This document shows positions 1 through 64,000 of a stretch of DNA of 64,000 nucleotides, piece after piece. The stretch lies in the sequence record MH752840.1, one strand, 5' to 3'. The DNA comes from Escherichia phage vB_EcoM-Pr121LW. The translations under genes were made by a program, and so were the position numbers. The notes under the pieces were generated by a model. That model was not told the DNA's origin. It searched no databases and was given only the letters and a program-made list of their open reading frames with translations. How positions within the stretch are numbered: the stretch's first letter is position 1; every line of letters begins with the position of its first letter.

Positions 1-228
1 AAGTGCAGCATTTTCTTGGGCACACGTTTTAACGGTTTTTAGATCAGAGCTTTCAGCTTTAGGTAGATTAAGCTCCCACCAACCCAACCAGTAAAGCTCT
101 GATTCCGACAGCTGCTCAGATTCAGACTTCCGATACAAGGCTTGCATACCTCTGATGATATCGTCCAAAGGTGTATCGAATACAAAAGCTGTCTTATCAA
201 ATTTCTCTTTTACAGGTTTCTTAGCCAT
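1..228 (-). CDS. hypothetical protein, partial (3' end lies beyond window start)
   Basis: Minus-strand ATG at 228-226 overlaps the stop of the upstream gene (ATGGCTAA); frame stays open to position 1. Confidence 0.3.
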   Translation of the reverse strand, partial: MAKKPVKEKFDKTAFVFDTPLDDIIRGMQALYRKSESEQLSESELYWLGWWELNLPKAESSDLKTVKTCAQENAAL

Positions 229-685
229 CAAGGTAACCCTCTATCCACGAAAAGTCAGTCTTCCATTCTGGAACTTTACTAAGCTCACGCCACTCTGCAA
301 AGCAGTCTCGGTAATAGGCCTCCGCCATACCCTTGGTGATCTTATTCACCTTAGCTAACTGACTAACTGCCTGAGCATACTTCCCACGGATATTTGCTAA
401 ACCAGGATGCACCGATGTGTGACAATCCGGGCACAACGCTATCAGTCCGACAAGCCGGATCACTCCCTCTTCGAAAGTGTAAAGTTCATGACACTCAACT
501 GGATGTTTGCTGCCTTTACCTCCGCACACCTCGCAAGTGTAGTTTGCTTCTCTGTAGCACTTCTTACGGATCTTATCCCACTCACTCTTCTTCACAGCGT
601 TTCGGAGGTTATTATACCAAGCTGTTTCTGGGATCAGTTGCACAATAAGCCTGCGTTCAGACTTCATTAAACGTCCGTCTTCCAC
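221..685 (-). CDS. HNH-like zinc-binding nuclease-family protein
   Basis: 154-aa ORF with paired Cys/His motifs (CEVCGG ... ECHELY ... CPDCH) typical of HNH/zinc-ribbon nucleases. Confidence 0.4.
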   Translation of the reverse strand: MEDGRLMKSERRLIVQLIPETAWYNNLRNAVKKSEWDKIRKKCYREANYTCEVCGGKGSKHPVECHELYTFEEGVIRLVGLIALCPDCHTSVHPGLANIRGKYAQAVSQLAKVNKITKGMAEAYYRDCFAEWRELSKVPEWKTDFSWIEGYLDG

Positions 686-694
686 GTATTCTCC

Positions 695-901
695 TCATTC
701 AAAGAAATGGGTGCGAGGACAAGATCCAGCCTCGCCTTGTTTCACAAGCTCGTAGAGCTCACCTTGACTTGTCTCATAAAGGCAAATACGTTTACCATTG
801 TCCCGATATACATCGACAAGATACGCTGTTTCACCTGCAAACACGACACCACAGGCCAGACATGCTGCCATGAACAAAATTGCCAACAGAAAATCTTTCA
901 T
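695..901 (-). CDS. small secreted protein or lipoprotein
   Basis: 68-aa ORF with AGGAGGG RBS; N-terminal signal peptide LLAILFMAACLAC with possible lipobox Cys; chosen over the overlapping plus-strand ORF 707-907. Confidence 0.45.
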   Translation of the reverse strand: MKDFLLAILFMAACLACGVVFAGETAYLVDVYRDNGKRICLYETSQGELYELVKQGEAGSCPRTHFFE

Positions 902-964
902 GGTTAAGCCCTCCTAAACATTTTATGAGGTAACAATACCACGTCCGTGTGGTTATGTCAATGA

Positions 965-1435
965 TCAATCAAGGACAACACCGCCTGCCTTTTTAAACAC
1001 CTCGATCAACTTCTCGATCTTCTGTTCATGCTGACCATATCCAGCACCAGGTAACGAAGCCCAGCGGGAACGGCATTTATGGATAGCCTCGTGGATACGC
1101 CCTTCGTCAATGTCGGCGAGAGCCTTGCACTCACGGATAAGTTGCAACGCAATCTTGTCCTGACTGGCAGGGCCAAAATCTGGCAATCCTAACTGTTCCA
1201 TGTAGTGTTTAGCAAACTTCTCCAAAACCTGGTAACGACCAGCAGCGGAGGAGGTAAGTTTAGCATTTAGCTTAACGTACACACCTGGATGCTTGCTGTA
1301 ATCGCTAAACAGCTTGCCACCAACTATGACATCGTATCCACGATCCTTAGTGGGTTGCCTACCATTATCTGTGCCTTCCGAATATGCGATCATATCCAAG
1401 AAAGCTTTTCGTTGAACATTTTTATCAAGTTTCAT
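965..1435 (-). CDS. endolysin, lambda R-like lytic transglycosylase
   Basis: 156 aa; near-colinear match to lambda R as I recall it (QRKAFLDMIAYSEGTDNGRQ, GYDVIVGG, RWASLPGAGYGQ). Confidence 0.85.
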   Translation of the reverse strand: MKLDKNVQRKAFLDMIAYSEGTDNGRQPTKDRGYDVIVGGKLFSDYSKHPGVYVKLNAKLTSSAAGRYQVLEKFAKHYMEQLGLPDFGPASQDKIALQLIRECKALADIDEGRIHEAIHKCRSRWASLPGAGYGQHEQKIEKLIEVFKKAGGVVLD

Positions 1436-1558
1436 TTTTCATACTCTCCAGTTTACTCATAACTAACACGATCAACAACACTACACAGTGTGGTTATGTA
1501 TGTGCCGATTGAAAACCATCATTCAATTGGCTACCGTTACCTACTGAACCTTCCTACA

Positions 1559-2842
1559 TCATTCAAGCACCTCCCAAGTGTCTGGGTTAACATTTCGGAC
1601 GCAGATACCGACAGGGAATTGGTAGTTGTTGTCTTCTGTCCTTGCTTGGTATTTGAAGGTGACAAACTTGCCGATCATTTCCTGCATCCTGTCATAGCTA
1701 CGCTCCTCGTGCGTGCCTTTCATCTTCATTTTAACAACAACACCTTCCTTGTCAACACAGATAAGAACACCTTCATCATTCTTATCTTTCTCAACGTCAA
1801 TAACTTTCACCTCTGCGTCGTTGAACTTTTTCCATTTCAATGCTTCAGATGTTCGCTGACCGTACTCGTATTTACCGCAGAAATTACGCATGATAGTACC
1901 TTCATATCCTTCGGACATGAATATACCAACAGATTCTTCGCAATGATCAACTGTGTACGCAAGCTCTGCGTCAACAACCTTGATATGATCAAGCATCAGA
2001 GTGGTAACGGTATCCTCTGCATCCATAAGATCCTTGCAGCGTCCAGACTCTGTTTCTGGATCCCACCACACCTTGTCGCTAGGAATATCAAAAATGTGAT
2101 ACTCCAGATCGTAGCTACAGTACCCACCGTAACGCAAATCATCACGAACAGGCTCAACATCGACAGGAATATCTACCTTGTTGAAGTTTTTGTATGTTGA
2201 TAAGCCTGCCTTAATTGCGGCATGACGGCGTTTTTTATCTGCCTCATAGTCTTTATCGATCTCGGCCTGAATCTCTTCCTGTGTGCGCCACCGTTTAGCA
2301 AGAGACACTATTTTCTGCAAAGGAAGACCATGAATGTATAGTTCCCCATCAAGTTGTTTAATACCAGTGGTAGAATGGAAAGAACGAAGTTGCTCTAAAA
2401 GCTTTCCTTGAATAGGGTAGGACTTATTACCACGGGAAATAAATTTAGGCTCACCATTTTGGAAAACAACAAGCAGACGAAGGCCATCTAACTTACGCAA
2501 GATCCAGCAAGGTAATTTAAGTGCCTTGCCACGCTTCAGGTAGTCATGCACCAGCATGGGTAAAAGGTCAACACCCTGCTCGCAATCTTCCATGTTTTCA
2601 ACATACCCCAGACGGACTTGTTTTTCCCACTTGCTGATAGCCTCAAGCTCGGCCTGTTGCTCAGCTGTAGTCTCATTGGCACGACCTACGTTCTTAGGTG
2701 TGCATACCGTCTCTTTGTACTGCAATTTACCGTCAAGCTTGCCAAACTCTACGATAACCTTTTCGCCATCAGTGAATACTTTCCACTGTTGGTAGCTGCC
2801 ATCTTTGTTCAGTGCGTACAGTGTTGTTTTGATTTGATGCAT
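1559..2842 (-). CDS. ATP-dependent DNA ligase
   Basis: 427 aa; nucleotidyltransferase motif I KxDG (LRKLDGLR); size and motif order fit the phage ATP-ligase family. Confidence 0.75.
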   Translation of the reverse strand: MHQIKTTLYALNKDGSYQQWKVFTDGEKVIVEFGKLDGKLQYKETVCTPKNVGRANETTAEQQAELEAISKWEKQVRLGYVENMEDCEQGVDLLPMLVHDYLKRGKALKLPCWILRKLDGLRLLVVFQNGEPKFISRGNKSYPIQGKLLEQLRSFHSTTGIKQLDGELYIHGLPLQKIVSLAKRWRTQEEIQAEIDKDYEADKKRRHAAIKAGLSTYKNFNKVDIPVDVEPVRDDLRYGGYCSYDLEYHIFDIPSDKVWWDPETESGRCKDLMDAEDTVTTLMLDHIKVVDAELAYTVDHCEESVGIFMSEGYEGTIMRNFCGKYEYGQRTSEALKWKKFNDAEVKVIDVEKDKNDEGVLICVDKEGVVVKMKMKGTHEERSYDRMQEMIGKFVTFKYQARTEDNNYQFPVGICVRNVNPDTWEVLE

Positions 2843-3111
2843 TACTCGGCCTCTTCCTTAAAAATTTTAAACATCTCTTCTTTACTCATTACCAACCAGT
2901 CTCCCATAAAGTCAACTAGCCAATCCCCCTGGTACAAGACAAGGTTACCAAAAGGCTCGACAAGCTCACACATGCGACGAAGATCTCTGGTCCGAACAGG
3001 TGACGATGTAAACACACCTGTATCAATCCACCGTTGCAGATCAGATACTGATGAAGAGCTTCCGTCAAACTGGTGGGCTTCTACAGGTTTAGCAAGATTA
3101 AATAACGGCAT
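2842..3111 (-). CDS. hypothetical protein
   Basis: 89-aa ORF, start overlaps stop of upstream gene, co-oriented in operon. Confidence 0.4.
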   Translation of the reverse strand: MPLFNLAKPVEAHQFDGSSSSVSDLQRWIDTGVFTSSPVRTRDLRRMCELVEPFGNLVLYQGDWLVDFMGDWLVMSKEEMFKIFKEEAE

Positions 3112-3406
3112 TGCAGTCCTCCTTCTGTAGTAGGTCTTTTATAGGATAAACAAGTAAGTGTGGATCGGAATAACGTATAGTCTTATTCTGCCACACTATG
3201 AACTTTATTACAACCAAATTTACAATATCTTTATCACCATGTAGCCCAACACACACATTTGTCCATATTTTGTGGTTGAAGATCTTGCTATCGATGTAGA
3301 TTTTAGTGTCAAACTTATCTTCCATTCTACCTATAAGTTTGATCAGCTCCTTCATCTGGTCGCCAAACACAGCATCTTTTTCAAGATCTCTGGAATGCTT
3401 GTACAT
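3098..3406 (-). CDS. hypothetical protein
   Basis: 102-aa ORF co-oriented in the minus-strand block. Confidence 0.4.
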   Translation of the reverse strand: MYKHSRDLEKDAVFGDQMKELIKLIGRMEDKFDTKIYIDSKIFNHKIWTNVCVGLHGDKDIVNLVVIKFIVWQNKTIRYSDPHLLVYPIKDLLQKEDCNAVI

Positions 3407-3468
3407 AACTAACTACCTCGCTGCATACTTTCCATAATAAGTAAAGCCGGGATTACCCGGCTATGTTG

Positions 3469-4182
3469 TCAAATAGACTCTGTTACATCCTTGAAGCTCG
3501 AAGGCTTCATGATCTTACCTTTACTGTCAAGGAATATGATAACTTTATTACCGTTGTAGAACTCTTCCTTAGCAACAAAACCTTCGTAGCGACCACCAAA
3601 ACGACGCTCAAGATCTTTAATCTCCAACTCGATGAGTTGTTCAGCAGGCATATCTGCACTGGCACCGTGTGAATGCCGTAGATGGTTGATCCGTGCAAAC
3701 TTACTGTCATTAGATTTGAGAACCTTCCGCATCATCCCACACACATCGCCGCGAAGCTGGAACAGCAAAGCTGTTGACAACTCCGCTAAGCGGTAAGCTG
3801 ACGCTCTTTGCTTGGATGTGTTTTTCGCAGCGATCAGTGTATCATAGAACTCACCAATCTTGAACTTAAGACCTCGTGGATTATCAAACAGGTTTGACCA
3901 CTTTTCGTGATTGTCATTAACAAGATAGGCGGCATAACTTGTGACAACGTGAAGATCGCAGGCCTCTTTTAACAGGTGATCTCCACCATCACCTTTCTCC
4001 AGCTCTTCCAAAACCTCATTGAACTCTTCCTCAATGAAGCTAAGCTGTAATTCGAATGGTGTGTATGATTTTTTCACTTTAGCTGCCACACGGTTCCAGT
4101 TTTCCACCCAGTTGGCAGACCAAAGGTAGTTTTCAGGCTGAGACAGTTTTTCCAGGTTGTCGATCAGTTTAGTATTCAGCAT
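3469..4182 (-). CDS. MazG-like nucleotide pyrophosphohydrolase domain protein
   Basis: 237 aa; acidic EExxE ... ExxD helix motif (FIEEEFNEVLEELEKGDGGDHLLKEACDLH) resembling all-alpha NTP pyrophosphatases. Confidence 0.4.
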   Translation of the reverse strand: MLNTKLIDNLEKLSQPENYLWSANWVENWNRVAAKVKKSYTPFELQLSFIEEEFNEVLEELEKGDGGDHLLKEACDLHVVTSYAAYLVNDNHEKWSNLFDNPRGLKFKIGEFYDTLIAAKNTSKQRASAYRLAELSTALLFQLRGDVCGMMRKVLKSNDSKFARINHLRHSHGASADMPAEQLIELEIKDLERRFGGRYEGFVAKEEFYNGNKVIIFLDSKGKIMKPSSFKDVTESI

Positions 4183-4195
4183 TAAAGGTCTCCTT

Positions 4196-4957
4196 TTAAA
4201 GTTCCATAAAGTTTTCTACAGTTTCAATAAATGCTTTATCAGAGAAAGCGTCAACAGCACCGTTAAACCATACAGGGATCCCGCGATCCTCATATTGATA
4301 AAGGTCGCTACGTGAAATGCCACTTCCATCTGCACTCTGCGAGTCATACTTGTTTACAATCAGCAGTTTTGTGCCTTTACAAGTAGCAGGAAACAATTCC
4401 CAGTTAAAATTAATAACTGTGTTAGAACAACCTACCAGGATCACCATATCATTGCTTGTGAGAGATGTCAACAGGTCATACATGTCTGTATACTTAGGAG
4501 CAACCTCACCGAAGAACACTACATTAGGCTTAACCCAGGTATACTTGCCTGTATCTACCTCCGTATATCCGATATTTTTAATTACATCGTTACCTTCAGC
4601 ATCTTCGTAGGTGATTTCAGGCAAATACCCGTGGACATGTAAAATATCTTCATGTTTTACACCAGCACGCTCCAGCAAATCATCTACATTGGTGGTAAGG
4701 TTGATCACACGACCAGACCAGCGGGAATACCACTCAGCGATCCGAAGATGTGCAAGGTTAGGATCAACACTGCCCAGAGCTACACGACGTGCATTGTAAA
4801 AGTCATGCACCTTATAGTAGTTCTTGGCAAAGGTGTGGATGTTGCACACCTCATCGATGCTGAAATTCTCCCACATTGCAGTGCTACCAGATCGGAAAGT
4901 GGGAATACCAGATTCAGCGCTCAAACCGGCACCGGAGATAATAATCAGTCGTCGCAT
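4196..4957 (-). CDS. Sir2-family NAD-dependent protein (sirtuin-like)
   Basis: 253 aa; GAGLSAESGIPTFR, TTNVDDL..AG, HVHG and VVFFGE motifs; no CxxC zinc-ribbon pairs seen after the HG motif. Confidence 0.8.
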   Translation of the reverse strand: MRRLIIISGAGLSAESGIPTFRSGSTAMWENFSIDEVCNIHTFAKNYYKVHDFYNARRVALGSVDPNLAHLRIAEWYSRWSGRVINLTTNVDDLLERAGVKHEDILHVHGYLPEITYEDAEGNDVIKNIGYTEVDTGKYTWVKPNVVFFGEVAPKYTDMYDLLTSLTSNDMVILVGCSNTVINFNWELFPATCKGTKLLIVNKYDSQSADGSGISRSDLYQYEDRGIPVWFNGAVDAFSDKAFIETVENFMEL

Positions 4958-4965
4958 AAGTGTCC

Positions 4966-5316
4966 TCAGTAGATGTTTTGTTTAATCTCTATTCCAAACT
5001 TCTTGAATGAGTCAGCAGCAAGCATAAATTTACGAGCTGCCGATGGATTAGAAGTATGTACGAAAATCTTCACGTTGTCAATCACTGGAGGCTTACCGAA
5101 TACAAATTTTTCCTCCAACATGGATAGGCAATCGTATCCTTCGAATACTTCTCCTAGGTCGTTGTCCATATGCCACTCAGAAACGCGTCTGTAGAGCTTT
5201 CCCTTATCGTTAATAAAATCCATAAACTCTGAGGAATTCTTCAGCCAAATAGCGTCTGGGAGTCCATAATTTGACGGATCTCTCAAATCATCCAGCCACA
5301 CAATCCACTTCTTCAT
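4966..5316 (-). CDS. hypothetical protein (possible RNA-repair-associated small domain)
   Basis: 116-aa ORF between the Sir2 and RNA ligase genes, overlapping the ligase stop; function inferred from context only. Confidence 0.4.
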   Translation of the reverse strand: MKKWIVWLDDLRDPSNYGLPDAIWLKNSSEFMDFINDKGKLYRRVSEWHMDNDLGEVFEGYDCLSMLEEKFVFGKPPVIDNVKIFVHTSNPSAARKFMLAADSFKKFGIEIKQNIY

Positions 5317-6248
5317 TGCATATAGTCCTCGTTGTGGAAATAGTAGTCCAGTATCTCACGACGCTCCTGCTCTAATAAGCAATTCCACACATCTTCTGTA
5401 TAGTTGCTACGAATAAATTTTACCATACCGTAAAACTCTTCGTCAACACGTTTAAAGATATCATCATCCCAAATCTTCCAAGCTTTACCCCTCATTACTG
5501 CCTTCCGTGCCAGATAGTATGGAGACTTGATCTTCAGCTGCAGATCATAAGGGTAGTAAGGCTTACGAATCATATACCCTTCACCTCTTGTTTCTGCAGC
5601 TAATTCTTTTGCATAGCTGAACGGAATTTCACGCACAGTGTGAGGACGTTTTGCACCAAGGTATTTGGCAATCCCATCTAAAGCTGCTTCTGGTAGCATT
5701 ATTCCAGAATCATTATATCTGCAACCTATCAAATATGCGCCATGATCTTCCTGAACAATATGCGGATCTGAAGGGTGGCAAATTTCAAACATGAATGTCA
5801 TGTTTTCATTGCCCATAACCTTCTTGATAAGATCTAAATTACCACATTGCTCCTTGATGGTTTCTTTTGCGAGGTTACAATATGGGGAATCAAGAGACCC
5901 GGTTGTTGAGAACAATAGTTCACCTTTATGAGATGATACCACACCGAGGAATCCGTTCTTTTTCTCTACCGCAGTAACAAGTTTACTGTCCGGTAGGTTG
6001 GTGGAGTTTTCTCCTAAGTTGAATACTTTTGTGAAAGGCCATGCCACAACATTCCCCTCATTGCCAACAACAATACCTCGGCACTCCAGTAAACGCGGAG
6101 ACAAATGCCACAGATCGTTGTAGAATACTTTTCTGGCATATTTATAGATCTTTAATCCAAGATCTGGATAATACCGACTGGTTACAAGACCTTTGTCTAC
6201 TAGGTCATCTGCATTAAAATACTTCATCATACGTTCCTCATTTGTCAT
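5313..6248 (-). CDS. RNA ligase 1 (T4 RnlA-like)
   Basis: 311 aa; LSPRLLECRGIVV and FTKVFNLGEN match T4 Rnl1 N-terminal motifs as I recall them; KxNG motif I (EKKNGFLG). Confidence 0.8.
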   Translation of the reverse strand: MTNEERMMKYFNADDLVDKGLVTSRYYPDLGLKIYKYARKVFYNDLWHLSPRLLECRGIVVGNEGNVVAWPFTKVFNLGENSTNLPDSKLVTAVEKKNGFLGVVSSHKGELLFSTTGSLDSPYCNLAKETIKEQCGNLDLIKKVMGNENMTFMFEICHPSDPHIVQEDHGAYLIGCRYNDSGIMLPEAALDGIAKYLGAKRPHTVREIPFSYAKELAAETRGEGYMIRKPYYPYDLQLKIKSPYYLARKAVMRGKAWKIWDDDIFKRVDEEFYGMVKFIRSNYTEDVWNCLLEQERREILDYYFHNEDYMQ

Positions 6249-6291
6249 TTTGTCAGTCTATCCTGCCACACAAATAACCTAGTGTCAACAC

Positions 6292-6320
6292 TTGAAATTA
6301 ACAAAACAGTTAGGTATACT
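6292..6320 (+). promoter_or_regulatory. sigma70-like promoter (TTGAAA-N17-TATACT)
   Basis: Consensus-like -35/-10 hexamers with 17-nt spacer upstream of the kinase gene. Confidence 0.45.
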
Positions 6321-6348
6321 ATCATTAAAATTAAAACGGAGGATTGCT

Positions 6349-6759
6349 ATGTCTAAAATGCTATATATCGTGCGTGGTCTGCCAGGGTCTGGCAAATCAA
6401 CACTGGCAAATGCGCTATCTTTAGAAGGTCTGTATCCACATTTTGAGAATGACATGTTTTGGTATGACGATGACGGCAATTACAACTGGGATGCAAGTAA
6501 AGTAACACTCGCAGCAAAATGGTGCAAAGATAACGTAGAAGATATGATGCGTATGGGATACGACCGTATCGTGGTAAGTAATACGTTTACAAAAGAAAAA
6601 CATGTGCAGGAATATGTTGACATGGCAATCAGTCATGGGTATAGTTATACCGTAATCGTGGTTGAAAACCGCCACGGTAATAAAAGCATTCATGATGTTC
6701 CAGACAAGGTTGTGGATCGTATGGAACGCCAGCTTAAAAACTGCATTAAACTTAAATGA
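6349..6759 (+). CDS. P-loop polynucleotide kinase-like protein
   Basis: Walker A GLPGSGKST near the N-terminus; start moved to the ATG at 6349 behind a GGAGG RBS. Confidence 0.6.
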   Translation: MSKMLYIVRGLPGSGKSTLANALSLEGLYPHFENDMFWYDDDGNYNWDASKVTLAAKWCKDNVEDMMRMGYDRIVVSNTFTKEKHVQEYVDMAISHGYSYTVIVVENRHGNKSIHDVPDKVVDRMERQLKNCIKLK

Positions 6760-6766
6760 GGAATGT

Positions 6767-7321
6767 ATGAAATACTTTGTAACAAGCGATACGCACTTTC
6801 TCCACCAGCGGGTCATGGAGTTTGATTCATGTCAAAAACACAGATCTCAATATGATCACAATCTTGACAGTATGAATGCGGGAATCATCACCGAGTGGAA
6901 CTCCGTTGTGTCACCTGCAGACACTGTGTTCCACCTGGGAGATATTGCGTGCACTAATGATAAGAATATCAACAACTTACTTCCAGATATTCTAAATATG
7001 TTGAACGGACATATTATTCTTGTTCGTGGCAACCATGACACAAGGACGACTGTCAGAATTATGAAAGAGTTCGGTCATGAGGTTGTAGATTATTACGAGC
7101 TTCGCCACAACAAGAATTTGATCTGTATGAGCCATTACCAGTTTGCAAAGTGGAACAGAAAGCCTCACGGATCAGTCCAACTGTTCGGTCATGCTCACGG
7201 AACCACACAACAGTTGTTTGGCAGGCAGCTTGATGTCGGTTGGGATGTGTGGGGGAGACTCTTACCATTAGAAGAGGCATACCGTATTGCAATGAGTTTT
7301 GATATTGACAGCAGGGAGTAA
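6767..7321 (+). CDS. calcineurin-like metallophosphoesterase
   Basis: VTSDTHF, HLGDIAC, GNHD and GHAH motifs; start moved to the ATG at 6767 behind a GAGGA RBS. Confidence 0.7.
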   Translation: MKYFVTSDTHFLHQRVMEFDSCQKHRSQYDHNLDSMNAGIITEWNSVVSPADTVFHLGDIACTNDKNINNLLPDILNMLNGHIILVRGNHDTRTTVRIMKEFGHEVVDYYELRHNKNLICMSHYQFAKWNRKPHGSVQLFGHAHGTTQQLFGRQLDVGWDVWGRLLPLEEAYRIAMSFDIDSRE

Positions 7322-7368
7322 TCCCTGCTATTTTAAAGAAAATTGCCACACAAGGAGAATCAGGAGAT

Positions 7369-7719
7369 ATGAAAGATGGGGATAAGCTGCTATATCTTAA
7401 AGTCCCCCTTGAAATACTATCTATGTCAAAAGTTTTGAATGACACAACTGGGGAGGTTGTTGTTCTTGACTTGTATGACAAGATTGTATACTGCTACCTG
7501 CACAACTGGTATAAGCTTGGAGGAAATTCCCGCTTCACACCAAGCACAAGGAAAATTGCAGCAGATGTTGGGATAAAGAAAACAAAAGCAGCAGCGTGCG
7601 TTAAAACTTTAGAATGTGCAGGAGTGGTTGAAACATCCACACAAGGGAGAGGTAAAAGATGCACATTTTCCAAAGTTTTGCCACCAGAAGAAGTTATTCG
7701 AATGTCAACAACTGGTTAG
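7369..7719 (+). CDS. HTH DNA-binding protein (candidate regulator or initiator)
   Basis: 116 aa with helix-turn-helix-like segment STRKIAADVGIKKTKAAACVKTLE; sits immediately upstream of the iteron array. Confidence 0.4.
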   Translation: MKDGDKLLYLKVPLEILSMSKVLNDTTGEVVVLDLYDKIVYCYLHNWYKLGGNSRFTPSTRKIAADVGIKKTKAAACVKTLECAGVVETSTQGRGKRCTFSKVLPPEEVIRMSTTG

Positions 7720-7794
7720 ACCAGTAAAAACTTAAATATCTGTACTATAAGGGTTTGTATGTTTTATGTTCACCATGGAACAGAAACTATTAAC

Positions 7795-7875
7795 TGTCCG
7801 TGATACGGACACCACTGTCCGTCACGCGGACACATCTGCCCGTAATACGGACACTAACTGTCCGTGATACGGACA
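7795..7875. repeat. four palindromic 17-bp sites at about 21-bp spacing
   Basis: TGTCCGTGATACGGACA at 7795-7811 and 7859-7875, variants at 7816-7832 and 7837-7853. Confidence 0.8.
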
Positions 7876-8010
7876 CATAAAGAATATAACTAAAATAACT
7901 AAATAATAAAAAATAAAAGATCTAGTACTTATGGTACTAAGTACATATACTTAACTTATGTAGAATATACTAGATCCTAAGTACCATGTTTTAAATTTAT
8001 TACTTTCTAT
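7876..8010. other. AT-rich tract with local palindromes (possible unwinding element)
   Basis: Strongly AT-rich stretch right after the iterons; contains GTACTTA ... TAAGTAC inverted repeats. Confidence 0.35.
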
Positions 8011-8013
8011 AGG

Positions 8014-8258
8014 TAGTGTCGGCCCTTCATTGGCACTCGCCTACGAGGGGCGAGATGCCGGGCCTCCATAGTGCACACATGCAGGTCTGTTAACATGTGT
8101 GGGAGCGAAGCGGCGCAGGCCAAAGGCCGAGCACTAATGTGGACCACCGACGAAAGCTTGCCAGCGCCGTAAGGAGTCGGTTGAGAGCCTCCCGCGCGAG
8201 TTTGGATAAAGTTTATGTGTGGAAACGGACAATGAGGCCCCTAAATCGCTCCACAGCC
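8014..8258 (+). ncRNA. candidate structured RNA or long structured leader
   Basis: GC-rich ORF-free segment with several perfect hairpins (CTCGCC/GGCGAG; CACACATG/CATGTGTG) in an otherwise AT-rich region. Confidence 0.25.
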
Positions 8259-8358
8259 ATATAAACTATACCAAGTAAGGCAATCGCACCAGTTTGATAG
8301 AAAAGCTCGTTACAAAGCGATACAGCGAGTTTTTCTATAACTTGAAGAGGAGGCAGCT

Positions 8359-8937
8359 ATGAGTCCACGCAAAGATGACCGTGAAAAGATTGCAAAACGT
8401 TATCAGAATGAAGAACAGATGGAGAAAACTTTCAAGTGGAAGCCAGGTTTCCAGCGTAATCATTCTAACGCTCGTGATCGTAAGCATCCGGATAAGTGGT
8501 TAACACCGCCAAATGATGGCATGCAGGTTGGTGATGAGAAGGAGCTGTCACCTGGAAAAGATGGCAACTACATTCGCACTAAGGAAGCAGGTCCAAAGGA
8601 TGACAGCTATCTTGTAGATAAGGTTCTTGATGGTATTGATGTGGATGTTGACACTGCACGAAACCTTTTTCTTGGTTGGTATCGTACAGGGTTTTTCGAC
8701 ATCAAGGCTATTCGTCGTGTTTGCGATATTAAAAAGTCTGCCTATGATGATGACTCTCTACATCGCACTCTGAGACAATACTCAGAGAGATACGGTCATC
8801 CAGTCATCACTATTGACGATATTAACGAAGTGATGTATCATGCAGAGGTTGTTGCAGGTAGATTCGGTGATGCATATCTCGGTATTCTTTCTGCAAAAGA
8901 TGAGGTAATGTTAAATAAAATTTACTATGAACGCTGA
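8359..8937 (+). CDS. hypothetical protein
   Basis: 192-aa ORF behind strong RBS GAGGAGG; basic N-terminus. Confidence 0.5.
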   Translation: MSPRKDDREKIAKRYQNEEQMEKTFKWKPGFQRNHSNARDRKHPDKWLTPPNDGMQVGDEKELSPGKDGNYIRTKEAGPKDDSYLVDKVLDGIDVDVDTARNLFLGWYRTGFFDIKAIRRVCDIKKSAYDDDSLHRTLRQYSERYGHPVITIDDINEVMYHAEVVAGRFGDAYLGILSAKDEVMLNKIYYER

Positions 8938-8947
8938 GGAGCGCTTA

Positions 8948-9136
8948 ATGAACAACCCGGTAGCAAAGAACTGTAATAAGTTCAACAAGTCTGCAATTCA
9001 CACTGACAGGAAAAAGAGCTGGTCTCCTGACATTGACGAGGAGCTTGAGAGTTACTTTGAAGACCTGGTCACTAATGCAGATGAGGTTGCGATTAAAGAA
9101 TACGCAGACAGGAAGGATAAGGCCGGAATCTGTTGA
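8948..9136 (+). CDS. hypothetical protein
   Basis: Small ORF; start chosen at ATG 8948 behind GAGGAG. Confidence 0.3.
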   Translation: MNNPVAKNCNKFNKSAIHTDRKKSWSPDIDEELESYFEDLVTNADEVAIKEYADRKDKAGIC

Positions 9137-9161
9137 CAAAAATAGTGTTACCTGATAAGAT
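9133..9161 (+). promoter_or_regulatory. sigma70-like promoter (TTGACA-N17-TAAGAT)
   Basis: Consensus -35 with 17-nt spacer upstream of the 9213 gene. Confidence 0.4.
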
Positions 9162-9212
9162 CTGCAATATGATGTGATGCAATTTTAACTTACGAGGTCT
9201 ACAGGTAATGCT

Positions 9213-9455
9213 ATGTTTAAGGTTAAGCTCGTTTTTCGTTCCATGAATGAGGATTATTTAGAAGATGAAGGTGAATTTCGTGCACTGGATGATGCAATAG
9301 ATTTTGCCAACGACTTAGCTTGTATGAATACAGGTTATGGGCTATGCTGTTGGGATGGTGGTGTTCAGATCGGTGATAGCAAGATCTTCTACTTCTACCC
9401 TGAGCCTGATAACAAACAAATTAAGTATGTTTTATTTATTTGTGCTTTACAATGA
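9213..9455 (+). CDS. hypothetical protein
   Basis: 80-aa ORF downstream of the promoter at 9133. Confidence 0.4.
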   Translation: MFKVKLVFRSMNEDYLEDEGEFRALDDAIDFANDLACMNTGYGLCCWDGGVQIGDSKIFYFYPEPDNKQIKYVLFICALQ

Positions 9456-9474
9456 GGTTGTTTTCGTGTATCAT
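9447..9474 (+). promoter_or_regulatory. possible promoter (TTACAA-N16-TATCAT)
   Basis: Promoter-like hexamers immediately upstream of the GC-rich structured segment. Confidence 0.25.
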
Positions 9475-9504
9475 GATGAATATCCAATTTAAAGATGAAT
9501 TTGA

Positions 9505-9743
9505 TGGCTTTATCTCCGGATGCTTTGAAACAGGGTTCGGAGAAGACTGAGTTCCCCTCAGAGGGCTTGATAGTGCACCACACTTAAAATGGTAGGGGCA
9601 GCCAGCACATGACGATGTGACCCCAGCCAACCTGTAACAAGGTCGAGCCGAAGCGCGGGTAATAGGCCTCTGGTAACCCACTTGTTGGGTCTTGCTGGTC
9701 CAGGACGCTGGACAAGTCGCAGGGAATACCACCCTGCGGCGAA
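9505..9743 (+). ncRNA. candidate structured RNA
   Basis: GC-rich intergenic segment with multiple perfect hairpins (CCCTC-A-GAGGG; CCAG-GACG-CTGG; CAGGG-AATACCA-CCCTG); only low-complexity antisense ORFs. Confidence 0.25.
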
Positions 9744-9744
9744 C

Positions 9745-9773
9745 TTGACAATCAGTATTTGCTATGATAAAAT
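9745..9773 (+). promoter_or_regulatory. sigma70-like promoter (TTGACA-N17-TAAAAT)
   Basis: Consensus hexamers with 17-nt spacer upstream of the 9802 gene. Confidence 0.5.
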
Positions 9774-9801
9774 CCACCTATCACGTGATAATGGAGGAAA
9801 C

Positions 9802-10140
9802 ATGGCGGATACAACTAAAAAGCGTCGCCGTAGAGGCAGACCTCTGAAAGAGGAGTCCAACGCCATTCAGCTAGAGAAGAACATCCTTGATATGAAGGAA
9901 TCTTTTATAGCGATGGTTCCAGAAGCTCACAAAGTTTTAAGAGAGCTGATGTTGGACCCGAAAACCAAACAAAATATTCGTCAAAGCATTGCAGAGTATG
10001 TTCTTGATAAGGCAGACCGAATGCAGGAAGAATATGATGAGATGTTTGGTGAAGAGGAAGAGGTGGTAGTAGAAGAGGCTGAAAAACCAGCACCTTTTAT
10101 GCCATTTACCACAGAAATACAACCTGTTAGCAATAGCTAA
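9802..10140 (+). CDS. AT-hook-like basic N-terminus, acidic C-terminus protein
   Basis: N-terminal KKRRRRGRPLKEE; C-terminal EEYDEMFGEEEEVVVEEAE; start at ATG 9802 behind GGAGG. Confidence 0.5.
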   Translation: MADTTKKRRRRGRPLKEESNAIQLEKNILDMKESFIAMVPEAHKVLRELMLDPKTKQNIRQSIAEYVLDKADRMQEEYDEMFGEEEEVVVEEAEKPAPFMPFTTEIQPVSNS

Positions 10141-10149
10141 AATATTTTC

Positions 10150-10178
10150 TTGACAAACTTTGCTTAACAGTGTAATAT
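10150..10178 (+). promoter_or_regulatory. sigma70-like promoter for the tRNA cluster (TTGACA-N17-TAATAT)
   Basis: Consensus hexamers about 60 nt upstream of the first tRNA. Confidence 0.5.
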
Positions 10179-10236
10179 TGTAAACATGGTCTCCCACCTT
10201 TTCTGGCGGCTAAGGTGTAAAAGAAAGCCACCCAGT

Positions 10237-10308
10237 GCCCTGTTAGCTTAGTGGATAAAGCAGCGGCCTTCTAAGCCGTTGACACTGGTTCGAGTCCAGT
10301 ACGGGGTG
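10237..10308 (+). tRNA. tRNA-Arg (anticodon TCT)
   Basis: Hand-folded cloverleaf: acceptor GCCCTGT/ACGGGGT with two G-U pairs, anticodon loop CTTCTAA, T-loop GGTTCGAGTCC, CCA encoded. Confidence 0.6.
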
Positions 10309-10442
10309 CCAAGTTCTTTTTAATGTAGCTTACTTTAGCAGAGTAAATCTTCGGCAAGTGGCGGTAACCACTTTTACCGATACCTCATAGTTAGTGGTGA
10401 GAACACTAGCTATTTTAAAAAGAATTTAAATATTAGTATTTA

Positions 10443-10527
10443 GGTGAGTTAATTCCGTAGGGGTAGCGGGGCAGACTGTAAATCTGTTATCATTGCGATT
10501 CGGGTGGTTCGACTCCATCACTCACCA
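10443..10527 (+). tRNA. tRNA-Tyr (anticodon GTA), long variable arm
   Basis: Anticodon arm GCAGACTGTAAATCTGT and variable arm resemble E. coli tRNA-Tyr; acceptor GGTGAGT/ACTCACC; CCA encoded. Confidence 0.65.
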
Positions 10528-10644
10528 CCAAATTTATATTTTTAAATGCATAAATTATACAGATAATGGCATTGATATTTATCGTCGTTTATACTAGTCA
10601 CTAACTGCTCGAAAATCAGTGTCATTATCAGTATTGTTTATAAA

Positions 10645-10732
10645 AGAGGGTAGGGAGCAATGGTGCTCAAGCGGTCTTGAAAACCGTCCCGTTGAGGATG
10701 ACTCGATGATGGTTCGATTCCATTACCCTCTG
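10645..10732 (+). tRNA. tRNA-Ser (anticodon TGA), long variable arm
   Basis: Acceptor AGAGGGT/ACCCTCT, anticodon loop CTTGAAA, T-loop GGTTCGATTCC, CCA encoded. Confidence 0.6.
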
Positions 10733-10833
10733 CCATATTGTTGACCTTGTAATTAAGCGAAAGCCGGAAGCAGAACCGGATTATCAAATGTTACAGTCGT
10801 CATCGCCGACTAGCAACATTGTCAACATACTGA

Positions 10834-10930
10834 GCTAGGTAAGCCCTTTGGCAAGGGCGAGGATTTTTAATCCTGAAAATAGACGAGGTAGTCGTTGAAT
10901 ACATAGGTGGTTCGATTCCACCACCTAGCA
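10834..10930 (+). tRNA. atypical tRNA-like element (anticodon possibly TTT; about 29-nt variable region)
   Basis: Acceptor GCTAGGT/ACCTAGC, D-arm GCCC..GGGC and T-arm GGTGGTTCGATTCCACC fold, but anticodon stem is 4 bp plus a mismatch and total length about 97 nt. Confidence 0.3.
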
Positions 10931-10937
10931 CCTTTTT

Positions 10938-11010
10938 GCTGATGTAGCACAATTGGTAGTGCAATTGATTTGTAATCAATAGGTTGCAGGTTCAAGTCCT
11001 GCCATCAGCA
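10938..11010 (+). tRNA. tRNA-Thr (anticodon TGT)
   Basis: Acceptor GCTGATG/CATCAGC, D-stem GCAC/GTGC, anticodon arm ATTGA-TTTGTAA-TCAAT, T-arm GCAGG-TTCAAGT-CCTGC, CCA encoded. Confidence 0.7.
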
Positions 11011-11014
11011 CCAT

Positions 11015-11086
11015 GGCCCTGTAGCTGGAAGGTTCAAGCAAGCGACTCATAATCGCCAGACGGTGGTTCAATTCCACCCAGGGCCA
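11015..11086 (+). tRNA. tRNA-Met or Ile2 (anticodon CAT)
   Basis: Acceptor GGCCCTG/CAGGGCC, anticodon loop CTCATAA, T-loop GGTTCAATTCC, CCA encoded. Confidence 0.65.
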
Positions 11087-11100
11087 CCAAATAGTAAATA

Positions 11101-11174
11101 CTCCGCGTAGCTCAGCTTGGTAGAGCGCCTGATTTGGGATCAGGAGGTCGAGTGTTCGAATCACTCCGTGGAGA
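11101..11174 (+). tRNA. tRNA-Pro (anticodon TGG)
   Basis: Acceptor CTCCGCG/CGTGGAG, anticodon arm CCTGA-TTTGGGA-TCAGG, T-loop GTTCGAATC, CCA encoded. Confidence 0.7.
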
Positions 11175-11223
11175 CCACTTTCAGTTATACTTTAAACATA
11201 TACACACAAAAGGAACCTTTAAA

Positions 11224-11493
11224 ATGTATACACTTAAAATTGTAGAGCGTGTAAATCCAACAAATACTGTAGATTTTCGTGACGATTTCAATCCTCTGGC
11301 TGTAAATCTTCGAGAGTCATATCATGAACTCAGCTGCGATGCAGTGGTGGTCTTTTTTGAAGACAACTCTGAAGGGGCGGTAGCTTGTGTTGTTGATAGT
11401 GAGCAGAAGTTTTATATTTACAGAGATGTAGATGCATACTTGATGAATGAAAATGCAGTTACTGTTAGAATCATCCACCGAGTGCCTCGATAA
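11224..11493 (+). CDS. hypothetical protein
   Basis: Start moved to ATG 11224 behind AAGGAA so that the CDS no longer overlaps tRNA-Pro. Confidence 0.45.
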   Translation: MYTLKIVERVNPTNTVDFRDDFNPLAVNLRESYHELSCDAVVVFFEDNSEGAVACVVDSEQKFYIYRDVDAYLMNENAVTVRIIHRVPR

Positions 11494-11543
11494 GTATTAG
11501 TCTCCTTTTAGTTAGTTTCGATCTATTTAGGTTACTAAATTTT

Positions 11544-11580
11544 AACCCGCCCCGTTAGCTGTATAGCTGCGGGGTTTTTT
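11544..11580 (+). terminator. rho-independent terminator
   Basis: GC stem CCCGC...GCGGG around an AGCTGTATAGCT palindrome followed by a T-run. Confidence 0.5.
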
Positions 11581-11598
11581 CGTTTCTGGAGCCTTAAA

Positions 11599-11997
11599 AT
11601 GATTTCAGGTTTAACATGGCTTAGTAGGTATAGAGGGATCATAAAAGGTTTAGTTTTTGCAGCGGCTATAGGTACAGCTTATCTTGGGGCCGTGTATTGG
11701 TTTAACTCTAAGCTTAATGATGCCTACCAAGAGGGTGTGTCAGCAACAGAGTTAAAGTGGGAACGGATCCTTGATCAGCAACAAAAGCAGGCCGACAAAA
11801 TTAAAATGGGCCACGCAGAGGAGGTTAAAAACCTTGAAAAATCTCTTTCTGATCTGCAGGATAAATTAAATATAGCTGAGAGGGCAGGTAGAGAAAAGCA
11901 GATTATCTACCTCCAATCACCTGAAGGTAAGAAGTCAACACTCCCTGATCAGCTTATAGATATTTATAATGAGAGTATCAATCAGGAGGATCTATGA
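11599..11997 (+). CDS. i-spanin (Rz-like)
   Basis: N-terminal transmembrane segment GLVFAAAIGTAYLGAVYWF followed by a coiled-coil periplasmic domain. Confidence 0.55.
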   Translation: MISGLTWLSRYRGIIKGLVFAAAIGTAYLGAVYWFNSKLNDAYQEGVSATELKWERILDQQQKQADKIKMGHAEEVKNLEKSLSDLQDKLNIAERAGREKQIIYLQSPEGKKSTLPDQLIDIYNESINQEDL

Positions 11998-12281
11998 GAG
12001 TTGCTGCACTGTTTATTGTGTGCTTTTTATTATGCGGGTGTGCAACCAGCGTTGAGAGAGAATACAAGATTGACCCTCCTGATGTAGGAAGGTTGATTGT
12101 TAAACCCCCGGAAGGTGCCATGAAACCACCTGCTAAAGCTATGCCTTTGAAGAAAGGTGCGCCAGATGCAGTGAATTCTGGCATTATGAGGGATAATAAT
12201 CTGTCTTGTAGCAATGATAGAGCTAAATTGATCATTTTGCAAGACTATATTAGAACACTGTTTCCAAAGGAGAGAGGTTAA
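11994..12281 (+). CDS. o-spanin (Rz1-like outer-membrane lipoprotein)
   Basis: Signal peptide with lipobox-like FLLCGC, proline-rich mature region; overlaps i-spanin stop; AGGAGG RBS. Confidence 0.55.
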   Translation: MRVAALFIVCFLLCGCATSVEREYKIDPPDVGRLIVKPPEGAMKPPAKAMPLKKGAPDAVNSGIMRDNNLSCSNDRAKLIILQDYIRTLFPKERG

Positions 12282-12706
12282 TGTCTAAGATTTACGGACC
12301 GTGTTCTGAAAAGCAGAAGATGATCCTCGAAAACGATGCAGATATTTTGGTAATCGGCGGTGCCGCAGGGTCTGGCAAGTCGTTCCTCTTGCAGTTGATG
12401 CCGCTTAAAATTATCGATGACCCCCACAGCTCTGTGGTTATGTTCCGAAGAACAACCCCACAGTTGGAAGGTGAGGGTGGACTATGGCCTAAAGCAGTAG
12501 CTATTTATAGCGATCTGCCTGAAAACATTAAGCCAAAGTTCAGAGAGAAGGATCATAAGTTCATTTTTCCACGGTTTGATCCGAACACTGGCAAGTGGGA
12601 TAGAAGCAAAAAGGGAGCTGTTGTAAAATACTGCCACATGGAGTATGTACAAGATAAGCTTAACCATCAAGGGCTTGAGTACACCATGGTTTGCTTCGAT
12701 GAGGGT
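12281..12706 (+). CDS. terL: terminase large subunit, exon 1 (ATPase domain)
   Basis: Walker A GGAAGSGKS, Walker B-like MVCFDE; ORF stops at TAA 12707-12709, taken as the first intron codon. Confidence 0.7.
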
Positions 12707-13023
12707 TAATTTGTAGCTCTCGTAAAACCTCCCTAATTGCGGGGAAATCTTTACTATTAATACCACCAACCTGTCATGGTAACATGATAGAGGCTTCGAA
12801 GAGAGATCGAAGGTATGGTAACAGTGTGTTAATTTAGATAATCCGCAGCGAAGCATCCGAGAGGATGAACGTTCAACGACTAGTCGAAAGACGTAGAATC
12901 AAGCGATTCGAAACGGGAGGGTAAGCGGTTGTTGTCGCTTATAAGATATAGTCTGGTCTGCATGGAGACATGCAGCTGCCTGAAAAATGGCGGGGCAAGA
13001 CTAGCGACCTTGCCCGAACATAG
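12707..13023 (+). ncRNA. group I self-splicing intron (no internal ORF); boundaries approximate
   Basis: Conserved core motifs GTTCAACGACTAGTCG (12871-12886) and AAGATATAGTC (12943-12953); splits terL; 5' exon ends in U, intron ends in G. Confidence 0.6.
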
Positions 13024-14148
13024 ACGACACAATTCGAATGGGAGCAGATAGACTATCTGATGTCTCGTCTGCGATCTCAGTCAAAGTATCCATCAAGGAT
13101 GGTTATCAGCTGTAACCCTGATTCAGAACACATGCTTGCCAAACTGGTTAGATGGTGGTTGGACGATGAAGGGTATCCAGATCCGGAGAAATGTGGTAAG
13201 AAAAGATATTTTATCCGACGCGACGGTGAATTTATTTGGGGGGACTCTAAGGAGGAGTTGATAGAGAAATACACCACGGTTAACGGACTGGGTGTAGAGA
13301 TCAAGCCAAGACCGTTGTCATTCTCGTTCATAGGCGCAACAATATTCGATAATCCTGTCTGTTTGAGAGACAACCCAGAATACCTTGCTTTCCTCGAAGG
13401 TCTACCAGAGCTGGAAAAAGCTCAGCTTCTCCATGGTAACTGGTTTGCAAAGCCTGAGGGTGCAAACTATTTTCAAAGATCTTTCCTTCGTGATGCCGAT
13501 AGAGTACCCCTTGGATCAGTATCTTGCAGGGCATGGGATAAGGCAGGAACCGAGAGAACTTCTGGCAATAAATTTCCTGACTTTACTGCCAGTATTAAGG
13601 TAAGTAAAGATAGCGACGGCTTTTATTACCTGTCAGGGGATTATTGTCCTGAAAACGTGGATGACGGGAGGTATTCCACAGGTCTGGAAGGCAAGTTCTG
13701 TAAAAAGGCTGGTGAACGAGATGTGATCATCAGGAAACAGGCGCAGTTTGATGGTGATGATTGCATAATCGTATTCTCTGTGGACCCTGGTCAGGCAGGT
13801 AAGAGTGAGTTCTTAACCTCATCCAGATCCTTGCTCGCAGAAGGGTTCAGGGTTGAAGAAGACCCAATGCCTTCCAACAAGTCTAAACTGACAAGGTTCT
13901 CACCTTTTGCCAATCTTGCCCAACAAGGGATGGTGAGGATTGTAAAATCCAGTTTCCATCCTGATACTCTGGAAGCATTTCTGACCGAACTTGAAAAATT
14001 CAACGGGGAAAGATCAACATTTAACAGAAAAGACGACTGGGCTGACTGTGTAGCTTCTGCAATTAATTTCCTGGAGAAAGAGGAGGTAGCACTTCCTTGT
14101 GTGATTCCATCAATCTCATCACCTTCTATGTTCAAGCGTTTTATCTAG
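13024..14148 (+). CDS. terL: terminase large subunit, exon 2 (nuclease domain)
   Basis: Frame opens at 13024 right after an in-frame TAG; encodes TTQFEWEQIDYLMSRLRS... continuing the TerL fold with acidic nuclease motifs (DPGQAGKSEF, DDWADC). Confidence 0.65.
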   Translation, partial: TTQFEWEQIDYLMSRLRSQSKYPSRMVISCNPDSEHMLAKLVRWWLDDEGYPDPEKCGKKRYFIRRDGEFIWGDSKEELIEKYTTVNGLGVEIKPRPLSFSFIGATIFDNPVCLRDNPEYLAFLEGLPELEKAQLLHGNWFAKPEGANYFQRSFLRDADRVPLGSVSCRAWDKAGTERTSGNKFPDFTASIKVSKDSDGFYYLSGDYCPENVDDGRYSTGLEGKFCKKAGERDVIIRKQAQFDGDDCIIVFSVDPGQAGKSEFLTSSRSLLAEGFRVEEDPMPSNKSKLTRFSPFANLAQQGMVRIVKSSFHPDTLEAFLTELEKFNGERSTFNRKDDWADCVASAINFLEKEEVALPCVIPSISSPSMFKRFI

Positions 14149-14151
14149 GTG

Positions 14152-14180
14152 TTGCCAATCTTAATTAGATGTGGTAGAAT
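14152..14180 (+). promoter_or_regulatory. sigma70-like promoter (TTGCCA-N17-TAGAAT)
   Basis: Consensus-like hexamers upstream of the portal gene. Confidence 0.4.
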
Positions 14181-14250
14181 AGATTAATCGGAGATACTAG
14201 CCCTCTAACACGAGGGCTATTTTGTTATACTGTTTTGAGGGGTAAAGCTT

Positions 14251-15807
14251 GTGTCCAAAAAGAACCGCAGGAAACACAACGCCACAGCCAAAACTGTGAA
14301 TAAATCTGGGAACGCAGGCGCACCAACTCATAATGTTCGTATGAGTGAGATCGGTTCTGGCGCACTTTCCCAAATTATGGCAGAATCGCAATCTATGATG
14401 GTTGAGGAATTGCGTTGGCCTCAGCTGATTGCCACAGTGGAGACTATGAAATGTGATTCCACAGTTGCTACTGCCTTAGATACAAAATACGTTTTCATCA
14501 CGAAAGCATTTAATGATTTTAAGATCCTTTATAATGTTAAAAGTGAAGACTCTAAGAAAGCTGCCGAGCTTATAGAGTATTCTTTGCGTAATTTGGCAAA
14601 CCAACAAACCCTTCGGGATATTGCAAGAAGCGCAGCTACCTTTAACGAGTATGGTTTTTCACTGTTTGAGAAAGTATACCGCAGAGAGAAAGAAGGTAAA
14701 TATGCTGGGATGCTTCTTATTGATAAAATTGCATTCCGACCTCAGGCCAGTCTGTCTAGATCAGAGCCGTTTGTCTTTGACAAGAATAGTAGAACGCTGA
14801 CAGGTATTTATCAGTCACCTAATGCATTTCTAAACACTCAGAATGCACGCTGGGCTGGACCTCTTGCTGCAATGCCTTCAAAAGGCTTTAATGAGCCTGA
14901 AATTTTCATCCCTGCTAAAAAGCTTATGCTCATGACCCTGTCAGGAACAGAATCTAACCCTGCAGGTGTGTCACCTATGATAGGTTGCTACAGATCTTTC
15001 CGTGAGAAAGTTCTGATTGAAAACCTTGAGGTTGTTGGCTGTTCCAAAGACCTTGGTGGTGTACTTGAGCTGAAAATTCCTTCCAATATTTTGAACAAGG
15101 CCAGCATTGACCCGAATTCAATGGAAGGGAGAATGGTTGCAGATCTTATGCTTGACGCAGCAAACGCCCATAGTGGTGAGCAAAGTTTCTTTATACTTCC
15201 GTCTGATAGAGATAAGTCTGGTAAAGAGCTTTACTCCATGACCCTGAAGGGGGTTGACGGTATGGGTAAGCAGTATTCCACTAAAGATTTGATTGATGCC
15301 CGTAAGAAGGCGATTCTTGACCGTTTCGGTGCTGGCTTTATTAACCTCGGTAACGATAACGTTGGATCCTTCTCTCTGTCTGAGTCAAAACAGTCTATCC
15401 ATGGTCATTTTGTTCAGCGTGATATAGATATTATCACTGAAGCCTTCAATAAAGATCTTATTCCACAGCTTCTGGCATTGAATGGTATCATCCTTGAAGA
15501 TGATGATATGCCTAAACTGAAACCTGGTCTGATTGAAGAGGTGGACATGGAGAGCTTCTCCAAGTTTGTCCAGAGGATCGGTGCTGTAGGTTACTTGCCA
15601 AAAACTCCTGCAGTAATTAATAAGATTCTTGAAGTAGGTGGGTTTGATGAAAGATTTGACGAGGACATGGATCAGGAAGAGCTGATGAAGCTCTTGGGCC
15701 AGGACATCAGTAGAGCTGGTGATGGAATGGCTGCAGGATCCACTGGTAACGGCACTTCTAAGATGTCATCAACCAGAGATAATTCCATATCCAACATGGA
15801 AAATTAA
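14251..15807 (+). CDS. portal protein
   Basis: 518-aa ORF immediately downstream of terL; GTG start after a purine-rich RBS; call rests on size and synteny. Confidence 0.6.
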   Translation: MSKKNRRKHNATAKTVNKSGNAGAPTHNVRMSEIGSGALSQIMAESQSMMVEELRWPQLIATVETMKCDSTVATALDTKYVFITKAFNDFKILYNVKSEDSKKAAELIEYSLRNLANQQTLRDIARSAATFNEYGFSLFEKVYRREKEGKYAGMLLIDKIAFRPQASLSRSEPFVFDKNSRTLTGIYQSPNAFLNTQNARWAGPLAAMPSKGFNEPEIFIPAKKLMLMTLSGTESNPAGVSPMIGCYRSFREKVLIENLEVVGCSKDLGGVLELKIPSNILNKASIDPNSMEGRMVADLMLDAANAHSGEQSFFILPSDRDKSGKELYSMTLKGVDGMGKQYSTKDLIDARKKAILDRFGAGFINLGNDNVGSFSLSESKQSIHGHFVQRDIDIITEAFNKDLIPQLLALNGIILEDDDMPKLKPGLIEEVDMESFSKFVQRIGAVGYLPKTPAVINKILEVGGFDERFDEDMDQEELMKLLGQDISRAGDGMAAGSTGNGTSKMSSTRDNSISNMEN

Positions 15808-15875
15808 AAATTATCAACACAGGGGGGTTGCAAAACCTCCTTTGGCGTGATAAAATAATCCACATGGGGAATAAG

Positions 15876-16295
15876 ATGCCACAGGAAGAAATGATTTCCT
15901 ACGAAATCATCTACGAACCTGACACTAAAGATGCTCACGGTGAGTGGATGAGTAAAGACACCATCAAAAAGGCTAAAGATAACTGGGACGCAGCATACGC
16001 CGCAGGCCTAGTTTCTGAGAACCTTTTCCACTTGACCTCTACAGATGCTTTCACCATTGAAAAGACGTGGATTCAAGAAGAGTTTGATGTTGTAGTGATT
16101 GGCACTGAGCAGGTCATCAAGGCTGGCTCTTGGGTTGCTAAAGTTAAATACAATAATCCTGAATTATGGGAAGCTAAGAAGGCTGGCATTGTTGGTGGCC
16201 TAAGCATTCAGGCAACAGGTAATGTTGATGAAGAAACTGGTGAAATTACCAACGTAAACTTCGGGATCAGTGTTGTAGAAGAGGGCAATGAATAA
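15876..16295 (+). CDS. head morphogenesis protein (function unresolved)
   Basis: Between portal and scaffold; start chosen at ATG 15876 behind GGGGA. Confidence 0.4.
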   Translation: MPQEEMISYEIIYEPDTKDAHGEWMSKDTIKKAKDNWDAAYAAGLVSENLFHLTSTDAFTIEKTWIQEEFDVVVIGTEQVIKAGSWVAKVKYNNPELWEAKKAGIVGGLSIQATGNVDEETGEITNVNFGISVVEEGNE

Positions 16296-17272
16296 TGTCT
16301 GAAAAAACGATTACTATTAAAGAGAAGGGGATTGCCCTGTGCCACAAGGCGCAAGGCTATAGCGCTAACAACAGACCTGTATCTCTTTTGATGAAGAGTG
16401 ATCTTAAGCCTGAGCAGTTAACAGACGATATTGTTAAGGCACTTCGTCAAGTTACTGTGGAGCTTAGTTTTGAAGAATACCTGCGTCGTTTCTTCGATAT
16501 GTGGTATGATGATGCTAAAGCACTTGCACATATGCTTGGCTTTGAGATTGAAGAAGAGGCTTGGGCTAAAGAGCATCCTGATTGGGAATGGGCGCAAGCT
16601 GACGCAGAGTCTTGTATTGCATGGCTGGAAGAGCGTTGTGATAACGTGACCATTCATAAAGCTGCAAAAGAAGGCAAGCAGCTTAGTGTGGTAGATCAGT
16701 ACAGTCTGTTAAAAACACAACAGATTTTTGAACAAGTAACCGCTGATCTCTTCGATAAAGAAGGGAACCTGATTAAGGCGGTACAGGAACCTGCTGAGGT
16801 GGATAAAACTACCGAGGTGGATGATGTTGCAAAATCCGCAAATACCGAGGAGAATCCGGTGGACGTAACCAAAACTAAAGAGTATCTGGATCTGCTGAAG
16901 CAAGTAGAAGAGCTGAAAGCAACCCAGAGTAAAGCTGAAGAAATCATCAAGGCCCAAGTTGAAGTTGAAAAAGCTAAAATGCTGACTAAGGCTCAAGCTT
17001 TAAGCTTTGTTGGTGAAGAAGATCATGCAACCCTGGTTGACTTCATGCTGGAAAAAGCTAACGAACCTATCGTAGCTATGCTGGAGAAAGCTCAAGCCAA
17101 AATTAAAGAGCTGGAAGCAGAGGTGCATAAAACCAAAGAAGAGTTTGCCACCACTGAACATGGTAATGATGGCGAACCTGTTGTGGATGATATTGCAAAA
17201 TCCGCAGAAGAAATTCTTGCTGAAAACGTTGCAAAAGCACTTGCTCGTGCACGTGCAGAATCTGCCAAATAA
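16295..17272 (+). CDS. scaffolding protein
   Basis: 325 aa, acidic and alpha-helical/coiled-coil, Ala/Glu/Lys-rich, directly upstream of capsid genes. Confidence 0.55.
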   Translation: MSEKTITIKEKGIALCHKAQGYSANNRPVSLLMKSDLKPEQLTDDIVKALRQVTVELSFEEYLRRFFDMWYDDAKALAHMLGFEIEEEAWAKEHPDWEWAQADAESCIAWLEERCDNVTIHKAAKEGKQLSVVDQYSLLKTQQIFEQVTADLFDKEGNLIKAVQEPAEVDKTTEVDDVAKSANTEENPVDVTKTKEYLDLLKQVEELKATQSKAEEIIKAQVEVEKAKMLTKAQALSFVGEEDHATLVDFMLEKANEPIVAMLEKAQAKIKELEAEVHKTKEEFATTEHGNDGEPVVDDIAKSAEEILAENVAKALARARAESAK

Positions 17273-17292
17273 GACATTAACGGGGGAAATAA

Positions 17293-17682
17293 ATGATTAC
17301 CGCTCAATATTCTGATATCGTGCTCGGCAAAGTTGATTCTAGCGATGCTGGCTACAATTTTAAAGAGATTAAGGTAACACTGACAGAGCATCACCACGCT
17401 GGCACTGTTGTAACAAAAACAGGTACCATCGCTAACGCAGACGGTTCTGATGTGTACGGCGTTCTTGTTGACCGTGCTCTTGTCAAAGATGCTGGTACGG
17501 TTCATCTTGCAAAACCTTTAGAAGTAGGTCAATCCTATAACCTGGTTGTTGCCGTCCATGGTGTTACCTTTGCAAAAGACATGCTGTTAGGTGCAGGTGG
17601 AACTAAAGCAGACCAAAGAATTCTGGATAAGTTGGAAGCTTTAGGTAACAAAGTTCACGTCCAGACTCTTGGTGATGAGTAA
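17293..17682 (+). CDS. capsid-associated protein (possible decoration protein)
   Basis: 129-aa ORF between scaffold and major capsid gene; GGGGG RBS. Confidence 0.4.
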   Translation: MITAQYSDIVLGKVDSSDAGYNFKEIKVTLTEHHHAGTVVTKTGTIANADGSDVYGVLVDRALVKDAGTVHLAKPLEVGQSYNLVVAVHGVTFAKDMLLGAGGTKADQRILDKLEALGNKVHVQTLGDE

Positions 17683-17730
17683 GCCCTAAATTGTTCGGGA
17701 AAATATTTAAGTTTTACTTTGGAGAAATAA

Positions 17731-18741
17731 ATGATTACTCGTAAAGATGAATTTGGCATTGTTGATTTAGGTGCTACTCTGGACCTTGTTCCGCGCCAAT
17801 TCCGACTGATTACCGGTATGGATCTGTTCGAAACCCGTCTCGGCACCTCAACGATTGCTCAGATCGAGCGTGTTGATGAAGTTGTAACCGACATTCCGGC
17901 ACGCCGTCGTGGTGGTGAGCGTAACTACGTTGGTAATGAACGTGCTCAGGTTAAAAACCTGAACATCCCGTTCTTCCCTCTGGACAAAGGCATCACCGCC
18001 GCAGATGTTCAGAACTTCCGTCGTTACTTCACCCCTGATGCTCCGAAAACTGTTCAGGACGTAGTAACCCGAGTTGTTCGCCGTATCCGTGTTTCCCATG
18101 AAGCACTGCGTGAGAAAGCGCTGTTCCAGGCTATTCTGGGTAAATCCTATGCACCTGGTGACGCTACCTGCCAGTATGATTACTACACTCTGTGGGGTGT
18201 GTCTCAGAAATCTGTAGAAATCGATCCAGCAAAAGCAGATCAGGACCCGATGGAAGTTCTGGAAGACGCTCGTCTGCATATCGCTCTGCAAGCTGGTGAC
18301 AACGCTGCTGGCTACCGTATCGTGGCTCTGTGCTCTCCTGAGTTCTTCAGTGCAGTCACTCACCACCCGCTGGTAGAGCTGGCATACACCTACTACGGCT
18401 CTGCTCAGGAACCTCTGCGTCGTCGTCTGGGTGCTGGCGGTCAGGACAGCGTTTATCGTGTGTTCGAACATAAAGGTATCACCTTTATCGAAGATATCTC
18501 TGGCAATATTCCTAAGAAAGAAGCTCGCATTCTGCCGATGGGTATTGATCAGATGTTCCAGCTGCACTTTGCTCCGGCAGATGATGTTAACGAAGCAAAT
18601 ACCCCAGCACAGGAACTGTATATGTGGTATAAACACTCTGCATACCTGCGTGAAGAGAAGATTGAATCTGAAACTTCTATGCTGGCAGTTAACACCCGTC
18701 CAGAGCTGGTTGTTAAAGCAACTCTGAAAGGTGGTGAATAA
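17731..18741 (+). CDS. major capsid protein
   Basis: 336 aa, strong RBS, followed by a very strong terminator; position after the scaffold gene. Confidence 0.65.
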   Translation: MITRKDEFGIVDLGATLDLVPRQFRLITGMDLFETRLGTSTIAQIERVDEVVTDIPARRRGGERNYVGNERAQVKNLNIPFFPLDKGITAADVQNFRRYFTPDAPKTVQDVVTRVVRRIRVSHEALREKALFQAILGKSYAPGDATCQYDYYTLWGVSQKSVEIDPAKADQDPMEVLEDARLHIALQAGDNAAGYRIVALCSPEFFSAVTHHPLVELAYTYYGSAQEPLRRRLGAGGQDSVYRVFEHKGITFIEDISGNIPKKEARILPMGIDQMFQLHFAPADDVNEANTPAQELYMWYKHSAYLREEKIESETSMLAVNTRPELVVKATLKGGE

Positions 18742-18765
18742 TCACTGAGGTGATTCATCCCATAT

Positions 18766-18795
18766 GGGGAGGGGGTTCTCCCCCTCCCCTTTTTA
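18766..18795 (+). terminator. rho-independent terminator
   Basis: Perfect hairpin GGGGAGGGGG-TTCT-CCCCCTCCCC followed by TTTTT. Confidence 0.8.
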
Positions 18796-18822
18796 TTTAT
18801 TAGGGTTTAACAGGAGTGCCCC

Positions 18823-19653
18823 GTGAAGAGAGCCGTATATCCAGTTGAGTATGATCCTCTATTAAGAGTTTTCAACAATCAGTTAAGTTTTTATCAATTT
18901 TTAGCACAATATAATCCAGAAATCAATGTTGGTTTATCAGCCCTTCTGCCACCAACAGAATTCGTTATTGGCAGTGTTCACTATCCATGTAGAACGATTG
19001 TAGACTTCTTCGAGAAGATTGCAAAACATACAGGCCTGCCAATTGATACTGGTATTTCAACTATCCGTATGGGTGTTATTCTTCTGTTCTTCACAGAAAA
19101 CCTTGATGAAAGCACTTTAACACTTCAAAGTGGTGATGTCAACATTACACTTACCCCTTCAGTGTTTAAAGAGGTAGATGCTGCTTTCAAGGTTTCCGTG
19201 GCAGAGGGCCATCTATGGGACCCTGCAGGAATGCCTAAAAAAGTGACCATAAACGATGAGCAATGCAACATTGTTTATGAAGAAGATACCCAAACTTTCA
19301 CCATTGAGTGGCCTAAGAAACGTTCTCAGGTTATAAATCTGGGTTTGACTTCTACAGTAGCACCTGAACCAGAACCTGAGCCTGAACCTGAACCAGAGCC
19401 TGAGCCGCCTGGAGAGGGTGACGGTGAAGGTCCTGCAGCAGATCCACAAGATGTGGCTGTAGCCTCTTTCGCATCTGCAGCTGTTGAGAATAAGGATGAA
19501 ATCCTTAAACAGGCCGCAGCTCTTAACAACGAAGATGACAAAAGTGGTTCAAAAGATGCACTCCAAACCTTCGCTAAAGAGTACGGTGTTACCTTAAGTA
19601 AGGCAAAAACTTTCCAAAATATGATGAAAGATTTTGAGGCTGCACTGGCATAA
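18823..19653 (+). CDS. structural protein with (Pro-Glu)n linker
   Basis: 276 aa, GTG start after AGGAG; internal PEPEPEPEPEPEPP repeat encoded at about 19365-19405. Confidence 0.45.
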   Translation: MKRAVYPVEYDPLLRVFNNQLSFYQFLAQYNPEINVGLSALLPPTEFVIGSVHYPCRTIVDFFEKIAKHTGLPIDTGISTIRMGVILLFFTENLDESTLTLQSGDVNITLTPSVFKEVDAAFKVSVAEGHLWDPAGMPKKVTINDEQCNIVYEEDTQTFTIEWPKKRSQVINLGLTSTVAPEPEPEPEPEPEPEPPGEGDGEGPAADPQDVAVASFASAAVENKDEILKQAAALNNEDDKSGSKDALQTFAKEYGVTLSKAKTFQNMMKDFEAALA

Positions 19654-19660
19654 TTTTGTT

Positions 19661-19697
19661 AAGGCCCCTTCCAAATCAGGAATGGGGCTTTATTTTT
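19661..19697 (+). terminator. rho-independent terminator
   Basis: Hairpin AAGGCCCC ... GGGGCTT followed by a T-run. Confidence 0.5.
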
Positions 19698-19712
19698 ACG
19701 AGGTATTTTCAA

Positions 19713-20333
19713 ATGGCATGGTATGAAGATGAAGAGATTATCCCGTCCCCGCCTAACCATGATGGTGTAGTCGATACCCCAGCAGAGCCACCAAAAGAAG
19801 ATCCTGTACCTCCGGAACATGATCCAGACCAACCTCTTATTAATATTATGAGGTTGTTGCTTGGCAATGTTGATGAGGAAACCCTCCCTGATGAGGTAAT
19901 TAAAACATTCCTTGACATGGAGAAGTTAAAACTAAATTATCCGGCAGATCCTGATAAGCTTCCCCTACTTAAGTACAATGTGCTTGTGCAGCTTGTGCGG
20001 TGGCTGATGATGCAGGAAGTGTCCAGCGGTAATGCAAGTATAACTTCCCGTCTGGAAAAAATAGGTGATGAGACCATAGAGATTCGTGGTGGATCTTCCT
20101 ACGCCCAATGGAAAGATTTCCTTGATTGGCTGCTGGCACACCCAGACTATGTAGATTCTGAGCTAGATGCTTACAGCAGAATGATTATTATTGGTGGTGT
20201 TCGTGTAGATGAAGGAATTCGGGTTAAATTTAATGAAAACAGCAACGGGCCGTTCGATGTCCAGGGTATTACACCTATCAGTGGTCTAAATAACCAACCT
20301 CCTCGCCACCCAAGACGCAAACGCAGTTTTTAA
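19713..20333 (+). CDS. hypothetical virion protein
   Basis: Start chosen at ATG 19713; acidic Pro-rich N-terminus. Confidence 0.4.
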   Translation: MAWYEDEEIIPSPPNHDGVVDTPAEPPKEDPVPPEHDPDQPLINIMRLLLGNVDEETLPDEVIKTFLDMEKLKLNYPADPDKLPLLKYNVLVQLVRWLMMQEVSSGNASITSRLEKIGDETIEIRGGSSYAQWKDFLDWLLAHPDYVDSELDAYSRMIIIGGVRVDEGIRVKFNENSNGPFDVQGITPISGLNNQPPRHPRRKRSF

Positions 20334-20340
20334 AAATTGT

Positions 20341-20369
20341 TGCTTTTGATGTATCTTTGTGGTAAAATA
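20341..20369 (+). promoter_or_regulatory. sigma70-like promoter (TTGCTT-N17-TAAAAT, TGGTAAAAT extended -10)
   Basis: Matches the recurring promoter pattern in this window. Confidence 0.4.
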
Positions 20370-20386
20370 CATTAGTGAGGGATATA

Positions 20387-20845
20387 ATGCTAAAGGTTAA
20401 ATGTCAAACAAGGTTCAACCTAAAGCGTTTAGATAGCTTCTACAAAGAACTTGTGAGACTTGAAAGTAAAACAATAACCTACGGCTTTTATGACGAACCT
20501 CACCCGTCAGGCTTAAATATGGCAACATTGGCAGCCATTCACAACTTTGGTTGGAACGGGCTGCCTGTTCGCAATTTCATGGAGACAGCCTTTGCATTTC
20601 ACAGCACTCAACTGCAGACCTTGACAGAAAAATTGTTGAGAGCTATGGCGAGAGGATCAAGTGCAGAGGCTATTCTTAAGCAGATGGGGGACACAGGGGC
20701 CAAAGCTATCCAGTTTGTTATTGAGGCTGGTCAGTTTAGTAATCCTACTGTTAGTGAGCAGTGGGCACAAGAAAAGGGCTTCAACGAGGCTATGCGGCAT
20801 TACGATGTGCTGCTTGAATCTGCAACCTTTAAAATCGGACAGTAA
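20387..20845 (+). CDS. head-tail joining region protein
   Basis: Start at ATG 20387 behind GAGGGA; position between head and tail genes. Confidence 0.4.
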   Translation: MLKVKCQTRFNLKRLDSFYKELVRLESKTITYGFYDEPHPSGLNMATLAAIHNFGWNGLPVRNFMETAFAFHSTQLQTLTEKLLRAMARGSSAEAILKQMGDTGAKAIQFVIEAGQFSNPTVSEQWAQEKGFNEAMRHYDVLLESATFKIGQ

Positions 20846-20861
20846 AAATAAGGGGGGTTGA

Positions 20862-21287
20862 GTGGCAGCAGGTTATAAGCTGATAGGAAAGAACAGACTA
20901 ATACCTCGTAAAACATTCAAAGGTCGCCACAGAGTGTATAACAAAACAGTTGGTGGTCCTTTTGTCAACGAGGGGTTAGAGCTTGAGTATGAAGAGTTTG
21001 ATGTCTTAGAGTGTGTTGTGCAGCCGTTGACAGGAAGGGCAGCTAAAGATTACTCCTCTCAAATAAACCCTGAAGGTGACAGACAGTACGAGGCTTTTAC
21101 AGTTTACTCCTCAACCAAGTTGTATAGTCCGGACGAAGGAACATATGCAATGGCTGACCAAATTCAGCTGCCTGACATCCGTGGTGACTTGAAATGGTTT
21201 ACCGTTTTAAAATGCGATGCATATGTTACCTCTGGTGGTGGGAGATATAGATTTTTTGTGGTAGAAGAGCCTGAAGGAGAGAACTGA
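20862..21287 (+). CDS. head-tail joining region protein
   Basis: 141-aa ORF, GTG start behind AGGGGGG. Confidence 0.4.
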   Translation: MAAGYKLIGKNRLIPRKTFKGRHRVYNKTVGGPFVNEGLELEYEEFDVLECVVQPLTGRAAKDYSSQINPEGDRQYEAFTVYSSTKLYSPDEGTYAMADQIQLPDIRGDLKWFTVLKCDAYVTSGGGRYRFFVVEEPEGEN

Positions 21288-21838
21288 TGGAAGCTTTCGA
21301 AAAAGTTTTTTCTGATCTTGAAACAACCATTGCTAAGCTCGTCAAGGTTGCCACAGGAAGAACTGTAGTTCTGGCAGAAAGCTCGACCATACCGAAGCCG
21401 GAAGGTGAGTTTGTACTTTTACAAACCTTGGCGATCAATCCCACCACTTGGGAAGATAATGAGTTTCAAGATGCGGAGGGTAATGCTTACGTCACCCACA
21501 GCTACACTGTTACTTATCTATTAACAGCTTATCGTGGCAGGGCATATGCTGCACTTAGCAGAGTATTGCAAGCAATAAACCTTCCAATGTTTTATGACAA
21601 GTATTTCCCTTTGGGATCGTGCTTTGCCTACTCTAACAATTCAACAATCTCACCTCAAAGAGTGCCGTTGAATAAGCAGACGTATGAAAATAGAGCCACT
21701 GTGATGCTGACATTTAACGTAAGGTTTGTTGAAACAGACATTGGGGCTTTTGAGGATCTTCAGGGAATTAAGGCTGAAATAACCACACACTTCCCTTCAC
21801 CCAATTCTGGTAAAGCGGTTACAGACAGTGGTCAGTAA
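21287..21838 (+). CDS. head-tail joining region protein (possible tail terminator)
   Basis: 183-aa ORF overlapping the upstream stop; immediately precedes the sheath-like gene. Confidence 0.4.
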   Translation: MEAFEKVFSDLETTIAKLVKVATGRTVVLAESSTIPKPEGEFVLLQTLAINPTTWEDNEFQDAEGNAYVTHSYTVTYLLTAYRGRAYAALSRVLQAINLPMFYDKYFPLGSCFAYSNNSTISPQRVPLNKQTYENRATVMLTFNVRFVETDIGAFEDLQGIKAEITTHFPSPNSGKAVTDSGQ

Positions 21839-21910
21839 TCGTTATAATTGTGTAGTGTAATGATTACACTGCGTGTTTGATATCCGTGCACAGATATTAA
21901 GAGGAAACAA

Positions 21911-23287
21911 ATGCCATATTTAGATAAAGTGGTAGATGTTACAGTTAACCTCGGAACCCAGCCTATCGACACTGTAGGTTTCGAAACTCCCCTGTTCATC
22001 GCTATCCACAATAACTTTACTGAGCGAGCTCGCGTATATGCGGAGCTGGATCAGATGGTGGAAGATGGTTTCGCACAAGGCTCTGCAGCGTATGAGTTTG
22101 CAGCAAAAGCTTTTGGTGGTGTATTCCCTCCACAATACGTTATGATCGGCAGACAGGCCAAAGAAAAGACCACTGTAGATTTTAAAGGTATTGCTGCCGC
22201 AGCTGATACCGATGTTGTAATGACTATTGCAAAAGGTGACTACAATACTGCCTTGATAGTCCCTATCTCTGGTGGAACAGGGGCAACCCAGATCGCAGAG
22301 GCAATGAAGGAAAAAATTGAGGCTGATGATAGCTTAGACGGTATCACCGTACAGGCCGAAGAAGGTGTTATCACCATCACTGGTGATTGTACTGTTGGTT
22401 ATCATACTGGTAACTACACGATCAAAAACATTGCTAATAGTGAAAAACCTTCTACCGTGATCGACAAGATCAACGCTGAGCAGGATAATTGGTACTTCTT
22501 GTGCCATGAAGACCACACAGATATTGAAGCATGTGCTAAGTGGGCTCAGGCTAACTACAAACTGCATGTCTACTCTACTGCAGAAGATGTGACTGGCAAA
22601 GACAGCAACATTGCCACTAAACTGAAAGCTGCAAAATATGACAGTATTGGTATGTACGACCCTCGCGCCGACAAAGACTTCCCAGAGGGCGGTATTATCG
22701 GTGCTATGGCATCCAACGATCCGTCCTACGGCGACAGCTTACACTTAAAACAGATGCCTGGTGTTCTTGCACCATCCCTGACCTTGACCCAGCGCATGGC
22801 GATTTGGGAGAACAACATTAACTTCTACAGAACAATCAACGGTGTTGGTGCTTTCTGGGAAGGTAAATGTGCTTCTGGTCAGTATGCAGATGCTATCCGC
22901 TTCGCCCACTGGATTAAATTCAGATCCGAAGAGTCTATGTTTGGATACATGCATCGCCGATCTAATATGGGTCTGAGCATGAAGATGTCTGATGATGATC
23001 TTCCGGTTATCAAGTCTGTCCTGATGAACAACCCAATTAATACTGGCATTAAGAATGGTGCGATCCTGACAGGTTTCGACGAAGACAATAATGTATTCTA
23101 CGACCCGATCATCACAGTTCCTAAACGTGCAGAAATCCCAACCAATCAGTTGGCTGCTCGTGTTCTGGAAGGTGTGAAAGTAGAACTGGTGTACAATAAC
23201 GCCCTGCACTTCGTTCGTATCCGGATCAACGTCCTTCTGGACAAAGTTGGTTCTAAATCCACCAATGCTGTTGCAATGACTGAATAA
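21911..23287 (+). CDS. tail sheath-like major tail protein
   Basis: 458 aa; followed by a 157-aa tube-like protein, a frameshifted chaperone pair and the tape measure, the P2/Mu-type gene order. Confidence 0.5.
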   Translation: MPYLDKVVDVTVNLGTQPIDTVGFETPLFIAIHNNFTERARVYAELDQMVEDGFAQGSAAYEFAAKAFGGVFPPQYVMIGRQAKEKTTVDFKGIAAAADTDVVMTIAKGDYNTALIVPISGGTGATQIAEAMKEKIEADDSLDGITVQAEEGVITITGDCTVGYHTGNYTIKNIANSEKPSTVIDKINAEQDNWYFLCHEDHTDIEACAKWAQANYKLHVYSTAEDVTGKDSNIATKLKAAKYDSIGMYDPRADKDFPEGGIIGAMASNDPSYGDSLHLKQMPGVLAPSLTLTQRMAIWENNINFYRTINGVGAFWEGKCASGQYADAIRFAHWIKFRSEESMFGYMHRRSNMGLSMKMSDDDLPVIKSVLMNNPINTGIKNGAILTGFDEDNNVFYDPIITVPKRAEIPTNQLAARVLEGVKVELVYNNALHFVRIRINVLLDKVGSKSTNAVAMTE

Positions 23288-23297
23288 GGAAGCCTAG

Positions 23298-23771
23298 ATG
23301 GAAACTCAAATTTTAACTCCTTATGCGTATGACCCTAAAAAGGTCAAACTGTATCTGATGCAGCAGCGTGTCACTGGCTTCGCTGCTGACACCAAGATTG
23401 TTGTTTCAAGAAACGAAGACAACATTTATCCTCACGTCGGTGTGGATGGTGAAATGTCTGCGGCTCTGTCCCGTAACCAATCTGGTGTTATGACTGTGTC
23501 TTTGCAGAACACTTCTGTATGGAACGCTTACCTTTCTGACTGGCAGAAACAGGCATCGATTACTGGTCTGGTATTCTTCCCAGTTCTGCTGGAAGGTAGC
23601 CAGGGCCCTGGTATTTCCACAATTGGTTGGATCCAGAAACAGCCTGACCTGACTTACGGAACCGAAGTAGGTCAGCTGGACTGGGATATCGGTATTCTGG
23701 ATGCATGGCTCAACCGTGATAACATCACTGGTGCTCTTACTGGCCTCGCAGGTCTTGCAGGTATTATCTAA
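23298..23771 (+). CDS. tail tube-like protein
   Basis: 157-aa ORF immediately after the sheath-like gene. Confidence 0.5.
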   Translation: METQILTPYAYDPKKVKLYLMQQRVTGFAADTKIVVSRNEDNIYPHVGVDGEMSAALSRNQSGVMTVSLQNTSVWNAYLSDWQKQASITGLVFFPVLLEGSQGPGISTIGWIQKQPDLTYGTEVGQLDWDIGILDAWLNRDNITGALTGLAGLAGII

Positions 23772-23787
23772 GGGCACACTTTAGCAT

Positions 23788-23816
23788 AAGCCTCACCTTC
23801 GGGTGGGGCTTTTTGC
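23788..23816 (+). terminator. rho-independent terminator
   Basis: Hairpin GCCTCACC-TTCG-GGTGGGGC followed by TTTTT. Confidence 0.6.
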
Positions 23817-23862
23817 TTTTATGGTTTTGACACACGTTCTTGAATTGCTTGAAAGGTTAAAT

Positions 23863-23891
23863 TGACAATGCACCATAATCATGGTAAAATA
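23863..23891 (+). promoter_or_regulatory. sigma70-like promoter (TTGACA-N17-TAAAAT)
   Basis: Consensus hexamers with TGGTAAAAT extended -10. Confidence 0.5.
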
Positions 23892-23933
23892 CACAAATAT
23901 GGTGCACAACATGACTAATAAGGATGCTATAAA

Positions 23934-24407
23934 ATGGCTATAAACTTTAGACCTACAACAGAGATTGATTTAGCAGGGCACAACTTTGTGATCACCCACT
24001 GGGGACCGATGAAAGCAATGAAAAACATGCCTAAAATCGGTAAGATTGTGGCTGTCCCGCTAGGTGCTATCGGTGGATCTATTATCTCTGGTGGTCAGAA
24101 TATGGCAGAGGTCCTTCCTACTGCTCTGGCTTACCTGTTCCAAGAACTTGATGATAGCTCTATTGAAGAGTTATTTAAAATCTTGTTCGAAGATATTACC
24201 GTAGATGGTGTGGATAAGCTTAACCCAGATGTTGTGTTTGCAGGGCATCTGCTGGAGATGATTAAGCTGGCAGGTAAGGTTCTGGAGGTTAACTACGGCT
24301 GTTTTTTCACACAAGACGGTTTAGGAAGCCTTCTGGAGATGTTACAGCAGATGGGTATGATTCAGCAGGTGAACAACCTGGATCAGACTCCGGAAGAGCA
24401 GGAATAA
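23934..24407 (+). CDS. tail assembly chaperone (in-frame product)
   Basis: 157-aa acidic protein directly upstream of the tape measure gene. Confidence 0.6.
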   Translation: MAINFRPTTEIDLAGHNFVITHWGPMKAMKNMPKIGKIVAVPLGAIGGSIISGGQNMAEVLPTALAYLFQELDDSSIEELFKILFEDITVDGVDKLNPDVVFAGHLLEMIKLAGKVLEVNYGCFFTQDGLGSLLEMLQQMGMIQQVNNLDQTPEEQE

Positions 24408-24667
24408 GCAAGGTTGTTGTGAGGGCCAGTGAGTGGGCAGCCAAGAACAGTTCACTCAACTGGTTCGACTTTCTTTGGTGCAGGGTGCTCAAGAATTTCA
24501 AAGGGGAAAATTTTGAATCGCTAAATCTTGCAGATATGGCGTATTTCCTGAAGCTCTGTGAGTATCTTGATATTGAAGAATTCCTAGATACCGTCCAAAA
24601 CAGGGAAATGGAGCGGGAGCAGAAGGCTGCCGCAGCTGCTGCGAAAGCTAAGCGCAGGAGAGGATAA
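23934..24667 (+). CDS. tail assembly chaperone, predicted -1 frameshift fusion product
   Basis: Slippery heptamer T-TTT-TTC at 24302-24308 in frame; the -1 frame is open from 24308 to the stop at 24667. Confidence 0.5.
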
Positions 24668-24672
24668 TCTAA

Positions 24673-24707
24673 GGGCCGGATTCCTTTTCTGGGATCTGGC
24701 CCTTTTT
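24673..24707 (+). terminator. possible terminator or attenuator
   Basis: 8-bp stem GGGCCGGA/TCTGGCCC followed by TTTTT, between the chaperone and tape measure genes. Confidence 0.35.
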
Positions 24708-24721
24708 ATTATGAGGAAACC

Positions 24722-27061
24722 ATGGCTACAAACAAAATAGTTGCCACAACAGTCAACAAGATTGGCTTTGAGATAGAGAACTCCTCCTACAAAAAAGCTG
24801 TAGAGAAAATTCGCAGTATTGGGAGGGAGTTCAGGAAACTAGGCGAGGATTTTAACTCAGCCAACCCCATGGGTAGATGGCAGGCGGTAGCTGTTAAAAC
24901 CCAGCAGACAATGCAGAGGGTTGCCAGACAGCAATCCCAGGCAAATGCTAAACTGCACAGGGAGAGCGTAACACAGGCTAAGAAAGAGGCTGCAGTAAGG
25001 GCTGCAATAGAACGTAGGGAGAATGCGAGACGTAAACAAGCTGTAGGTAATCTTACCGCTAAAAATCCAGAAATGGTTAGGATGCGTAAGTTCTATCAGC
25101 AGCAAGCTAAAGAGGCCAAAAAGGCTGCCAAATCTGCACCAGTGTCTTACGGTGGTTATAAGGCACCTAAGGCAAGAGTTCTGGCTAATGCCAAATCTTT
25201 CAAATATATCCCCGGTAACCCTAATATGGGTGGTGTGGCTTCCGACCCTAATCTTGTGAAAGCGCAGACAGCCGCTATGAATCGTTATCATAGACAGCTA
25301 AGAAGGGACGGTAAGGCTGGCATGGATAATAGGCTTATGTCGGATCGTGAGGCAAGGAGAACCCACCTCTACAACTCAGCGATAAGACTTTCTGCCAAGT
25401 ATGGTGCCGGATTCCGTGGAAGCTTGCCAGGATACTCAGAGTTAGAGTCCAGGTTTGCTCGTGGGGAGATGAAAAAGTCAACATTTAACGCCCACTTGTC
25501 AGCGCTGCAGTCTGGATTTAAAAGCGCCACCAGTCAAACGCTTACACTAGGCGATGCCATGAGAGACCTACGTAGGTCTGTTATTAATGCAACAGCTGCG
25601 TATACGGCTTTTTCTGGATTTACTGCTGTTAACAGATCCGGTCACATGATGGAGGGTGCAAGTGCTGCTCTTACTGCTGTTACTGGAGATCCAAACAAAG
25701 CCAACAGTGAGGTTGCGTTTGTCCAGCAAGAGGCTATGCGTCTTGGTTTTGATCTCAAATCTGGTCTTCAAGGTTACGCCCAGATGGCGGTAAACGCCAA
25801 AAACCAGATGACAAATCAGGAGGTTCATGAGCTGTTCTCTGCATACTCCCAGTATGCTGCTGCTTATGGTGCCGATGAGGTAAAATACCAGCGTGGTATC
25901 ATGGCAATCCAACAGATGCTAGGCAAGGGACAAGTAATGTCCGAAGAACTGAAGCAACAACTTGCTGAAGCATTGCCTGGTGCATACGAACCTTTTATCA
26001 AGGCCACCAAAGAGGCTTTTGGTCTTTCTGAACTCTCCATGGATCAGTTCATGGACATGATGAAGAAAGGTGAGGTTAAAACAGCTAAGATCATGAAGTA
26101 TGTGGCTAAGTACATGAACGAGGCATCTGCAGCTGGTTATGAAAGAATGCAGAAGTCTAACGTACTGGCAGAAAACAGACTGAAAACCTTCATCGAACTG
26201 TCTCGTCAGAAACTGTTCACCCGTTGGGCAGATGAATTGACAGAGTTCTACTACACCCTGATCCGCACAGGTGAGACTCTGCAATTTGTGTGGGATGCCT
26301 CAGGTGATTTTGTTAGCGGATTTATTAGAGGCCTTAACTGGGTTGTTGGTGAGCTAAACAACACTATAGTTAAGATCCGCCTGTTTTTCCTTGAGTGGGG
26401 CATCAAATGGGGGTTCATAACAGCTAAGACGAAGGAGTATTCCGAAGAGCTGCATGACACCTTCAGCACTGCCAAATGGGCAGGGTATGCTGCTGCCATT
26501 ATGCTGGTAGTGCACGCTCTTACAAAAGGGTTTGTCATGGCATCCATGCTTGTAAAAACTTTTAAGTTCCTTAGCACCCTGAAAGGTGCAGCTGGAGCTG
26601 CTGGCGCTGGTGCCATCACCACAGGGGGTTCTGTAGGTGGCGCAGCAGGAAAAGGTGGTGGAATAAAAGCACCAGGCATCAAAGGTACCGGTATGTTAGG
26701 CAAGTTGGGGATACTTGGGACATTATTGAGTGCTGGGGCTATGGTTAATGATCGTTTCAACCCTTTCAGTGAGAGAAATCAACAGCTGGATACTATTAGT
26801 GACATGATCCGCAAAGATATAGTATCGGGTGGCAACGGGTTTGTTAATCCTCTAGACACTTTACCTGGTGGAACCCTTCCGCTACCCGGTGGTCCTGGTT
26901 TTGCCTCTCAACTGAGAACCATGGAAATGTTACCTTTGGAGATCAGCGATGGTAAAATCACCATTTCGATAGATGAAGGTGAGTTTAGCAAAATACTTGA
27001 TGCAAAACTTGAGTGGGAGAATAGCAAAGATATTAACTTTATGTCAACAGATCTTTGGTAA
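24722..27061 (+). CDS. tail tape measure protein
   Basis: 779 aa, helical N-terminal half, Gly-rich segment, hydrophobic segment; follows the chaperone pair. Confidence 0.7.
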   Translation: MATNKIVATTVNKIGFEIENSSYKKAVEKIRSIGREFRKLGEDFNSANPMGRWQAVAVKTQQTMQRVARQQSQANAKLHRESVTQAKKEAAVRAAIERRENARRKQAVGNLTAKNPEMVRMRKFYQQQAKEAKKAAKSAPVSYGGYKAPKARVLANAKSFKYIPGNPNMGGVASDPNLVKAQTAAMNRYHRQLRRDGKAGMDNRLMSDREARRTHLYNSAIRLSAKYGAGFRGSLPGYSELESRFARGEMKKSTFNAHLSALQSGFKSATSQTLTLGDAMRDLRRSVINATAAYTAFSGFTAVNRSGHMMEGASAALTAVTGDPNKANSEVAFVQQEAMRLGFDLKSGLQGYAQMAVNAKNQMTNQEVHELFSAYSQYAAAYGADEVKYQRGIMAIQQMLGKGQVMSEELKQQLAEALPGAYEPFIKATKEAFGLSELSMDQFMDMMKKGEVKTAKIMKYVAKYMNEASAAGYERMQKSNVLAENRLKTFIELSRQKLFTRWADELTEFYYTLIRTGETLQFVWDASGDFVSGFIRGLNWVVGELNNTIVKIRLFFLEWGIKWGFITAKTKEYSEELHDTFSTAKWAGYAAAIMLVVHALTKGFVMASMLVKTFKFLSTLKGAAGAAGAGAITTGGSVGGAAGKGGGIKAPGIKGTGMLGKLGILGTLLSAGAMVNDRFNPFSERNQQLDTISDMIRKDIVSGGNGFVNPLDTLPGGTLPLPGGPGFASQLRTMEMLPLEISDGKITISIDEGEFSKILDAKLEWENSKDINFMSTDLW

Positions 27062-27066
27062 TAAAC

Positions 27067-27097
27067 TGCGGGGGGCTCCGGCCCCCTTTATTTTTAT
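27067..27097 (+). terminator. rho-independent terminator
   Basis: Hairpin GGGGGC-TCCG-GCCCCC followed by a T-run. Confidence 0.7.
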
Positions 27098-27102
27098 CGG
27101 TG

Positions 27103-27131
27103 TTGTAAAAACAGCTATTTTATGATACAAT
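27103..27131 (+). promoter_or_regulatory. sigma70-like promoter (TTGTAA-N17-TACAAT)
   Basis: Promoter-like hexamers upstream of the baseplate block. Confidence 0.35.
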
Positions 27132-27165
27132 ATCTAAATGGTATCGGAGTGTCCTGGAGAGGTTA

Positions 27166-28049
27166 TGCCAAATAATATAGTTGATGAAAAAGATCTGTAC
27201 AAGCCTCAAGAGGTTAAGTCTCCAAAGGCTGAAAAGGCTGAGCAGCAAACTGAAGGTGATGTAAAGTACACTATGTTTGTCAGCGGTCTTAACTATGGTG
27301 GTCGCAATACGGAGATGAAGGGTAAAAACTTTACTAACGATCTTGCTATTATCTTCGACCAGGTTGAGAACTATTCTTTCAAACATTCTGTTGATAAAAC
27401 TGGTTTTGCAGTGGAAGATAAATCTACCATGTCAGACCACGCTGTAATTAAAGATGGTGTATTTTCTTTTACTGGTAGGGTAAATACATCCCCACATATA
27501 ATTTATGAGCAAAACTACATTGATAGGAATACTGACTCTAAAAACCCTGCAGCATCTATGAGACCAGGCGCTGCATTGGAGGCTTTGACTGAGATTATCA
27601 ATAAGCGACAGTTGGTTTCCTTGGTTACCGAGGAGAGACTCCTTGAGAACTATATCATAACCAGCCTTTCTGCCAACAAGTCTGTTGGTGAAGGCGCTGC
27701 AATGGTGTTTGATGTGGAACTTACAGAGTTCCGCACATTCTACTTGAATAAGGTTGTTAATGCAACAGTGTACAGCAATCCTAAAAAAGTTGGGAAGACC
27801 CAGCAAAAAGGTGCTGTCAACGATTGCAAGAATGGTAGTAATGTAGGTAACAAGAGAGATACAGGGGCATTTGCAGACACTGCATCCACAAATGCTGCAG
27901 AAGAGTGGCAGCCATACAAGTCTATGATGTGGACAGATGAAAACGGTGTTACCCAGTCCGCTGCCGATTGGTACTATCAGGAATATGGAAGACCTTCCAC
28001 TATAGTTCCGTCAGAGCAGGGAAACTACGACAAAGTTAACGGAAAATAA
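27166..28049 (+). CDS. tail or baseplate protein
   Basis: First gene after the tape measure; start at ATG 27166 behind GGAGAGG. Confidence 0.4.
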
Positions 28050-28060
28050 GGGGAACAGTA

Positions 28061-28441
28061 ATGGAGCTTAAAGATTGGTGTGTAATCACTTTTGTGTGGG
28101 ACATTGATGGCTTTCCTGATCAAACCATGCGTGTTGTTTTAGATAACGAAACGTATGAAATGCGTATGCAGTGGAATGAAAGAGATGAGTCCTGGTGGCT
28201 ATCCCTTGGTCCGGTAGGGGATAGTCCTCTAGTAACCAGAAAGGTAACAGCTTGCCAAGATATTTTAGACGGTCTGCATTACAGAGACGATTTACCGAAA
28301 GGTAGATTGATGGCTTTGTCGTTTAAAGACGATCAATATTGGGGCAGGGTTGGAAGGTACAACCTTGGTGCGAGATCTGAGTTACAACTTGTGTACGGCA
28401 CCCCAGTTGATCTTTACAAGGAACAGCAAGGGTTAGACTAA
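28061..28441 (+). CDS. tail or baseplate protein
   Basis: 126-aa ORF in the baseplate operon. Confidence 0.4.
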   Translation: MELKDWCVITFVWDIDGFPDQTMRVVLDNETYEMRMQWNERDESWWLSLGPVGDSPLVTRKVTACQDILDGLHYRDDLPKGRLMALSFKDDQYWGRVGRYNLGARSELQLVYGTPVDLYKEQQGLD

Positions 28442-29445
28442 TGGCAGAGTACAGACGTAGAACATGGCGATTATTGTTTGGTCGTCCTGTAGAGCACGGT
28501 GGAAAATCAAAAACCAATATTCCGAAATCTGTTGAAAAGAAAGGTGAGAGTGATTCTGGAGTCTATGAGATTAGCTCAGACACAGGCGCTGCCAACATAG
28601 AGTTCGACATACAAAAGGATAATACAAAAGAGCCAAACAAAGGTTATGTGACAGTTTACAACCTGTCTGACGATACAGTTAACTATTTGGATATGCATCA
28701 GGCTGATGCCCTTGCAGTTATGTTTGAAGCTGGCTATGATAATGAGAACCAGTTGATATTCTCCGGAACTGTGGAGTTTGTTGAAGACAGATGGGAAGGT
28801 CCGACCAGAAAAACTAAGTTCATCTTTGGGGATGGCACTGAGAACATCATTAAGTGCCAAAGCACAAGATCGTATCAGAAAGGCACACCTCTGAACTCTG
28901 TGCTTAATGACCTACTGAAGGATATGAACTTGCCAAAGGGTAGGGTTGTTGGTTTTGGAAACCAGACTTTGCAATACTCTATGGCTTTCTCTGGAAACAC
29001 TGCAGAGAACCTCCGCAGGTTTGCAAGGCTGACCAACTCAACATTCAGCGTTCAGGATGGGGCTTTGTATTGGACCAAGGTTGGAAAAAGGTTCAAGGAC
29101 TCTGTGTTTGAAATAAGTGCAGAGTCTGGGATGCACGGATCTCCTACCCCTAAAAACCCAGAACCTGCTAAAAAACGAAAAGCTAAAGCTGCTGCCAAAG
29201 GTGGTTCGACATCTAAAAAGAAAAAGAAAAACCCGAGAGAGGATGTTGGCCTTACTGTAACCACATGCCTTAACGGGGCCATTCTTCCAGAATCCACCAT
29301 TTACCTTAAAAGCAGGCAATACACAGGTTTCTATAAGGTGATCACGGTGCATCATAAAGGTACCATAGAAGGTGGTGATTACACTACAGAGCTCGGCCTT
29401 GGGGAAACAGTGGGTGGAGTTGTTGACAAAACTGAGGAGGTATAA
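28441..29445 (+). CDS. baseplate hub-like protein
   Basis: 334 aa; position equivalent to P2 gpD or Mu gpP just upstream of the gpV-like spike; Lys-rich internal linker. Confidence 0.4.
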   Translation: MAEYRRRTWRLLFGRPVEHGGKSKTNIPKSVEKKGESDSGVYEISSDTGAANIEFDIQKDNTKEPNKGYVTVYNLSDDTVNYLDMHQADALAVMFEAGYDNENQLIFSGTVEFVEDRWEGPTRKTKFIFGDGTENIIKCQSTRSYQKGTPLNSVLNDLLKDMNLPKGRVVGFGNQTLQYSMAFSGNTAENLRRFARLTNSTFSVQDGALYWTKVGKRFKDSVFEISAESGMHGSPTPKNPEPAKKRKAKAAAKGGSTSKKKKKNPREDVGLTVTTCLNGAILPESTIYLKSRQYTGFYKVITVHHKGTIEGGDYTTELGLGETVGGVVDKTEEV

Positions 29446-30122
29446 TGGCAATAAACAGGAAAGATGCTGCTGTAAGATCCTTTATAGAAAAAATAATGAG
29501 GGACTACCACACCAGCATCAGGGCCAGAGTTGTCAGCGTAGATTACAGTATCCCCTCTGCAGCCGTGCAGCCAATAGCTGAAACCACGTTTGATGACGGA
29601 GATGTGGAGAGATACCCGCTTATCTATGACGTTCCAATTCAGGTGATGTCTGCAAACAGTGGGAAGGCAAGGTTAACACTTCCTATTAAGGCTGGAGATG
29701 TTGTAGGGCTGCAGTTTTCAGAGAGAAATGAAAACAATAACGATGATCAACAAACTCACGGCCTGTTTCCTGGGTGGGCAATCACCTCTGTTCATTCAGA
29801 CTCAAACGCTTTACAGATCGATCCTGATAACGTAGAGTTATGGAATGATAGGGTTTATTTTAAACTGACACCTTCTGGCGATTTTGAGCTTCAAACACCG
29901 GGTGGAACATTACGGTGCGACAGTAGCGGGGAGTTTTCTTTCACTAACGGTGCTGCCAATTTGCGAGCTGCTGTGGATGGAAATATCAGAATGAATGGTG
30001 CCACAATAGACCCATCTGGTAGAATTATAACTGCTGCTGGTGTGGATTTGGATTCATTCTATGCAGAATATAAAGGTCATACCCACTCTTGCCCTGATGG
30101 CGAGACAAGTGGACCGCACTAA
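29445..30122 (+). CDS. baseplate assembly protein V-like (spike)
   Basis: 225 aa; N-terminal OB-fold-like segment RARVVSVDYS ... KAGDVVGLQFSE resembling gpV-family spike proteins. Confidence 0.5.
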   Translation: MAINRKDAAVRSFIEKIMRDYHTSIRARVVSVDYSIPSAAVQPIAETTFDDGDVERYPLIYDVPIQVMSANSGKARLTLPIKAGDVVGLQFSERNENNNDDQQTHGLFPGWAITSVHSDSNALQIDPDNVELWNDRVYFKLTPSGDFELQTPGGTLRCDSSGEFSFTNGAANLRAAVDGNIRMNGATIDPSGRIITAAGVDLDSFYAEYKGHTHSCPDGETSGPH

Positions 30123-30134
30123 TAGAGGGCTTTC

Positions 30135-30851
30135 ATGGCTACGCTTTATAGTGATATATTAATGGACCCACAGACAGGCGATTTGGCGATAGACAAAGGT
30201 CTTGAGTTGATAGATTCAAACCAGGTAAGTCTGCGCCAGCGCTTGTGGATGAGGTTTAATACGTGGAAGGGGAGCTGGTACTTTGACGAGTTGTTTGGCT
30301 TCCCTTATATGGACTTTCTCAGTAAGAAGGTCATGAAGACTGTTCTTGATAACAAGATTATGGAAGTGGCAAGACAAGAGCCGGATGTGCTAAACATCAT
30401 AAACTTCCAGTCTACCATGGATCGAAGATCGAGAACATACCAAGCGTTCTTTGAGGTTGTTACCAAAGAGAACGAGATTGTAAGGCTGGCTTTCGTAGGT
30501 CTTGATCAGTTTACCTACCCACAGCCTGATTCTGGGACAACCTCTCTCTGTGATGATGAAGGTTGGATTAAGTGGGCTAATAAACTGTACTATCTGATCA
30601 ACTTCAGATTGCCCAGAACCGGAGATGCCACATGGTGGAACCAGTATGCTGGTCCTGAGATGGAAAACCCGATCCCTGTAGGCTCTCTGTTGACTCAGGA
30701 TAAAGATCTGCTGATGACTGAGGCAGAACAAACCATTAACCGCAATACCTGGACGCTTGCTCCAGATGAGCGCGAATACTCTGGTGTTATTGCTACCTCC
30801 AATGATGAGGCTATTGCCAACCAGTCTGGTCGTGCTATTGATGTTAACTAA
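30135..30851 (+). CDS. baseplate wedge protein
   Basis: 238-aa ORF following the gpV-like gene; assigned by position. Confidence 0.4.
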   Translation: MATLYSDILMDPQTGDLAIDKGLELIDSNQVSLRQRLWMRFNTWKGSWYFDELFGFPYMDFLSKKVMKTVLDNKIMEVARQEPDVLNIINFQSTMDRRSRTYQAFFEVVTKENEIVRLAFVGLDQFTYPQPDSGTTSLCDDEGWIKWANKLYYLINFRLPRTGDATWWNQYAGPEMENPIPVGSLLTQDKDLLMTEAEQTINRNTWTLAPDEREYSGVIATSNDEAIANQSGRAIDVN

Positions 30852-30860
30852 GGAGAAACC

Positions 30861-31529
30861 ATGGCTGTAGCTTATCCTACAATACCAATTCCAGATCTTG
30901 AAGATGCAGAAACAGTCCTGAGTGATGACTTCTTGGTTGTCAACCAGACTGATGGGACAAGAAAGGCTAAGATTGACGATGTTGTCAACGATCTTAGCAT
31001 CACTAAGATAGTCTATTTCACAGAGGGTGGTTATCTTAAGAGTAAGAAGGACTTTGCTTATGATCCAGAAACTAAGCGCTACTACACGTGGAACGGGGAT
31101 TATCCTAAAATAATCCTCCCAGACTCCACTGTAGAGGGTGCTGGAGGTGTGTCTGCAAATGCCTGGTCTGTTTTTGGTGAGCTTGCTGCAACTTCTTCTG
31201 GCAGAATAGTTGATTACGGATCTATCGGCGGTCAGCTTGATATGGATCTTGAAGTTGCGGATACTTTTAAGGTTCGACTAACTTCAAATACCACAATCTC
31301 TTTTGAAAATCAAACAGAAGGTCTTGAAGGGGTGGCGAGAACTATAACCGTATGCATTACTCAGACCTCTGGCGGCAACAAAGTCTATTGGCCTGGTAAT
31401 GTTAAATGGTCCTACGGAAGAGATCCTATCCTAACATTTACAGCTGGTGCAACAGATATTTTCAAGTTGGAAACCTACGACAACGGGTTAACTTGGTACG
31501 GGGCACTGATTATCGCAGGAGCTATCTAA
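30861..31529 (+). CDS. fibre or spike protein with shared N-terminal anchor domain
   Basis: N-terminus (DDFLVVNQTDGTRKAKIDDVV ... EGGYL ... DFAYDPE) is paralogous to the N-terminus of the 1268-aa fibre at 34164. Confidence 0.45.
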   Translation: MAVAYPTIPIPDLEDAETVLSDDFLVVNQTDGTRKAKIDDVVNDLSITKIVYFTEGGYLKSKKDFAYDPETKRYYTWNGDYPKIILPDSTVEGAGGVSANAWSVFGELAATSSGRIVDYGSIGGQLDMDLEVADTFKVRLTSNTTISFENQTEGLEGVARTITVCITQTSGGNKVYWPGNVKWSYGRDPILTFTAGATDIFKLETYDNGLTWYGALIIAGAI

Positions 31530-31530
31530 G

Positions 31531-34128
31531 ATGCGTATTCAACATAACATTGATAACGTATTTCAGATGATTGAGGGGCACAGGAAGTGCCTCGATAACA
31601 ACACAGGTATTACCAACACCCCTACACAAAATAAGCTAGTAAACCCTGATGGTCTTATAGCTGCAGGGTGGGCAGGTAATAAGATAAATAATGATTGGGC
31701 GATGCATGAGCCCCAAGCTGTGTTGATTCTGGGATACATTGAAGCATACAGGGCATCGAAAAGCGATTTCTATCTGGATAGGGCAAAAGATGCTTGGGAA
31801 GCTTACAATAGCCATCTTCTAGGTGCATATGCAGTAGAAAGTAAAATGCAAAGATTGTCCCACTACCCTCTATCTACAGATGGGGTTCCATCACATGGTG
31901 GGTTTAAAGATGTGGTGGTGTCTTTTACCAATGGTAGAGGAAAAATCCCAGCTGGATCTCCGACATGGGGGGAATACCTGGACAAGGCATTCCAAGCGTA
32001 TAACGGCGTGTTAGGAAGAAACACTGTAGACTCTGATGTTTACGGTGGCACAGATGATAACCCAGATTGGACAACATCCGGATTAAGTTGGTGGGTTGAG
32101 TGGTATATAGCATGGGATGGTAATCGCTATTGGGCTAACGGTAGCATAGCTGATAGTGGTCATACGTCTGTAGAGTTTGGCACAATCCAATTACAAGACA
32201 AGGGTGTTACAGGCAACCACAAAGTGACCTATTGTGTAAGATTACCTCAAGAGCAGGGTGGATCGGTGATCCCTGCTGGATCCCCTGTAATTGTGAATCC
32301 TATAAACGTGGTTGCAGACAATCAAGCCCCAGAGTTGGATGGGGAAGAAATGTGGTGTGACGCTTGTTATCAACTCTACACCTTGACAGGTGAGGAAAAG
32401 TATTACACCGCGTTTAAACAGTCTTACAACAAGTTGCTTAATTTCAGTGATATAAACGCTTACGACAAACTGTTTAGAAAGACCACGTTGATTAAGGCAC
32501 CATTTACAGATGGTACTTGTCTTGTTGCAGGAACAGTTCCTGTCACGAGCAGAGACAGTGACGGGTATATCAATTTTAGAATGAACGCACGCCAGCCTTG
32601 CGAAATAATTCAAAAAGGTACCACCTACAAAATAGGCAGAGATGCTGAAATTGTCATGAATTTCGGAGGAGAGGGGGTTCTGTTCCAGCCACATTTCATC
32701 CTTAATGATGGCAACAATAACAAAAAACAGTACAGGATAGGTGTCCCTTTTGGAGGTGCAGAGGTAACAGAAATAGTTGCCAAGGTTACTGATTTCGTAG
32801 AGGTAGTTGGTAAAGACGGTAATCCGTACCTCTTACCTAAAGAGGAAAACATTGCCGTGAGCGGTGGTGCCAGTGTTAGTATGCAGTACGATACTGACAT
32901 TTACAACCACTCTGACAACTTCACCCGTTGTAATATAGCAAGAGGCAAAGTAACTTTCAATTTTGGAAGAGAGATTTCTTTAAACTCAGTAACTTATCGA
33001 TCAGATGATGAGATGGTAAGGGTCAAATTTCTTGACAAAGATAGGTGGTTATGGTATGCTGATCTATATGCCACTAATGGACAATGGATAACAGAAACTC
33101 TTACTCTAGGAGATTTCAAACTAGATCCGACACAACCTCATCACACTGAAGAAGAGATTAAACCTTTCTTTGCTAATCCTAAGGGACTCACCTCTGTAGA
33201 TTTCAGCCTAAGCGACAGACAGATAGGTAATGGCTTGTTTGATCTATATTGCGTCAACACACTGCCGCAATTCTATATTGCAGATAGGGATGCTTATCTA
33301 ATCTGGTTTAGCGTATGGATGGCAAGCAAGACAGAATCAACCGCTAAGGTTGGTGATTGCTATGTCAGAAACTACAAGCAAGGTGCATACAGGCACACTC
33401 CTGGTGTGTTCCCTGCCGGAAAGGTGATAGATAAGGAAAATTACCTCTTGGAGGAAAAGCCAAATTGGCCATATCCAGGTATGCAATACCCCGCAGTCTA
33501 CTGTATGGGTGCAGAAAACATAGATCGCTATAGGTTGTCAAATACAATAGGCTTTCTGTATGACGCTCAAGTCTGGTATAATAACACATTTAAGACAGAG
33601 GGTCCAGTCGCCTCACGTTATGTATGGCAGAGAGGTAATGAAGGATTAACTGGTTGGTGGGAGATGGTAGATAACTCTAAGCTCCAGTCAAGATCTTTTG
33701 TTGCTGCGTGCCGCACAATCTATGAGCTCAAGAAACATAAAGAACCTGTTGATGAAAGATTATTCCTGTTCTGCCAGAAATGGGCATGGTTCCTCAACAG
33801 ATTCCAGTCATCTCATTCAGGAAATCTACCTACAGACTTTAACACCTCTGGGGGATATTCTTATCAAGACAGAGGAGACAGGATGTGGGTGGTAGGTGAA
33901 TGGCTTGCAGGCTGCTGCTGGCTAGGTCTGTGCGGGTATTCAGAGACAATACCACAAATAGATATTGTTGTAGAAGCCTGTGTGAAGCTACTGCAAAAGC
34001 ACCACTTCATTAATGGTGATAATGTTTTAAACGGCTGCTGGGCAGTTTCTGATCCGGTGGGCTATCACTCTGGCGAAATCCTTCGCGGTCTGGGACTTTA
34101 TGCTCAATACCGTGGATTGTACCTTTAA
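31531..34128 (+). CDS. large virion protein (probable receptor-binding or depolymerase-type)
   Basis: 865-aa ORF within the fibre block; no catalytic motif recognised. Confidence 0.4.
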   Translation: MRIQHNIDNVFQMIEGHRKCLDNNTGITNTPTQNKLVNPDGLIAAGWAGNKINNDWAMHEPQAVLILGYIEAYRASKSDFYLDRAKDAWEAYNSHLLGAYAVESKMQRLSHYPLSTDGVPSHGGFKDVVVSFTNGRGKIPAGSPTWGEYLDKAFQAYNGVLGRNTVDSDVYGGTDDNPDWTTSGLSWWVEWYIAWDGNRYWANGSIADSGHTSVEFGTIQLQDKGVTGNHKVTYCVRLPQEQGGSVIPAGSPVIVNPINVVADNQAPELDGEEMWCDACYQLYTLTGEEKYYTAFKQSYNKLLNFSDINAYDKLFRKTTLIKAPFTDGTCLVAGTVPVTSRDSDGYINFRMNARQPCEIIQKGTTYKIGRDAEIVMNFGGEGVLFQPHFILNDGNNNKKQYRIGVPFGGAEVTEIVAKVTDFVEVVGKDGNPYLLPKEENIAVSGGASVSMQYDTDIYNHSDNFTRCNIARGKVTFNFGREISLNSVTYRSDDEMVRVKFLDKDRWLWYADLYATNGQWITETLTLGDFKLDPTQPHHTEEEIKPFFANPKGLTSVDFSLSDRQIGNGLFDLYCVNTLPQFYIADRDAYLIWFSVWMASKTESTAKVGDCYVRNYKQGAYRHTPGVFPAGKVIDKENYLLEEKPNWPYPGMQYPAVYCMGAENIDRYRLSNTIGFLYDAQVWYNNTFKTEGPVASRYVWQRGNEGLTGWWEMVDNSKLQSRSFVAACRTIYELKKHKEPVDERLFLFCQKWAWFLNRFQSSHSGNLPTDFNTSGGYSYQDRGDRMWVVGEWLAGCCWLGLCGYSETIPQIDIVVEACVKLLQKHHFINGDNVLNGCWAVSDPVGYHSGEILRGLGLYAQYRGLYL

Positions 34129-34163
34129 CATAGGGGGCTGTTTGCCCCCTTTCAGGAGAAAGA

Positions 34164-37100
34164 ATGGCTGATATTAAAGTTGTCAGAATTGAATCTCTTC
34201 CTGCCACTACCGCAGTGACAGAGGATGATTACCTGGTTGTTCAACAACCAGACCTGACCCGTCGTGTAAAAATTGGCGATGTTGTCCATGTGGATGGGAC
34301 TGTTTCTCATGTAATCTCCTTTAAGGAAGGTGGTAAGTTAAACGGCCCAATGGATTTTGCCTACTTCGAAGAGGAAGACCTCTACCTGCGTTGGAAAGGC
34401 GAATTTCCACACACCGTTCCTGCATTGTCTTCACCGTACTCAGATGGTGGGATTACTGACGCTGCATGGATGGTATATACTGATCCGTCCTTAAGGGAGG
34501 AGCTGGAATCTACCATTGGCGCATCCATGATTATGACAGCTGAAGGTCAGTCTGTCCAGGATGTAATGGATGTTACAGTTAAGACCGCCAACGATGCTAA
34601 AGCACTTGCACAGCGGGTAGATTTTGGTACCGTGCACACTGTAGGCGATGTTATTCACCTTGTCAATTTTGTTGGCCCTGCAGTTATTGAAGAGGGAAGA
34701 ACTACTAACTACCCTTCTGTAGCAGCTGGTGAAAAATTCCTGAACGGTGTGGTATCTCGTCGTGATACTACAACTGTTGATGGTATTTTCCGTGGCGCTA
34801 CCTCCGGAGCTATGTATACCATTGCAGTAACCAACGGTGTAGCAACAACAAAAAGAATAGCACTTCGTGATGAATTTAAACGCCTAGAGGCAAACAACCC
34901 AACAAGAACCATTATTCGTGCTGGCGATGATGTAAACACAGCCGGGTACTTGCAGCTTGATGCAACAGGTCGTTGGGGCATGTGGAACCAACAGACATCT
35001 TCATGGCAACCTCTTGCTGTAGAGCAAGGTGGTACAGGTGCCAGAGATGCCGCAGGTGCACGTATTAATTTAGGAACTTTTTATAAACAACGTGCAGCCC
35101 TTGAGGCAAATTTCAATATCAATAATTTGACGGGTAATCAGGATGGTGTATACTACCAGCCGATGACTGCTAATGCAACTGAGGAAAATGGCTACCCTGC
35201 AGGTTCTGGTGCTGGTCACTTAATTGTTTGGCAGAACAATGCTAACGGCGGTGCAGGTTGTCGTCAGGAATACTATCCATTCTCTAACGTAGATGTTTGG
35301 TATTTGAGAACCTATCAGGCCAACACAAATCAGTGGACTGCATGGCAGCCTATGGTCAGACCTCGTAACGATGACACCTTCAGATCTCATATCGGCCTTG
35401 GTAAAAACAACTCACCAGCATTCGGGCACCTTTACTTAGCTCAATACTCTGGAGATGTTAAATCGGCCTCAGGTATTGTACACGGTGACAAGTATAATCG
35501 AGAAGGTACTCTTGAGCATGGATATCGTATCTACTCTGAAGTAAGAAACGATAATAAAGCTTGGTTAACAATACACCTCCATAAGGGAGCTACTGGTGCA
35601 GAAACACATAGATACCTCGGATTCAGAGAGGATGGTGTTTTAGATTGTCCTAAATATATGCAGGTTGGCGATCTAAATGGTCAGCTGGCAAACTGGGGAC
35701 TGGCAGAGTGGATCCGTAGTTCAGGCGCTGAAAGAGGTTTCTGGGGTTCCAAGAAAGCAGCCAAAATGGTTATCTGGGACGGAGGCATGGATGAGTCTGG
35801 TAACGGCACTCTGGAATGGGGTGTTTATAACAACCGGAAGGCCAAGTGGGAACCTTTACCTCAAGCCGCAGGTGGTACTGGAGCTACAACTCTGGCAGAA
35901 GCTCAAAACCTGTTTAGAATACCTATGGCAGCAGGTGTAAAAGATTTCTTAACACTGCCAAGAACAGCAGCCATGGTGGATGGTAAATATTACCCTGTTA
36001 TTGTAAGAACAGATCCGTACTATGCACCAGCTGTTGGTACAGATATTACAATAGTTACAAGATCCTCTTCTGGCAACGATCCTATGAACTGCGCAACACT
36101 CCAGTGTCATTACAGAACTGGTGGTTGGACAGACCGTGGAGACTCTTTTACTGGTGTTATAAACTTCTACCAGAACGAAAGAGCAATACTTGGTTGTGTT
36201 GCTCCTACTCGCGGAAAACAAGAGTATGTTGCTTTTTATGTAGAGGCCAGAGCTTTCCCAGTAAGCGTATATACAAGCCGAAACGTGCTTGAGGTATTTA
36301 CCAGGGAAAATGACTGGCAGGTAGGGAATGTAACTGACAATCAGGACGGTGTTAAGTTTTGTGCTCCGTTAGAGTCAGCAGACTTAAATCTTGCGATAAA
36401 GGGTGATAATGTAACTAACACCAGATCTCTTGCGGAGTTTAAAGGAACATCAGGTTTTTACACAGGCGGTGGTACTCAGTGGCACTACATCGGCACACCT
36501 GAACGCTATGCGGTCATGAGTAAAATGACCATGCCTAAAGTTGAGCTGTGGGCAGATGGTATCGACTACCTATGCCCTGGTAGCCAGACCACAAGGAAAG
36601 CACTGTTCTCTAATGCTGGATTCCAGGCAGCATCTGAAGGTACAGAGGACTTAATTAACAACACATTTACTTCCAAATGCGGCAAGGGTGCAGGTCTGAA
36701 AGGCCAGTCAGAGTTCAGGTCTACCCCAGAGGCTGGACAGGTAATTGTCAGAGATGTTGTTGGTTCTGCACATAAATTCTTTAACTTCAACAAAGACGGC
36801 ACATTCTACCCTCCTGGAGGTTATGTTTGCCAGACAGGTGCGGATTGGAACAATCAGTTTGGTAACACGAACCCGTCAAAAATAATGGCTGGTAATGTTA
36901 ACGGACCTGAAGGTTCCATGGTTGTAGCAGGGTTGTCGGTCGGTTTTTCTGGAAATTATGCATTCCAGATGGCTGGTCGTCTTGATCAGTTATACACTAG
37001 GTCTATTGAGGGTGGCAATCACAGAGCGTGGAACAAGGTAATCCAACACCGTGGTCAGGGCCTAGGGACAAACGATCTTAATGACTACAAGGGCGATAGA

Positions 37101-37970
37101 GAGGGTTTTTATCATCAAGAGGCCAACTCTCAAGCCACACCTGAGAGAAACTACCCATGCGGACAGGCAGGTACTCTCCTTATCTATAGAAACTATGCTA
37201 ACGTTCCAGAGAGTTGCGTACAGGAATATACAACATATCTTGGAGAAAAATTCCTGCGTTATGGAACAACGATAGGTGGTGTTTTCACATGGGGCCATTG
37301 GCAGCAGCTTGGTGGTAAGGGTATCACTTTAAAAACTCAAGGGTCCAATCTTGAACCTGAGTTCACAATACACACAGGTGGCGGTACTGATGTTACCAAC
37401 ACTTCAAACATGCCTTCTAATACAGGCAGGTTGTACTATTGGGGTAATGGCGCGGATAGGAAGAATGTGCTGGAGTTCCAGATAAGTGATGACTCAACAG
37501 CCGCCAGCTGGGTATTCCACTGTGGAGCTAAGACAGATGAGGCTAAATCAAGATATTTTGCTGTCAACGGCACGGTAGAATGTACCACTGTTAGCCAAAG
37601 TTCCGATAGAGACCTGAAGGATAATATAGAGGTCATACCTAACGCTCTGGAAGCAATTAGAAAGATGAAAGGCTATACCTACACCTTGAAAGAGAATGGT
37701 ATGCCTTATGCAGGCGTGATTGCTCAAGAGGTTATGGAAGCATTGCCAGAGGCAGTAGGATCTTTCGTGAAAAGGAAGGAAATAGAAGGTCCTACTCAAG
37801 ACGGTACTCCTCTGATGACCGAGGAAAGGTTCTATAACGTTGACTACGCAGCCGTAACAGGCTTGCTTGTCCAGGTTTGCAGGGAGCAGGATGATAAAAT
37901 AACTGCCCTTGAGGAGCAGGTTAAAAAATTAACGGAGGTTGTTACTGGGTTGCAAGAGAAACTGAAGTAA
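34164..37970 (+). CDS. long tail fibre with C-terminal intramolecular chaperone (peptidase S74-like)
   Basis: 1268 aa; C-terminal SDRDLKDNIEVIPNALEAIRKMKGYTY motif with Ser/Lys dyad, then a coiled coil. Confidence 0.6.
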   Translation: MADIKVVRIESLPATTAVTEDDYLVVQQPDLTRRVKIGDVVHVDGTVSHVISFKEGGKLNGPMDFAYFEEEDLYLRWKGEFPHTVPALSSPYSDGGITDAAWMVYTDPSLREELESTIGASMIMTAEGQSVQDVMDVTVKTANDAKALAQRVDFGTVHTVGDVIHLVNFVGPAVIEEGRTTNYPSVAAGEKFLNGVVSRRDTTTVDGIFRGATSGAMYTIAVTNGVATTKRIALRDEFKRLEANNPTRTIIRAGDDVNTAGYLQLDATGRWGMWNQQTSSWQPLAVEQGGTGARDAAGARINLGTFYKQRAALEANFNINNLTGNQDGVYYQPMTANATEENGYPAGSGAGHLIVWQNNANGGAGCRQEYYPFSNVDVWYLRTYQANTNQWTAWQPMVRPRNDDTFRSHIGLGKNNSPAFGHLYLAQYSGDVKSASGIVHGDKYNREGTLEHGYRIYSEVRNDNKAWLTIHLHKGATGAETHRYLGFREDGVLDCPKYMQVGDLNGQLANWGLAEWIRSSGAERGFWGSKKAAKMVIWDGGMDESGNGTLEWGVYNNRKAKWEPLPQAAGGTGATTLAEAQNLFRIPMAAGVKDFLTLPRTAAMVDGKYYPVIVRTDPYYAPAVGTDITIVTRSSSGNDPMNCATLQCHYRTGGWTDRGDSFTGVINFYQNERAILGCVAPTRGKQEYVAFYVEARAFPVSVYTSRNVLEVFTRENDWQVGNVTDNQDGVKFCAPLESADLNLAIKGDNVTNTRSLAEFKGTSGFYTGGGTQWHYIGTPERYAVMSKMTMPKVELWADGIDYLCPGSQTTRKALFSNAGFQAASEGTEDLINNTFTSKCGKGAGLKGQSEFRSTPEAGQVIVRDVVGSAHKFFNFNKDGTFYPPGGYVCQTGADWNNQFGNTNPSKIMAGNVNGPEGSMVVAGLSVGFSGNYAFQMAGRLDQLYTRSIEGGNHRAWNKVIQHRGQGLGTNDLNDYKGDREGFYHQEANSQATPERNYPCGQAGTLLIYRNYANVPESCVQEYTTYLGEKFLRYGTTIGGVFTWGHWQQLGGKGITLKTQGSNLEPEFTIHTGGGTDVTNTSNMPSNTGRLYYWGNGADRKNVLEFQISDDSTAASWVFHCGAKTDEAKSRYFAVNGTVECTTVSQSSDRDLKDNIEVIPNALEAIRKMKGYTYTLKENGMPYAGVIAQEVMEALPEAVGSFVKRKEIEGPTQDGTPLMTEERFYNVDYAAVTGLLVQVCREQDDKITALEEQVKKLTEVVTGLQEKLK

Positions 37971-37977
37971 CTGTTTT

Positions 37978-38003
37978 GCCCTCGCTTCGGCGGGGGCTTT
38001 TTT
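37978..38003 (+). terminator. rho-independent terminator
   Basis: Hairpin GCCCTCGC-TTCG-GCGGGGGC followed by TTTTTT. Confidence 0.7.
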
Positions 38004-38010
38004 GTTTGTA

Positions 38011-38039
38011 TTGCGTATTAACTCAAAATCTGGTAAAAT
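38011..38039 (+). promoter_or_regulatory. sigma70-like promoter (TTGCGT-N17-TAAAAT)
   Basis: TGGTAAAAT extended -10 pattern upstream of the J-like module. Confidence 0.4.
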
Positions 38040-38070
38040 AACTATCATGATTGTTTAACCTGGAGGCACA

Positions 38071-38661
38071 ATGTTTTTATGGGAAAGGCCTAGATACCTT
38101 CCAGATATTAGATTGGAGCTGCTGGCAGATATTGTTACGTTTAAAAGTCCGTTTACAGGTAAAACGCAAAAAGTAACCTATGCCACACCTAACTGGAAAG
38201 GCACTTTGACGGTTTCCAATATCAGCGAGTCACAGTTGCTAGAGCTTAAGAGCTTTGTTGATCAGGTGTATAAAGATGGGAACATATTTCTCATTAAAAC
38301 TTACGGTCACTCAGTAACAGCTAATGAGCCAATCGCCCTTGGGCCTACTGGTAACGACGATTTTTTGAAGACGGTTGGGTGGGAGCCAAACAGAGACATA
38401 GCTAGAGCTGGGGATAAAATATCTGTCAATGATGAATTGAAAGTGGTAACAGCTCCAGTACGCAGCGATGGTGTTGGGTCTGCTGTTATAAGCATATCTC
38501 CAAGACTTAGAAAACCTATTGCCGCAGGGGATACTATGAAGATAATAACTCAATCCCCAAAGGGTAGGTTTCATATCAGAGATATTTATAAAATTAAGCA
38601 AAAAGTCGATGCTATGCAAAAAGGTGATAATATAGTTATCAACTTCTTTGAGGATTTCTAA
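38071..38661 (+). CDS. minor tail protein (possibly lambda M-like)
   Basis: 196 aa; first gene of a four-gene block ending in the J-like gene. Confidence 0.35.
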   Translation: MFLWERPRYLPDIRLELLADIVTFKSPFTGKTQKVTYATPNWKGTLTVSNISESQLLELKSFVDQVYKDGNIFLIKTYGHSVTANEPIALGPTGNDDFLKTVGWEPNRDIARAGDKISVNDELKVVTAPVRSDGVGSAVISISPRLRKPIAAGDTMKIITQSPKGRFHIRDIYKIKQKVDAMQKGDNIVINFFEDF

Positions 38662-38662
38662 G

Positions 38663-39214
38663 ATGATTAGAGCGCCATTAGATAATTTATTTCTTGAGAA
38701 GCTGGAGCTTGATGGTGTTGAGATCTTAATTGCTGCAAAGCTAGAGCTACCGACAGGGACTGTCAGGGTGTGCTCAGGCACTGGTGTTGTAGTAATTGAG
38801 GGTCAACATTTTATAGGGATAGGTGGATCAGCAACATTAACTGCTGTGTCTGAGAAAGATGCCACCAACTTCGGATCTGTGGTAGCAACATTGAACGGGT
38901 TTGATCCTAAGTATGTTGGTGATCTACTGAAGACGGAGTATTCTGGTTGTCGTGCCACGTTGTACATTACCGCTATGGAGAATGGTCTGCCTGTTACAAC
39001 TAATGGTTTGTTTGACGGCCTTATAACAGATATGGCTATTCAGACAGGTGAGAACAGTGCTTTGTCCATATCCATCTCTTCCATCTTCAACAGTTGGTTA
39101 AGAGGTTTTCCTTATCGGTACACGGAGGAAAGCCACAGCTCAAGAAACGATAATGACAGATTTTTTAAATATGTGGATCAGGTGGCGAGCCGCCCGATCA
39201 TTTGGGAGGTTTAA
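38663..39214 (+). CDS. minor tail protein (possibly lambda L-like)
   Basis: Start at ATG 38663 behind GAGGA; second gene of the J-like block. Confidence 0.35.
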   Translation: MIRAPLDNLFLEKLELDGVEILIAAKLELPTGTVRVCSGTGVVVIEGQHFIGIGGSATLTAVSEKDATNFGSVVATLNGFDPKYVGDLLKTEYSGCRATLYITAMENGLPVTTNGLFDGLITDMAIQTGENSALSISISSIFNSWLRGFPYRYTEESHSSRNDNDRFFKYVDQVASRPIIWEV

Positions 39215-39639
39215 TGAGCACACATCCTCGTTTAGTAGATTGGCAAGAAAGATTGTGGAAAGTGTTTGACGAAGAGGCCACCATACCTTTTGAATGGGGA
39301 TTCCACGATTGTTGCACCTTTGCAGCCAAGTGTGTTGATGCCCAGTACGGAACAGATTTTCTTTCTAACTTCGAAGGAACGTATAAAACAGAGTTGGAAA
39401 GCAAAAGATGGTGCATGCTCCGTTTCAAAACCACACACCTGCCTACTATTTTTGATCTCTTTATGACTCGGCTGGATACTCATAAACAGGTTCAGCGTGG
39501 AGATATTGTCATTTTCGAAGGTCTGAACGGGCTCACCGCTGGTGTGTTCTGGAACAACCAGATTTGGGCGAAAGGTGATAAAGGGGTCTTTATGTTCGAC
39601 ATGAAAGATTCTATCGTTGTTGATGTCTGGAGGTATTAA
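39214..39639 (+). CDS. tail-tip protein (possibly lambda K-like)
   Basis: Start at ATG 39214 behind GGGAGG; Cys/His segment FEWGFHDCCTF; position just upstream of the J-like gene. Confidence 0.35.
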   Translation: MSTHPRLVDWQERLWKVFDEEATIPFEWGFHDCCTFAAKCVDAQYGTDFLSNFEGTYKTELESKRWCMLRFKTTHLPTIFDLFMTRLDTHKQVQRGDIVIFEGLNGLTAGVFWNNQIWAKGDKGVFMFDMKDSIVVDVWRY

Positions 39640-42600
39640 TGCCAATTGCAATGATTGATAACATCGTTGCTTCTGCAAGATCTTCAAGTTATGACTGGAA
39701 CGCATCCAAGGCAGCTCTGGCTGACAGCCTGAACACTGTTACCACCAGAACTCTGGATAAGATTTTTGAGGGCAACAAATCTTACAGAAGTCAGCAAGAT
39801 AGACAAAAGCTTCTCAGATCTTCTGCTGCACCCTGCTCTGTAGTGTATGGGAAGACACGCACGTCTGGGCTGCTTGCGTTTTTGGAGCAGGACAGAGACA
39901 GAACCCTCCATTGTGCCATTGTTCTTGCTAATCATCCTCTGGAAGGTATAGAAGACATACTCATCGACGGTAATCCTATTTCCTCGTATGGAGATCTGGT
40001 ATCGTGGGAGCTACATAACGACAGAAAAACATCTGATCCTTTCATGGGTACACACTGCCCATCGTGGTCACCAGATATGATAGGCAGAGGTATCAGTTGG
40101 CTGCGTGCCAGCTTCAAGTTTGACCCCAGTAAGTTTCCTTTTGGGTTGCCAAACGTTACACTGGTCAAGGTTGGTAAAAAATGCTATGACCCCCGCATCA
40201 GTAAAGAGGTGTATACCAATAACGCGGCCTTGGTGATCCTGGACTATTTAAGAACGTACCTTAAATGTCCTGACGAAACCATCAACTGGGAGTCCTTTAG
40301 GGAGGCTGCCAATATATGCGACGAGGCGGTAAAAAACGCTGACGGAACCAGTGAGCGACGTTACACCATTAACGGTGAGTTTGACATGGATGAGGCCCCA
40401 GCAAGTATTATGGCAGAAATGCTGAAAGCTTGCGGTGCAGACCTTAGTTATGTTGCTGGTAAGTATGGTTTGCTGGTTGGTGCATACTATGGCCCAGCAA
40501 CAATGACACTGAGTGAGGATTGTGTCTGTGGTGAGGTCAAGATCTATCCGGAAGCCTCCTTTGACAAGAGATCCAACACAATAACTGGCAGATTCACTAG
40601 TCCGACCAAAGGGTATTCTGAAACAGATTTTCCATCAGTGTTTGTCCCAGAGTGGATAGAGAAGGATGGAGAAAGAAAGATAATTGATATAGACTATCGC
40701 TTTGTTACCAGTCCTTATCAAGCTCAGCGTGTTTCTGCAATCTTCTTAAGACGTGCTAGAGCTGGCAGGATTATTGAAGTCACCTGCAATATGCGAGGTT
40801 TTAAATTTAAACCTGGCCGTTACGTTACAATGGACCTTCCAAGTATTGGTATAGTAGGCCAAGAAATGAGGGTTCTTGAATGGGAGTTCACCAAAAAGGG
40901 CGGTGTCAAGGTAAAACTTCGTCAAGATGCTAAAGAGTGGAATGATGCCACAGGGCAACTTCCGGATTCTGGTGATGTAGATATTCCGATATCTCCATCT
41001 GGTGTAGCTCAACCGCAAAACTTCAGATATTCCGTTCTCCAAGCCGGGGAAGTAACTCACGGTGTTTTGGCTTGGGACAACGTTGGAACTTACGCTCAAA
41101 ATATTGTGCAGGTAAGAAAGAACGGAGAGATTGTTTGGACAGCACAGACAGTTGAGCAGTTTGTCCGAGTAGAAGGCTTGACCAAAGGATCATACACAGC
41201 AACCGTGGTTGCAACATCTTATAAAGGTGGTGTATCTCCAGAAGCGTACTGCGAGTTCAACATTCAGGCACCTGAAGCTCCTGTTTCTGTGGAGGTTAAG
41301 CAGGGATACTTTGCTATTACCCTGATCCCGCACAGCAGAGACTTGGCTAGTGTAAGCACCCAGTACGACTTTTGGACATCTGGGATGACAAGATTGCCAG
41401 ATACCAGTGATGTAACAGTTACTTCAAAAGCCACTCGTATGGGTGTTGGTTCAACTTGGACATCTGAAGGTCTGCAGAACGATAAGATTTATTACTGGTA
41501 TATCAGGACAACAAATGCTTTTGGTTCATCTGCTTTTGTGGAGTGTGCAGCCCACTGTTACACATCCATAGAAGATCTTATGCCACAGATTGATGCTGAG
41601 TTCAAAAAGACAGAGACTTATAAAGAGCTTACCGCCAATCTTGATAATGCAGTCAAGGAAATGGATAAAAATGTTGGTGCAGTCAATGACCGTGTTACTA
41701 GCATTTTTGAAGAGCTTGGGGATACAATAGAGGGTGTTGTCAGAGAGACGACAGAAAAATTTACAGGGGTTAATGGAGAAATTTCTGCCCTTAACAGTAA
41801 GCTGGTAGCAGCTCAGCAATCCTTTGACGATAAACTTGCAGCAGAGTCTGGTAGGCTTGGGTCACTAATCGAGACAACAAATAGATCAACCGTTGATCTT
41901 GTTAATCGTAAAACTCAAGCATTGAGTGAGCAAATAACTGCAACTCAAGGTGCTCTGCGGGAAGAGTTGAAGAACACTGAGAGCAAACTTAACTCCTCTA
42001 TTCAAGAAACCAACAAGGCAACAACCGATCTGCTAAATAAGACAACGGAAGCTATTAAGCAGGATCTGGTGGCAGCTACAGGGAAGATCACCAAGCTGGA
42101 AGATGATGTGCAGAAAGAGGTTGCCAATCTGCAAGCATCTATTCAAGAAACTAATAGTACAACAGTTGATCTTGTTAATAATACAGCCACAGCGATCCGT
42201 CAAGAACTTACCTCTGCAAAACAAGAAATTGTTGACGAAATGGGTAATATTGATGAGCTCAGGGCTACAGTATCTAATACCTCTAAAGCTGTAACAACAC
42301 TTGAGGGTAAAATAGATGCTCAGTGGGGAGCTAAGATTCAGGTTGACAGCCATGGTAATAAATATGTGGCAGGTATCCAGCTGGGCATGGAGGGGTCTGG
42401 AGGACAAGTTCAATCATACTTCATGGTTAGTGCAAACAACTTTGCGGTATACAACCCCGGAAATGGAACAGCAACCCTTGCTTTCGCAATCAAGAACAAC
42501 CAAGCGTTCTTGAAAGACGCTTTTATAGAGAATGGCACGATCTCCTCTGCCAAGATCGCACAAGAAATTTCGTCAAACAACTACGATGGCAACGGGTACC

Positions 42601-43058
42601 ATAAATACGGTTGGTATATTAACAAGAACGGGCATGCCCAATTTATGGATGTGTGGGTGAAAGGCAACATCAACGCCAGTTCTGGTAACTTCACAGGGGC
42701 AGTTAATGCCACCAGTGGTACCTTCCGTGGAGATGTTTATGCCAATAATGGTAGCTTTAGAGGCACCATAGATGCAACCGGAGGTACATTCCGTGGTCGT
42801 GTAGAAGCTTCTGTTATCCGTGCTAACCAGTTCGAAGGTGCAATTGTTGCACACAGGACTTACGGAGATTGTGCTCCAGTGCATAACTCCCAGCAGAGGG
42901 TTTGCCGTTGGAGGTGGAGATACGTAGATAACGTTTCAGGTCAAGGTAAGAACGTAACATTCTTCTTTAAACTGAACGGTACTCGTGCCAACTCCCAACT
43001 AAATGCGTGGATAGCTGGTCATCAACTCCTTGCTGGCAAGAAGTACGGGAACGGATAA
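39639..43058 (+). CDS. lambda J-like central tail fibre protein, truncated by a tandem duplication
   Basis: 1139 aa; segments (YYWYIRTTNAFGSSAFVE; QWGAKIQVDSHGNKYVAGIQLGMEG ... NNFAVYNPGNG) match lambda J as I recall it; stop falls at the junction of the 127-bp repeat. Confidence 0.7.
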   Translation: MPIAMIDNIVASARSSSYDWNASKAALADSLNTVTTRTLDKIFEGNKSYRSQQDRQKLLRSSAAPCSVVYGKTRTSGLLAFLEQDRDRTLHCAIVLANHPLEGIEDILIDGNPISSYGDLVSWELHNDRKTSDPFMGTHCPSWSPDMIGRGISWLRASFKFDPSKFPFGLPNVTLVKVGKKCYDPRISKEVYTNNAALVILDYLRTYLKCPDETINWESFREAANICDEAVKNADGTSERRYTINGEFDMDEAPASIMAEMLKACGADLSYVAGKYGLLVGAYYGPATMTLSEDCVCGEVKIYPEASFDKRSNTITGRFTSPTKGYSETDFPSVFVPEWIEKDGERKIIDIDYRFVTSPYQAQRVSAIFLRRARAGRIIEVTCNMRGFKFKPGRYVTMDLPSIGIVGQEMRVLEWEFTKKGGVKVKLRQDAKEWNDATGQLPDSGDVDIPISPSGVAQPQNFRYSVLQAGEVTHGVLAWDNVGTYAQNIVQVRKNGEIVWTAQTVEQFVRVEGLTKGSYTATVVATSYKGGVSPEAYCEFNIQAPEAPVSVEVKQGYFAITLIPHSRDLASVSTQYDFWTSGMTRLPDTSDVTVTSKATRMGVGSTWTSEGLQNDKIYYWYIRTTNAFGSSAFVECAAHCYTSIEDLMPQIDAEFKKTETYKELTANLDNAVKEMDKNVGAVNDRVTSIFEELGDTIEGVVRETTEKFTGVNGEISALNSKLVAAQQSFDDKLAAESGRLGSLIETTNRSTVDLVNRKTQALSEQITATQGALREELKNTESKLNSSIQETNKATTDLLNKTTEAIKQDLVAATGKITKLEDDVQKEVANLQASIQETNSTTVDLVNNTATAIRQELTSAKQEIVDEMGNIDELRATVSNTSKAVTTLEGKIDAQWGAKIQVDSHGNKYVAGIQLGMEGSGGQVQSYFMVSANNFAVYNPGNGTATLAFAIKNNQAFLKDAFIENGTISSAKIAQEISSNNYDGNGYHKYGWYINKNGHAQFMDVWVKGNINASSGNFTGAVNATSGTFRGDVYANNGSFRGTIDATGGTFRGRVEASVIRANQFEGAIVAHRTYGDCAPVHNSQQRVCRWRWRYVDNVSGQGKNVTFFFKLNGTRANSQLNAWIAGHQLLAGKKYGNG

Positions 43059-43180
43059 CGTTTCAGGTCAAGGTAAGAACGTAACATTCTTCTTTAAACT
43101 GAACGGTACTCGTGCCAACTCCCAACTAAATGCGTGGATAGCTGGTCATCAACTCCTTGCTGGCAAGAAGTACGGGAACG
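42927..43180 (+). repeat. perfect tandem direct duplication, 2 x 127 bp
   Basis: 42927-43053 and 43054-43180 are identical base for base; 127 is not a multiple of 3. Confidence 0.9.
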
Positions 43181-43365
43181 CCAACGATGGCATGTGTGCA
43201 ATTGGGATAACAGGTCTAGGTGAACAAACTATAGACATTATTATTGAAATCTACACCCCGTGGTCAACGTCAAACGTGACAGGTGTCACAATCTCCTGTC
43301 CCACTGTGATCGTTAGTCGTTCTAACTCAAGCTTCCAGGGACCTTGGAACGAGTCTCACGACTAA
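43054..43365 (+). pseudogene. displaced C-terminal coding segment of the J-like gene (+1 frame)
   Basis: Frame +1 re-encodes DNVSGQGKNVTFFF...KKYGN from repeat copy 2 and continues ANDGMCAIGITG... to a stop at 43365; no independent RBS or ATG. Confidence 0.5.
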
Positions 43366-43370
43366 CCTTT

Positions 43371-43398
43371 AAAGCCCCGCTTCGGCGGGGTTTATTTT
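43371..43398 (+). terminator. rho-independent terminator
   Basis: Hairpin GCCCCGC-TTCG-GCGGGGT followed by a T-run. Confidence 0.7.
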
Positions 43399-43408
43399 TA
43401 TGCTCAGA

Positions 43409-43437
43409 TTGACTATTGTTACAAAATTTGGTAAAAT
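43409..43437 (+). promoter_or_regulatory. sigma70-like promoter (TTGACT-N17-TAAAAT)
   Basis: TGGTAAAAT extended -10 upstream of the baseplate J-like gene. Confidence 0.45.
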
Positions 43438-43470
43438 ACCTTGTAGAGATTTTCATACCGGAGGAGTGAC

Positions 43471-44961
43471 GTGGCTAAGTATGGATTGACAGAGGCTGGT
43501 TTCGTTATACCAACCCTAAATGACCTAATCGTTGAAACTAAGCAAAGCCTGATCCGTGCTTTTGGCGAAAACTTCAACGTACAGAGTAACTCCGTTGCAG
43601 ATAAGCTGACCACTATCTTCAACGAGCGAGAGTATCAACTTATTCTTATGGCAGCATCTGTATACGCATCACAGACGCTGTATGGGGCAGAAGGTATTTA
43701 CCTAGACGAACTTCTTGGAAGACGGGGTATTTACCGAAGAGGCCGTTCTAAATCATCAGGTACCTGCCAGTTGACGATCAACACAACTGTTCCGTACAAT
43801 ATGATTTACGATTCCAAAACTTATACGTTGGATAGTGGCAACTTTGTTCTTAGCAATGATGTGCAAGTAGCAGGGAATCTTATTGCTCACAGAATAAATG
43901 CTCCAGACCTAAGGATTGGTAAATACAACTTTCAAATTACCAACCAGACAGATGGAAGTATCAAAACAAAAAGTCTGGTTTTAACAGATAAGGCTCTGGA
44001 CTCTTCTGATCTGCCAAGCTTTTACGGAGAGATTAAGCAATTCATTGTCGATAATACAACTCTGTTGAACGACGATTTGATTCAGATCGATATGTTGACA
44101 GGAACGTTGTGGATAGGGTACAATTCGAATCTTGACCAAGTTGGACTTAATAGTAGGGTAGATTTCAGAGTATCCCCGATTGTAGGGGAAAGAACTATCA
44201 CCCTAGATGTTATCGCTAACGAGGCTGGTGAGCTGTCAAGAGAGGCAGAAACCGTGACAACAATGTCACCTACTCCCAGTGGATTTATCAAGCTTACCAA
44301 CCGAGAAAGATTCAATGAGGGAAGGGATGTTGAGAAAGACTCAGAGTACCGCTTAAGAGCTTCCAGCACAAAACAGTTAACATCTAAGGCTACCCGTCCT
44401 GCAATCCTTAGCGCTGTAAGCGAGGTGAAAGGTGTTGAGAAAGTGAGAGTGTTCTCTAACAATACCGATAAAACTGATGCTAAAGGTATACCTCCTTACA
44501 AGTTCCAAGTGGTTGTGTTTGGTGGTGCAACAGAGGACATTTGCCAAGCACTTTACCAAACTATAGCCTGTACGAACAGGACTTATGGTAATATTTTCTA
44601 CGATGTAACTACATCTGACGGTCAAACTGAAAGAATTTATTATTCCAAGGCAAATACCTACCGCCTGGATGTAAGAATTACCTACTCCGGTGCTGCGCTT
44701 TCCACAACCGAAAAAGATGCCATTGTAGAGGCTCTTTTGCAGGTTGTTAACGGACTGGATGTTGCAGATACGTTGTACAATATCCAATTGGTCGGTGCTG
44801 CATCTGCTGCTGTGTCGATAGGTAGATTTAATAGACTGGTAATTCAAGTTAAACCTGTGGGTGCTTCTGATGAAGCTTACACTGCAAACGATATTGTTGC
44901 AAACATGACCGAGGTGTTTGACCTCGATGAAAGTAATATAACTTTCCAACAAACTATTTAG
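43471..44961 (+). CDS. baseplate J-like protein
   Basis: 496 aa, GTG start behind GGAGGA; N-terminal region resembles P2 gpJ / Mu gp47 family. Confidence 0.5.
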   Translation: MAKYGLTEAGFVIPTLNDLIVETKQSLIRAFGENFNVQSNSVADKLTTIFNEREYQLILMAASVYASQTLYGAEGIYLDELLGRRGIYRRGRSKSSGTCQLTINTTVPYNMIYDSKTYTLDSGNFVLSNDVQVAGNLIAHRINAPDLRIGKYNFQITNQTDGSIKTKSLVLTDKALDSSDLPSFYGEIKQFIVDNTTLLNDDLIQIDMLTGTLWIGYNSNLDQVGLNSRVDFRVSPIVGERTITLDVIANEAGELSREAETVTTMSPTPSGFIKLTNRERFNEGRDVEKDSEYRLRASSTKQLTSKATRPAILSAVSEVKGVEKVRVFSNNTDKTDAKGIPPYKFQVVVFGGATEDICQALYQTIACTNRTYGNIFYDVTTSDGQTERIYYSKANTYRLDVRITYSGAALSTTEKDAIVEALLQVVNGLDVADTLYNIQLVGAASAAVSIGRFNRLVIQVKPVGASDEAYTANDIVANMTEVFDLDESNITFQQTI

Positions 44962-44972
44962 GGCGGTGAGAT

Positions 44973-45659
44973 ATGGCAGAGATTAAGTCGGATGTTAACC
45001 ACATCCACACTCTGCCAGATTTTGTTCAGGGGGGTCTTGACTACCTGCCTGGAGATTTTCTGGCTGAGAAGGTTAATTTAGTCACATTCTTAACCGTGTA
45101 CCTTAAAAGGTTGGAGGATGTTGATAAGATGCTGGTAGGTTTGGCTGAAGGAAGATTGCTTAACAATGCCAGCGGAAGATACCTTGACGAAGTTGGTAAT
45201 CAACTCGGTATTCTTAGGAATGGACTTTCAGATGCTGATTTTCGTGCCACACTAATTATTCAGCAGGCCGCAGCATCAAGGGGCGGGACTCGCGAAGATG
45301 TCATCTCCACCTTGCGACAATTGTTCGGAAGAGACAATTTCGATACGTGGAAAGGAGACAACTTCAGGTTTGACATAAATATTAGAAAAACTTGCTTTGA
45401 CATATTGCAGTCTATTGATCAGATCTTAGACATGCTACCACTGCCTTGTCATTTGCGTCTTACAGAATCGCAAGGGCAAGCTTTTGGTTTTGAAGGTGAC
45501 TCTACAGCTCTTGGCTTCGGATCAGTGTGGGAAGAAAACCAATTCGGAGTTGGTGGGCTGGCTACTTTGCTGTATGTTCCTGACGTAAGACCTGATTGGG
45601 ACACCACAACCATTTATTGTGAAAGCATTACAGTAAACGCAACTAGACAGGAGGGTTAA
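44973..45659 (+). CDS. baseplate protein (gpI-like position)
   Basis: 228-aa ORF immediately after the baseplate J-like gene. Confidence 0.4.
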   Translation: MAEIKSDVNHIHTLPDFVQGGLDYLPGDFLAEKVNLVTFLTVYLKRLEDVDKMLVGLAEGRLLNNASGRYLDEVGNQLGILRNGLSDADFRATLIIQQAAASRGGTREDVISTLRQLFGRDNFDTWKGDNFRFDINIRKTCFDILQSIDQILDMLPLPCHLRLTESQGQAFGFEGDSTALGFGSVWEENQFGVGGLATLLYVPDVRPDWDTTTIYCESITVNATRQEG

Positions 45660-47731
45660 TGGCAACAGCTGTTTTTAAACCTTACCGTGATTACTCTACA
45701 ATGGCTGCACGGTTTCATTACCGCACAGTTCAGGATACTGCCGTTCCTGGTAGGGATTATGATCATGTTGAGGGCGATATAACTATCCCAGTTGGGGCAA
45801 CCAGTATTGAGATTCCAGTGGAAATTGTTGACAAATTACCCAACAGGTTACCAAGAAGCTTCTTTATGGAGTTTTCATCAAAATCTCAAGGGGTGATGAT
45901 TGGAACACAAAGGGCGAAATGCACAATAGTTTCAGATGAGAATCTTGACAGGATATCTTGGGATACTGTCGAGGAGAGAATGTTTCACCCAAGATATTGG
46001 GTTACAACTACTCAGCAGACTGAAAGTACCTGTATTGTTGCAGATGACAACTGTTGTATTAACCGTTTAGTGTCAAGAACATATGGAGGTATGGCTGGGT
46101 GCATTTGGGAAACAGTTGACAAGTATGACCATTTCGGTATTGGGTTTGATGATCACTATGAGATGAGAAACACCAAGCTTTGGTTCAGAATGTCAATAAC
46201 CAATGCCAGCAACTTCTCCACTCCTGAAAAGATGATTATGACTGTAGACCTTGTTGATGGTACAATCATCTATGTTCCTTTAGCTCAATATGCTGTCAGC
46301 ATCTCAGAGGATAAGAATGTTGCAGAGATTCATATTGATTTCGAGGACTGCGTCGGGATGGATCAGAACAACAACATGATGGGTGTTGATCCTCGACAGG
46401 TGAGAAGAATTTTAATACCGCTTATGCCTAAAGACTGGGTAAGTAATAGCACAGACCCGAGAACGGAAAATGTAGAGTGTGAGTTGCGCCTAGATCTGCT
46501 TCAGCCAGACACGGGCTGGAAAATGATGCAACTTAACAATATTCAGGTTAAAGAGCACGACGTTGGGATCTGCACCGCATATGACGATATGTGGAACGTA
46601 TCTCCTTTAAGGGTGTTGAACAATATCAAGCGTCTGGGCTATACCGGAACCATAAACCATTATGTTGGTATGAGTCATTATTATGACTACACATGGTCAG
46701 GAACCCAATGGTCTATAAACAGAACAGGGGCGCTAAACGCTGCAGCTTATAAATGGCATGATGATTTTATGTACAATGCCAAACGACATAACTTCGACGT
46801 TATGCAGTCTGTAAGTTTTGAGCTTTACAGCGATGCCTGCCCGTTGGAATGGACCCAAAGAGACTGGAATGATAACTACGCTAAAACAGGATATACACCT
46901 TGTAGCTACCTCCTGTCTCCAACCATTGAAGAGGGTATGAATTTCCTTACTGCAGTATTTAAGAATTTTGCATCAGCCGCTATGAGAAACAACCTGCCAG
47001 TGATTATGCAGGTTGGTGAACCGTGGTGGTGGTACAATACCGATACTCGTAGACCTTGTATTTATGATTACCCTACAAAACAGGCGTTTTATGATGAGAC
47101 AGGCGAGTATGCCTTAGATATTGGGACTATTGACGATCCTAAAACTGGAGGTGTTTACGACAAGTATGTAGCATTTTGTCGTGGTAAGCTTGGCGCTCGT
47201 ATTGCGGCTATTTCAAAGGCAATAAAGGCGCATGCTGCATCAGCTAAGATGACAGCTCTGCTGTTTTTCCCAACCATTATGGAAACCGAACTTACGCAAA
47301 AGCTTAACCTTGCTGACCAATATAAAAAAGAAGCAGGTGCTCTTGATTTCTTCTGCACTGAGTGCTACGATTGGGTGATGCAGGGAGGTATTGAAAAGGC
47401 AAAAGAGTCTGTAAACATACCTATCGTTAAGTTAGGTTGGCAACCGTCTGAAATACAATACCTTGCAGGGTTCGTTCCTAGTAAAGAGCTTGCTCCGGTA
47501 TATGGATACGACCCAACTAGGAATTACCAAGAATTTTTATGGAGATGTATTTGCGGAAACATGGCAACTATAGAGTATAGATACCCTGAGGTAAAACAGT
47601 ATGTGTGGGCATACCCGCAAGTAATGTCTGACAGCATCACTGTTACCGCTAGAGATTCTACCGTGCTTCATATGGGGCAGGTTGCTCTGAAAGGGTATGT
47701 AGAAGATGTTGTCCCGCCAGACTTCTCATAA
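45659..47731 (+). CDS. virion protein with N-terminal Calx-beta-like domain
   Basis: 690 aa; N-terminal motif TAVPGRDYDHVEGDITIPVGATSIEIPVEIVD ... FFMEF fits the Calx-beta pattern. Confidence 0.45.
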   Translation: MATAVFKPYRDYSTMAARFHYRTVQDTAVPGRDYDHVEGDITIPVGATSIEIPVEIVDKLPNRLPRSFFMEFSSKSQGVMIGTQRAKCTIVSDENLDRISWDTVEERMFHPRYWVTTTQQTESTCIVADDNCCINRLVSRTYGGMAGCIWETVDKYDHFGIGFDDHYEMRNTKLWFRMSITNASNFSTPEKMIMTVDLVDGTIIYVPLAQYAVSISEDKNVAEIHIDFEDCVGMDQNNNMMGVDPRQVRRILIPLMPKDWVSNSTDPRTENVECELRLDLLQPDTGWKMMQLNNIQVKEHDVGICTAYDDMWNVSPLRVLNNIKRLGYTGTINHYVGMSHYYDYTWSGTQWSINRTGALNAAAYKWHDDFMYNAKRHNFDVMQSVSFELYSDACPLEWTQRDWNDNYAKTGYTPCSYLLSPTIEEGMNFLTAVFKNFASAAMRNNLPVIMQVGEPWWWYNTDTRRPCIYDYPTKQAFYDETGEYALDIGTIDDPKTGGVYDKYVAFCRGKLGARIAAISKAIKAHAASAKMTALLFFPTIMETELTQKLNLADQYKKEAGALDFFCTECYDWVMQGGIEKAKESVNIPIVKLGWQPSEIQYLAGFVPSKELAPVYGYDPTRNYQEFLWRCICGNMATIEYRYPEVKQYVWAYPQVMSDSITVTARDSTVLHMGQVALKGYVEDVVPPDFS

Positions 47732-47743
47732 TCAGGAGATAAA

Positions 47744-48784
47744 ATGTCAAAACCTAGTTTTCCATTAGAGATTTGGGCAGAGGAGGATCAGGTTCTGCCT
47801 AACACCCACAGACAGAACAGGCTACGCCCGATTGATGATTTGTGGAGAAAAGGTTGGGATCTTGGTCAAAAGCCCTCATGTGAAGAACTTAACTATATTT
47901 TCAATATGCTCGGAACTTGGGCAAAATATATTGCTGACGAGCAGATCCCCGCTCAAGAAGGCCGTTATCTGGTACGCGATAATAACTTGAGTGATCTTTT
48001 GAACATTCCTGTTGCCCGTAGAAACCTTGGGATTATTACTAAGGAAGAGGCAGACGCCAGGTATGTAAAAGTTACAGGTGATACAATGACAGGCCCACTG
48101 GGTTTGCAACGTATCAACTTTAAAGCTGCCGAGACAGATAAGGCTTGGATAGAGACAACTATTGGCCCAGATAAGACAACTCTCGACTTTGGGTTAAGTG
48201 ATAATACCGGGTCGTTTGATGATGGTGGTACATCTACAGTAGATGCGTTTCGTTGGAGATTCCAGCCAACTCAACCGGATATCAATCCGGAGTTCACTTT
48301 GATGTACCTTAACGCGATCACGGCTAACCGTGCGCTGTTGAAAGTGATAGGCAATGTTGAAGTTGTCGATAACATGAGGTGCAATAACCTTACTATCAGC
48401 AATACAGCAACATTCACCAACTGTAATGTGGCTAGTCAGTTGACGGCTGGGTCAGTGTATGTTAATGGTGGTACAAGTTGTGACAGTATGGTTGTAAGAA
48501 GTCAGCACTGTGTTGTCGGTAACAGAAATGTGGTGCGCTCTGTGAATGGAGTGACGGCTAACGGTAACGGTGATGTAACAATCACTATCCCGCAGACAGG
48601 TGTGCAAGACATCAGAATCGGTGCAAGACTTGTTGACGGCGTTTCTGAATCTCCAATTCGCAACGGCTACGTTGTCACAGGCTGGCATTTCGGTGACAAA
48701 AAAGAGATGCGTGGTTCAACCTACTGGGCAGGACCTTTACAAAAACTTGTAAATGGTCAATGGATCACTGTTAATTATGCATAG
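47744..48784 (+). CDS. tail fibre protein, P2 gpH-like C-terminus
   Basis: 346 aa; C-terminal GPLQKLVNGQWITVNYA resembles the P2 gpH C-terminus; paralogue of the 49799 gene. Confidence 0.6.
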   Translation: MSKPSFPLEIWAEEDQVLPNTHRQNRLRPIDDLWRKGWDLGQKPSCEELNYIFNMLGTWAKYIADEQIPAQEGRYLVRDNNLSDLLNIPVARRNLGIITKEEADARYVKVTGDTMTGPLGLQRINFKAAETDKAWIETTIGPDKTTLDFGLSDNTGSFDDGGTSTVDAFRWRFQPTQPDINPEFTLMYLNAITANRALLKVIGNVEVVDNMRCNNLTISNTATFTNCNVASQLTAGSVYVNGGTSCDSMVVRSQHCVVGNRNVVRSVNGVTANGNGDVTITIPQTGVQDIRIGARLVDGVSESPIRNGYVVTGWHFGDKKEMRGSTYWAGPLQKLVNGQWITVNYA

Positions 48785-48798
48785 ATCGGAGGACTAGC

Positions 48799-49383
48799 AT
48801 GAAAATACTTCAAGAGTTTAAACTTTACCAACCGGGATCTGGCGAATACCACCCTAACAAGGGAACCAAGGAGCTGACCCCTCAAGAGGTTGAGGATTAC
48901 ACCGCATACACTGGGTATTTTTTACGTAATGATGATGGCGATTGGTATGTGCAGTCACGAACATTGCGACAAGAAAATCCGGGTTGTATCTTCCTACTTG
49001 TTGACGAGAAGGGAATTCTTAAGACATCTACAGAAGAACCTGATGCCCTATGGCCTGCTCCAGGTCTTCGTGTGGTTATCGCCAAAAAAGAAGAGGTACC
49101 AGAAAACATTATGCTTCACCACGACGCTTTGCGTTTAGTTGGTGATGAATTTGTCACAGACAATGAATTCTTTGTTCAACAGGCAGAGGGTGTCATAGAG
49201 ACAGAACTTGCTTGGGCTACTGCTAGAATTGGTGCCTATCAAGACATGATTGACCTTGAATATGATCTTACTGATGACCAGAAACGTAACATCAGAGATT
49301 TGAAAATGTACAGGGTAAAACTTCTTGAAATAGATACATCTAAAGCCCCTGACATTTTCTTCCCGGAGCGACCTACCCTCTAA
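48799..49383 (+). CDS. tail fibre assembly chaperone (Tfa-like)
   Basis: 194 aa immediately downstream of the gpH-like fibre; C-terminal region ends APDIFFPERP, typical of Tfa proteins. Confidence 0.55.
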   Translation: MKILQEFKLYQPGSGEYHPNKGTKELTPQEVEDYTAYTGYFLRNDDGDWYVQSRTLRQENPGCIFLLVDEKGILKTSTEEPDALWPAPGLRVVIAKKEEVPENIMLHHDALRLVGDEFVTDNEFFVQQAEGVIETELAWATARIGAYQDMIDLEYDLTDDQKRNIRDLKMYRVKLLEIDTSKAPDIFFPERPTL

Positions 49384-49394
49384 GAGGAGGTGTT

Positions 49395-49709
49395 GTGGAG
49401 TTGGATTTGGCGGCATTGTACGGTATCTGCATGGGTACCGTTGTCCCGATCTGTGTATGGGCTTTCAACCAGTGGCACACCAAATGGAAAGGCATTTCCA
49501 AGAGGTTGGATGAACTGGAGAAAGACCTCATCTTAGTGAAAAACAGTATGGTTACAAAAGATAAACTTGATTCCGTTATCGAGACCCGGTTAAGCAAGCT
49601 AGAGGCCGATATTAACGACCTTAAGCAGGATGTCAGGACAGATGTCTCCGGTATCCGAGCTGATGTACAAAAGATTTTGCACATGCTCGTAGAGCATAGT
49701 AAAAGGTAA
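49395..49709 (+). CDS. small membrane protein with coiled coil
   Basis: 104 aa, GTG start behind GAGGAGG; N-terminal hydrophobic segment LAALYGICMGTVVPICVWAF. Confidence 0.4.
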   Translation: MELDLAALYGICMGTVVPICVWAFNQWHTKWKGISKRLDELEKDLILVKNSMVTKDKLDSVIETRLSKLEADINDLKQDVRTDVSGIRADVQKILHMLVEHSKR

Positions 49710-49739
49710 ACAAAGGTCAGGACGGAAAGGACTCCGTTC

Positions 49740-49768
49740 TTGCATTTTGTTCACTAAAGTGTTAAAAT
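49740..49768 (+). promoter_or_regulatory. sigma70-like promoter (TTGCAT-N17-TAAAAT)
   Basis: Promoter-like hexamers upstream of the second gpH-like fibre gene. Confidence 0.4.
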
Positions 49769-49798
49769 AGTCCTAAGGAATTTTCTCAGGAGAACGTG

Positions 49799-50842
49799 AT
49801 GACTAAACCAGTTATCCCTCTTGATATTTGGGCCAATCAGGATGTTGTGCTTGAAAATACGGGAGAATTGAATAAGTCCCAACCAAAAAAAGAAGAGAGA
49901 CTGAAAGGTTGGGATATGACACAAAGAGTGGCATGTGAAGTTGTTAACTTTGAACTTCACATGCTTTCTGCGTGGTTAAAGCATTTAACAGAAGATGTTG
50001 TCCCAGGATGGGATAATAGATTCTTAAGGGTCACTAATAATCTGGCAGACGTTCCAGACAAAGCTGCTGCACGTCAAGTTCTCAATGTATACTCGCCTGA
50101 AGAAATGGATGACCTTTATGTTGACAAGGCTGGAGACACAATGATCCAGACTCAAACTTTAGGTCTTCAAAGAATCGAGTTTGCATCCGCGTCAACAGAC
50201 AATGCGGCGATATACACCACCATAACTTCAGACAAGACGATGATGGATTTCTGGATTATGGACAACATCGGTGGTGCTGACGGCACAGACCTTGATGATC
50301 CCTCTCACCAAATAGACGGTTTCCGTTGGAGATTTCAACCTTCTGGTGGGCAGCCTGTGTTTTCAGCTATGAAGCTCAATGCTATAACTGCCAACCGTGC
50401 AAGACTGGCTATCCAAGGAAATCTTGAATGCAACGACGCAAAAAGTTCCTCTACAAATGCCAATGCAGCTACTATACCAAGAGCCACTGTTAATGGACAA
50501 CAATCCTGTGGAAGCGCTCAAATAGGTGGAAGAGTTGATTGCAACGATGAAACCGTCAGGGGCCAATATGCAACAGTTGGTGGAAGAAACGTGGTCCGCA
50601 GGGTAAATGGTAACAGCGCAGACGGTAGTGGTAACCTTACTATCCCTATGCCCAGCAGAGGGGTTGATGATGTGAGGATAGCAAACCGTTTCAAAACCAC
50701 CTACAGAGAGTCAAGAGTCTACCCTGGACATGTGATGTGCTCGGGTAACTACGCTTATAAACACCCTTATCAAGGTGATTACTGGACAGGTGCTATCCAA
50801 AAACTTGTAAATGGTCAATGGATCACTATATCTTATGCTTAA
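49799..50842 (+). CDS. tail fibre protein, second P2 gpH-like paralogue
   Basis: N-terminus PLDIWANQD and C-terminus GAIQKLVNGQWITISYA parallel the 47744 gene; start at ATG 49799 behind AGGAGA. Confidence 0.6.
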   Translation: MTKPVIPLDIWANQDVVLENTGELNKSQPKKEERLKGWDMTQRVACEVVNFELHMLSAWLKHLTEDVVPGWDNRFLRVTNNLADVPDKAAARQVLNVYSPEEMDDLYVDKAGDTMIQTQTLGLQRIEFASASTDNAAIYTTITSDKTMMDFWIMDNIGGADGTDLDDPSHQIDGFRWRFQPSGGQPVFSAMKLNAITANRARLAIQGNLECNDAKSSSTNANAATIPRATVNGQQSCGSAQIGGRVDCNDETVRGQYATVGGRNVVRRVNGNSADGSGNLTIPMPSRGVDDVRIANRFKTTYRESRVYPGHVMCSGNYAYKHPYQGDYWTGAIQKLVNGQWITISYA

Positions 50843-50853
50843 AAAGAGGGTAA

Positions 50854-51120
50854 ATGAAACTAACTCAGTTTTTATGGGGACTGGTTGCGGCATCTGATGA
50901 CCCTACGAAAGTGTCCCAATCTAAGCTATGGTCAAACATAGGTATGGCGGTGATGACTGGGGTGTTTATTCATATGGGGTATAATGATACGCTTCCTGAA
51001 TGGTATGCGTGGATATATGCGCCTTCGGTAGCTTGCCCCCAGCTTATTAGCAAATTCATCTCGCTCCGGTGGGGTTGCCAGCACCCTGACCACGTTAAAA
51101 ACGAAGAGCAAAAAGCTTAA
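50854..51120 (+). CDS. small membrane protein
   Basis: 88-aa ORF with two hydrophobic segments; behind an AGAGGG RBS. Confidence 0.4.
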   Translation: MKLTQFLWGLVAASDDPTKVSQSKLWSNIGMAVMTGVFIHMGYNDTLPEWYAWIYAPSVACPQLISKFISLRWGCQHPDHVKNEEQKA

Positions 51121-51129
51121 GGAGAGATC

Positions 51130-52875
51130 ATGGCGCAAGACATGACAAGCTTTGAGCAGGCGGTAGATCAAGTAATTGTTGATTCTGAACGTTTGCACCT
51201 GATTGTCAACGGTAACGCTGTGGATGAGGTTGTCGTAGAGGATGGGACCACCATCCCTACGGTACGAAAAGCCATGCTTGACACCCTTTATTTTAAAACG
51301 CCGCCGATCCCTTGGGCGTATGGTGCATCCACAACAGTTTTTAACCAGCTATATGAGTTTAAAGGGGACACAGGGCCCCAGTGGTGGTACGCTCCCGCAG
51401 CATCAAAATCTAACCCGGTTAGAATGCCAGCAGATCCTTCACAATCCCCAAACTGGAGATTATATACTGACTCTGCAGTAATGGCAAAATACTACGCAAA
51501 ACTTAACAGCCCAAGGTTCGAAGGTGACCCGCGAGCACCTACACCCCCAATGGACGATAAGTCAGAGTCTATAGCAAACACAGAGTTTGTTGTTGACTAT
51601 GTTGATAGCATATTTAAAGCCATGGAGGGGATGAAAGTTACTGTAGGATCTTTGGTGGTAAAAGGTCTTACAGAACTCGCTAACACCATAGTTGGTGGCA
51701 CCCTTACCTTACATGGACCTGTTAATGGGGCAGATTCTACTGCACGCTTTAGGAATCTAATCCTCACGGCAAATACTTCTACACTTACTTTTGCGTGGAG
51801 CGATCCTAAGCATGCAGACTGGAGAAGTACAGAGCTGCAACCTCATGAAGTGTCCACCCACAGGGTTATAGCTGACACTATAACTTCTGGGAAACCAGTG
51901 GCTAATAATAACGATGTACATTTTGATGGTCTGGGTAATAACTTTTTTGACTACGTGTACATTCGTGGTAATGCCATGAAGGCAGCAACCGAACCGACAT
52001 TGCAGGTCGATGGGACCACCAGGGTTAAGAACCTTGAGGTGACAGGTACCGTTACAGGGATAACCTACTCTGTTGATGGCACCATGATCTACCCTAGCTA
52101 TATCGAAAGCACGGGTGATGCATTGATAAATGGCGATTTGGAGGTTGGCGGGTCTGTAGTTATTCGAGGTACAGCCTCTATCCAAAATATAGCTCTGAAT
52201 ACTCTAAGGGTCAATGAGCGTGCAACTTTTGAAGGAGAAGGGCTTACAGCCAATAAAGGTACAATTACCGAGCTGACCTCCACCACTTTGACTGCAACAA
52301 CTGCAAACTCTGAAAACTGCAACATTACCAGAAACTTGCAGGTAAATGGAGATGTTAGTTTAAACGCCGCAGGGACTGGCACCACCTACCTTCACAATCT
52401 TGAAATATCCGGCACAGTGACCGGGTGGCTGCCAGACTTCTCTAATGTCAACTTTGTCTGTAATGGTATTAACTCCAGTGGTAAGATAACCACCTCTCAA
52501 GAAATTGAGGCTGGTAAAACCATCACTGCCCCTACTTTCCACGCAGGGAAGGTAGATTTCGATTTAGAGGAGGTTGACGCGTCCAGTGGGACATGGACAC
52601 CTAACGGGCAGGCCAGTATGTATGTTGTCCACGCTAAAGGGGATTTTACAATAGGGCAGTGGCCTGGGACATCAGCGGAAGATAAACCTTATCCATTTAC
52701 TGCGGTTATCTATGTAATTCAGGATGCTGTAGGTCACAACGTGACTTTGCACGATAAGTATGCTATCCTGTCGGCAACACCTGTTATTAACAACAAGGCT
52801 AACAGTGTTACCTTGCTGCAATTAACGTATTGTGGTGTTGGTGATATCGTAGATGTAGTAATTGCACAACGTTAA
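51130..52875 (+). CDS. tail fibre or tail collar protein
   Basis: 581 aa; APTPPMDDKSESIANTEFVVDYV resembles the conserved N-terminal collar motif of phage fibres. Confidence 0.5.
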   Translation: MAQDMTSFEQAVDQVIVDSERLHLIVNGNAVDEVVVEDGTTIPTVRKAMLDTLYFKTPPIPWAYGASTTVFNQLYEFKGDTGPQWWYAPAASKSNPVRMPADPSQSPNWRLYTDSAVMAKYYAKLNSPRFEGDPRAPTPPMDDKSESIANTEFVVDYVDSIFKAMEGMKVTVGSLVVKGLTELANTIVGGTLTLHGPVNGADSTARFRNLILTANTSTLTFAWSDPKHADWRSTELQPHEVSTHRVIADTITSGKPVANNNDVHFDGLGNNFFDYVYIRGNAMKAATEPTLQVDGTTRVKNLEVTGTVTGITYSVDGTMIYPSYIESTGDALINGDLEVGGSVVIRGTASIQNIALNTLRVNERATFEGEGLTANKGTITELTSTTLTATTANSENCNITRNLQVNGDVSLNAAGTGTTYLHNLEISGTVTGWLPDFSNVNFVCNGINSSGKITTSQEIEAGKTITAPTFHAGKVDFDLEEVDASSGTWTPNGQASMYVVHAKGDFTIGQWPGTSAEDKPYPFTAVIYVIQDAVGHNVTLHDKYAILSATPVINNKANSVTLLQLTYCGVGDIVDVVIAQR

Positions 52876-52880
52876 TATAT

Positions 52881-52906
52881 CTAACCGCTCCTGACGGGGC
52901 GGTTTT
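52881..52906 (+). terminator. rho-independent terminator
   Basis: Hairpin AACCGC-TCCTGACGG-GGCGGTT followed by a T-run. Confidence 0.6.
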
Positions 52907-52923
52907 CTTATCTGGAGAACACA

Positions 52924-55900
52924 ATGCTTCCAATCCCTTTGCTAAAACTTGGTCGTCATTTCCTCGATAAGAGGGGTGGAATTAAGGAACTTGCTGTTCT
53001 GTCATACCCAATAGACAACAGTGATGGTACAAGCAATACAGTATCCTATGTAAATAGCTTAGCTATACTTTTTGATGATGGTCAGCTTAATATTACTGGC
53101 TATAATAGGTTCGGAGAGTGTCGGACTGGAGATCTTGATACAATAAACTATCCTAATGAGGCAGCTTGGAACGTAGACCATGTTTGGAGAGCTGACCGTG
53201 CATTTGTAATCCGCACATTCGATAATAAATTTTTCTATATTGGTTGCACAGCTGGTCTTATCGGATCTGAGGCAGCAGGTGGAAACGATGTTTGTGTCAG
53301 AGAGTGGACACCTTTGCCGGAACAGATTGTAACAGGGTTGCATTTGGACACCCATCCTGAGAGACTTGTTGAAGTAATGGGTGGCGTAAACAATACAGTG
53401 TGGGTAATTGCTGCACCAGAGGCTGATGGTATGCTTCACCTGTACGGCTCTGGCAATAATACTTACGGCTCTCTTCATGTTGACAAAAATCAACACGCTA
53501 CTCCAGTTAAGATTGGTGAAACATCTGAAAGTCCAGAGACAGGTCCTTGGAAAAATCCAAGAATTAATTGTGAAGTTCATGACAACTCGGTTATTTTTGG
53601 TGGTCCTAACGGATTCTGGATTGCAGGTTACGATTTCTTAAGAAATAACAGCAAAAACGCACTAGTTTATCCAGCCGAGCATGTGACTCTTGACCAGTTT
53701 AAAGGCATCCCAGTGGGCGAGACATGGAAAGGGTTCATGTGTGGGCCTAATGGTGCAATTATAGCCACAGAAAGGATGCACAAACCTGATGACCAACAGC
53801 TTGTTAATGTGTTTTATGGTCAGGATGTTTGGGGTGACGACACGTGGAGAAGCCTTAACATCACCTATACCCATGAAGTAATTATGGCTCGCGGGTACGG
53901 GACTAGTGGAATTTTCTTCAATAATGGTACAAAACAGTACCGTGGTTTCTCCAGAAACCTGTGTAACGATATTGGTGCTCAATCTGCTAATAATAATCCT
54001 AGGGCCAATTTTATTCATTACAGAGCGCTGGCAACAGCTAAGTTTGTTGAACAGACAGAGCCAGTAAGCTGGACAGAAAGCGTTTATTTTCAAGGGATCC
54101 ACAGGGAAGGTTTCTTAGGCACATTTTGTGTGGTAAATGGAAAGCTTTGGTGGTCAGGAATACCACGTGGTAGTTTTTCAGGATCTAATAACCTCTTTGG
54201 CGGCAGACTTAACAGCCAAGGGTTCACAGAGATTCCGGAGAATTGGTATAAAAATGTCCCGGTAGATAGCTGGGGTATCGAAGACATCTTTGATGTCAAT
54301 GGTGTGAGCAATGCTAGCAACATTTACATTGGAGATACTGTCAAGATGAAATTGAAACCTCAGCCGGAGGGTGCTACGTTCATTATTGACAAGATTGAGT
54401 TGGTAAATGCTGCAGGCACTGTTGTTACAGATGCAAACTATCAGTTCTCCACTAACTGGAACCATGGTGGTGCTAACGAAGTTGTGGTTACCCAGTATAA
54501 CCGTAACATCAACAGACGTGGTTTGTATTCTATCAAGATCACCTACCATGACAAGCATGGCACTGGAAGAACCTATACGACAAGGACTTTGAACTGGAAC
54601 ACTATAGTTCCTGCGTATCCGTCCGACGGCAAGTGGCATACCGTTGGTAGAAACAAGCAGTTCCATGTTAACGATACTGTATACTTTGGGCTGAATGGGA
54701 CCCAGCCTGCAGTAGAAGGGGATACATCGTATATGGTCAGACTCCACAGAATGGATGCTGGATCAGTCACTTATGATGTGACCCAAGAGATCTACGATCA
54801 AAGACGCGCCACGTATGACAATATTGTGAAAACACAAGCCTTGTGGGAGTTCAATCCCAATGGCAAGGGTGGTAAAATGTTGCAGGTTAATGAGCAGAAC
54901 GGAACGTCGTTGACTGTTCACGAACACCCAGACCCTTGGCCTGATCCTGGAAAACCTCACCCGGGAGCTCGTACACTGAAAATTGTCAGCCATGATGCAG
55001 GATATTTCGGAATACGCTGGGAAGCCACAGTAAGATATGCCGACGGGACAACAAACAACATAGGGATCACCCTTGGTGGCACTAGTGAGGATAACTCACT
55101 GAAAATTGCCTATACCCCTAGAGGCATCTCTATTGATAATATGGATGTTGTTCGCAACGGTTACGGTGATGTAAATGTCAAAGTTACTCTTGGTGAACAT
55201 CTCGGTGGGGAAAGGATCATCATGTATGCCTTTGATCATGATCCTCGCACCAACGGAACCTATGCAAATCAGGCGTGGAGTTACCTGATAAATGCACCTG
55301 AGCCGAATACTAAAGAGTTTTATTACGGTATGAAGCGGGATGTGTGCAAGAAAACAGGGACACATGATTGGATTGCTATCTGCGTTAAAGATGAACGAAC
55401 CGCTTGGGACGAGCCTGTTAACCGATGGTTCATAGGGATTCCCACCAGAAGTGATAAGTATGTCGCAGAATATATTGTGTGCATGGGCGGCACCAACCTG
55501 AACTTGTGTTGGAACGAGGATGCAAATAAATACTCTGATTATGACTATATGAGGGATATCTCTTGCAATCAGTGGTTTAGCCAATCAACAGGTTACCCTC
55601 CAAGACAGGCGAGAGTAAACCCTGCAATCTTCACAGACACGCAGGTTTTCTTGACAAAACAGGCCAACGAGGTTCAGACATTCAAGAATAAATACGATCC
55701 TAACAAGTGGTTCTACAACTGTTACGGCGCATTTTTCTGGGGACCTGGTGAGTTACCTGGTGGAGGATCTTGCTTGAATGAGGCAACTTACGCCAGTGAC
55801 TACATCATGGGGCAGGTCAAGAAGTATAAGATAATCCCCGGTCCTGAGACTTTGGGCAATGCCGTTGACCCTTATATCATCATGACTGCACTGAGATCAA

Positions 55901-58560
55901 ACATGGATGGGACATCCATGTCCATGCAAATTCCGGTAACAAACGGATACAAACGTGTTGTGATGATCATTAAGTGCGACCTGATAGGTAAACAAGTTCT
56001 TGCAGAAAACGGGACATCCACACATCCTTTTGAGATCGCTCTACACTATCAGTTTGCTGACTCACCTTTTGCAGGGGATAAGAGAATATCTGATACAGAC
56101 GCACAGCGTTGTAAGAAAGTATTGTTGGGTGCAGGTTGGTGGTGGTATGAGTTTGATTTAACAGATAAATTCACCGACACGTCTAAAGTTGTAACAGGAC
56201 TTCGTCTAGACTTTGGCGAGAACATGCACAAAGCTGTTTGTGATGGCACCTATGGTGACCCTACAATATACCTAAAATATGTTTCTTTTGAGCATCCGGA
56301 AGATGTTGTCTACGGTCCAAAACTGAGATTGTTTGGCAGCTGGATTGCAAAAGATAGGGTAGGTATGGGTAAGAAGGTAAGAGGGTTCTTGGTTGATGCA
56401 GGAACAGAAGACATGCTGGTTAATGCAGTATGGCCTGAATTACCTGGGACTCAGTGGGACAACTCAGCCAAATCTGTAAACTGGTTTAACATTCATAGGG
56501 CCATGTGGACCACTAACTGCTACTTGTGGAGAGAGCTTAACGATCAGGCCTTTGGCTTCAGCGATGGTAGAAGGATGGCGATCATTTGCTGGACAACACT
56601 GCAAAGATGTTATGACCATAACTATGAGATTGGAGGCAGGGAATGGAAAAATATCAGGGACAGAATCATAACCAATTTTGCAGACGACAACGGTGGCGGA
56701 GCACATAACTTTGGCACAAGCCGACTCATCCATTTGAACGGATCCTCAGCCTACAAGAAAGAAGGATACTCTGGGTCCATGATTGAGTGGGGTCTGGTAA
56801 AAGATGCTCGTGTGTTGATGGGTCAGCAACTTGCTGCTGCAATAGGGCCGAACGCAGTACAATCTGTTAAACCAGCGTGGTTCGATATCCCATTATGGTC
56901 ATCTGGAACACCAGGAACTGCTGCAATCAACCCTGCCACTGGGGATTTGGAAATCTCCTGGGAAGACTTGAAGCAGGTCGGTGGTTGGGACAAAACAGGG
57001 TATCAGGTTCAGTGGTGGAGAGCTGACGGATCTTTAGCCGCTGATGAGTTTGTTAAGGACAATTTCTACACCATGTCCTCTGCAAAAGCACAGGAATTGT
57101 TCGGTCAGGCAACTCCGTCAACGATCACCATGTCCATGTGCTGTAAAGACAACAGGACTGGAGCTTTGGGGCCAAGGGTTGCTAAGGTTTTCTCAGGTAT
57201 TAAATGGAATCCCTCTGTTCAAAGTGTTTCATGGAAGCAAATAGGTGATAACAAGCTGCTAGTTACCCCCGCCTGTCAGTTCAACGCAACTCTTAACGTT
57301 GATCCTGCTGCTGCGGCAAACTCAGCTAAAGCTTCTGACTTCTCTGTGTCTAACACTGCTATGGCAGATGTGAGGAAGATTGACACGCTGAACGCCAGAA
57401 TTACCTGTAAAAACACTTATGGCACATTCCAGATCATCAACAACTTCACAGATGCTGATTCTAAGGTAGTGAGGACAGCAAGCCAGACTCTGAGTTTAGG
57501 AACTCTGGCCTATGCAGCCCTGATCACTGAACAGTCGGCAACACTCCAAGGAGGTGGTGTAGGCAAGTCTATTACAACACCTGTGTGGAAGCCAAATGAG
57601 TGGGTTGTGTTTGATTTGACTGTGGACTTCTCCAGTGATAATAACTGGACATGGGTAAGGGATTGCTTGTCACAACTGATGGGTGGTCCAAGCTCCGTTA
57701 GTGATAGCCACGACTCCACTGACCCGAGTGTGTTTCAGGTGGGTAAAACTCACCCGGAGACTGGAGCAACTTTGCCTGACAGGAAGTATGCTTTGGTTTG
57801 CATCTCTTACGGAAAAGCAGATGTCACCTTCTCAGGAACACACACTTATAACGGTACATATAACTTCTCAAGGAAGTATAGTCTCAAGGCAGGGAACATT
57901 ATAGATGAGGTTGGTCCGTTATATAACCCTGGCAACGGGATAGGGATTGTAGGCGGCAAACTGCAGATGCAGGAACCTTCTATTACTCCTTCCAACGTGT
58001 CTGGGATCAGGAAGACTTGGGAAAGTAACAATACTGGCATCGCAACTGTGGATGCTACCACCGGACTGGTAACATTTAAAGCTCCCGGTGATGTCACTAT
58101 AACGTTTATAGTTACTGATGATGCAGGGCGCAAAACGTCTTCAACATCTTTTACTGTCAAACAGATGGCACCACAGTGGAGAATGTGGATAGGTACAGCA
58201 ACAAACGGGGCATACCCTAATCCGGCAGGTACTTCTGGTATGAAGACTTTCTCTACAAGCGAACCGATGGAGTACGGCAGCGGTCCTAAGGTAGGACAGA
58301 TGGTATACTTTGGTGCGTATATTCCTGAAATTATAGGGCTTCCGAGAAGTCAGCTTCAGTTGCTGTTTGGGGCTGGTGTTGACGATCTTGCCACTTTCGG
58401 GTATAGCGACAACATCGAGGCTGCAAGGAGTTCAGGATGGGTAGGGTTCAGAATGGAGTCTGGAAAGGAAGGCAGGATTCTAGGGACAGCCTCTATAGGT
58501 GTTATGTTCCCTGGTGACCAGCAGTATCGCCTGAAAGCCTACGCAACTTTCTCTCTTTAA
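52924..58560 (+). CDS. giant virion-associated protein with Ig-like (Big_2-type) domain
   Basis: 1878-aa uninterrupted ORF behind a GGAGAA RBS; Ig-like segment SGIRKTWESNNTGIATVDATTGLVTFKAPGDVTITFIVTDDAGRKTSSTSFTV near the C-terminus. Confidence 0.55.
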   Translation: MLPIPLLKLGRHFLDKRGGIKELAVLSYPIDNSDGTSNTVSYVNSLAILFDDGQLNITGYNRFGECRTGDLDTINYPNEAAWNVDHVWRADRAFVIRTFDNKFFYIGCTAGLIGSEAAGGNDVCVREWTPLPEQIVTGLHLDTHPERLVEVMGGVNNTVWVIAAPEADGMLHLYGSGNNTYGSLHVDKNQHATPVKIGETSESPETGPWKNPRINCEVHDNSVIFGGPNGFWIAGYDFLRNNSKNALVYPAEHVTLDQFKGIPVGETWKGFMCGPNGAIIATERMHKPDDQQLVNVFYGQDVWGDDTWRSLNITYTHEVIMARGYGTSGIFFNNGTKQYRGFSRNLCNDIGAQSANNNPRANFIHYRALATAKFVEQTEPVSWTESVYFQGIHREGFLGTFCVVNGKLWWSGIPRGSFSGSNNLFGGRLNSQGFTEIPENWYKNVPVDSWGIEDIFDVNGVSNASNIYIGDTVKMKLKPQPEGATFIIDKIELVNAAGTVVTDANYQFSTNWNHGGANEVVVTQYNRNINRRGLYSIKITYHDKHGTGRTYTTRTLNWNTIVPAYPSDGKWHTVGRNKQFHVNDTVYFGLNGTQPAVEGDTSYMVRLHRMDAGSVTYDVTQEIYDQRRATYDNIVKTQALWEFNPNGKGGKMLQVNEQNGTSLTVHEHPDPWPDPGKPHPGARTLKIVSHDAGYFGIRWEATVRYADGTTNNIGITLGGTSEDNSLKIAYTPRGISIDNMDVVRNGYGDVNVKVTLGEHLGGERIIMYAFDHDPRTNGTYANQAWSYLINAPEPNTKEFYYGMKRDVCKKTGTHDWIAICVKDERTAWDEPVNRWFIGIPTRSDKYVAEYIVCMGGTNLNLCWNEDANKYSDYDYMRDISCNQWFSQSTGYPPRQARVNPAIFTDTQVFLTKQANEVQTFKNKYDPNKWFYNCYGAFFWGPGELPGGGSCLNEATYASDYIMGQVKKYKIIPGPETLGNAVDPYIIMTALRSNMDGTSMSMQIPVTNGYKRVVMIIKCDLIGKQVLAENGTSTHPFEIALHYQFADSPFAGDKRISDTDAQRCKKVLLGAGWWWYEFDLTDKFTDTSKVVTGLRLDFGENMHKAVCDGTYGDPTIYLKYVSFEHPEDVVYGPKLRLFGSWIAKDRVGMGKKVRGFLVDAGTEDMLVNAVWPELPGTQWDNSAKSVNWFNIHRAMWTTNCYLWRELNDQAFGFSDGRRMAIICWTTLQRCYDHNYEIGGREWKNIRDRIITNFADDNGGGAHNFGTSRLIHLNGSSAYKKEGYSGSMIEWGLVKDARVLMGQQLAAAIGPNAVQSVKPAWFDIPLWSSGTPGTAAINPATGDLEISWEDLKQVGGWDKTGYQVQWWRADGSLAADEFVKDNFYTMSSAKAQELFGQATPSTITMSMCCKDNRTGALGPRVAKVFSGIKWNPSVQSVSWKQIGDNKLLVTPACQFNATLNVDPAAAANSAKASDFSVSNTAMADVRKIDTLNARITCKNTYGTFQIINNFTDADSKVVRTASQTLSLGTLAYAALITEQSATLQGGGVGKSITTPVWKPNEWVVFDLTVDFSSDNNWTWVRDCLSQLMGGPSSVSDSHDSTDPSVFQVGKTHPETGATLPDRKYALVCISYGKADVTFSGTHTYNGTYNFSRKYSLKAGNIIDEVGPLYNPGNGIGIVGGKLQMQEPSITPSNVSGIRKTWESNNTGIATVDATTGLVTFKAPGDVTITFIVTDDAGRKTSSTSFTVKQMAPQWRMWIGTATNGAYPNPAGTSGMKTFSTSEPMEYGSGPKVGQMVYFGAYIPEIIGLPRSQLQLLFGAGVDDLATFGYSDNIEAARSSGWVGFRMESGKEGRILGTASIGVMFPGDQQYRLKAYATFSL

Positions 58561-58571
58561 CAAGCGGTAAA

Positions 58572-58601
58572 TAAAAAGGGGCCAAATGGCCCCTTTCTTT
58601 T
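58572..58601. terminator. bidirectional rho-independent terminator
   Basis: Palindrome AAAAAGGGGCC-AAAT-GGCCCCTTTCTTTTT between convergent gene blocks. Confidence 0.75.
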
Positions 58602-58606
58602 TATAA

Positions 58607-58807
58607 TTAGTAATATTCCCAACACGACCCATCTTCAGACGGCTGGACACGCTTGCCTTCATGATCGACATAGGTGTAACCGCAACCTTCGCAGATAACA
58701 GGTGCCGCATAACCTTCCTTCCACTGATCTTCTGTGATCAATCCTTCCAGATCTCTACAGTTAAAACCAAACAACTCTTCAGAACAATCTTTGCAAAAAT
58801 CAGCCAT
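58607..58807 (-). CDS. small zinc-ribbon protein
   Basis: 66 aa with CKDC ... CEGC cysteine pairs. Confidence 0.45.
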   Translation of the reverse strand: MADFCKDCSEELFGFNCRDLEGLITEDQWKEGYAAPVICEGCGYTYVDHEGKRVQPSEDGSCWEYY

Positions 58808-58810
58808 TTC

Positions 58811-59257
58811 TCAGTCCTCGCATTTAACAAATTTTTCTACAGATCCGCCAAGCACAGCTTGTTGCTTGATGGCACTTGCTTCATCATAGTGGATAGACTT
58901 ATGTTCCGTACCTCCAAACTTACCTGTGTGGAAGGTGTGCACCCAAATCTCTTTAGGAAGGGATTTATTCTCTTCCTCCACCAACTCCCACATACCCCAC
59001 AAGTGATCTGTGATATCTTTGATGAAATATCCCTCTCCTAGGTTTGTATTCACACTATAGGCCGATTCGTGATTTCCGCAAATATAACGGAAGGCAGTGT
59101 ACTCTTTTCCTGGTGTGAAGTGGGTATCCATTAGTATAGCTGTTAAAGAATAAGGGTCTCGAAAGCCCAAGAACTTTAGTTTAACAATTTCGACATTTAC
59201 ATCTGCAAGATTGTCCATGACGATCTCCTCTGTTTGGTTGGTGAGATAATCATACAT
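58811..59257 (-). CDS. hypothetical protein
   Basis: 148-aa ORF in the minus-strand block. Confidence 0.4.
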   Translation of the reverse strand: MYDYLTNQTEEIVMDNLADVNVEIVKLKFLGFRDPYSLTAILMDTHFTPGKEYTAFRYICGNHESAYSVNTNLGEGYFIKDITDHLWGMWELVEEENKSLPKEIWVHTFHTGKFGGTEHKSIHYDEASAIKQQAVLGGSVEKFVKCED

Positions 59258-59382
59258 AGATCTGATGTTAGGGTCAAGCTTAATTTTAAACTATTTTGGA
59301 GAGGTATTTTGTTCAGGAGGGTAATCACATAGGATAGGGCAATTTATGAAGGCACAGGCCTCTTTTGAGGCCTTAAAATCGA

Positions 59383-59763
59383 TTATGACACTTTGACGTA
59401 GCGCTCCGACAGAGCTGGAAAGCCAAAAGCAGTACCTATACTACCGTATGCTACCCACCATTGAAGTTCATCGTGACACCATTTTCCGATCAGGAAGGTG
59501 CTGGGGTAGCGGGTCAGTATTTTGGCATAAGCTTTAGGGTCTGCATCCTCTGGGATAATGATGCTTGGAACATCTTTGTTATGACCACAGCAGCAGTTTA
59601 GAGTTTTCAGTCCTGCCGCCCATAGACTCATGATAGGCTTAGCCATGCACTTATCAAGGCACACACGTTTTTTGCCGTCTCGAAGTTTTTTAGGCACATC
59701 AACGATAACATTTGGATGCTTGGCACCTTTCACTTTCCAATTATAGGATTTACACTTGCACAT
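59383..59763 (-). CDS. Cys-rich hypothetical protein
   Basis: 126 aa with CKCK ... CLDKC ... NCCCGH motifs. Confidence 0.4.
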   Translation of the reverse strand: MCKCKSYNWKVKGAKHPNVIVDVPKKLRDGKKRVCLDKCMAKPIMSLWAAGLKTLNCCCGHNKDVPSIIIPEDADPKAYAKILTRYPSTFLIGKWCHDELQWWVAYGSIGTAFGFPALSERYVKVS

Positions 59764-59795
59764 CGTTTAATCAGTCTCCATCTAGAAAGCAATAC

Positions 59796-59967
59796 TTTAC
59801 TTAAAATCTTTGTCACCTATTACGATTGCACGAATCCACTCATTGTGATGTTCAATGGCGGTAAGGTGTAACATAATGTAGTGATTGTCATTACTAAACA
59901 CGGTGCGGTAAGCTTTAGCAGCACCATGATATAACTTCCACATCAGGTAATGATATCTTCGCCTCAT
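59796..59967 (-). CDS. small hypothetical protein
   Basis: 56-aa minus-strand ORF behind GGAG, filling the gap between flanking genes; below the ORF-track size cutoff. Confidence 0.25.
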
Positions 59968-59972
59968 GGCTC

Positions 59973-60443
59973 TTACTCCGGTTCAGGATCTGGGTAATCT
60001 TCAATAATAAAGGTCCATCCGTTCCGCTTAGCCTCAGACTTATACTCAATCTCCTTCATTGCGAACTCTAACTGATTTTTAGCCGGAATACATGCCGGAG
60101 AATCATCAATCCAAATATCCGGGTAGATATCAAACTGCGCCAGATAGGCTGCCTTCTGAACACCGCCAGTATAAAACACACCAACATCGAGCTCCTTGCG
60201 CCAATACTCAATGTCCACGTTGTCTTGAGTGATGAATCGGGAAGTCACAAGGTATACTGTCCACCCTTCCTTTTTCAAGTCCCTAATCAGGCGGGAGAAG
60301 ATGAAAGGACTCGCATTAAATGTTCCATCAAAGTCAATGGCAATGATGTGTGTGCCGTGGCGAGTCTCGTATGGATTGCTTGTGGTAAGATTACTGTAGT
60401 TAAAAGGAACTTCTTCCCCGCAGTAGCTGTAGTCCATATTCAC
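59973..60443 (-). CDS. HAD-superfamily phosphatase
   Basis: Motif I IAIDFDGTF (DxDGT), motif II LVTSR, motif IV IWIDDSP. Confidence 0.55.
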   Translation of the reverse strand: MNMDYSYCGEEVPFNYSNLTTSNPYETRHGTHIIAIDFDGTFNASPFIFSRLIRDLKKEGWTVYLVTSRFITQDNVDIEYWRKELDVGVFYTGGVQKAAYLAQFDIYPDIWIDDSPACIPAKNQLEFAMKEIEYKSEAKRNGWTFIIEDYPDPEPE

Positions 60444-60715
60444 ACCTTCTCGTTGATAAATTTACGGGCGGTTTGGTGAGTTGTTTCTGCTGTCTTCAGA
60501 ATGATATTAATTTTATTGTCAAGATCATTCATCTCTGCAGTTAATTCAGGAATCTCTCCAGCATGCATAGTGAAATCATACATAGACATGCCCAGAATCT
60601 CATTGATGCGACGGTTGCATTCTGCAGCACGCTGGTTCATTTTCCAAGCTAACACCAAAGCCTCCTGCGTAGCCTCTAGTGCAAAATCTAATACGTCTGC
60701 CTCTTCTTTCGTCAT
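60440..60715 (-). CDS. hypothetical protein
   Basis: 91-aa ORF overlapping the downstream start; helical. Confidence 0.4.
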   Translation of the reverse strand: MTKEEADVLDFALEATQEALVLAWKMNQRAAECNRRINEILGMSMYDFTMHAGEIPELTAEMNDLDNKINIILKTAETTHQTARKFINEKV

Positions 60716-60773
60716 CTCAGTCTCTCCTGTTGTATTGTTGGTAGGTGTATGAATACCTTATAACTCACCTTTT

Positions 60774-61340
60774 TTATTCAAACTGCAATAGTAAGTCCAC
60801 CACCGCGCTAGGTCTGTCAACAAATTCCCCAGGTCCACATGCCCACAGAGGGTATCCGTCCACATACCGCCAAATCCAACCTGCAGTGTGGAGTTCGAGC
60901 AGGGCAGTACCGTCCTTACTGTCAACCACTCTTTCCCACAGTGTTGGGCAGCGAAGCTTGAGAATCGGATCACCTCCCTTATACCCGTCCATGTAGATAC
61001 CTATTGCAAAGTTCAGCATCATCTTTTTGTGCACTGATCTCTTACTGAGGGTGCTCATCACTTCCTCTTTGTGAATGTTTGTAAGCTTCTCTTTGGCTAC
61101 CCGCAGATCGTTGCAACCATTGTTCAGCAGATCTTCCAGACACTTGATCCGGAGGTCGTGAATGTCTTTGTCGTGTACCGTTGGCACAGGGTCGTAGCGG
61201 TATAGCACTGTTGATACAAGGTTGCTCGGGTGTGGGTCTGACAGCAACCCATAACCCCAATACTCTTCTGTATCTGAAAGGACAAGACACCCAATGTCTC
61301 TGTCAAGCTTTCCTGTGTTGTAAGCCACATTGACCGCCAT
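60774..61340 (-). CDS. hypothetical protein
   Basis: 188-aa ORF in the minus-strand block. Confidence 0.4.
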   Translation of the reverse strand: MAVNVAYNTGKLDRDIGCLVLSDTEEYWGYGLLSDPHPSNLVSTVLYRYDPVPTVHDKDIHDLRIKCLEDLLNNGCNDLRVAKEKLTNIHKEEVMSTLSKRSVHKKMMLNFAIGIYMDGYKGGDPILKLRCPTLWERVVDSKDGTALLELHTAGWIWRYVDGYPLWACGPGEFVDRPSAVVDLLLQFE

Positions 61341-61342
61341 GA

Positions 61343-61588
61343 CTATAGCTCCACTAGCAAAGTGCTTTCAAAGTGCCGTTCATGCAGACCGTTGTAAGGG
61401 ACCACTTCCACAACACCATCACGGACATACGGGGCCATCATCGTGGTATAATCTCCAAACGGGTTGGTATTGTCACTAACCACAACCACCTTCTGCCCTT
61501 CCTTAGCAGAGTGCCAAATAGATCTACACTTCATCAGGTGTTCGAGAGCTCCAGGTAAAATTTTGTTACGTTCTTTACGGGTCTTCAT
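61343..61588 (-). CDS. hypothetical protein
   Basis: 81-aa ORF tightly packed with neighbours. Confidence 0.35.
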   Translation of the reverse strand: MKTRKERNKILPGALEHLMKCRSIWHSAKEGQKVVVVSDNTNPFGDYTTMMAPYVRDGVVEVVPYNGLHERHFESTLLVEL

Positions 61589-62034
61589 AACAGATATAGC
61601 TCCTTATGAAAGTGGTCTTTTAATTTCTCACTGAGAAACTTCTTGATACCTTCCTCTAAAGTGTTTTCGATGTAGTCCAGCTTAACTGCTTCGATGGACA
61701 TATCATAGATTGCCAGCTCTAAGCTGTCAAGTCCCATCATAGCATGAACCATAAGATTTTCATCTTCAGATACATTCAGGGGACTTCCTATAACATCTGG
61801 AGGCAGAATAGTTTCCCAATTATTCTGGGTGGTAGTTCTCCCGCCATCTACTTTACGGCGCAGTTCGAATGTGTTCTTAGTGTAGAACACTTCATAAGAA
61901 ACGATACGACTGTCACTCTCATAATAAACGAAGTTCAGGTAGGAGCCTAGCCGCAGTCGGCAAACTTCTACCCCAAACCATTGTTTCTTATAAGAATTCA
62001 GGCTAATGCTGTCGCATTCACGCTTGCTCAACAC
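61585..62034 (-). CDS. hypothetical protein
   Basis: 149-aa ORF overlapping the downstream start. Confidence 0.4.
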   Translation of the reverse strand: MLSKRECDSISLNSYKKQWFGVEVCRLRLGSYLNFVYYESDSRIVSYEVFYTKNTFELRRKVDGGRTTTQNNWETILPPDVIGSPLNVSEDENLMVHAMMGLDSLELAIYDMSIEAVKLDYIENTLEEGIKKFLSEKLKDHFHKELYLL

Positions 62035-62050
62035 GGCTATCTCCTTTTTG

Positions 62051-62284
62051 TTAATCTTCGTAAATCAGGATTTCTGCTTTAGGTTTTCGTGCTTTCAAGT
62101 CCAGCTCTATCCAGTGCACCATGGCTGTTTCAAGAAAAACAGCTTGGATGCATCCGTCCTCAGCGTGCCCCACCAACATAACAAGATCTTCACCTTCATC
62201 ATCTGCATCACGAACATACAGAATCTCTCCAGATTCAAAGTCTTTCACAACCTGATTGCTGGATAATTTACGAATTTTTGCCAT
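62051..62284 (-). CDS. hypothetical protein
   Basis: 77-aa ORF. Confidence 0.35.
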   Translation of the reverse strand: MAKIRKLSSNQVVKDFESGEILYVRDADDEGEDLVMLVGHAEDGCIQAVFLETAMVHWIELDLKARKPKAEILIYED

Positions 62285-62285
62285 A

Positions 62286-62549
62286 TCAGAAACCCTCTAA
62301 AAAGCTCTTGTAGAAAATAATTTCAGTGTCCACACCTGTCACGATCTTATCGTTTCGGATCTCATCTGTGAGGTAGGTATCGAAACGTAGTACTTGTGTG
62401 GTATTGTCACACATCCACTCAGCTGTGACCATAGCGAAAATCTTAGCATCTTCATTATCTGGTGTGAATGTTACCACCTCGCCGCATTTAAACTTTTCGA
62501 TAGGTTGTGTGTTAGCTTTCGGTTCTGCAATAGTGATTTTCGTGGTCAT
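62286..62549 (-). CDS. hypothetical protein
   Basis: 87-aa ORF. Confidence 0.35.
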   Translation of the reverse strand: MTTKITIAEPKANTQPIEKFKCGEVVTFTPDNEDAKIFAMVTAEWMCDNTTQVLRFDTYLTDEIRNDKIVTGVDTEIIFYKSFLEGF

Positions 62550-62809
62550 TGCTCTTCCTCCATAGTTTCACCAAATACTTCGATACGAGCATCGAGCTCG
62601 GTTGCTTTCAGCTCCCCAACAAAATATTTTAGTTCTTTCTCGTCCAGATCGTAAGCCCACACACAAGAAGAACATGCCACAATCAGTAGCGTAGATACAC
62701 GACCTGGCTCTGTGATCATGCTCACAATGGTTCCCACAGGGAACGTGTTGATAGCTTTTTTAACTGGGCGTTCAGCTTTAATTACTACCTCTGTTGCCAT
62801 AAATAACAT
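62546..62809 (-). CDS. hypothetical protein
   Basis: 87-aa ORF overlapping the downstream start. Confidence 0.35.
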   Translation of the reverse strand: MLFMATEVVIKAERPVKKAINTFPVGTIVSMITEPGRVSTLLIVACSSCVWAYDLDEKELKYFVGELKATELDARIEVFGETMEEEQ

Positions 62810-62815
62810 CCTCTC

Positions 62816-63982
62816 TTACTTAGCGTACTCGATTAATTCCACAGTTTTACCAAAGCTAGGGATATAATTTTTATTATACCCTTCGGTTAGAACCCATAAA
62901 GTATCGTACTTTTTCCACTTGTTGTCAACAGCCTTTTGTTCAAAGTTATGCTCAAAGTATAGGTCGGTCAGGACGATGACATCTTTTGCATTCGGTATGT
63001 TAGCATCCAGATACTCGAACACGCAAGCAGCTGTTGTGCCCCATGTTGAGTGGACCTCATAGTTGATCATCTCGTCTATGTTGCCGCGAGTGTATACTTT
63101 AACCTCTCCAACCTCAGTTGACCAACAGAACATTGTAACCTTAAACTCTTTATACAGATTGCACAATCCTGTGATTTCATTGAACATTTTCTTTAAAGTT
63201 CTTTGAGAGATCGAGCCAGAAACGTCCAAAGCCACCACAATATCTATAGTGTTTTCCGGATTACGACCAGGAACAATAACGTGTTGGTTCTTGTTTATAG
63301 CTCCGACTTTTCGCATTGTGCTGGTCAAAGACCCAGATCGGCGACCAGGTTTTCTGTAGGTCAGTTCGGCCTTTCTTTTAGACAACATACGCTGCTTGAT
63401 GATGTCTATATAATTGATTACAGGCTTACCTCTATTCTTGACAAACTCACGAACCGCCTCAGGGCAACGACCTCCGGAAGCTTGCATTGCTGCCTCAAGC
63501 ATGTCACCAGAGTCCTGCATGGCCTGATCTTTATCAGATTGGCTGATTACAGGTTGTGGCTGATCATACCCCATCGCCTTTCCAAGATCATCACTAGTGC
63601 CACCGTTACCACTCATGTGATCGTCGGTTTGTCGTTTATCTCCTTGAGAGTTCTCGCCTTTACCGCTCTTACTTTTACCGTTATTCTGATCTCTTTGCTT
63701 ATCAAGAACTGCATAAACGTTCTCAGCAATCCATCCATGAAACTTCATGTCGCAGTAGCAGCTGGCTAAGAAGCCAAAAGGCTTACCTTTCACGAACGTA
63801 GTGCTTTTCCCCTTCGGGAAGAAAACACAAGGAGGTTTGCTAAAGTCAACCACAAGGCCTGTGTTGATAACGTGATCACAAGCAATATTGAACAGTTCCG
63901 GCTCAAAGCTTTTACCACGGACCAGGTGATCACAGATAATATGCCCCACCTCATGTGACAGAAGGAAGGCCACCTCTTTCAC
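62816..63982 (-). CDS. metallopeptidase-like plus von Willebrand factor A domain protein
   Basis: N-terminal HEVGHIICDH (HExxH-like) and C-terminal MIDAS-like motif ALDVSGSIS; 388 aa. Confidence 0.55.
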   Translation of the reverse strand: MKEVAFLLSHEVGHIICDHLVRGKSFEPELFNIACDHVINTGLVVDFSKPPCVFFPKGKSTTFVKGKPFGFLASCYCDMKFHGWIAENVYAVLDKQRDQNNGKSKSGKGENSQGDKRQTDDHMSGNGGTSDDLGKAMGYDQPQPVISQSDKDQAMQDSGDMLEAAMQASGGRCPEAVREFVKNRGKPVINYIDIIKQRMLSKRKAELTYRKPGRRSGSLTSTMRKVGAINKNQHVIVPGRNPENTIDIVVALDVSGSISQRTLKKMFNEITGLCNLYKEFKVTMFCWSTEVGEVKVYTRGNIDEMINYEVHSTWGTTAACVFEYLDANIPNAKDVIVLTDLYFEHNFEQKAVDNKWKKYDTLWVLTEGYNKNYIPSFGKTVELIEYAK

Positions 63983-64000
63983 AGATTTTGGGGAATAGAA

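Follow-up and report, generated by a model that had tools for sequence, protein, structure and literature searches.

Phages related to rV5 are broad-host-range coliphages, represented in typing, biocontrol and therapy collections, and their irreversible adsorption depends on short tail fibres of the kind discussed below. In rV5 itself gp30, gp32 and gp33 were detected in virions by mass spectrometry, gp30 and gp33 were noted to be 42.3% identical, and two LPS chemotypes were suggested for the fibre pair (PMC3606486, Kropinski et al. 2013); the paralogs have also been described as homologous to Mu GpS/GpU (PMC8594841, Maffei et al. 2021, S5D Fig). Already in print are the two paralogs, the lone Tfa chaperone beside them, the kinship with Mu and the two-LPS-chemotype idea (PMC3606486, PMC8594841). 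A literature search that included these two rV5 fibre papers found no mention of an identical DNA block in the two genes, of concerted evolution at the 3' ends of an rV5-type fibre pair, or of the replacement of a phiTE_239-type gene by the second fibre gene. What is new here is the origin of a 30-nt block of identical DNA; the locus is otherwise ordinary and the detail is a modest one.

The DNA analyzed (the window: 64,000 nucleotides of Escherichia phage vB_EcoM-Pr121LW, MH752840.1) contains the short-tail-fibre (STF) locus of a Vequintavirus, that is, of an rV5-like myophage. The locus is 99.2% identical in DNA to that of phage MiataMamis and about 98% identical to that of rV5, whose genes for gp33, gp32 and gp30 are the same genes; the annotation of phage AlexBoehm lists two "short tail fiber protein" genes and a "tail fiber chaperone". 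Both fibre reading frames delimited in an earlier, sequence-only reading of this DNA are present (Table 1, as STF-A and STF-B). The ORF listing extends STF-B upstream to a GTG at 49796; relatives are annotated from the ATG at 49799. Divergent lineages for comparison (L-numbers below) were obtained by protein search and contig look-ups; IMG/VR yielded five loci, all from close relatives. Gene order is kept in AlexBoehm, Av-05, L022-L026 and L030: baseplate wedge genes, then the first STF gene, Tfa and the rest of the locus, upstream of a phiTE_241-type fibre gene. In E. coli-type relatives the gene directly upstream of the first STF codes for an N4 gp65-like fibre; R7 and L031 have the same gene order without that gene in this position. 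Elsewhere in the window there is a 127-nt duplication, probably an assembly artefact.

Table 1. Features of the short-tail-fibre locus (positions in the window)
Feature	Position	Strand	Remarks
STF-A, short tail fibre paralog A	47744..48784	+	346 aa; rV5 gp33 equivalent
Second similarity island, FRWRFQP motif	48240..48267	+	pairs with 50313-50340; 79% identical
30-nt block, copy A	48740..48769	+	codons QKLVNGQWIT; probable gene-conversion tract
Tfa, tail fibre assembly chaperone	48799..49383	+	rV5 gp32 equivalent; the only one in the locus
104-aa ORF	49395..49709	+	N-terminal hydrophobic segment, then likely coiled coil; phrog_5345, 1e-48
Intrinsic-terminator-like hairpin and T-tract	49719..49750	+	ends the STF-A/Tfa/ORF104 unit; scan match, 8 pairs
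STF-B promoter (predicted)	49740..49769	+	TTGCAT, 17-nt spacer, extended -10 TGTTAAAAT(A)
STF-B, short tail fibre paralog B	49799..50842	+	347 aa; rV5 gp30 equivalent
30-nt block, copy B	50798..50827	+	exact match to copy A
88-aa small protein (annotated membrane protein)	50854..51120	+	after STF-B; phrog_1322, 2.7e-32

STF-A and STF-B are true paralogs of one fibre gene, as had been proposed: 153 of 352 residues are identical (43%; BLASTP, E 2e-95), and each covers the phrog_4465 profile end to end (4.3e-171 for STF-A, 2.5e-164 for STF-B). The peptides that they were said to share at the N-terminus, center and C-terminus are all there, with one correction: STF-A has AFRWRFQP where STF-B has GFRWRFQP, so that the common central motif is FRWRFQP. 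The closest structural counterpart of the N-terminus is the short tail fibre of phage phiTE (Certrevirus; PDB 9cuy/9mjn), whose N-terminal ~100 residues are homologous to both fibres and in which residues 3-92 serve as the joint between trimer and baseplate wedge (PMC11972413). Chain 9cuy_c is matched by STF-A over residues 1-108 (1.4e-19), by STF-B over residues 1-83 (1.9e-8), and by a profile of the combined A+B family at 9e-26, so both proteins appear to keep a phiTE-type baseplate anchor. The phiTE fibre differs in being a 554-aa product of a single gene that contains a coiled coil and Ig-like domains; its phage is flagellotropic (PMC11972413).

The other end of the two proteins looks to Mu and P2, in which the C-terminal ~60 residues are homologous, ending in P-x-QK-x-(I/V)-NG-x-W, and the fibre gene is followed by a Tfa gene with a conserved Caudo_TAP C-terminal domain. 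Residues 286-343 of STF-A match residues 440-501 of Mu gpS (5yvq_A, 1.9e-6), and 5yvq is also found with the A+B family profile (1.3e-7); against residues 609-666 of the P2 H tip STF-A scores 28% over 64 residues (E 0.001) and STF-B 26% (E 0.12). Searched by itself, STF-B matches neither Mu S nor P2 H significantly. On these matches a Mu GpS/P2 H-type tip is probable for STF-A and putative for STF-B; the strand P-x-QK-x-(V/I)-NG-x-W is almost invariant in both. The label "P2 gpH-like" given to both genes by the sequence-only reading fits these ~60 residues and no more of the protein, the N-terminal anchor being of phiTE type: P2 H matches the N-terminal tail-collar fibre domain PF12571 at 3.2e-57, and neither STF-A nor STF-B matches it even at E <= 10; the PF03406 fibre repeats and the Gp34_trimer domain of P2 H are likewise absent from both. 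HHpred similarity of rV5 gp30 and gp33 to 1PDI has been reported (PMC3606486); in our searches, whether by single sequence or by family profile, no T4 gp12 chain appeared among the PDB matches at E <= 1. An AlphaFold2 model of STF-B, made from a 10-sequence alignment, is unusable (mean pLDDT 31.5, pTM 0.19).

Which of the two genes is the older resident? STF-A is the positional ortholog of the lone short tail fibre in Avunavirus and Seunavirus-like phages (47.6% identity to the fibre at that position in Av-05, 44.7% in R7), and its type of tip is 58.6% identical to the fibre ends of unrelated 52-kb Salmonella phages. The closest relative of STF-B beyond its own orthologs is STF-A, at 43%, full-length single-copy fibres following at 36-39.5%; it is the more divergent copy, with a lineage-specific tip. 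In Av-05, R7 and L031 one STF gene is followed by Tfa, the 104-aa ORF, a 157-aa membrane ORF (Pfam Phage_phiTE_239) and a small membrane ORF; STF-B occupies the slot that this 157-aa gene fills in the sister genera. The lone fibre gene of an ancestral locus, with one Tfa and a small ORF behind it, would accordingly have been duplicated before the known two-fibre lineages split, and the copy that became STF-B would have been placed about 2 kb downstream, in the phiTE_239-type slot.

The genes between and beside the two fibres are much as they had first been read. The Tfa-like chaperone has a Caudo_TAP domain (Pfam, residues 122-192, 1.3e-11; also phrog_136, 3.6e-36), and an alignment of six Tfa proteins has a conserved C-terminal half, with indels and divergence concentrated in the variable N-terminal half. 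In Mu it is the N-terminal domain of Tfa that binds the distal fibre and remains in the virion (PMC9608196); rV5 gp32, like Mu Tfa, is found in virions (PMC3606486). By analogy, folding of the tips of both fibres would depend on the single Tfa of this locus, and the constraint that Tfa may place on the C-terminal strand is likewise taken from Mu (PMC9608196). The small membrane-type ORF does have an N-terminal hydrophobic segment (residues 5-23, Kyte-Doolittle 1.9) and directly follows Tfa in one- and two-fibre relatives alike (Av-05, R7, L022, L025, L026, L031); the 88-aa ORF keeps its place downstream of the fibre locus in relatives.

The promoter-like site ascribed to the second gene is present and conserved, and is best regarded as a predicted promoter. 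It was missed by a generic σ70 scan, its -35 element, TTGCAT, agreeing with the consensus at only 3 of 6 positions; it is accepted here on its conservation and its membership of the phage's own motif family, TTGnnn-N14-TGnTAAAATA. That motif occurs 7 times, always on the + strand (0.8 occurrences expected), 6 of the 7 lying 6-43 nt upstream of an ORF, and it agrees with the TggTAaAAtA motif of PMC3606486. Both hexamers of the STF-B site are invariant in four lineages in which the flanks diverge, and PhagePromoter predicts a promoter at the corresponding place in phage Gotham. The terminator-like hairpin is also kept in divergent lineages, in which both members of two pairs have changed; individual hairpins are clearer than the consensus fold across lineages, in which the stems align poorly and only 3 pairs remain.

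The 30-nt block lies in the last 15 codons of the fibre genes and occurs just twice in the window. It sits in a 62-nt stretch of 84% DNA identity, the genes overall being 52% identical, and the next longest exact run between them is 12 nt. At identical residues with degenerate codons the same codon is used 9 times out of 9 inside the block and 42 times out of 134 (31%) outside it. The "about 30 nt" of identity first reported are exactly 30, and they are beyond chance: permuting codon columns never produced such a run (0 of 5000), and codon usage alone would give it with P = 1.3e-4. Within the second similarity island the exact run is 11 nt (20 nt in L023).

The block was not simply retained since the duplication, as the sequence-only reading supposed: the rest of STF-A and STF-B is saturated at synonymous sites, and the synonymous sites of the block change between lineages as well. 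Within the genus CAG, AAG and AAC variants are found in the STF-A block, and AAC, ACC and ACG variants, with one L>F change, in the STF-B block. In Aya and ECP2303 AAT has become AAC in both copies; this co-variation concerns a single site and could also reflect recurrent mutation or exchange between phages. In the L022/L024 lineage, whose STF-B is 79% identical, a 29-nt A/B block differs from that of the window by three synonymous changes carried by both copies; between the window and L022-lineage blocks 3-4 of 9 synonymous sites differ, which is close to the frequency of change (about 41-43%) at those third positions where A and B of the window agree. About 82 of 113 records keep at least 28 nt of the block in both copies, and in FV3-like phages there are 2-4 mismatches between the copies; exact identity has been lost in about a quarter of the genus and is therefore not required.

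Comparison with the fibre loci of related phages, which had been suggested as a check, shows that the identical tracts differ from lineage to lineage. In L026 identity between A and B is exact over 110 nt of the tip domain, and comparison with L025 and L030 identifies the tract in STF-A as B-type sequence; in L030 a 30-nt exact tract is shifted upstream; in L025 there is no long exact run, and the tip DNA is 76% identical against about 50% for the body. Segment trees, bootstrapped with a simple distance measure, disagree: over residues 1-286 every A copy falls in one clade and every B copy in another (100/100 bootstraps each), and from residue 287 onward the A and B copies of L025/L026 group with one another (100/100). 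These lineage-specific tracts and the conflict between body and tip indicate that short gene conversion has recurred at the 3' ends. The case rests on such localized tracts, since over the whole genes the window and L022 lineages show no significant excess of concordant synonymous changes (odds ratio 2.2, p = 0.2). Simply counting shared polymorphisms (138 observed, 129 expected) is uninformative because one clade is very divergent, and several parallel CGN>AGA arginine changes in both L022 paralogs could reflect a shift of codon preference instead of conversion.

Our overall explanation, which we hold to be probable with its mechanism inferred from sequence comparison, is a duplicated fibre gene whose two copies repeatedly undergo gene conversion over short 3' tracts. 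The two bodies would have diverged to saturation, leaving only those protein motifs that must stay identical with DNA similarity enough to seed homologous recombination; only conversion tracts that leave paralog-specific residues unchanged would survive selection. The outcome would be recurrent, short and non-reciprocal conversion, with the 30-nt block as its footprint in this genome, renewed rather than retained. The block, then, appears to be a by-product and substrate of gene conversion and not a dedicated recombination site.

There are precedents for its ingredients. T-even distal tail fibre genes are said to recombine at conserved motifs (Tetart et al. 1998), and P2, Mu, P1 and lambda reportedly trade fibre tips horizontally (Haggard-Ljungquist et al. 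1992). The likeness lies in the use of short conserved coding motifs as sites of homologous exchange that yield mosaic fibre ends. The differences are that here the partners are two paralogs in one genome, and that very short tracts are homogenized (concerted evolution) instead of adhesin specificity being swapped between phages. Mu also differs in placing its alternative tips on one gene with switchable 3' ends, where here they are on two complete genes. A search for features of the Mu G segment or P1 C segment turned up only weak, scattered inverted repeats, and no recombinase domain in the nine neighbouring proteins scanned. An invertible segment or other programmed switch was rejected, the repeats being direct and no recombinase turning up among these neighbours.

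Might the homology nevertheless be there on purpose? In one version, which we consider doubtful, the C-terminal strand is a selected homology anchor for copying tips between the two STF genes or co-infecting relatives; if true, this would be a recombinase-free two-slot system that keeps tips Tfa-compatible or shifts LPS-core specificity. In a second version, which strikes us as decidedly unlikely and which develops the handle of the sequence-only reading, the block is a selected recombination handle: homology at the 3' end and a conserved anchor at the 5' end would be maintained so that receptor-binding segments can pass from one fibre gene to the other, or from one co-infecting phage to another, as a recombinase-free host-range cassette system. 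Recombination at the 3' ends does occur, as the transfer of about 110 nt of tip sequence from B to A in L026 attests; the tip module is mobile more widely, to judge by the Salmonella phage fibres; and the block persists in both copies in most of the genus. However, so close to the end of the gene the block flanks almost nothing on its 3' side, and no 5' homology matches it, the 12-nt run being the longest elsewhere. Its copies are direct repeats, so that crossing over between them would remove Tfa and most of STF-B, and not one of 113 full-length relatives has such a deletion or an A/B-swapped architecture. The identity has decayed in part of the genus (the FV3-like phages) and in the sister clade (L025/L026), and neither gene was lost: there is no sign of selection for a handle. 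Among 50,697 phage records the block is confined to this genus and absent from other fibre genes. What stands of the proposed duplicated, diverging receptor-binding cassette is the paralogy, now with comparative evidence of 3'-end recombination; the paralogy and the two specificities were in print already.

A nucleotide-level element common to both mRNAs or DNAs (a protein or sRNA site, a structure acting on translation of the next gene, the target of a common regulator) would account for nine synonymous sites that are exactly identical in most of the genus, but we think it very improbable: 3-4 of these sites differ between lineages and are yet common to both copies, the copies are not identical in FV3-like phages or in L025/L026, the downstream genes are unrelated (Tfa and the 88-aa ORF) with their ribosome-binding sites outside the block, and Rfam has no match in 47000-51500. 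Independent acquisition of the same 3' end by both genes from other phages has as little to recommend it. Phages are known to exchange fibre tips, and unrelated Salmonella phages do have tips of the A type; the 30-mer and its near matches, though, are found only in Vequintavirus among the 50,697 records, and differing genome-specific tracts would require repeated double acquisitions. Chance (shared codon preference acting on the strongly conserved peptide QKLVNGQWIT) or faulty assembly, of which the 127-nt duplication elsewhere in the window is a probable example, is effectively refuted by the permutations, by the codon-usage probability and by the occurrence of the block in both fibre genes of about 82 independent records.

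For practical purposes the gene-conversion reading means that alignments and trees of the 3' ends will mislead, which matters for fibre engineering and for predicting receptors from sequence, and that recoding the common block should stabilize engineered constructs. Tips that were not homogenized in Vequintavirus, together with continued copying of short tracts, make it advisable to treat the A and B tips as separate alleles within the genus. As biology this is a tidy small case of concerted evolution within a phage genome, and it calls for no new mechanism. The fibres are old paralogs whose tips escaped homogenization in Vequintavirus, though not in a sister clade, and short tracts are apparently still being copied between STF-A and STF-B. 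With the two fibres the virion most likely carries two related tips that differ in fine specificity for the LPS core.

The two short tail fibre genes that the sequence-only reading took to be paralogs, STF-A and STF-B (hereafter A and B; equivalent to rV5 gp33 and gp30), are present as described, and their paralogy holds: aligned over their whole length, the proteins show 43% identity (E 2e-95), and both match the phrog_4465 profile end to end. Near their 3' ends they share, as also claimed, a block of 30 nt of exact identity (48740-48769 and 50798-50827, encoding QKLVNGQWIT); the window holds no third copy. In a codon alignment, synonymous sites are saturated between A and B: the same codon is used at 42 of 134 identical degenerate residues outside the block, versus nine of nine inside it, and the longest exact run elsewhere is 12 nt. 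Codon-column shuffling reaches 30 nt in none of 5000 trials, and the probability of ten identical codons, given the codon usage of neighbouring genes, is 1.3e-4; the identity is therefore real and not a matter of chance. A second, weaker island of similarity is the central motif (exact run 11 nt in the window, 20 nt in L023, the fibre locus of a relative), which had been given as GFRWRFQP in both genes: FRWRFQP is indeed common to them, but the leading G belongs to B only (A has AFRWRFQP).

The distribution of this identity bears the signature of recurrent ectopic gene conversion between A and B, as judged by comparing sequences: synonymous sites drift between lineages yet match within a genome, the tracts are lineage-specific, and trees of separate gene segments conflict. 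More distant two-fibre phages were found by protein search with STF-B. 1) The fibre loci L022 and L024 (B 79% identical) have a 29-nt A/B block in the same place (permutation, 0/5000); it differs from the window's block by three synonymous changes (CTG, GTC, CAG), all of them present in both copies. 2) In L026, from a sister clade (B about 50% identical), A and B are exactly identical over 110 nt of the tip domain and the block itself differs between them; comparison with the relatives L025 and L030 places B-type sequence in the L026 A copy over this tract. 3) In L030, a 30-nt exact tract has moved upstream, covering GYWAAPLQKL. 4) In L025, the longest exact run is 23 nt, and the 3' end is 76% identical versus about 50% for the body. 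5) Body and tip trees conflict: for residues 1-286, A copies form one clade and B copies another (100% support each); for residues 287 to the end, the A and B copies of L025/L026 cluster together (100% support). Gene-wide concordant synonymous change between the two best-sampled lineages was not significant, so that the evidence for conversion consists of the localised tracts. (A separate observation: relative to the window, L022 has changed four arginine codons from CGN to AGA/AGN in both paralogs, at A nt 274, 508-510, 586 and 793-795. Either more micro-conversion, acting at conserved motifs, or a changed arginine codon preference throughout the lineage could account for this.)

A search of 50,697 phage records finds the 30-mer, exact or nearly so, in Vequintavirus only, and at least 28 nt of the block are found in both copies in about 82 of 113 records. 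Synonymous sites within the block do vary: across 18 Vequintavirus genomes, A has the variants CAG, AAG and AAC, and B has AAC, ACC and ACG together with one Leu>Phe change. The two copies differ by 2-4 mismatches in FV3-like phages; in Aya and ECP2303, which are otherwise rV5-like, AAT has become AAC in both.

Recombination between the two genes, as had been suggested, has in all probability occurred. That the block is a selected cassette handle for recombination is not supported: it lies at the very 3' end of the genes, and 5' homology of comparable extent is absent; its copies are direct repeats, so that a crossover would delete the tail fibre assembly chaperone gene, Tfa, and most of STF-B, and no such deletion product or swapped architecture appears in 113 full-length relatives; several lineages, moreover, have lost exact identity yet retain both genes. 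Because of this last fact, and because an Rfam search of the locus gave no match, an RNA element or binding site is also unlikely; the drift between lineages, the differing tracts and the tree conflict are not what nucleotide-level constraint on the block would produce. The same observations, coupled with the within-genome match, dispose of the block as an ancestral remnant "retained" from the duplication.

At their N-terminal ends (residues 1-~100) both proteins are homologous to the corresponding part of the phiTE short tail fibre (PDB 9cuy; A 1.4e-19, B 1.9e-8, family profile 9e-26), which in the phiTE structure is the joint by which the trimer is fixed to the wedge of the baseplate (PMC11972413). 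At the other end, the final ~60 residues are similar to the part of Mu GpS that binds the receptor (5yvq; A 1.9e-6, profile 1.3e-7; B alone, no match). Similarity to P2 gpH is weaker (A E 0.001, B E 0.12), and a search of A and B for P2 gpH Pfam domains found none; "P2 gpH-like" is therefore true of the tip and not of the rest of the protein. The gene 3' of STF-A was correctly recognised as a Tfa-like chaperone (Caudo_TAP, 1.3e-11). The Tfa of Mu uses its variable N-terminal domain to bind the distal fibre, and its conserved C-terminal domain drives assembly (PMC9608196). For the two fibres themselves we infer receptor specificities, Tfa dependence and baseplate arrangement. Fibre genes of unrelated Salmonella myophages of ~52 kb (SE-SHZ-R, PA13076, brorfarstad, yarpen, birk) encode C-terminal ends 57-59% identical to the A-type tip (48602-48775, STF-A residues 287-344). 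The A-type tip is as close to these as to the tip of phage Av-05, which suggests a module that passes between phage groups.

Among the records of relatives compared, two fibre copies occur only in Vequintavirus; Avunavirus, Seunavirus-like, Mydovirus, Cronobacter and phi92-like phages have one. By position, STF-A is the ortholog of the gene that these one-fibre phages have; the Av-05 fibre is 47.6% identical to STF-A and 38.5% to STF-B. In Av-05, R7 and the relative L031 the order is STF, Tfa, 104-aa ORF, 157-aa polytopic membrane ORF, small membrane ORF, next fibre; in two-fibre phages STF-B fills the slot of the 157-aa gene (window 49710-50850). The 104-aa ORF is directly 3' of Tfa in every lineage examined and is labelled "tail fibre protein" in some records; it encodes an N-terminal hydrophobic segment followed by a long tail, probably coiled-coil. 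Upstream of STF-A is a gene for a 690-aa protein in which a Calx-beta domain occurs together with the N-terminal and TIM-barrel domains of the "non-contractile tail sheath protein" type (PF23844, PF23845); the protein is an N4 gp65-like fibre, tied to NGR polysaccharide binding by a 2026 preprint.

STF-B does have a promoter-like site of its own, as proposed: TTGCAT, a 17-nt spacer, then TGTTAAAAT(A). Both elements are unchanged in four lineages whose flanks have diverged, and PhagePromoter calls a promoter at the equivalent position in phage Gotham. The TGNTAAAATA motif has seven copies in the window, all on the + (coding) strand (0.8 expected); six of the seven have an ORF 6-43 nt downstream and are preceded by a TTGnnn element. 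This agrees with the TggTAaAAtA motif upstream of rV5 late genes (PMC3606486). Two alike GC-rich hairpin + T-tract terminators (CCyCGCTTCGGCGGGG...) lie ~30-50 nt upstream of the motifs at 38031 and 43429, respectively, in the same terminator-then-promoter order as 5' of STF-B.

Features of the fibre region and its promoter family (window coordinates unless a relative's locus is named)
Feature	Coordinates	Strand	Remark
STF-A	47744-48784	+	346 aa
STF-B	49799-50842	+	347 aa
Tfa	48799-49383	+	
104-aa ORF	49395-49709	+	
690-aa protein	45659-47731		
157-aa polytopic membrane protein, one-fibre relatives	L007:5949-6422, L008:5997-6470, L031:5958-6431		Pfam Phage_phiTE_239
Predicted hairpin terminator 5' of STF-B	49719-49750		
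GC-rich hairpin + T-tract terminators	37980-38003, 43375-43398		
Extended -10 promoter-like sites	15848, 20360, 23882, 37892, 38031, 43429, 49760	+	TTGnnn-N14-TGnTAAAATA family
Perfect 127-nt tandem duplication	42927-43053, 43054-43180		

The gene in which the tandem duplication lies starts at 39639 and encodes the large lateral tail fibre, an rV5 gp37 homolog. The length of 127 nt, not being divisible by 3, breaks the reading frame: the lateral fibre ORF stops at 43058 and a 111-aa remnant ORF is left at 43030-43365. Twelve relatives among the matches listed have 574-575 nt across this region versus 701 in the window, and thus lack the duplication; none of the 116 matching records presents a differing picture. 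As 127 is also the largest SPAdes k-mer, the duplication is most likely an untrimmed circular-contig overlap and not biology.

The 3.7-kb region around the fibre genes has 99.2% identity with Escherichia phage MiataMamis; with rV5 and >100 other Vequintavirus genomes the figure is ~98%. (At least 16 "Campylobacter phage" records, MG0656xx, e.g., MG065654 and MG065662, are also ~98% identical to the locus; their C. jejuni host labels look doubtful.) Phage AlexBoehm is annotated in the order short tail fibre, tail fibre chaperone, hypothetical protein, short tail fibre, hypothetical protein, with a lateral fibre bearing glycosidase/deacetylase domains on one side and further lateral fibres on the other. 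The virions of rV5 contain gp30, gp32 (Tfa) and gp33; gp30 and gp33 are 42.3% identical, and possibly recognise two LPS chemotypes (Kropinski et al. 2013, PMC3606486). Two paralogous short tail fibres plus chaperone, homologous to the single locus of phi92-like phages and to Mu GpS/GpU, have been described, as has the need of these phages for LPS outer-core glucose (Maffei et al. 2021, PMC8594841). Neither the gene pair nor the role it probably plays is therefore new: the locus has been described before, and what the gene-conversion footprint adds is a small new detail of a well-known kind. From Mu S and P2 H through all these fibres, the strand P-x-QK-x-(V/I)-NG-x-W is kept. Because it is so conserved, selection at the level of protein would hold the DNA of A and B alike enough to seed recombination between their 3' ends; a conversion tract altering no residue would be neutral.

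Follow-up and report, generated by a model that had tools for sequence, protein, structure and literature searches.

Prized for their broad host range, phages related to rV5 (genus Vequintavirus, rV5-like myophages) are employed in the typing and the biocontrol of E. coli O157. They carry roughly nine 'fibre' genes, the largest of which, gp27, appears not to be a standard fibre. Orthologs of gp27 have been found in more than 100 sequenced phages; the gene is catalogued in rV5 (ABI79098.1) and in the BASEL collection, where bas54_0041 and bas58_0041 bear the label 'lateral tail fiber protein with intimin domain', and it is functionally unstudied. More distant counterparts are the last genes of the fibre blocks of Phapecoctavirus (gp039, 890 aa), Seunavirus (GAP31_232, 4MG gp038 and PVP-SE1 gp40, ~567–604 aa) and Certrevirus (CR9 gp033, 388 aa), all of which encode a homologous propeller.

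The 64-kb window analysed here (the whole stretch of 64,000 nucleotides) comes from a Vequintavirus genome, and its giant ORF (52924..58560, plus strand; 1878 aa from an ATG start, 208 kDa, pI 6.1) is, as judged from sequence comparison, a gp27-family protein and the ortholog of rV5 gp27. It shows 92–97% protein identity to the orthologs of rV5 and seven other Vequintaviruses (lengths 1875–1878 aa), including 94% to bas54_0041, and phrog_15684 matches it over its full length (aa 1–1877 at profile positions 1–1877 of 1878). The rV5, bas54_0041 and bas58_0041 genes have the same neighbours and flanking terminators, with no substantive difference from the giant ORF apart from the C-terminal allele of Bas54. 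The first-pass annotation had proposed a long adhesin-like protein following the fibre genes, a reading which stands in outline, but was unaware that the gene is already annotated as rV5 gp27; because it is catalogued, what is gained here is a better annotation together with a hypothesis, rather than a new entity. The single uninterrupted 5.6-kb frame of 1878 residues noted there is borne out by the ORF list, with one stop, at the end only. It is not a chance frame, as evidenced by the probability of 1878 stop-free codons at the base composition of this DNA (~1e-50), by the 37–177 stops in each of the other five frames over the same interval, and by a dN/dS of 0.079 among nine orthologs, indicating strong purifying selection. 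Searches for homologous proteins with aa 1–470 and 831–1330 returned fragments of the same gene only, and PDB sequences, searched with the full-length protein and with the A1 profile, yielded an intimin Ig-like match alone or nothing. Split fragments of the gp27 gene occur as separate database entries.

The signals flanking the gene agree with those first described from the sequence. A good ribosome binding site is present as a GGAG Shine-Dalgarno motif (52914–52917, plus strand) 6 nt before the ATG, and the claimed upstream terminator corresponds to an intrinsic-terminator-like hairpin, possibly an attenuator (52883–52904, plus strand), with a 9-bp stem including 6 GC pairs followed by TTCTTATC and an intergenic fold of -16.7 kcal/mol. 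This hairpin lies in the 48-nt gap between the giant ORF and its upstream neighbour, a 581-aa gp28-type tail fibre (phiTE_241-like; 51130..52875, plus strand), and the annotation of phage Murica places a terminator at the same site. The annotations of rV5 and of the BASEL phages call the gp28 product a tail fibre, and its homologs in L004/L005 contain Pfam Phage_phiTE_241_N/C. Downstream, the expected bidirectional terminator is a hairpin at 58575–58596 which can be read as terminating both ways because it has an A-run on one side and a T-run on the other, in agreement with the rV5 annotation of a terminator downstream of gp27 on both strands. The giant ORF is the final gene of the tail-fibre block, in the order gp28, giant ORF and bidirectional terminator, which closes the structural block before the convergent minus-strand genes.

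The first ~450 residues (52924..54273, plus strand) form an RCC1-like beta-propeller according to profile, Pfam and PHROG matches. In the conservation profile no other part of the protein is as conserved as this segment, which starts with a motif, M-x-P-I-P, that is invariant in the family alignment. The family profile (A4) matches several blades of PDB propellers including HERC1 (7e-11), UVR8 (2e-10) and RCC1 (5e-3), with HERC2, RCC2 and RPGR also recovered within this E range; Pfam WD40_RLD (PF25390) matches 12 of 16 homologs, the RCC1 repeat (PF00415, cut-off 21.7 bits) is passed by GAP31_232 (32.7) and nepoznato gp039 (24.3), and phrog_4219 matches the N-terminal segment at E 9e-7. Taken alone, the giant ORF protein falls below the curated Pfam cut-offs, with WD40_RLD at 20.7 bits (E 2.8e-4) vs 150 and RCC1_2 at 13.7 bits vs 22, and propeller membership therefore derives from homology to family members and from the family profile. 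The AF2 model of aa 1–450 is beta-rich, but with block-mean pLDDT of 21–69, and when the N-terminal alignment was compared with itself by hhalign, no significant internal (blade) repeat emerged. We reject as carry-over of a fold name both the label of phrog_4219 ('regulator of chromosome condensation / DNA metabolism') and what the phAPEC6 and W70 papers speculate about DNA packaging.

The genomic context of the propeller is shared well beyond the immediate orthologs. A propeller starting with MxPIP opens the last fibre-block gene in Vequintavirus, Phapecoctavirus, Seunavirus, Certrevirus and uncultured relatives, at 25–39% identity to the giant ORF, and as in the giant ORF the gene follows a gp28-type fibre with a hairpin in front. 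In all five genera examined the preceding gap contains a hairpin and T-run, of which the structure is retained and the sequence is not. What follows the propeller ranges from 0 aa in CR9 (388 aa in total) to ~1430 aa in the giant ORF. The Phapecoctavirus and Seunavirus versions also continue into Big_2 domains, and the former apparently ends in a leucine-rich-repeat-like region (judged by eye from the sequence pattern). The extensions in Phapecoctavirus, Seunavirus and Certrevirus measure 0–470 aa, against ~1430 aa in the giant ORF, which has a family-restricted central region and a different C-terminus. The C-terminal head of gp28 (aa 477–581, ~105 aa) is the only part of that fibre common to Phapecoctavirus gp038 (50% identity), and this head accompanies the propeller gene also in cases in which the remaining fibre differs.

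Behind the propeller, AF2 secondary structure suggests an arm of beta-sandwich (Ig-like) domains within aa 451–840 (54274..55443, plus strand), at ~452–564 and 733–840, where pLDDT reaches 55–82; Pfam Bact_surface_Ig-like is found in homologs at ~aa 506–558. A second set of tandem beta-sandwich (FN3/Ig-like) domains occupies aa 1332–1760 (56917..58203, plus strand) and includes a Big_2 bacterial Ig-like domain (PF02368; aa 1682–1733, 57967..58122, plus strand), the 'intimin domain' of some annotations, at 31.4 bits vs a cut-off of 22.8 and with pLDDT of 80–91. This accounts for the Ig-like segment placed at about 57990–58150 in the first-pass annotation. The Big_2 region matches an intimin D-domain at E 0.0025; full intimin architecture is absent, with the NCBIfam intimin models scoring 21.6 and 19.5 bits vs cut-offs of 2050 and 1400.

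Between the two sets lies a Trp-rich, family-restricted central region (aa 841–1331; 55444..56916, plus strand) with many invariant residues including Asp, Glu, His, Arg and Trp, and with no Pfam or PDB match. A phmmer search with aa 836–1325 against 1.84 billion representative proteins recovered the gp27 family and a single other protein (P0019), a Cys/His-rich repeat protein that we dismiss as spurious. AF2 confidence is low here except at aa 940–1125 (55741..56298, plus strand), modelled as a beta-jelly-roll that is possibly a carbohydrate-binding-module (CBM) or lectin-like domain. Structure prediction in segments, suggested at the outset as a check, yielded beta-sandwich domains, but at mean pLDDT of only 47 for aa 1–900 (17-sequence alignment), which is too low for fold search, and 55 for aa 721–1878, usable for single beta domains only; the CBM-like assignment and the inference of a monomer are soft because of this low model confidence. 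Foldseek searches of PDB and BFVD gave generic arrays of tandem Ig domains as well as pieces of the gp27 gene itself; overall, the fold matches are to tandem Ig arrays and possible CBM/lectin-like domains. The accompanying domain scan recovered Big_2 and no catalytic family, but left the central region without a family.

Amino-acid variation is concentrated in the final ~130 residues. The variable C-terminal domain (aa 1751–1878; 58174..58557, plus strand) has dN of 0.09–0.21 and dN/dS of up to 0.37, compared with 0.01–0.14 elsewhere. It occurs as two alleles among Vequintaviruses (~96% vs ~85% identity) with different endings, 'ATFSL' in the giant ORF and 'TNFPS' in Bas54/55/56/PDX. We propose this domain as a putative ligand-binding tip.

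Published data bear with uneven clarity on a virion location of gp27 and its relatives. The virion mass spectrometry (MS) table of rV5 includes gp27, ranked beside rIIA, as three low-score non-tryptic peptides covering 3.1% of the protein, and the text of that paper does not name it among the detected proteins. Among relatives, CB7_37, which is positionally equivalent to gp27, is an MS-confirmed virion protein (KY514263 annotation, PMC7344957), but its homology to the propeller proteins is weak (23% probability by hhalign, E 9e-4); RCC1-like proteins are MS-confirmed in virions of W70, of a related genus (PMC11370258); and a listing of structural proteins includes PVP-SE1 gp40. A 'proteomics' paper on an O177 phage is in silico only. 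The virion location presumed in the first-pass annotation is thus weakly documented in rV5 itself, by three low-quality peptides, and otherwise derives from relatives. The protein also appears to be dispensable in the laboratory: a transposon screen found disruption of bas54_0041 to be tolerated on E. coli K-12 (10.1101/2025.11.20.689424), and phages ime and V18 carry a disrupted gp27 gene. The ortholog disrupted in the screen is 94% identical to the giant ORF protein. Of the earlier claim the very long multi-domain adhesin is retained, with the qualification that gp27 is not an essential receptor-binding protein.

We posit, at about even odds (a probability of roughly 0.5), that gp27 is a non-essential, low-abundance, probably monomeric accessory tail adhesin and not an essential receptor-binding fibre. 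The propeller would anchor the protein to the virion, most likely by docking on the C-terminal head of the gp28-type fibre encoded next to it, as suggested by the co-occurrence of this head with the propeller gene. The conserved upstream hairpin may throttle transcription, and gp27 would be made in few copies because of it. The long beta-sandwich arm could then display the possible CBM-like module and the variable tip, both of which may attach to surface polysaccharide or to some other glycan of the environment. Such binding would improve adsorption to certain natural hosts and yet be unneeded on laboratory E. coli K-12.

A more specific version, which we advance tentatively and consider possible rather than probable, is that gp27 represents an undescribed accessory class: a monomeric tip adhesin whose propeller is plugged onto the distal head of the trimeric gp28 baseplate fibre, throttled by the attenuator and, in Vequintavirus, carrying the family-restricted central region. 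The ~490-aa central domain might in that case be a new glycan-binding or glycan-cleaving fold. This arrangement would explain the extra cryo-EM density on fibre class TC8 (the putative gp28 ortholog) in Bas49/Bas54, and if the docking is true it offers a testable assignment for virion density without an assigned protein. The analysis as a whole also suggests gp27 as a place where domains could be swapped to engineer host range.

The BASEL label implies instead that gp27 is a classical trimeric lateral tail fibre, one of three rV5-like fibre sets and a primary receptor-binding protein, and its conserved N-terminal and variable C-terminal parts follow a pattern typical of fibres. We regard this as unlikely, given that Pfam, NCBIfam and PHROG searches revealed no coiled coil, triple beta-helix, intramolecular chaperone (S74), N-terminal adaptor, other tail-fibre domain or catalytic beta-helix, that the protein begins with an RCC1-like propeller and continues in a body akin to monomeric tandem-Ig arrays, and that the ortholog is dispensable on K-12. 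Cryo-EM of Bas49/Bas54 resolved three fibres and the gp27 ortholog is not among them, while the LL12 authors, judged from gene numbering, apparently left gp27 out of the tail fibres. The first-pass setting 'after the fibre genes' holds for position at the end of the block, but the protein itself is without classical trimeric fibre features.

Its Ig-like content raises the prospect of a Hoc-like decoration of head, neck or sheath that holds the phage in mucus or on glycans. Big_2 and the many further Ig-like domains, dispensability in the laboratory despite strong purifying selection, and demonstrated epithelia-binding Ig-like phage adhesins (PMC13370021) all favour such a role, which we nevertheless judge improbable: the gene is in the tail-fibre module and not with the head genes, the N-terminal module is positionally tied to a fibre gene in five genera, and Pfam and PHROGs revealed no capsid-binding domain and no Hoc family match. 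The match of phrog_215 (aa 1593–1877), filed under 'head and packaging', could be added in favour; we set the label aside as not independent because the family is suspected to include split fragments of the gp27 gene.

We are more doubtful still that gp27 is a virion-borne or lysis-released depolymerase with the central region (aa 841–1331) as a new polysaccharide-degrading or -modifying domain. The high conservation and many invariant Asp/Glu/His/Arg/Trp residues of this region, its restriction to the gp27 family, a CBM-like jelly roll that may be interleaved with it in an arrangement typical of glycoside hydrolases, and the glycosidase and deacetylase domains encoded by adjoining fibre genes would fit an enzyme. 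The evidence for an enzyme is, on the other hand, an absence of similarity only, and AF2 gives no confident fold for the proposed domain. In line with the earlier observation of no recognisable catalytic motif, Pfam, NCBIfam, PHROGs and PDB sequence searches identified no catalytic family in the giant ORF, nor did any other method. Least probable of all, and hardly to be expected, is a late non-structural protein acting for example at the surface of the infected cell or following lysis, which would suit the marginal rV5 MS signal, the failure to see gp27 by cryo-EM and its being unneeded for infective particles, but which conflicts with a gene in the structural late operon after a fibre gene (the 48-nt gap shows no promoter-like site), with an N-terminus that by eye has no evident signal peptide or transmembrane segment, and with the occurrence of smaller members of the family and of RCC1-like proteins in virions purified from related genera.

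Compared with known systems, the accessory adhesin that we favour combines features of several. Its propeller shares profile likeness over several blades with RCC1, the HERC1/2 RLD, UVR8 and RPGR, and it is predicted to adopt their seven-bladed fold, a platform for protein or ligand binding; unlike RCC1 proteins, the giant ORF shows no sign of a guanine-nucleotide-exchange or chromatin function. With intimin/invasin, LigB and FdeC it shares one Big_2 domain akin to the intimin Ig-like domain and the layout of a rod of tandem beta-sandwich domains with a distinct tip at the end. The intimin alignment covers ~40–50 residues of one Ig-like domain only, and the giant ORF differs in being without the outer-membrane beta-barrel, the LysM anchor and the C-type-lectin Tir-binding domain. 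T4 Hoc, about one-fifth of its size, is a dispensable Ig-rich surface protein thought to bind glycans weakly. The giant ORF protein would resemble Hoc as a dispensable, Ig-domain-rich surface protein (compare PMC13370021), and is set apart from it by its place in the tail-fibre module, by a propeller as putative anchor and by the additional central region.

The open reading frame at 52924..58560 (+) is a single frame exactly as the first-pass annotation had it, with an ATG start, 1878 codons and one terminal stop; the probability of an open frame this long is ~1e-50 at the base composition of the window, and the other five frames contain 37–177 stops across it. The flanking signals in that annotation were also recovered, namely a good ribosome-binding site (GGAG at 52914–52917, 6 nt 5' of the ATG), an upstream terminator formed by a 9-bp GC-rich hairpin (52883–52904) with a T-rich tail, and a downstream hairpin (58575–58596) that is able to terminate in both directions because A- and T-runs flank it, with convergent minus-strand genes beyond. 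Megablast matched the ORF to 120 phage records at 80–99% identity; 107 of these matches are nearly full-length, and almost all the records come from Escherichia phages of the genus Vequintavirus. Its orthologs include rV5 ORF 27 (ABI79098.1, labelled 'hypothetical protein, cell wall surface anchor') and bas58_0041 and bas54_0041 (labelled 'lateral tail fiber protein with intimin domain'), all with identical gene neighbours, and protein identity is 94% to bas54_0041 and 92–97% to eight other orthologs. The product falls within the gp27 orthologous group and matches end to end a dedicated PHROGs family of unknown function, phrog_15684. Given these annotated orthologs and the dedicated family, the gene is already catalogued and its product is known as an entity. 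Intimin identity was rejected (NCBIfam 21.6 bits vs a cut-off of 2050). Fifteen unannotated 'Campylobacter phage' records (MG065635, MG065654, MG065666 and 12 others) carry sequence up to 96.5% identical to the ORF, and their host labels look doubtful. Database match P0017, a 318-aa entry titled 'hypothetical protein, partial [Eggerthella lenta]', shares 92% identity with a portion of the N-terminal domain and probably reflects phage DNA contaminating a bacterial assembly. A 93%-identical cluster representative (P0001) has a precomputed match to PF26918.1, a family absent from all Pfam scans of this analysis.

The N-terminal domain links the protein to other genera. Residues 1–207 share 39% identity (E 2e-27) with the N-terminal end of a Phapecoctavirus 'tail protein' of 890 aa, and the latter, Seunavirus GAP31_232 and Certrevirus CR9 gp033 all match Pfam RCC1 / WD40_RLD. 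A seven-sequence family alignment (A4), used as a profile against solved structures, matches RCC1-like propellers (HERC1 7e-11, UVR8 2e-10, then HERC2, RCC2, RPGR and RCC1 at 5e-3) across several blades. The window segment by itself reaches only 20.7 bits (E 2.8e-4), so the assignment rests on the family and not on a curated cut-off. A predicted RCC1-like N-terminal propeller is common to several genera, at a fixed gene position.

In Vequintavirus, Phapecoctavirus, Seunavirus, Certrevirus and two uncultured relatives (L004 and L005), the gene for the propeller protein closes the tail-fibre block, always directly 3' of a gp28-type (phiTE_241-like) fibre gene in the genera examined. The shortest version of the protein measures 388 aa and consists of the propeller only; others have 567 and 890 aa, and the longest reach 1878–1976 aa. 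The fibres encoded upstream are homologous along their whole length except in Phapecoctavirus, where gp038 of phage nepoznato (locus L003) has in common with gp28 only the C-terminal ~105-aa head (gp28 aa 477–581, window 52558–52872; L003 8642–8956; 48–55% identity). Fibre head and propeller gene thus travel together, which suggests a docking site for the propeller protein. The C-terminal third of the Phapecoctavirus family member, nepoznato gp039 (L003 9001–11673), contains 'F.GC.SLT.IP..LF' repeats resembling BspA-type leucine-rich repeats, which would give the same propeller anchor another kind of binding module. Just 3' of the giant gene in L005, a 369-aa ORF (15189–16298, minus strand) matches Pfam YadA_anchor (trimeric autotransporter); the equivalent stretches of the window and of L004 show neither an ORF of this length nor one with YadA_anchor.

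In all five genera examined, the 35–50-nt gap 5' of the propeller gene contains a GC-rich hairpin with a T-run after it (window 52876–52923; L003 8960–9000; L004/L005 7966–8000; and, in further relatives, L014 3457–3500, L016 3454–3491 and L017 10729–10766). The structure is kept (−13.6 to −18.3 kcal/mol) despite differing stem sequences, suggesting a conserved, putative transcriptional attenuator. Across nine Vequintaviruses, 52726–53070 (~200 nt at the 3' end of the fibre gene, the intergenic gap and ~150 nt at the 5' end of the ORF) is 97–100% identical, with no differences between the ATG and about +97 (100%), and dS is 0.017 in codons 1–50 vs 0.2–0.9 elsewhere; this block could reflect nucleotide-level constraint or a recombination boundary.

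Beyond the propeller, an Ig-like segment noted earlier near the C-terminus corresponds to Pfam Big_2 (aa 1682–1733, nt 57967–58122), and the product belongs among Big_2 domain proteins. Low-confidence AF2 models (mean pLDDT 47 and 55; shallow alignments, poor overall) contain beta-sandwich domains at ~aa 452–564, 733–840, 940–1125, 1332–1425 and 1501–1760 plus a C-terminal beta domain, and Foldseek matches are tandem Ig/cadherin/S-layer arrays. The central region (aa 836–1325) has no relatives beyond its own family among 1.84 billion representative proteins, and homology over most of the protein's length is limited to 15 protein clusters in a collection of 5.8 billion sequences. The protein has an Ig-like/beta-sandwich body with a family-restricted central region, an architecture of which we favour an adhesin reading; a classical trimeric fibre or a Hoc-like decoration protein fits fewer observations. 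So does a new enzyme, enzyme families being absent from Pfam, NCBIfam, PHROGs and PDB sequence searches, in line with the earlier remark that no catalytic motif is recognisable. Conservation peaks at aa 1–450, where identity to the query averages about 75%, and drops to 20–40% past aa 1450. The gene is real and under selection (dN/dS 0.079, nine Vequintavirus orthologs), and its C-terminal tip is variable: non-synonymous change is focused on aa 1751–1878 (dN 0.09–0.21, omega up to 0.37), where two alleles occur among Vequintavirus orthologs.

Several relatives have been reported in virions. CB7_37, encoded at the equivalent position in Certrevirus CB7, is an MS/MS-confirmed virion protein with a weak link to the propeller family (hhalign E 9e-4); phage W70 virions contain three RCC1-like proteins of phrog_4219, which the window protein also matches; and PVP-SE1 gp40, a clear family member, is listed among the structural proteins of that phage. 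In the rV5 proteome table, gp27 has three peptides, non-tryptic and of low score (3.1% coverage), and shares a tier with rIIA (PMC3606486 supplement 5), and the text leaves gp27 unnamed among detected proteins (PMC3606486). A non-structural protein fits fewer observations than a virion adhesin. Which genes form which fibre has been stated as unclear (PMC8594841), and only three of the nine fibres annotated in Bas49 and Bas54 were resolved by cryo-EM. In a Bas54 transposon-insertion screen, bas54_0041 tolerates disruptive insertions and is therefore not needed to infect E. coli K-12 or to produce infective virions, and some fibre genes are conditionally essential when clinical isolates are the host (preprint 10.1101/2025.11.20.689424). 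In phage ime (L008 301–5935), loss of 2 bp at ORF nt 3155–3156 splits the gene; it is fragmented in V18 (L009 1772–6334; four ORFs left, ~1 kb deleted) and annotated as two ORFs in Alma and APECc02; its disruption in ime and V18 is consistent with an accessory role.

In the favoured adhesin reading, the propeller would anchor the protein to the virion, probably via the gp28 head, the upstream hairpin would hold copy number low, and the arm and tip may bind surface glycans on particular natural hosts. A more novel reading, given a chance of roughly one in four, is a monomeric tip adhesin that docks through its propeller and contains a new central fold; it would explain unassigned cryo-EM density. 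New here are the propeller assignment for the gp27 family, the cross-genus gene series in which the C-terminal extension grows, the attenuator-like hairpin kept across genera and the co-occurrence of fibre head and propeller gene. None of the modules that define trimeric fibres was recognised in the ORF product by Pfam, NCBIfam or PHROGs.

Follow-up and report, generated by a model that had tools for sequence, protein, structure and literature searches.

A non-late gene block of an rV5-like Escherichia coli phage with a predicted peptidase-VWA protein, half of a conserved ATPase/peptidase pair, and a putative capless HAD phosphatase

The window analyzed here is a 64,000-nucleotide stretch of the genome of Escherichia phage vB_EcoM-Pr121LW (MH752840.1), in which thirteen minus-strand open reading frames are listed at 58607–63982. 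The block (58607–64000) is about 95% coding, in agreement with a sequence-only reading of this DNA that described thirteen tightly packed small ORFs on the minus strand. That reading also called the ORFs mostly overlapping, but the 12 junction gaps are 3, 125, 33, 5, 2, 58, 2, −4, 16, 1, −4 and 6 nt, with just two overlaps, or three if the HAD gene described below starts at a GTG. The sign of the GC skew flips at about 58–60 kb, which is the site of the coding-strand switch. A bidirectional intrinsic terminator hairpin (58568..58603), with a 9-bp G+C-rich stem between an A-run and a T-run, sits between the convergent tail-fibre gene, ending at 58560, and the block, ending at 58607; its counterpart is the bidirectional terminator that separates genes 26 and 27 of phage rV5 (PMC3606486).

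All 13 block products match PHROG protein families (E ≤ 1e-33), each of the genes is annotated in relatives that are 96–97% identical, and more than 100 Vequintavirus genomes show 96–97% identity over all 5.5 kb of the block. It is the counterpart of rV5 genes 12–26, and from its sequence it appears to be the usual non-late block of genes in an E. coli phage of the rV5 type. The unit ends with a gene (58607..58807, minus strand, as are all those that follow) for a 66-aa acidic protein with a zinc-ribbon-like CxxC...CxxC arrangement (phrog_2210), preceded by genes for a 135–148-aa protein (58811..59257; phrog_15992), for which the shorter start is annotated in relatives, a 126-aa basic protein with 8 cysteines (59383..59763; phrog_12958), and a 56-aa basic protein (59797..59967; phrog_12006). 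Upstream of the HAD gene are genes for a 91-aa acidic and probably helical protein (60440..60715; phrog_12604) and a 188-aa protein (60774..61340; phrog_12232), an 81-aa protein (61343..61588; phrog_4868), a 149-aa protein (61585..62034; phrog_6790), and three small acidic proteins of 77, 87 and 87 aa (62051..62284, phrog_12046; 62286..62549, phrog_12861; 62546..62809, phrog_10698). These eleven were earlier said to be free of motifs, and we likewise find no recognizable function for them; they are probably small accessory proteins. The label 'tail protein' carried by phrog_6790 is unsupported for the 149-aa product, which has no Pfam hit.

The thirteenth gene (62816..64000, minus strand) is cut by the window end. 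Its frame is open up to base 64000 and comprises the C-terminal 394 codons of a protein that is 486 aa long in relatives, and the 388-aa protein first described is thus incomplete. A full-length relative matches the Pfam models DUF2201_N (1.3e-28) and DUF2201 (2.7e-11) above their curated cut-offs, bearing out the suggestion of a DUF2201-type peptidase joined to a VWA domain. The zincin domain has its zinc-binding and catalytic motif, HEVGH, at 63955–63941 (H108–H112 of the full-length protein), with an additional conserved histidine, H117, at 63926–63928; the HExxH-like motif was correctly recognized, but because the ORF is cut by the window end it was placed at the N-terminus when it is in the middle of the zincin domain. 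In the C-terminal VWA domain, for which DVSGSIS had been cited, the MIDAS DxSxS motif is DVSGS at 63226–63212 (D351/S353/S355), and the MIDAS Thr and Asp are within 63032–63043 and 62957–62971, respectively. Among 19 homologues sharing 24–82% identity, H108, H112, D351, S353, S355, G413–T414 and T437–D438 show no variation, and conservation is at least 90% at E109 and H117. A search for a solved DUF2201 structure found none.

A MoxR-type AAA+ partner, predicted by the sequence-only reading to lie beyond the window end, is indeed encoded there in near-identical genomes, although it is not adjacent: in these relatives, from which the gene is known, it is ∼3.6 kb from the peptidase-VWA gene, on the opposite strand and in a divergent unit across a bidirectional promoter region. 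The ATPase matches AAA_3/AAA_5-bearing proteins with a phmmer E-value of about 1e-45 and itself falls below every Pfam gathering score, including those of AAA_3 and AAA_5. Across 40 sequences there is no variation in Walker A, Walker B or the conserved Asn/Arg residues. The 16 best PDB matches of the ATPase's AF2 model (pLDDT 85) are to CbbQ2 and to NorQ in complex with the VWA domain of NorD, and the MoxR entry 2r44 comes next. When scanned with PADLOC, the ATPase gave a single weak match, to DpdH (E 5.6e-4). In the 70 IMG/VR loci that have both an ATPase homologue and sufficient downstream DNA, a DUF2201 gene is always present; it is directly downstream and co-directional in 68, and the pair is split only in the two Vequintavirus-like loci. 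Phage records with the two genes number 744 and 671, and the counts nearly match in most of the commonest genera. The peptidase-VWA protein thus appears to be one member of an ATPase/peptidase pair that is widely conserved in phages.

Sequence comparison further indicates that this is the pair represented by gp24 and gp25 of phage N4, and that it has already been noted computationally in jumbo phages; the block is mostly known biology and its novelty is modest. N4 gp24 (an AAA ATPase) and gp25 (a vWFA protein) are two of the 14 genes forming the core set in N4-like phages (Schitoviridae). The rV5-type ATPase matches gp24 at E 9e-21 and belongs to the same family, and gp25, like the rV5-type protein, contains DUF2201_N (3e-87) and DUF2201 (1e-46) and aligns with it end to end (hhalign probability 100, E 5.6e-46). 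The N4 genes are adjacent and co-directional whereas the rV5-type genes are in two divergent units, and the rV5-type protein is ∼100 aa longer than gp25, with an insert before the HExxH motif and a low-complexity linker. Group 2.2 jumbo phages have a MoxR AAA+/metallopeptidase-vWA pair, termed 'chaperone-cochaperone' (Iyer et al. 2021, PMC7824862), with the same architecture and pairing, and both of our queries match jumbo phages such as phAPEC6, 7t3 and RaK2; there the genes are adjacent and a virion-assembly role is proposed, whereas the present pair is split, in a 137-kb genome and a non-late transcriptional setting. Of the cellular systems, NorQ-NorD, CbbQ-CbbO and RavA-ViaA resemble the phage pair, whose VWA domain has an intact MIDAS site, and offer a mechanistic template, in which a finger occupies the pore and a linker is remodelled. 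These systems serve in metal insertion or enzyme remodelling, their NorD, CbbO and ViaA partners lack a peptidase domain, and the phage ATPase differs in an extra helical C-terminal region of ∼130 aa. Our literature search found no experiments on any member of the phage pair.

These parallels suggest a two-protein machine in which the peptidase-VWA protein, with its zincin domain, long linker and VWA domain, would be the adaptor and protease half, and the MoxR-class ATPase the other. In the NorQD system, the VWA domain inserts a finger into the pore of the ATPase, and the linker of NorD is remodelled as ATP is hydrolysed (PMC13036017). On the model of NorQ-NorD and CbbQ-CbbO, the phage VWA domain would dock on the ATPase hexamer and its MIDAS site would grip an acidic residue of a client protein; ATP hydrolysis may then pull on the linker and so position or unmask the zincin domain to cut the client.

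The block probably forms the promoter-distal part of a non-late transcription unit corresponding to rV5 genes 11–26, likely read by host RNA polymerase. The divergent intergenic region holds back-to-back sigma-70-like promoters, as reported for rV5 genes 10/11, although our promoter scans are consensus matches that barely exceed shuffled controls (16 vs 9.8±2.9). An Srd-like anti-sigma gene is at the head of the unit. The window has 23 occurrences of a late-promoter-like motif, TGGTAAAATA, against 5.9 expected, and none of them is within 58607–64000. Because of the positions of the genes in three phage groups, the evidence points to an early or middle intracellular task for the pair, acting on a protein of the host or on a phage protein of the replication phase, and not to late head or tail maturation; gp24 and gp25 of N4 are middle genes (PMC4193335). 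We consider it reasonably probable, as a joint reading, that the block is part of a non-late unit contributing the peptidase-VWA half of an ATPase machine, a capless HAD phosphatase and eleven accessory proteins.

A possible but less probable role for the pair is that of a morphogenetic chaperone-protease which assembles and trims a part of the virion. This is the role favored for the jumbo phages by Iyer et al. (PMC7824862), genes for virion proteins adjoin the gp24/25 homologues in roseophage RPP1, and in the window the tail-fibre genes are only ∼4 kb away from the peptidase-VWA gene. Acidianus two-tailed virus has another viral MoxR-VWA pair, p618 (MoxR) and p892 (VWA), cited in PMC7824862, for which experiments support a part in tail development; this virus is archaeal, p892 is without a zincin domain, and the likeness is one of pair type. 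The peptidase-VWA gene is, however, on the strand opposite to the structural module, in a unit devoid of the late-promoter-like motif that is enriched in that module, and in N4 and 68 metagenomic contigs the pair is among genes for replication and nucleotide metabolism, and in other viral contigs between those for a 5'-3' exonuclease and thymidylate synthase. Neither protein has mass spectrometry evidence in rV5 virions, although this is a weak point, since a chaperone need not be packaged.

The HAD gene (59973..60437, minus strand) encodes a 154-aa capless minimal HAD-superfamily phosphatase-like protein (rV5 gp21, phiEco32 gp47 family; phrog_4919), most likely starting at the ATG at 60437, which gives it the same length as rV5 gp21. 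The DFDGT, VTSR and IDD matches that led to the original HAD call stand, and four HAD motifs are present and conserved family-wide: motif I, DFDGT (60335–60321); motif II, the T of VTSR (60248–60237); motif III, K97 (60155–60153); and motif IV, the DD of IDDSP (60110–60096). A profile search recovers 933 cluster representatives, and in 45 sequences with 22–66% identity and 12% mean column identity, no variation is seen at D37, D39, T41, R69, K97 and W111, and conservation is at least 90% at T67, D113 and D114. The capless (C0) HADs BT0820 (2OBB), the KdsC/KDN9P phosphatase group and the T4 Pnkp phosphatase domain have the same motif order and no cap insert, and 2OBB aligns across the whole domain with its motifs in register, although none of these matches comes near significance (E 0.28 or worse) and the core is only ∼90 aa, compared to chains of 142 aa for 2OBB, 164 aa for KDN9P phosphatase and 172 aa for KdsC. 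We regard the gene product as probably a genuine capless mini-HAD, from a family that has no Pfam model and goes unlabelled in databases, and for which the fold evidence is weak. The protein would be an early-acting, Mg-dependent phospho-aspartyl phosphatase that most probably acts on a nucleotide monophosphate or on the phosphorylated end of a nucleic acid.

Capless HADs typically have macromolecular substrates, which would fit the suggestion that this protein is the polynucleotide 3'-phosphatase of a phage RNA-repair system, together with the kinase at 6349 and the Rnl1-type ligase at 5313–6248. In one member of the family the protein is joined to a cREC cyclic-phosphate-processing domain. 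At one locus a 92-aa member has an RNA-ligase-like gene on one side and, on the other, homologues of the phosphoesterase and kinase of the window. The gene also bears the label 'polynucleotide kinase' in some GenBank records. We nonetheless think this role unlikely. A calcineurin-like phosphoesterase gene (6767–7321) directly follows the kinase, so that no phosphatase is 'missing' from it as the sequence-only reading had supposed, and kinase and phosphoesterase are within an RNA-repair cluster that has been described before in phage V5 (PMC9503650), ∼53 kb from the HAD gene. The HAD protein gives no hhalign alignment with T4 PseT, and no PNKP, PNK3P, HAD_SAK or NT5C model matches it as a 3'-phosphatase or 5'-nucleotidase. 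The 40 lineages compared reveal no dominant neighbor: an RNA ligase is within 6 kb of the HAD gene in two, while 5'-3' exonuclease, ThyX, ribonucleotide reductase, PolA and MazG are each nearby in 5–6.

It is quite improbable that this ORF is merely a small Rossmann-like protein with coincidental or non-catalytic motif resemblance, even though no Pfam or NCBIfam model reaches threshold, Foldseek returns no significant match, and the model is poor (pLDDT 60). The four motif positions are invariant or nearly so despite the low column identity, they are kept in fusion proteins, and they fall exactly at the C-terminal ends of predicted strands 1, 2 and 4 and in the helix before strand 4. Moreover, every weak sequence match is to a HAD member (TIGR01484, 2OBB, AphA), aligned motif to motif.

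Finally, although the block genes are small, acidic and unannotated, as is typical of early accessory regions, and the small ORFs fall in narrow PHROG families, we give very little credence to the block being a mobile accessory island, such as superinfection-exclusion or anti-defence morons, in place of conserved core functions, as PADLOC matches none of the DUF2201, HAD or other block proteins scanned, no compositional anomaly is seen, synteny is kept across the more than 100 genomes, and the DUF2201, Srd-like and HAD genes stay together in six diverged lineages.

An ORF scan of the minus strand between 58607 and 63982 gives thirteen ORFs, exactly those listed in the sequence-only reading of this DNA. 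All 13 products match PHROG families with E values of 1e-33 or lower, and these are real genes and not chance ORFs. The block is tightly packed as described, with about 95% of its length coding and junction gaps of 3, 125, 33, 5, 2, 58, 2, −4, 16, 1, −4 and 6 nt, but the genes are not mostly overlapping, as overlaps occur at only two junctions. The sign of the GC skew flips at the switch of coding strand, and a hairpin with 17-nt arms flanked by an A-run and a T-run (58568–58603) lies between the block and the convergent gene for the 1878-aa lateral tail-fibre protein (52924–58560, plus strand), which ends 47 nt before the block. Apart from this terminator hairpin, searches of the block for Rfam families and repeats were negative, and there is no paralogy among the 13 products.

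More than 100 rV5-like phages (genus Vequintavirus) match the 5.5-kb stretch from end to end at 95–97% identity, and two annotated relatives, AlexBoehm and O157 typing phage 4, carry the same 13 genes after the tail-fibre gene. The rV5 reference paper has the block as genes 12–26, within a proposed transcription unit of genes 11–26. Sixteen 'Campylobacter phage' records (MG0656xx, host given as C. jejuni) are ∼96% identical to the E. coli rV5-like phages over the block, and this host assignment looks doubtful.

The gene at the window end (62816–64000, minus strand) had been described as encoding a 388-aa protein with an HExxH-like N-terminus and a C-terminal VWA domain. The domains are borne out and the length is not: the frame is open up to base 64000, so that the gene is truncated, and the protein is 486 aa long in relatives, of which residues 93–486 fall inside the window. 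This truncation and the scarcity of overlaps are the two corrections to an observation that is otherwise confirmed, and the interpretation placed on it is partly supported. A full-length relative (98–99% identical) scores above the curated Pfam cut-offs for both DUF2201 family models (PF13203 and PF09967), with 100.8 bits against a cut-off of 23.2 for DUF2201_N (E = 1.3e-28) and 44.1 bits against 26.4 for the VWA-like DUF2201 (E = 2.7e-11). In an alignment of 19 homologues (24–82% identity), H108 and H112 of the HExxH zinc site and the MIDAS residues D351, S353, S355, T414 and D438 are invariant, conservation at E109 and H117 is at least 90%, and a long low-complexity linker is visible. In the window the two motifs read HEVGH (63955–63941, minus strand) and DVSGS, of the DxSxS type (63226–63212, minus strand). 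The product is thus predicted to be a DUF2201-type putative metallopeptidase with a VWA domain. A PDB sequence search with the protein gave no solved structure related by sequence, and we found no experimental work in the literature on the function of DUF2201 or of N4 gp24/gp25, nor on any phage member.

Two annotations deserve comment. The label 'HNH endonuclease' is widespread on DUF2201 metallopeptidase-VWA proteins (phrog_1314; N4 gp25 in RefSeq, L167:3665–4807 among the retrieved contigs) and looks like a propagated mis-annotation. The rV5 record has a 441-aa gp12 and an overlapping 81-aa gp13 at 7756–9217 (equivalent to 62816–64000 of the window and beyond), where the window and the other relatives have a single 486-aa ORF. 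This split probably reflects a frameshift or an error of sequencing in the rV5 record; were it genuine, the end of the VWA domain would be lost.

A MoxR-type partner had been predicted beyond the window end, and it is present in near-identical genomes, on the opposite strand and not adjacent. The gene adjoining the peptidase gene in these relatives is an Srd-like gene, followed by a 140-bp divergent intergenic region with back-to-back sigma-70-like sites, and a 394-aa ATPase is encoded ∼3.6 kb from the peptidase gene. The Srd-like gene (325 aa; 14812–15789, minus strand, in the retrieved contig L001) lies just past the window end and heads the transcription unit; the N-terminal part of its product matches Srd anti-sigma and 'decoy of sigma70' PHROGs, and the product also matches endonuclease VII-type PHROGs, its own PHROG being labelled 'HNH endonuclease'.

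The ATPase itself falls below the Pfam gathering scores for AAA_5 (16.4 vs 22) and bpMoxR (15.8 vs 27), and has no AAA_3 match at E≤0.1. Using phmmer, it aligns with 360-aa proteins carrying AAA_3/AAA_5 (E∼1e-45, 35% identity), and a homologue with 35% identity passes AAA_3 (31.7 bits vs 27). The Walker A (GxxGxGKS; G37, G39, K40, S41) and Walker B (D108-E109) motifs and the Asn/Arg residues N146, R147, R164 and R220 are invariant among 40 ATPase sequences. When an AF2 model (pLDDT 85) was compared to the PDB with Foldseek, the top 16 matches were NorQ (also in its complex with the NorD VWA domain) and CbbQ2, with MoxR (2r44) ranking 20th. PADLOC gives one weak match of the ATPase to DpdH (E = 5.6e-4).

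We surveyed 80 IMG/VR loci with an ATPase homologue, 70 of which have enough downstream DNA. A DUF2201 protein is encoded in all 70, directly downstream and on the same strand in 68, with a gap of 300 nt or less in 66; most of the 68 adjacent loci are related to one another and are not independent events. The split, divergent layout is seen in only two of the 70, both Vequintavirus-like. Adjacency is also found in a 35%-identical contig of 146 kb (L089), in other viral contigs, and in phage N4, where gp24 is followed by gp25; gp25 matches DUF2201_N and DUF2201 (3e-87 and 1e-46, respectively) and aligns to the rV5-type family with an hhalign probability of 100. In N4 the two genes are adjacent and co-directional, whereas in the rV5-like phages the pair is split across divergent strands. 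Within the phage collection, 744 records contain the ATPase and 671 the DUF2201 protein, and the two counts nearly agree in most of the commonest genera. The pair is among the few gene pairs common to N4-like podophages, rV5-like myophages and several jumbo phages.

Both components have already been annotated in rV5, and the pair has already been described computationally. N4 gp24 and gp25 are among the 14 core genes of N4-like phages, are listed without function and are middle genes in N4 (PMC4193335), and in group 2.2 jumbo phages a MoxR ATPase is paired with a vWA protein having an N-terminal metallopeptidase fusion (Iyer et al. 2021; PMC7824862). New for the pair are only its split layout and its non-late setting. 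The split layout would allow separate deletion of either half, and rV5-like phages of the BASEL collection infect E. coli K-12, a host with standard genetic tools.

We lean towards an early or middle intracellular task for the pair. The unit holding the peptidase gene has sigma-70-like promoters and is headed by the anti-sigma-like gene. A late-promoter-like motif, TGGTAAAATA, occurs 23 times in the window with up to one mismatch, compared to 5.9 ± 2.5 expected, and 20 of the 23 matches are on the plus strand of the structural-gene module (12600–56800); the same scan finds none in 58607–64000. A late-promoter-like motif has been reported for rV5 genes 27–66, and this distribution is in line with it. 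Furthermore, in N4 and in metagenomic contigs the pair is located among replication and nucleotide-metabolism genes. It is for these reasons, the anti-sigma-headed unit, the motif-free block and the replication and nucleotide neighbours, that an early or middle task is favoured. Alternatively, the pair may be a virion-assembly chaperone-protease; Iyer et al. 2021 (PMC7824862), on the analogy of Acidianus two-tailed virus, suggested a chaperone for virion assembly combined with peptidolytic processing. We retain this hypothesis because virion-protein genes adjoin the gp24/25 homologues of roseophage RPP1.

Whichever the client, NorQ-NorD would be the best template for the phage pair. In that system the VWA domain inserts a finger into the pore of the MoxR hexamer, with a second contact made by the C-terminus, and hydrolysis of ATP remodels the linker that joins the VWA domain to the remainder of NorD (PMC13036017). 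By analogy, the phage VWA domain would dock on the hexameric ATPase and grip a client through its intact MIDAS site, and force on the long low-complexity linker could control or position the zincin domain.

The second protein of the block to which a function had been ascribed is a 154-aa HAD-like product (mini-HAD; 59973–60437, minus strand), described as a HAD phosphatase. It has no Pfam match at E≤0.1, and PHROGs place it in families labelled unknown function. A word-based search recovers only five relatives; a full HMMER profile search recovers 933 cluster representatives, mostly of 90–130 aa and aligned to query positions 30–120. The family thus comprises ∼930 clusters at 50% identity, including rV5 gp21 and phiEco32 gp47, and has no Pfam model. 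Among 45 sequences (22–66% identity, 12% mean column identity) D37, D39, T41, R69, K97 and W111 do not vary and conservation is at least 90% at T67, D113 and D114, which places the four HAD motifs in the right order (I, DxDxT; II, T; III, K; IV, DD). The catalytic residues hold likewise in 10 sequences including fusion proteins. In an AF2 model, which is weak (pLDDT 60), the motifs sit where strands 1, 2 and 4 end and where the helix preceding strand 4 begins, and with only nine residues between strand 1 and helix 1 the modelled protein would have no cap.

Curated HAD models are not reached. The TIGR01484 score is 14.8 bits against a cut-off of 41.8; HAD_SAK (HAD_SAK_1/2), PNK3P and NT5C of Pfam and NCBIfam do not match the mini-HAD; and among the 45 members the only HAD-model match at E≤0.01 is a weak one to a 5′-nucleotidase. 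Foldseek of the model against the PDB gave no significant match, and a PDB sequence search was not useful with the protein and gave only sub-threshold HAD matches with the family profile. The sub-threshold sequence matches are only to HAD members: TIGR01484, AphA and, along the entire domain, 2OBB. We hold membership of the HAD superfamily to be likely, on motif conservation and not on fold. What the HAD call adds is an annotation for a large, so far unlabelled family inside a known superfamily, giving a testable function to two 'unknown function' PHROG families and to proteins mislabelled as polynucleotide kinase in some records.

We read the mini-HAD as an early-acting putative phosphomonoesterase. 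A 'polynucleotide kinase' label found in some records is unsupported, since no alignment of the family profile to T4 PseT was obtained (hhalign probability 0.7%, with a single-sequence template of low sensitivity). It had also been suggested that the mini-HAD could supply a 3′-phosphatase missing from the kinase at 6349. No phosphatase is missing there: the AAA_33 kinase (6349–6759, plus strand) is directly followed by a calcineurin-like phosphoesterase (6767–7321, plus strand). Together with genes on the minus strand for a MazG-like protein (3469–4182), a sirtuin (4196–4957), a cREC domain protein (4966–5316) and an Rnl1-type RNA ligase (5313–6248), these form an RNA-repair and NAD-related cluster, ∼53 kb from the mini-HAD gene. 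The RNA-repair neighbourhood of phage V5 is exactly as in this interval (Iyer et al. 2022; PMC9503650).

We counted mini-HAD neighbours within 6 kb in 40 lineages of viral contigs, and none is dominant or conserved. The genes found are for 5′-3′ exonuclease (6/40 lineages), ThyX, ribonucleotide reductase and PolA (5/40 each), MazG-like proteins (3 + 3 of 40) and RNA ligase (2/40). No kinase adjoins the mini-HAD gene in the window, and one is nearby in only 1/40 lineages. In an 8.5-kb viral contig (L043:991–5332) a 92-aa mini-HAD gene has an RNA-ligase-like gene on one side and, on the other, homologues of the phosphoesterase (E = 1e-29) and kinase (E = 4e-22) of the window, all on the same strand. 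Absence of a cap in HAD enzymes suits large substrates. The gene order in this contig, caplessness, and the fusion of a mini-HAD to a cREC cyclic-phosphate-processing domain (protein P0145) are hints of a nucleic-acid or cyclic-phosphate connection. Of the two hypothetical substrates, we somewhat favour a mononucleotide over a polynucleotide 3′ end.

The mini-HAD also occurs as the C-terminal half of proteins with a Peptidase_S78 Caudovirus prohead serine protease as the N-terminal half, in 17 viral and four MAG contigs (for example L080:1700–2683, L171:5482–6507, L176:561–1517 and L178:3311–4288). The Peptidase_S78 halves score E values of 1e-26 to 1e-33, the HAD catalytic residues are all intact, and these fusions are found in Planctomycete-type phages. 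Tandem HAD-HAD proteins are present among P0161, P0168, P0252, P0258 and P0261 and at L169:1234–2058. Prohead proteases are incorporated into procapsids, and the fused phosphatase may therefore be capsid-borne in phages with the Peptidase_S78 fusion, which would fit an enzyme required at the very start of infection. A bolder and rather unlikely proposal is that mini-HADs constitute an unrecognised class of early-acting phage phosphatases, made immediately upon infection as here or carried in the capsid, with a possible role in counter-defence. If true, the mini-HAD could dephosphorylate a host nucleotide signal or damaged nucleic-acid ends, unlike ordinary nucleotide salvage.

The remainder of the block was correctly described as lacking recognisable motifs, as none of the other eleven genes has a Pfam or NCBIfam match; PADLOC defence models matched neither the six block proteins searched nor the neighbouring Srd-like protein. 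Overall, the findings leave current concepts unchanged; for the most part, known kinds of genes have been read correctly. The phrog_6790 'tail protein' label on the gene at 61585–62034 is without support here. Small, acidic proteins make up most of the eleven products; a CxxC...CxxC pattern occurs in one, and another is basic with eight cysteines. Elsewhere in the window, an ATP-dependent DNA ligase (DNA_ligase_A_M with an OB domain) is encoded at 1559–2842 on the minus strand.
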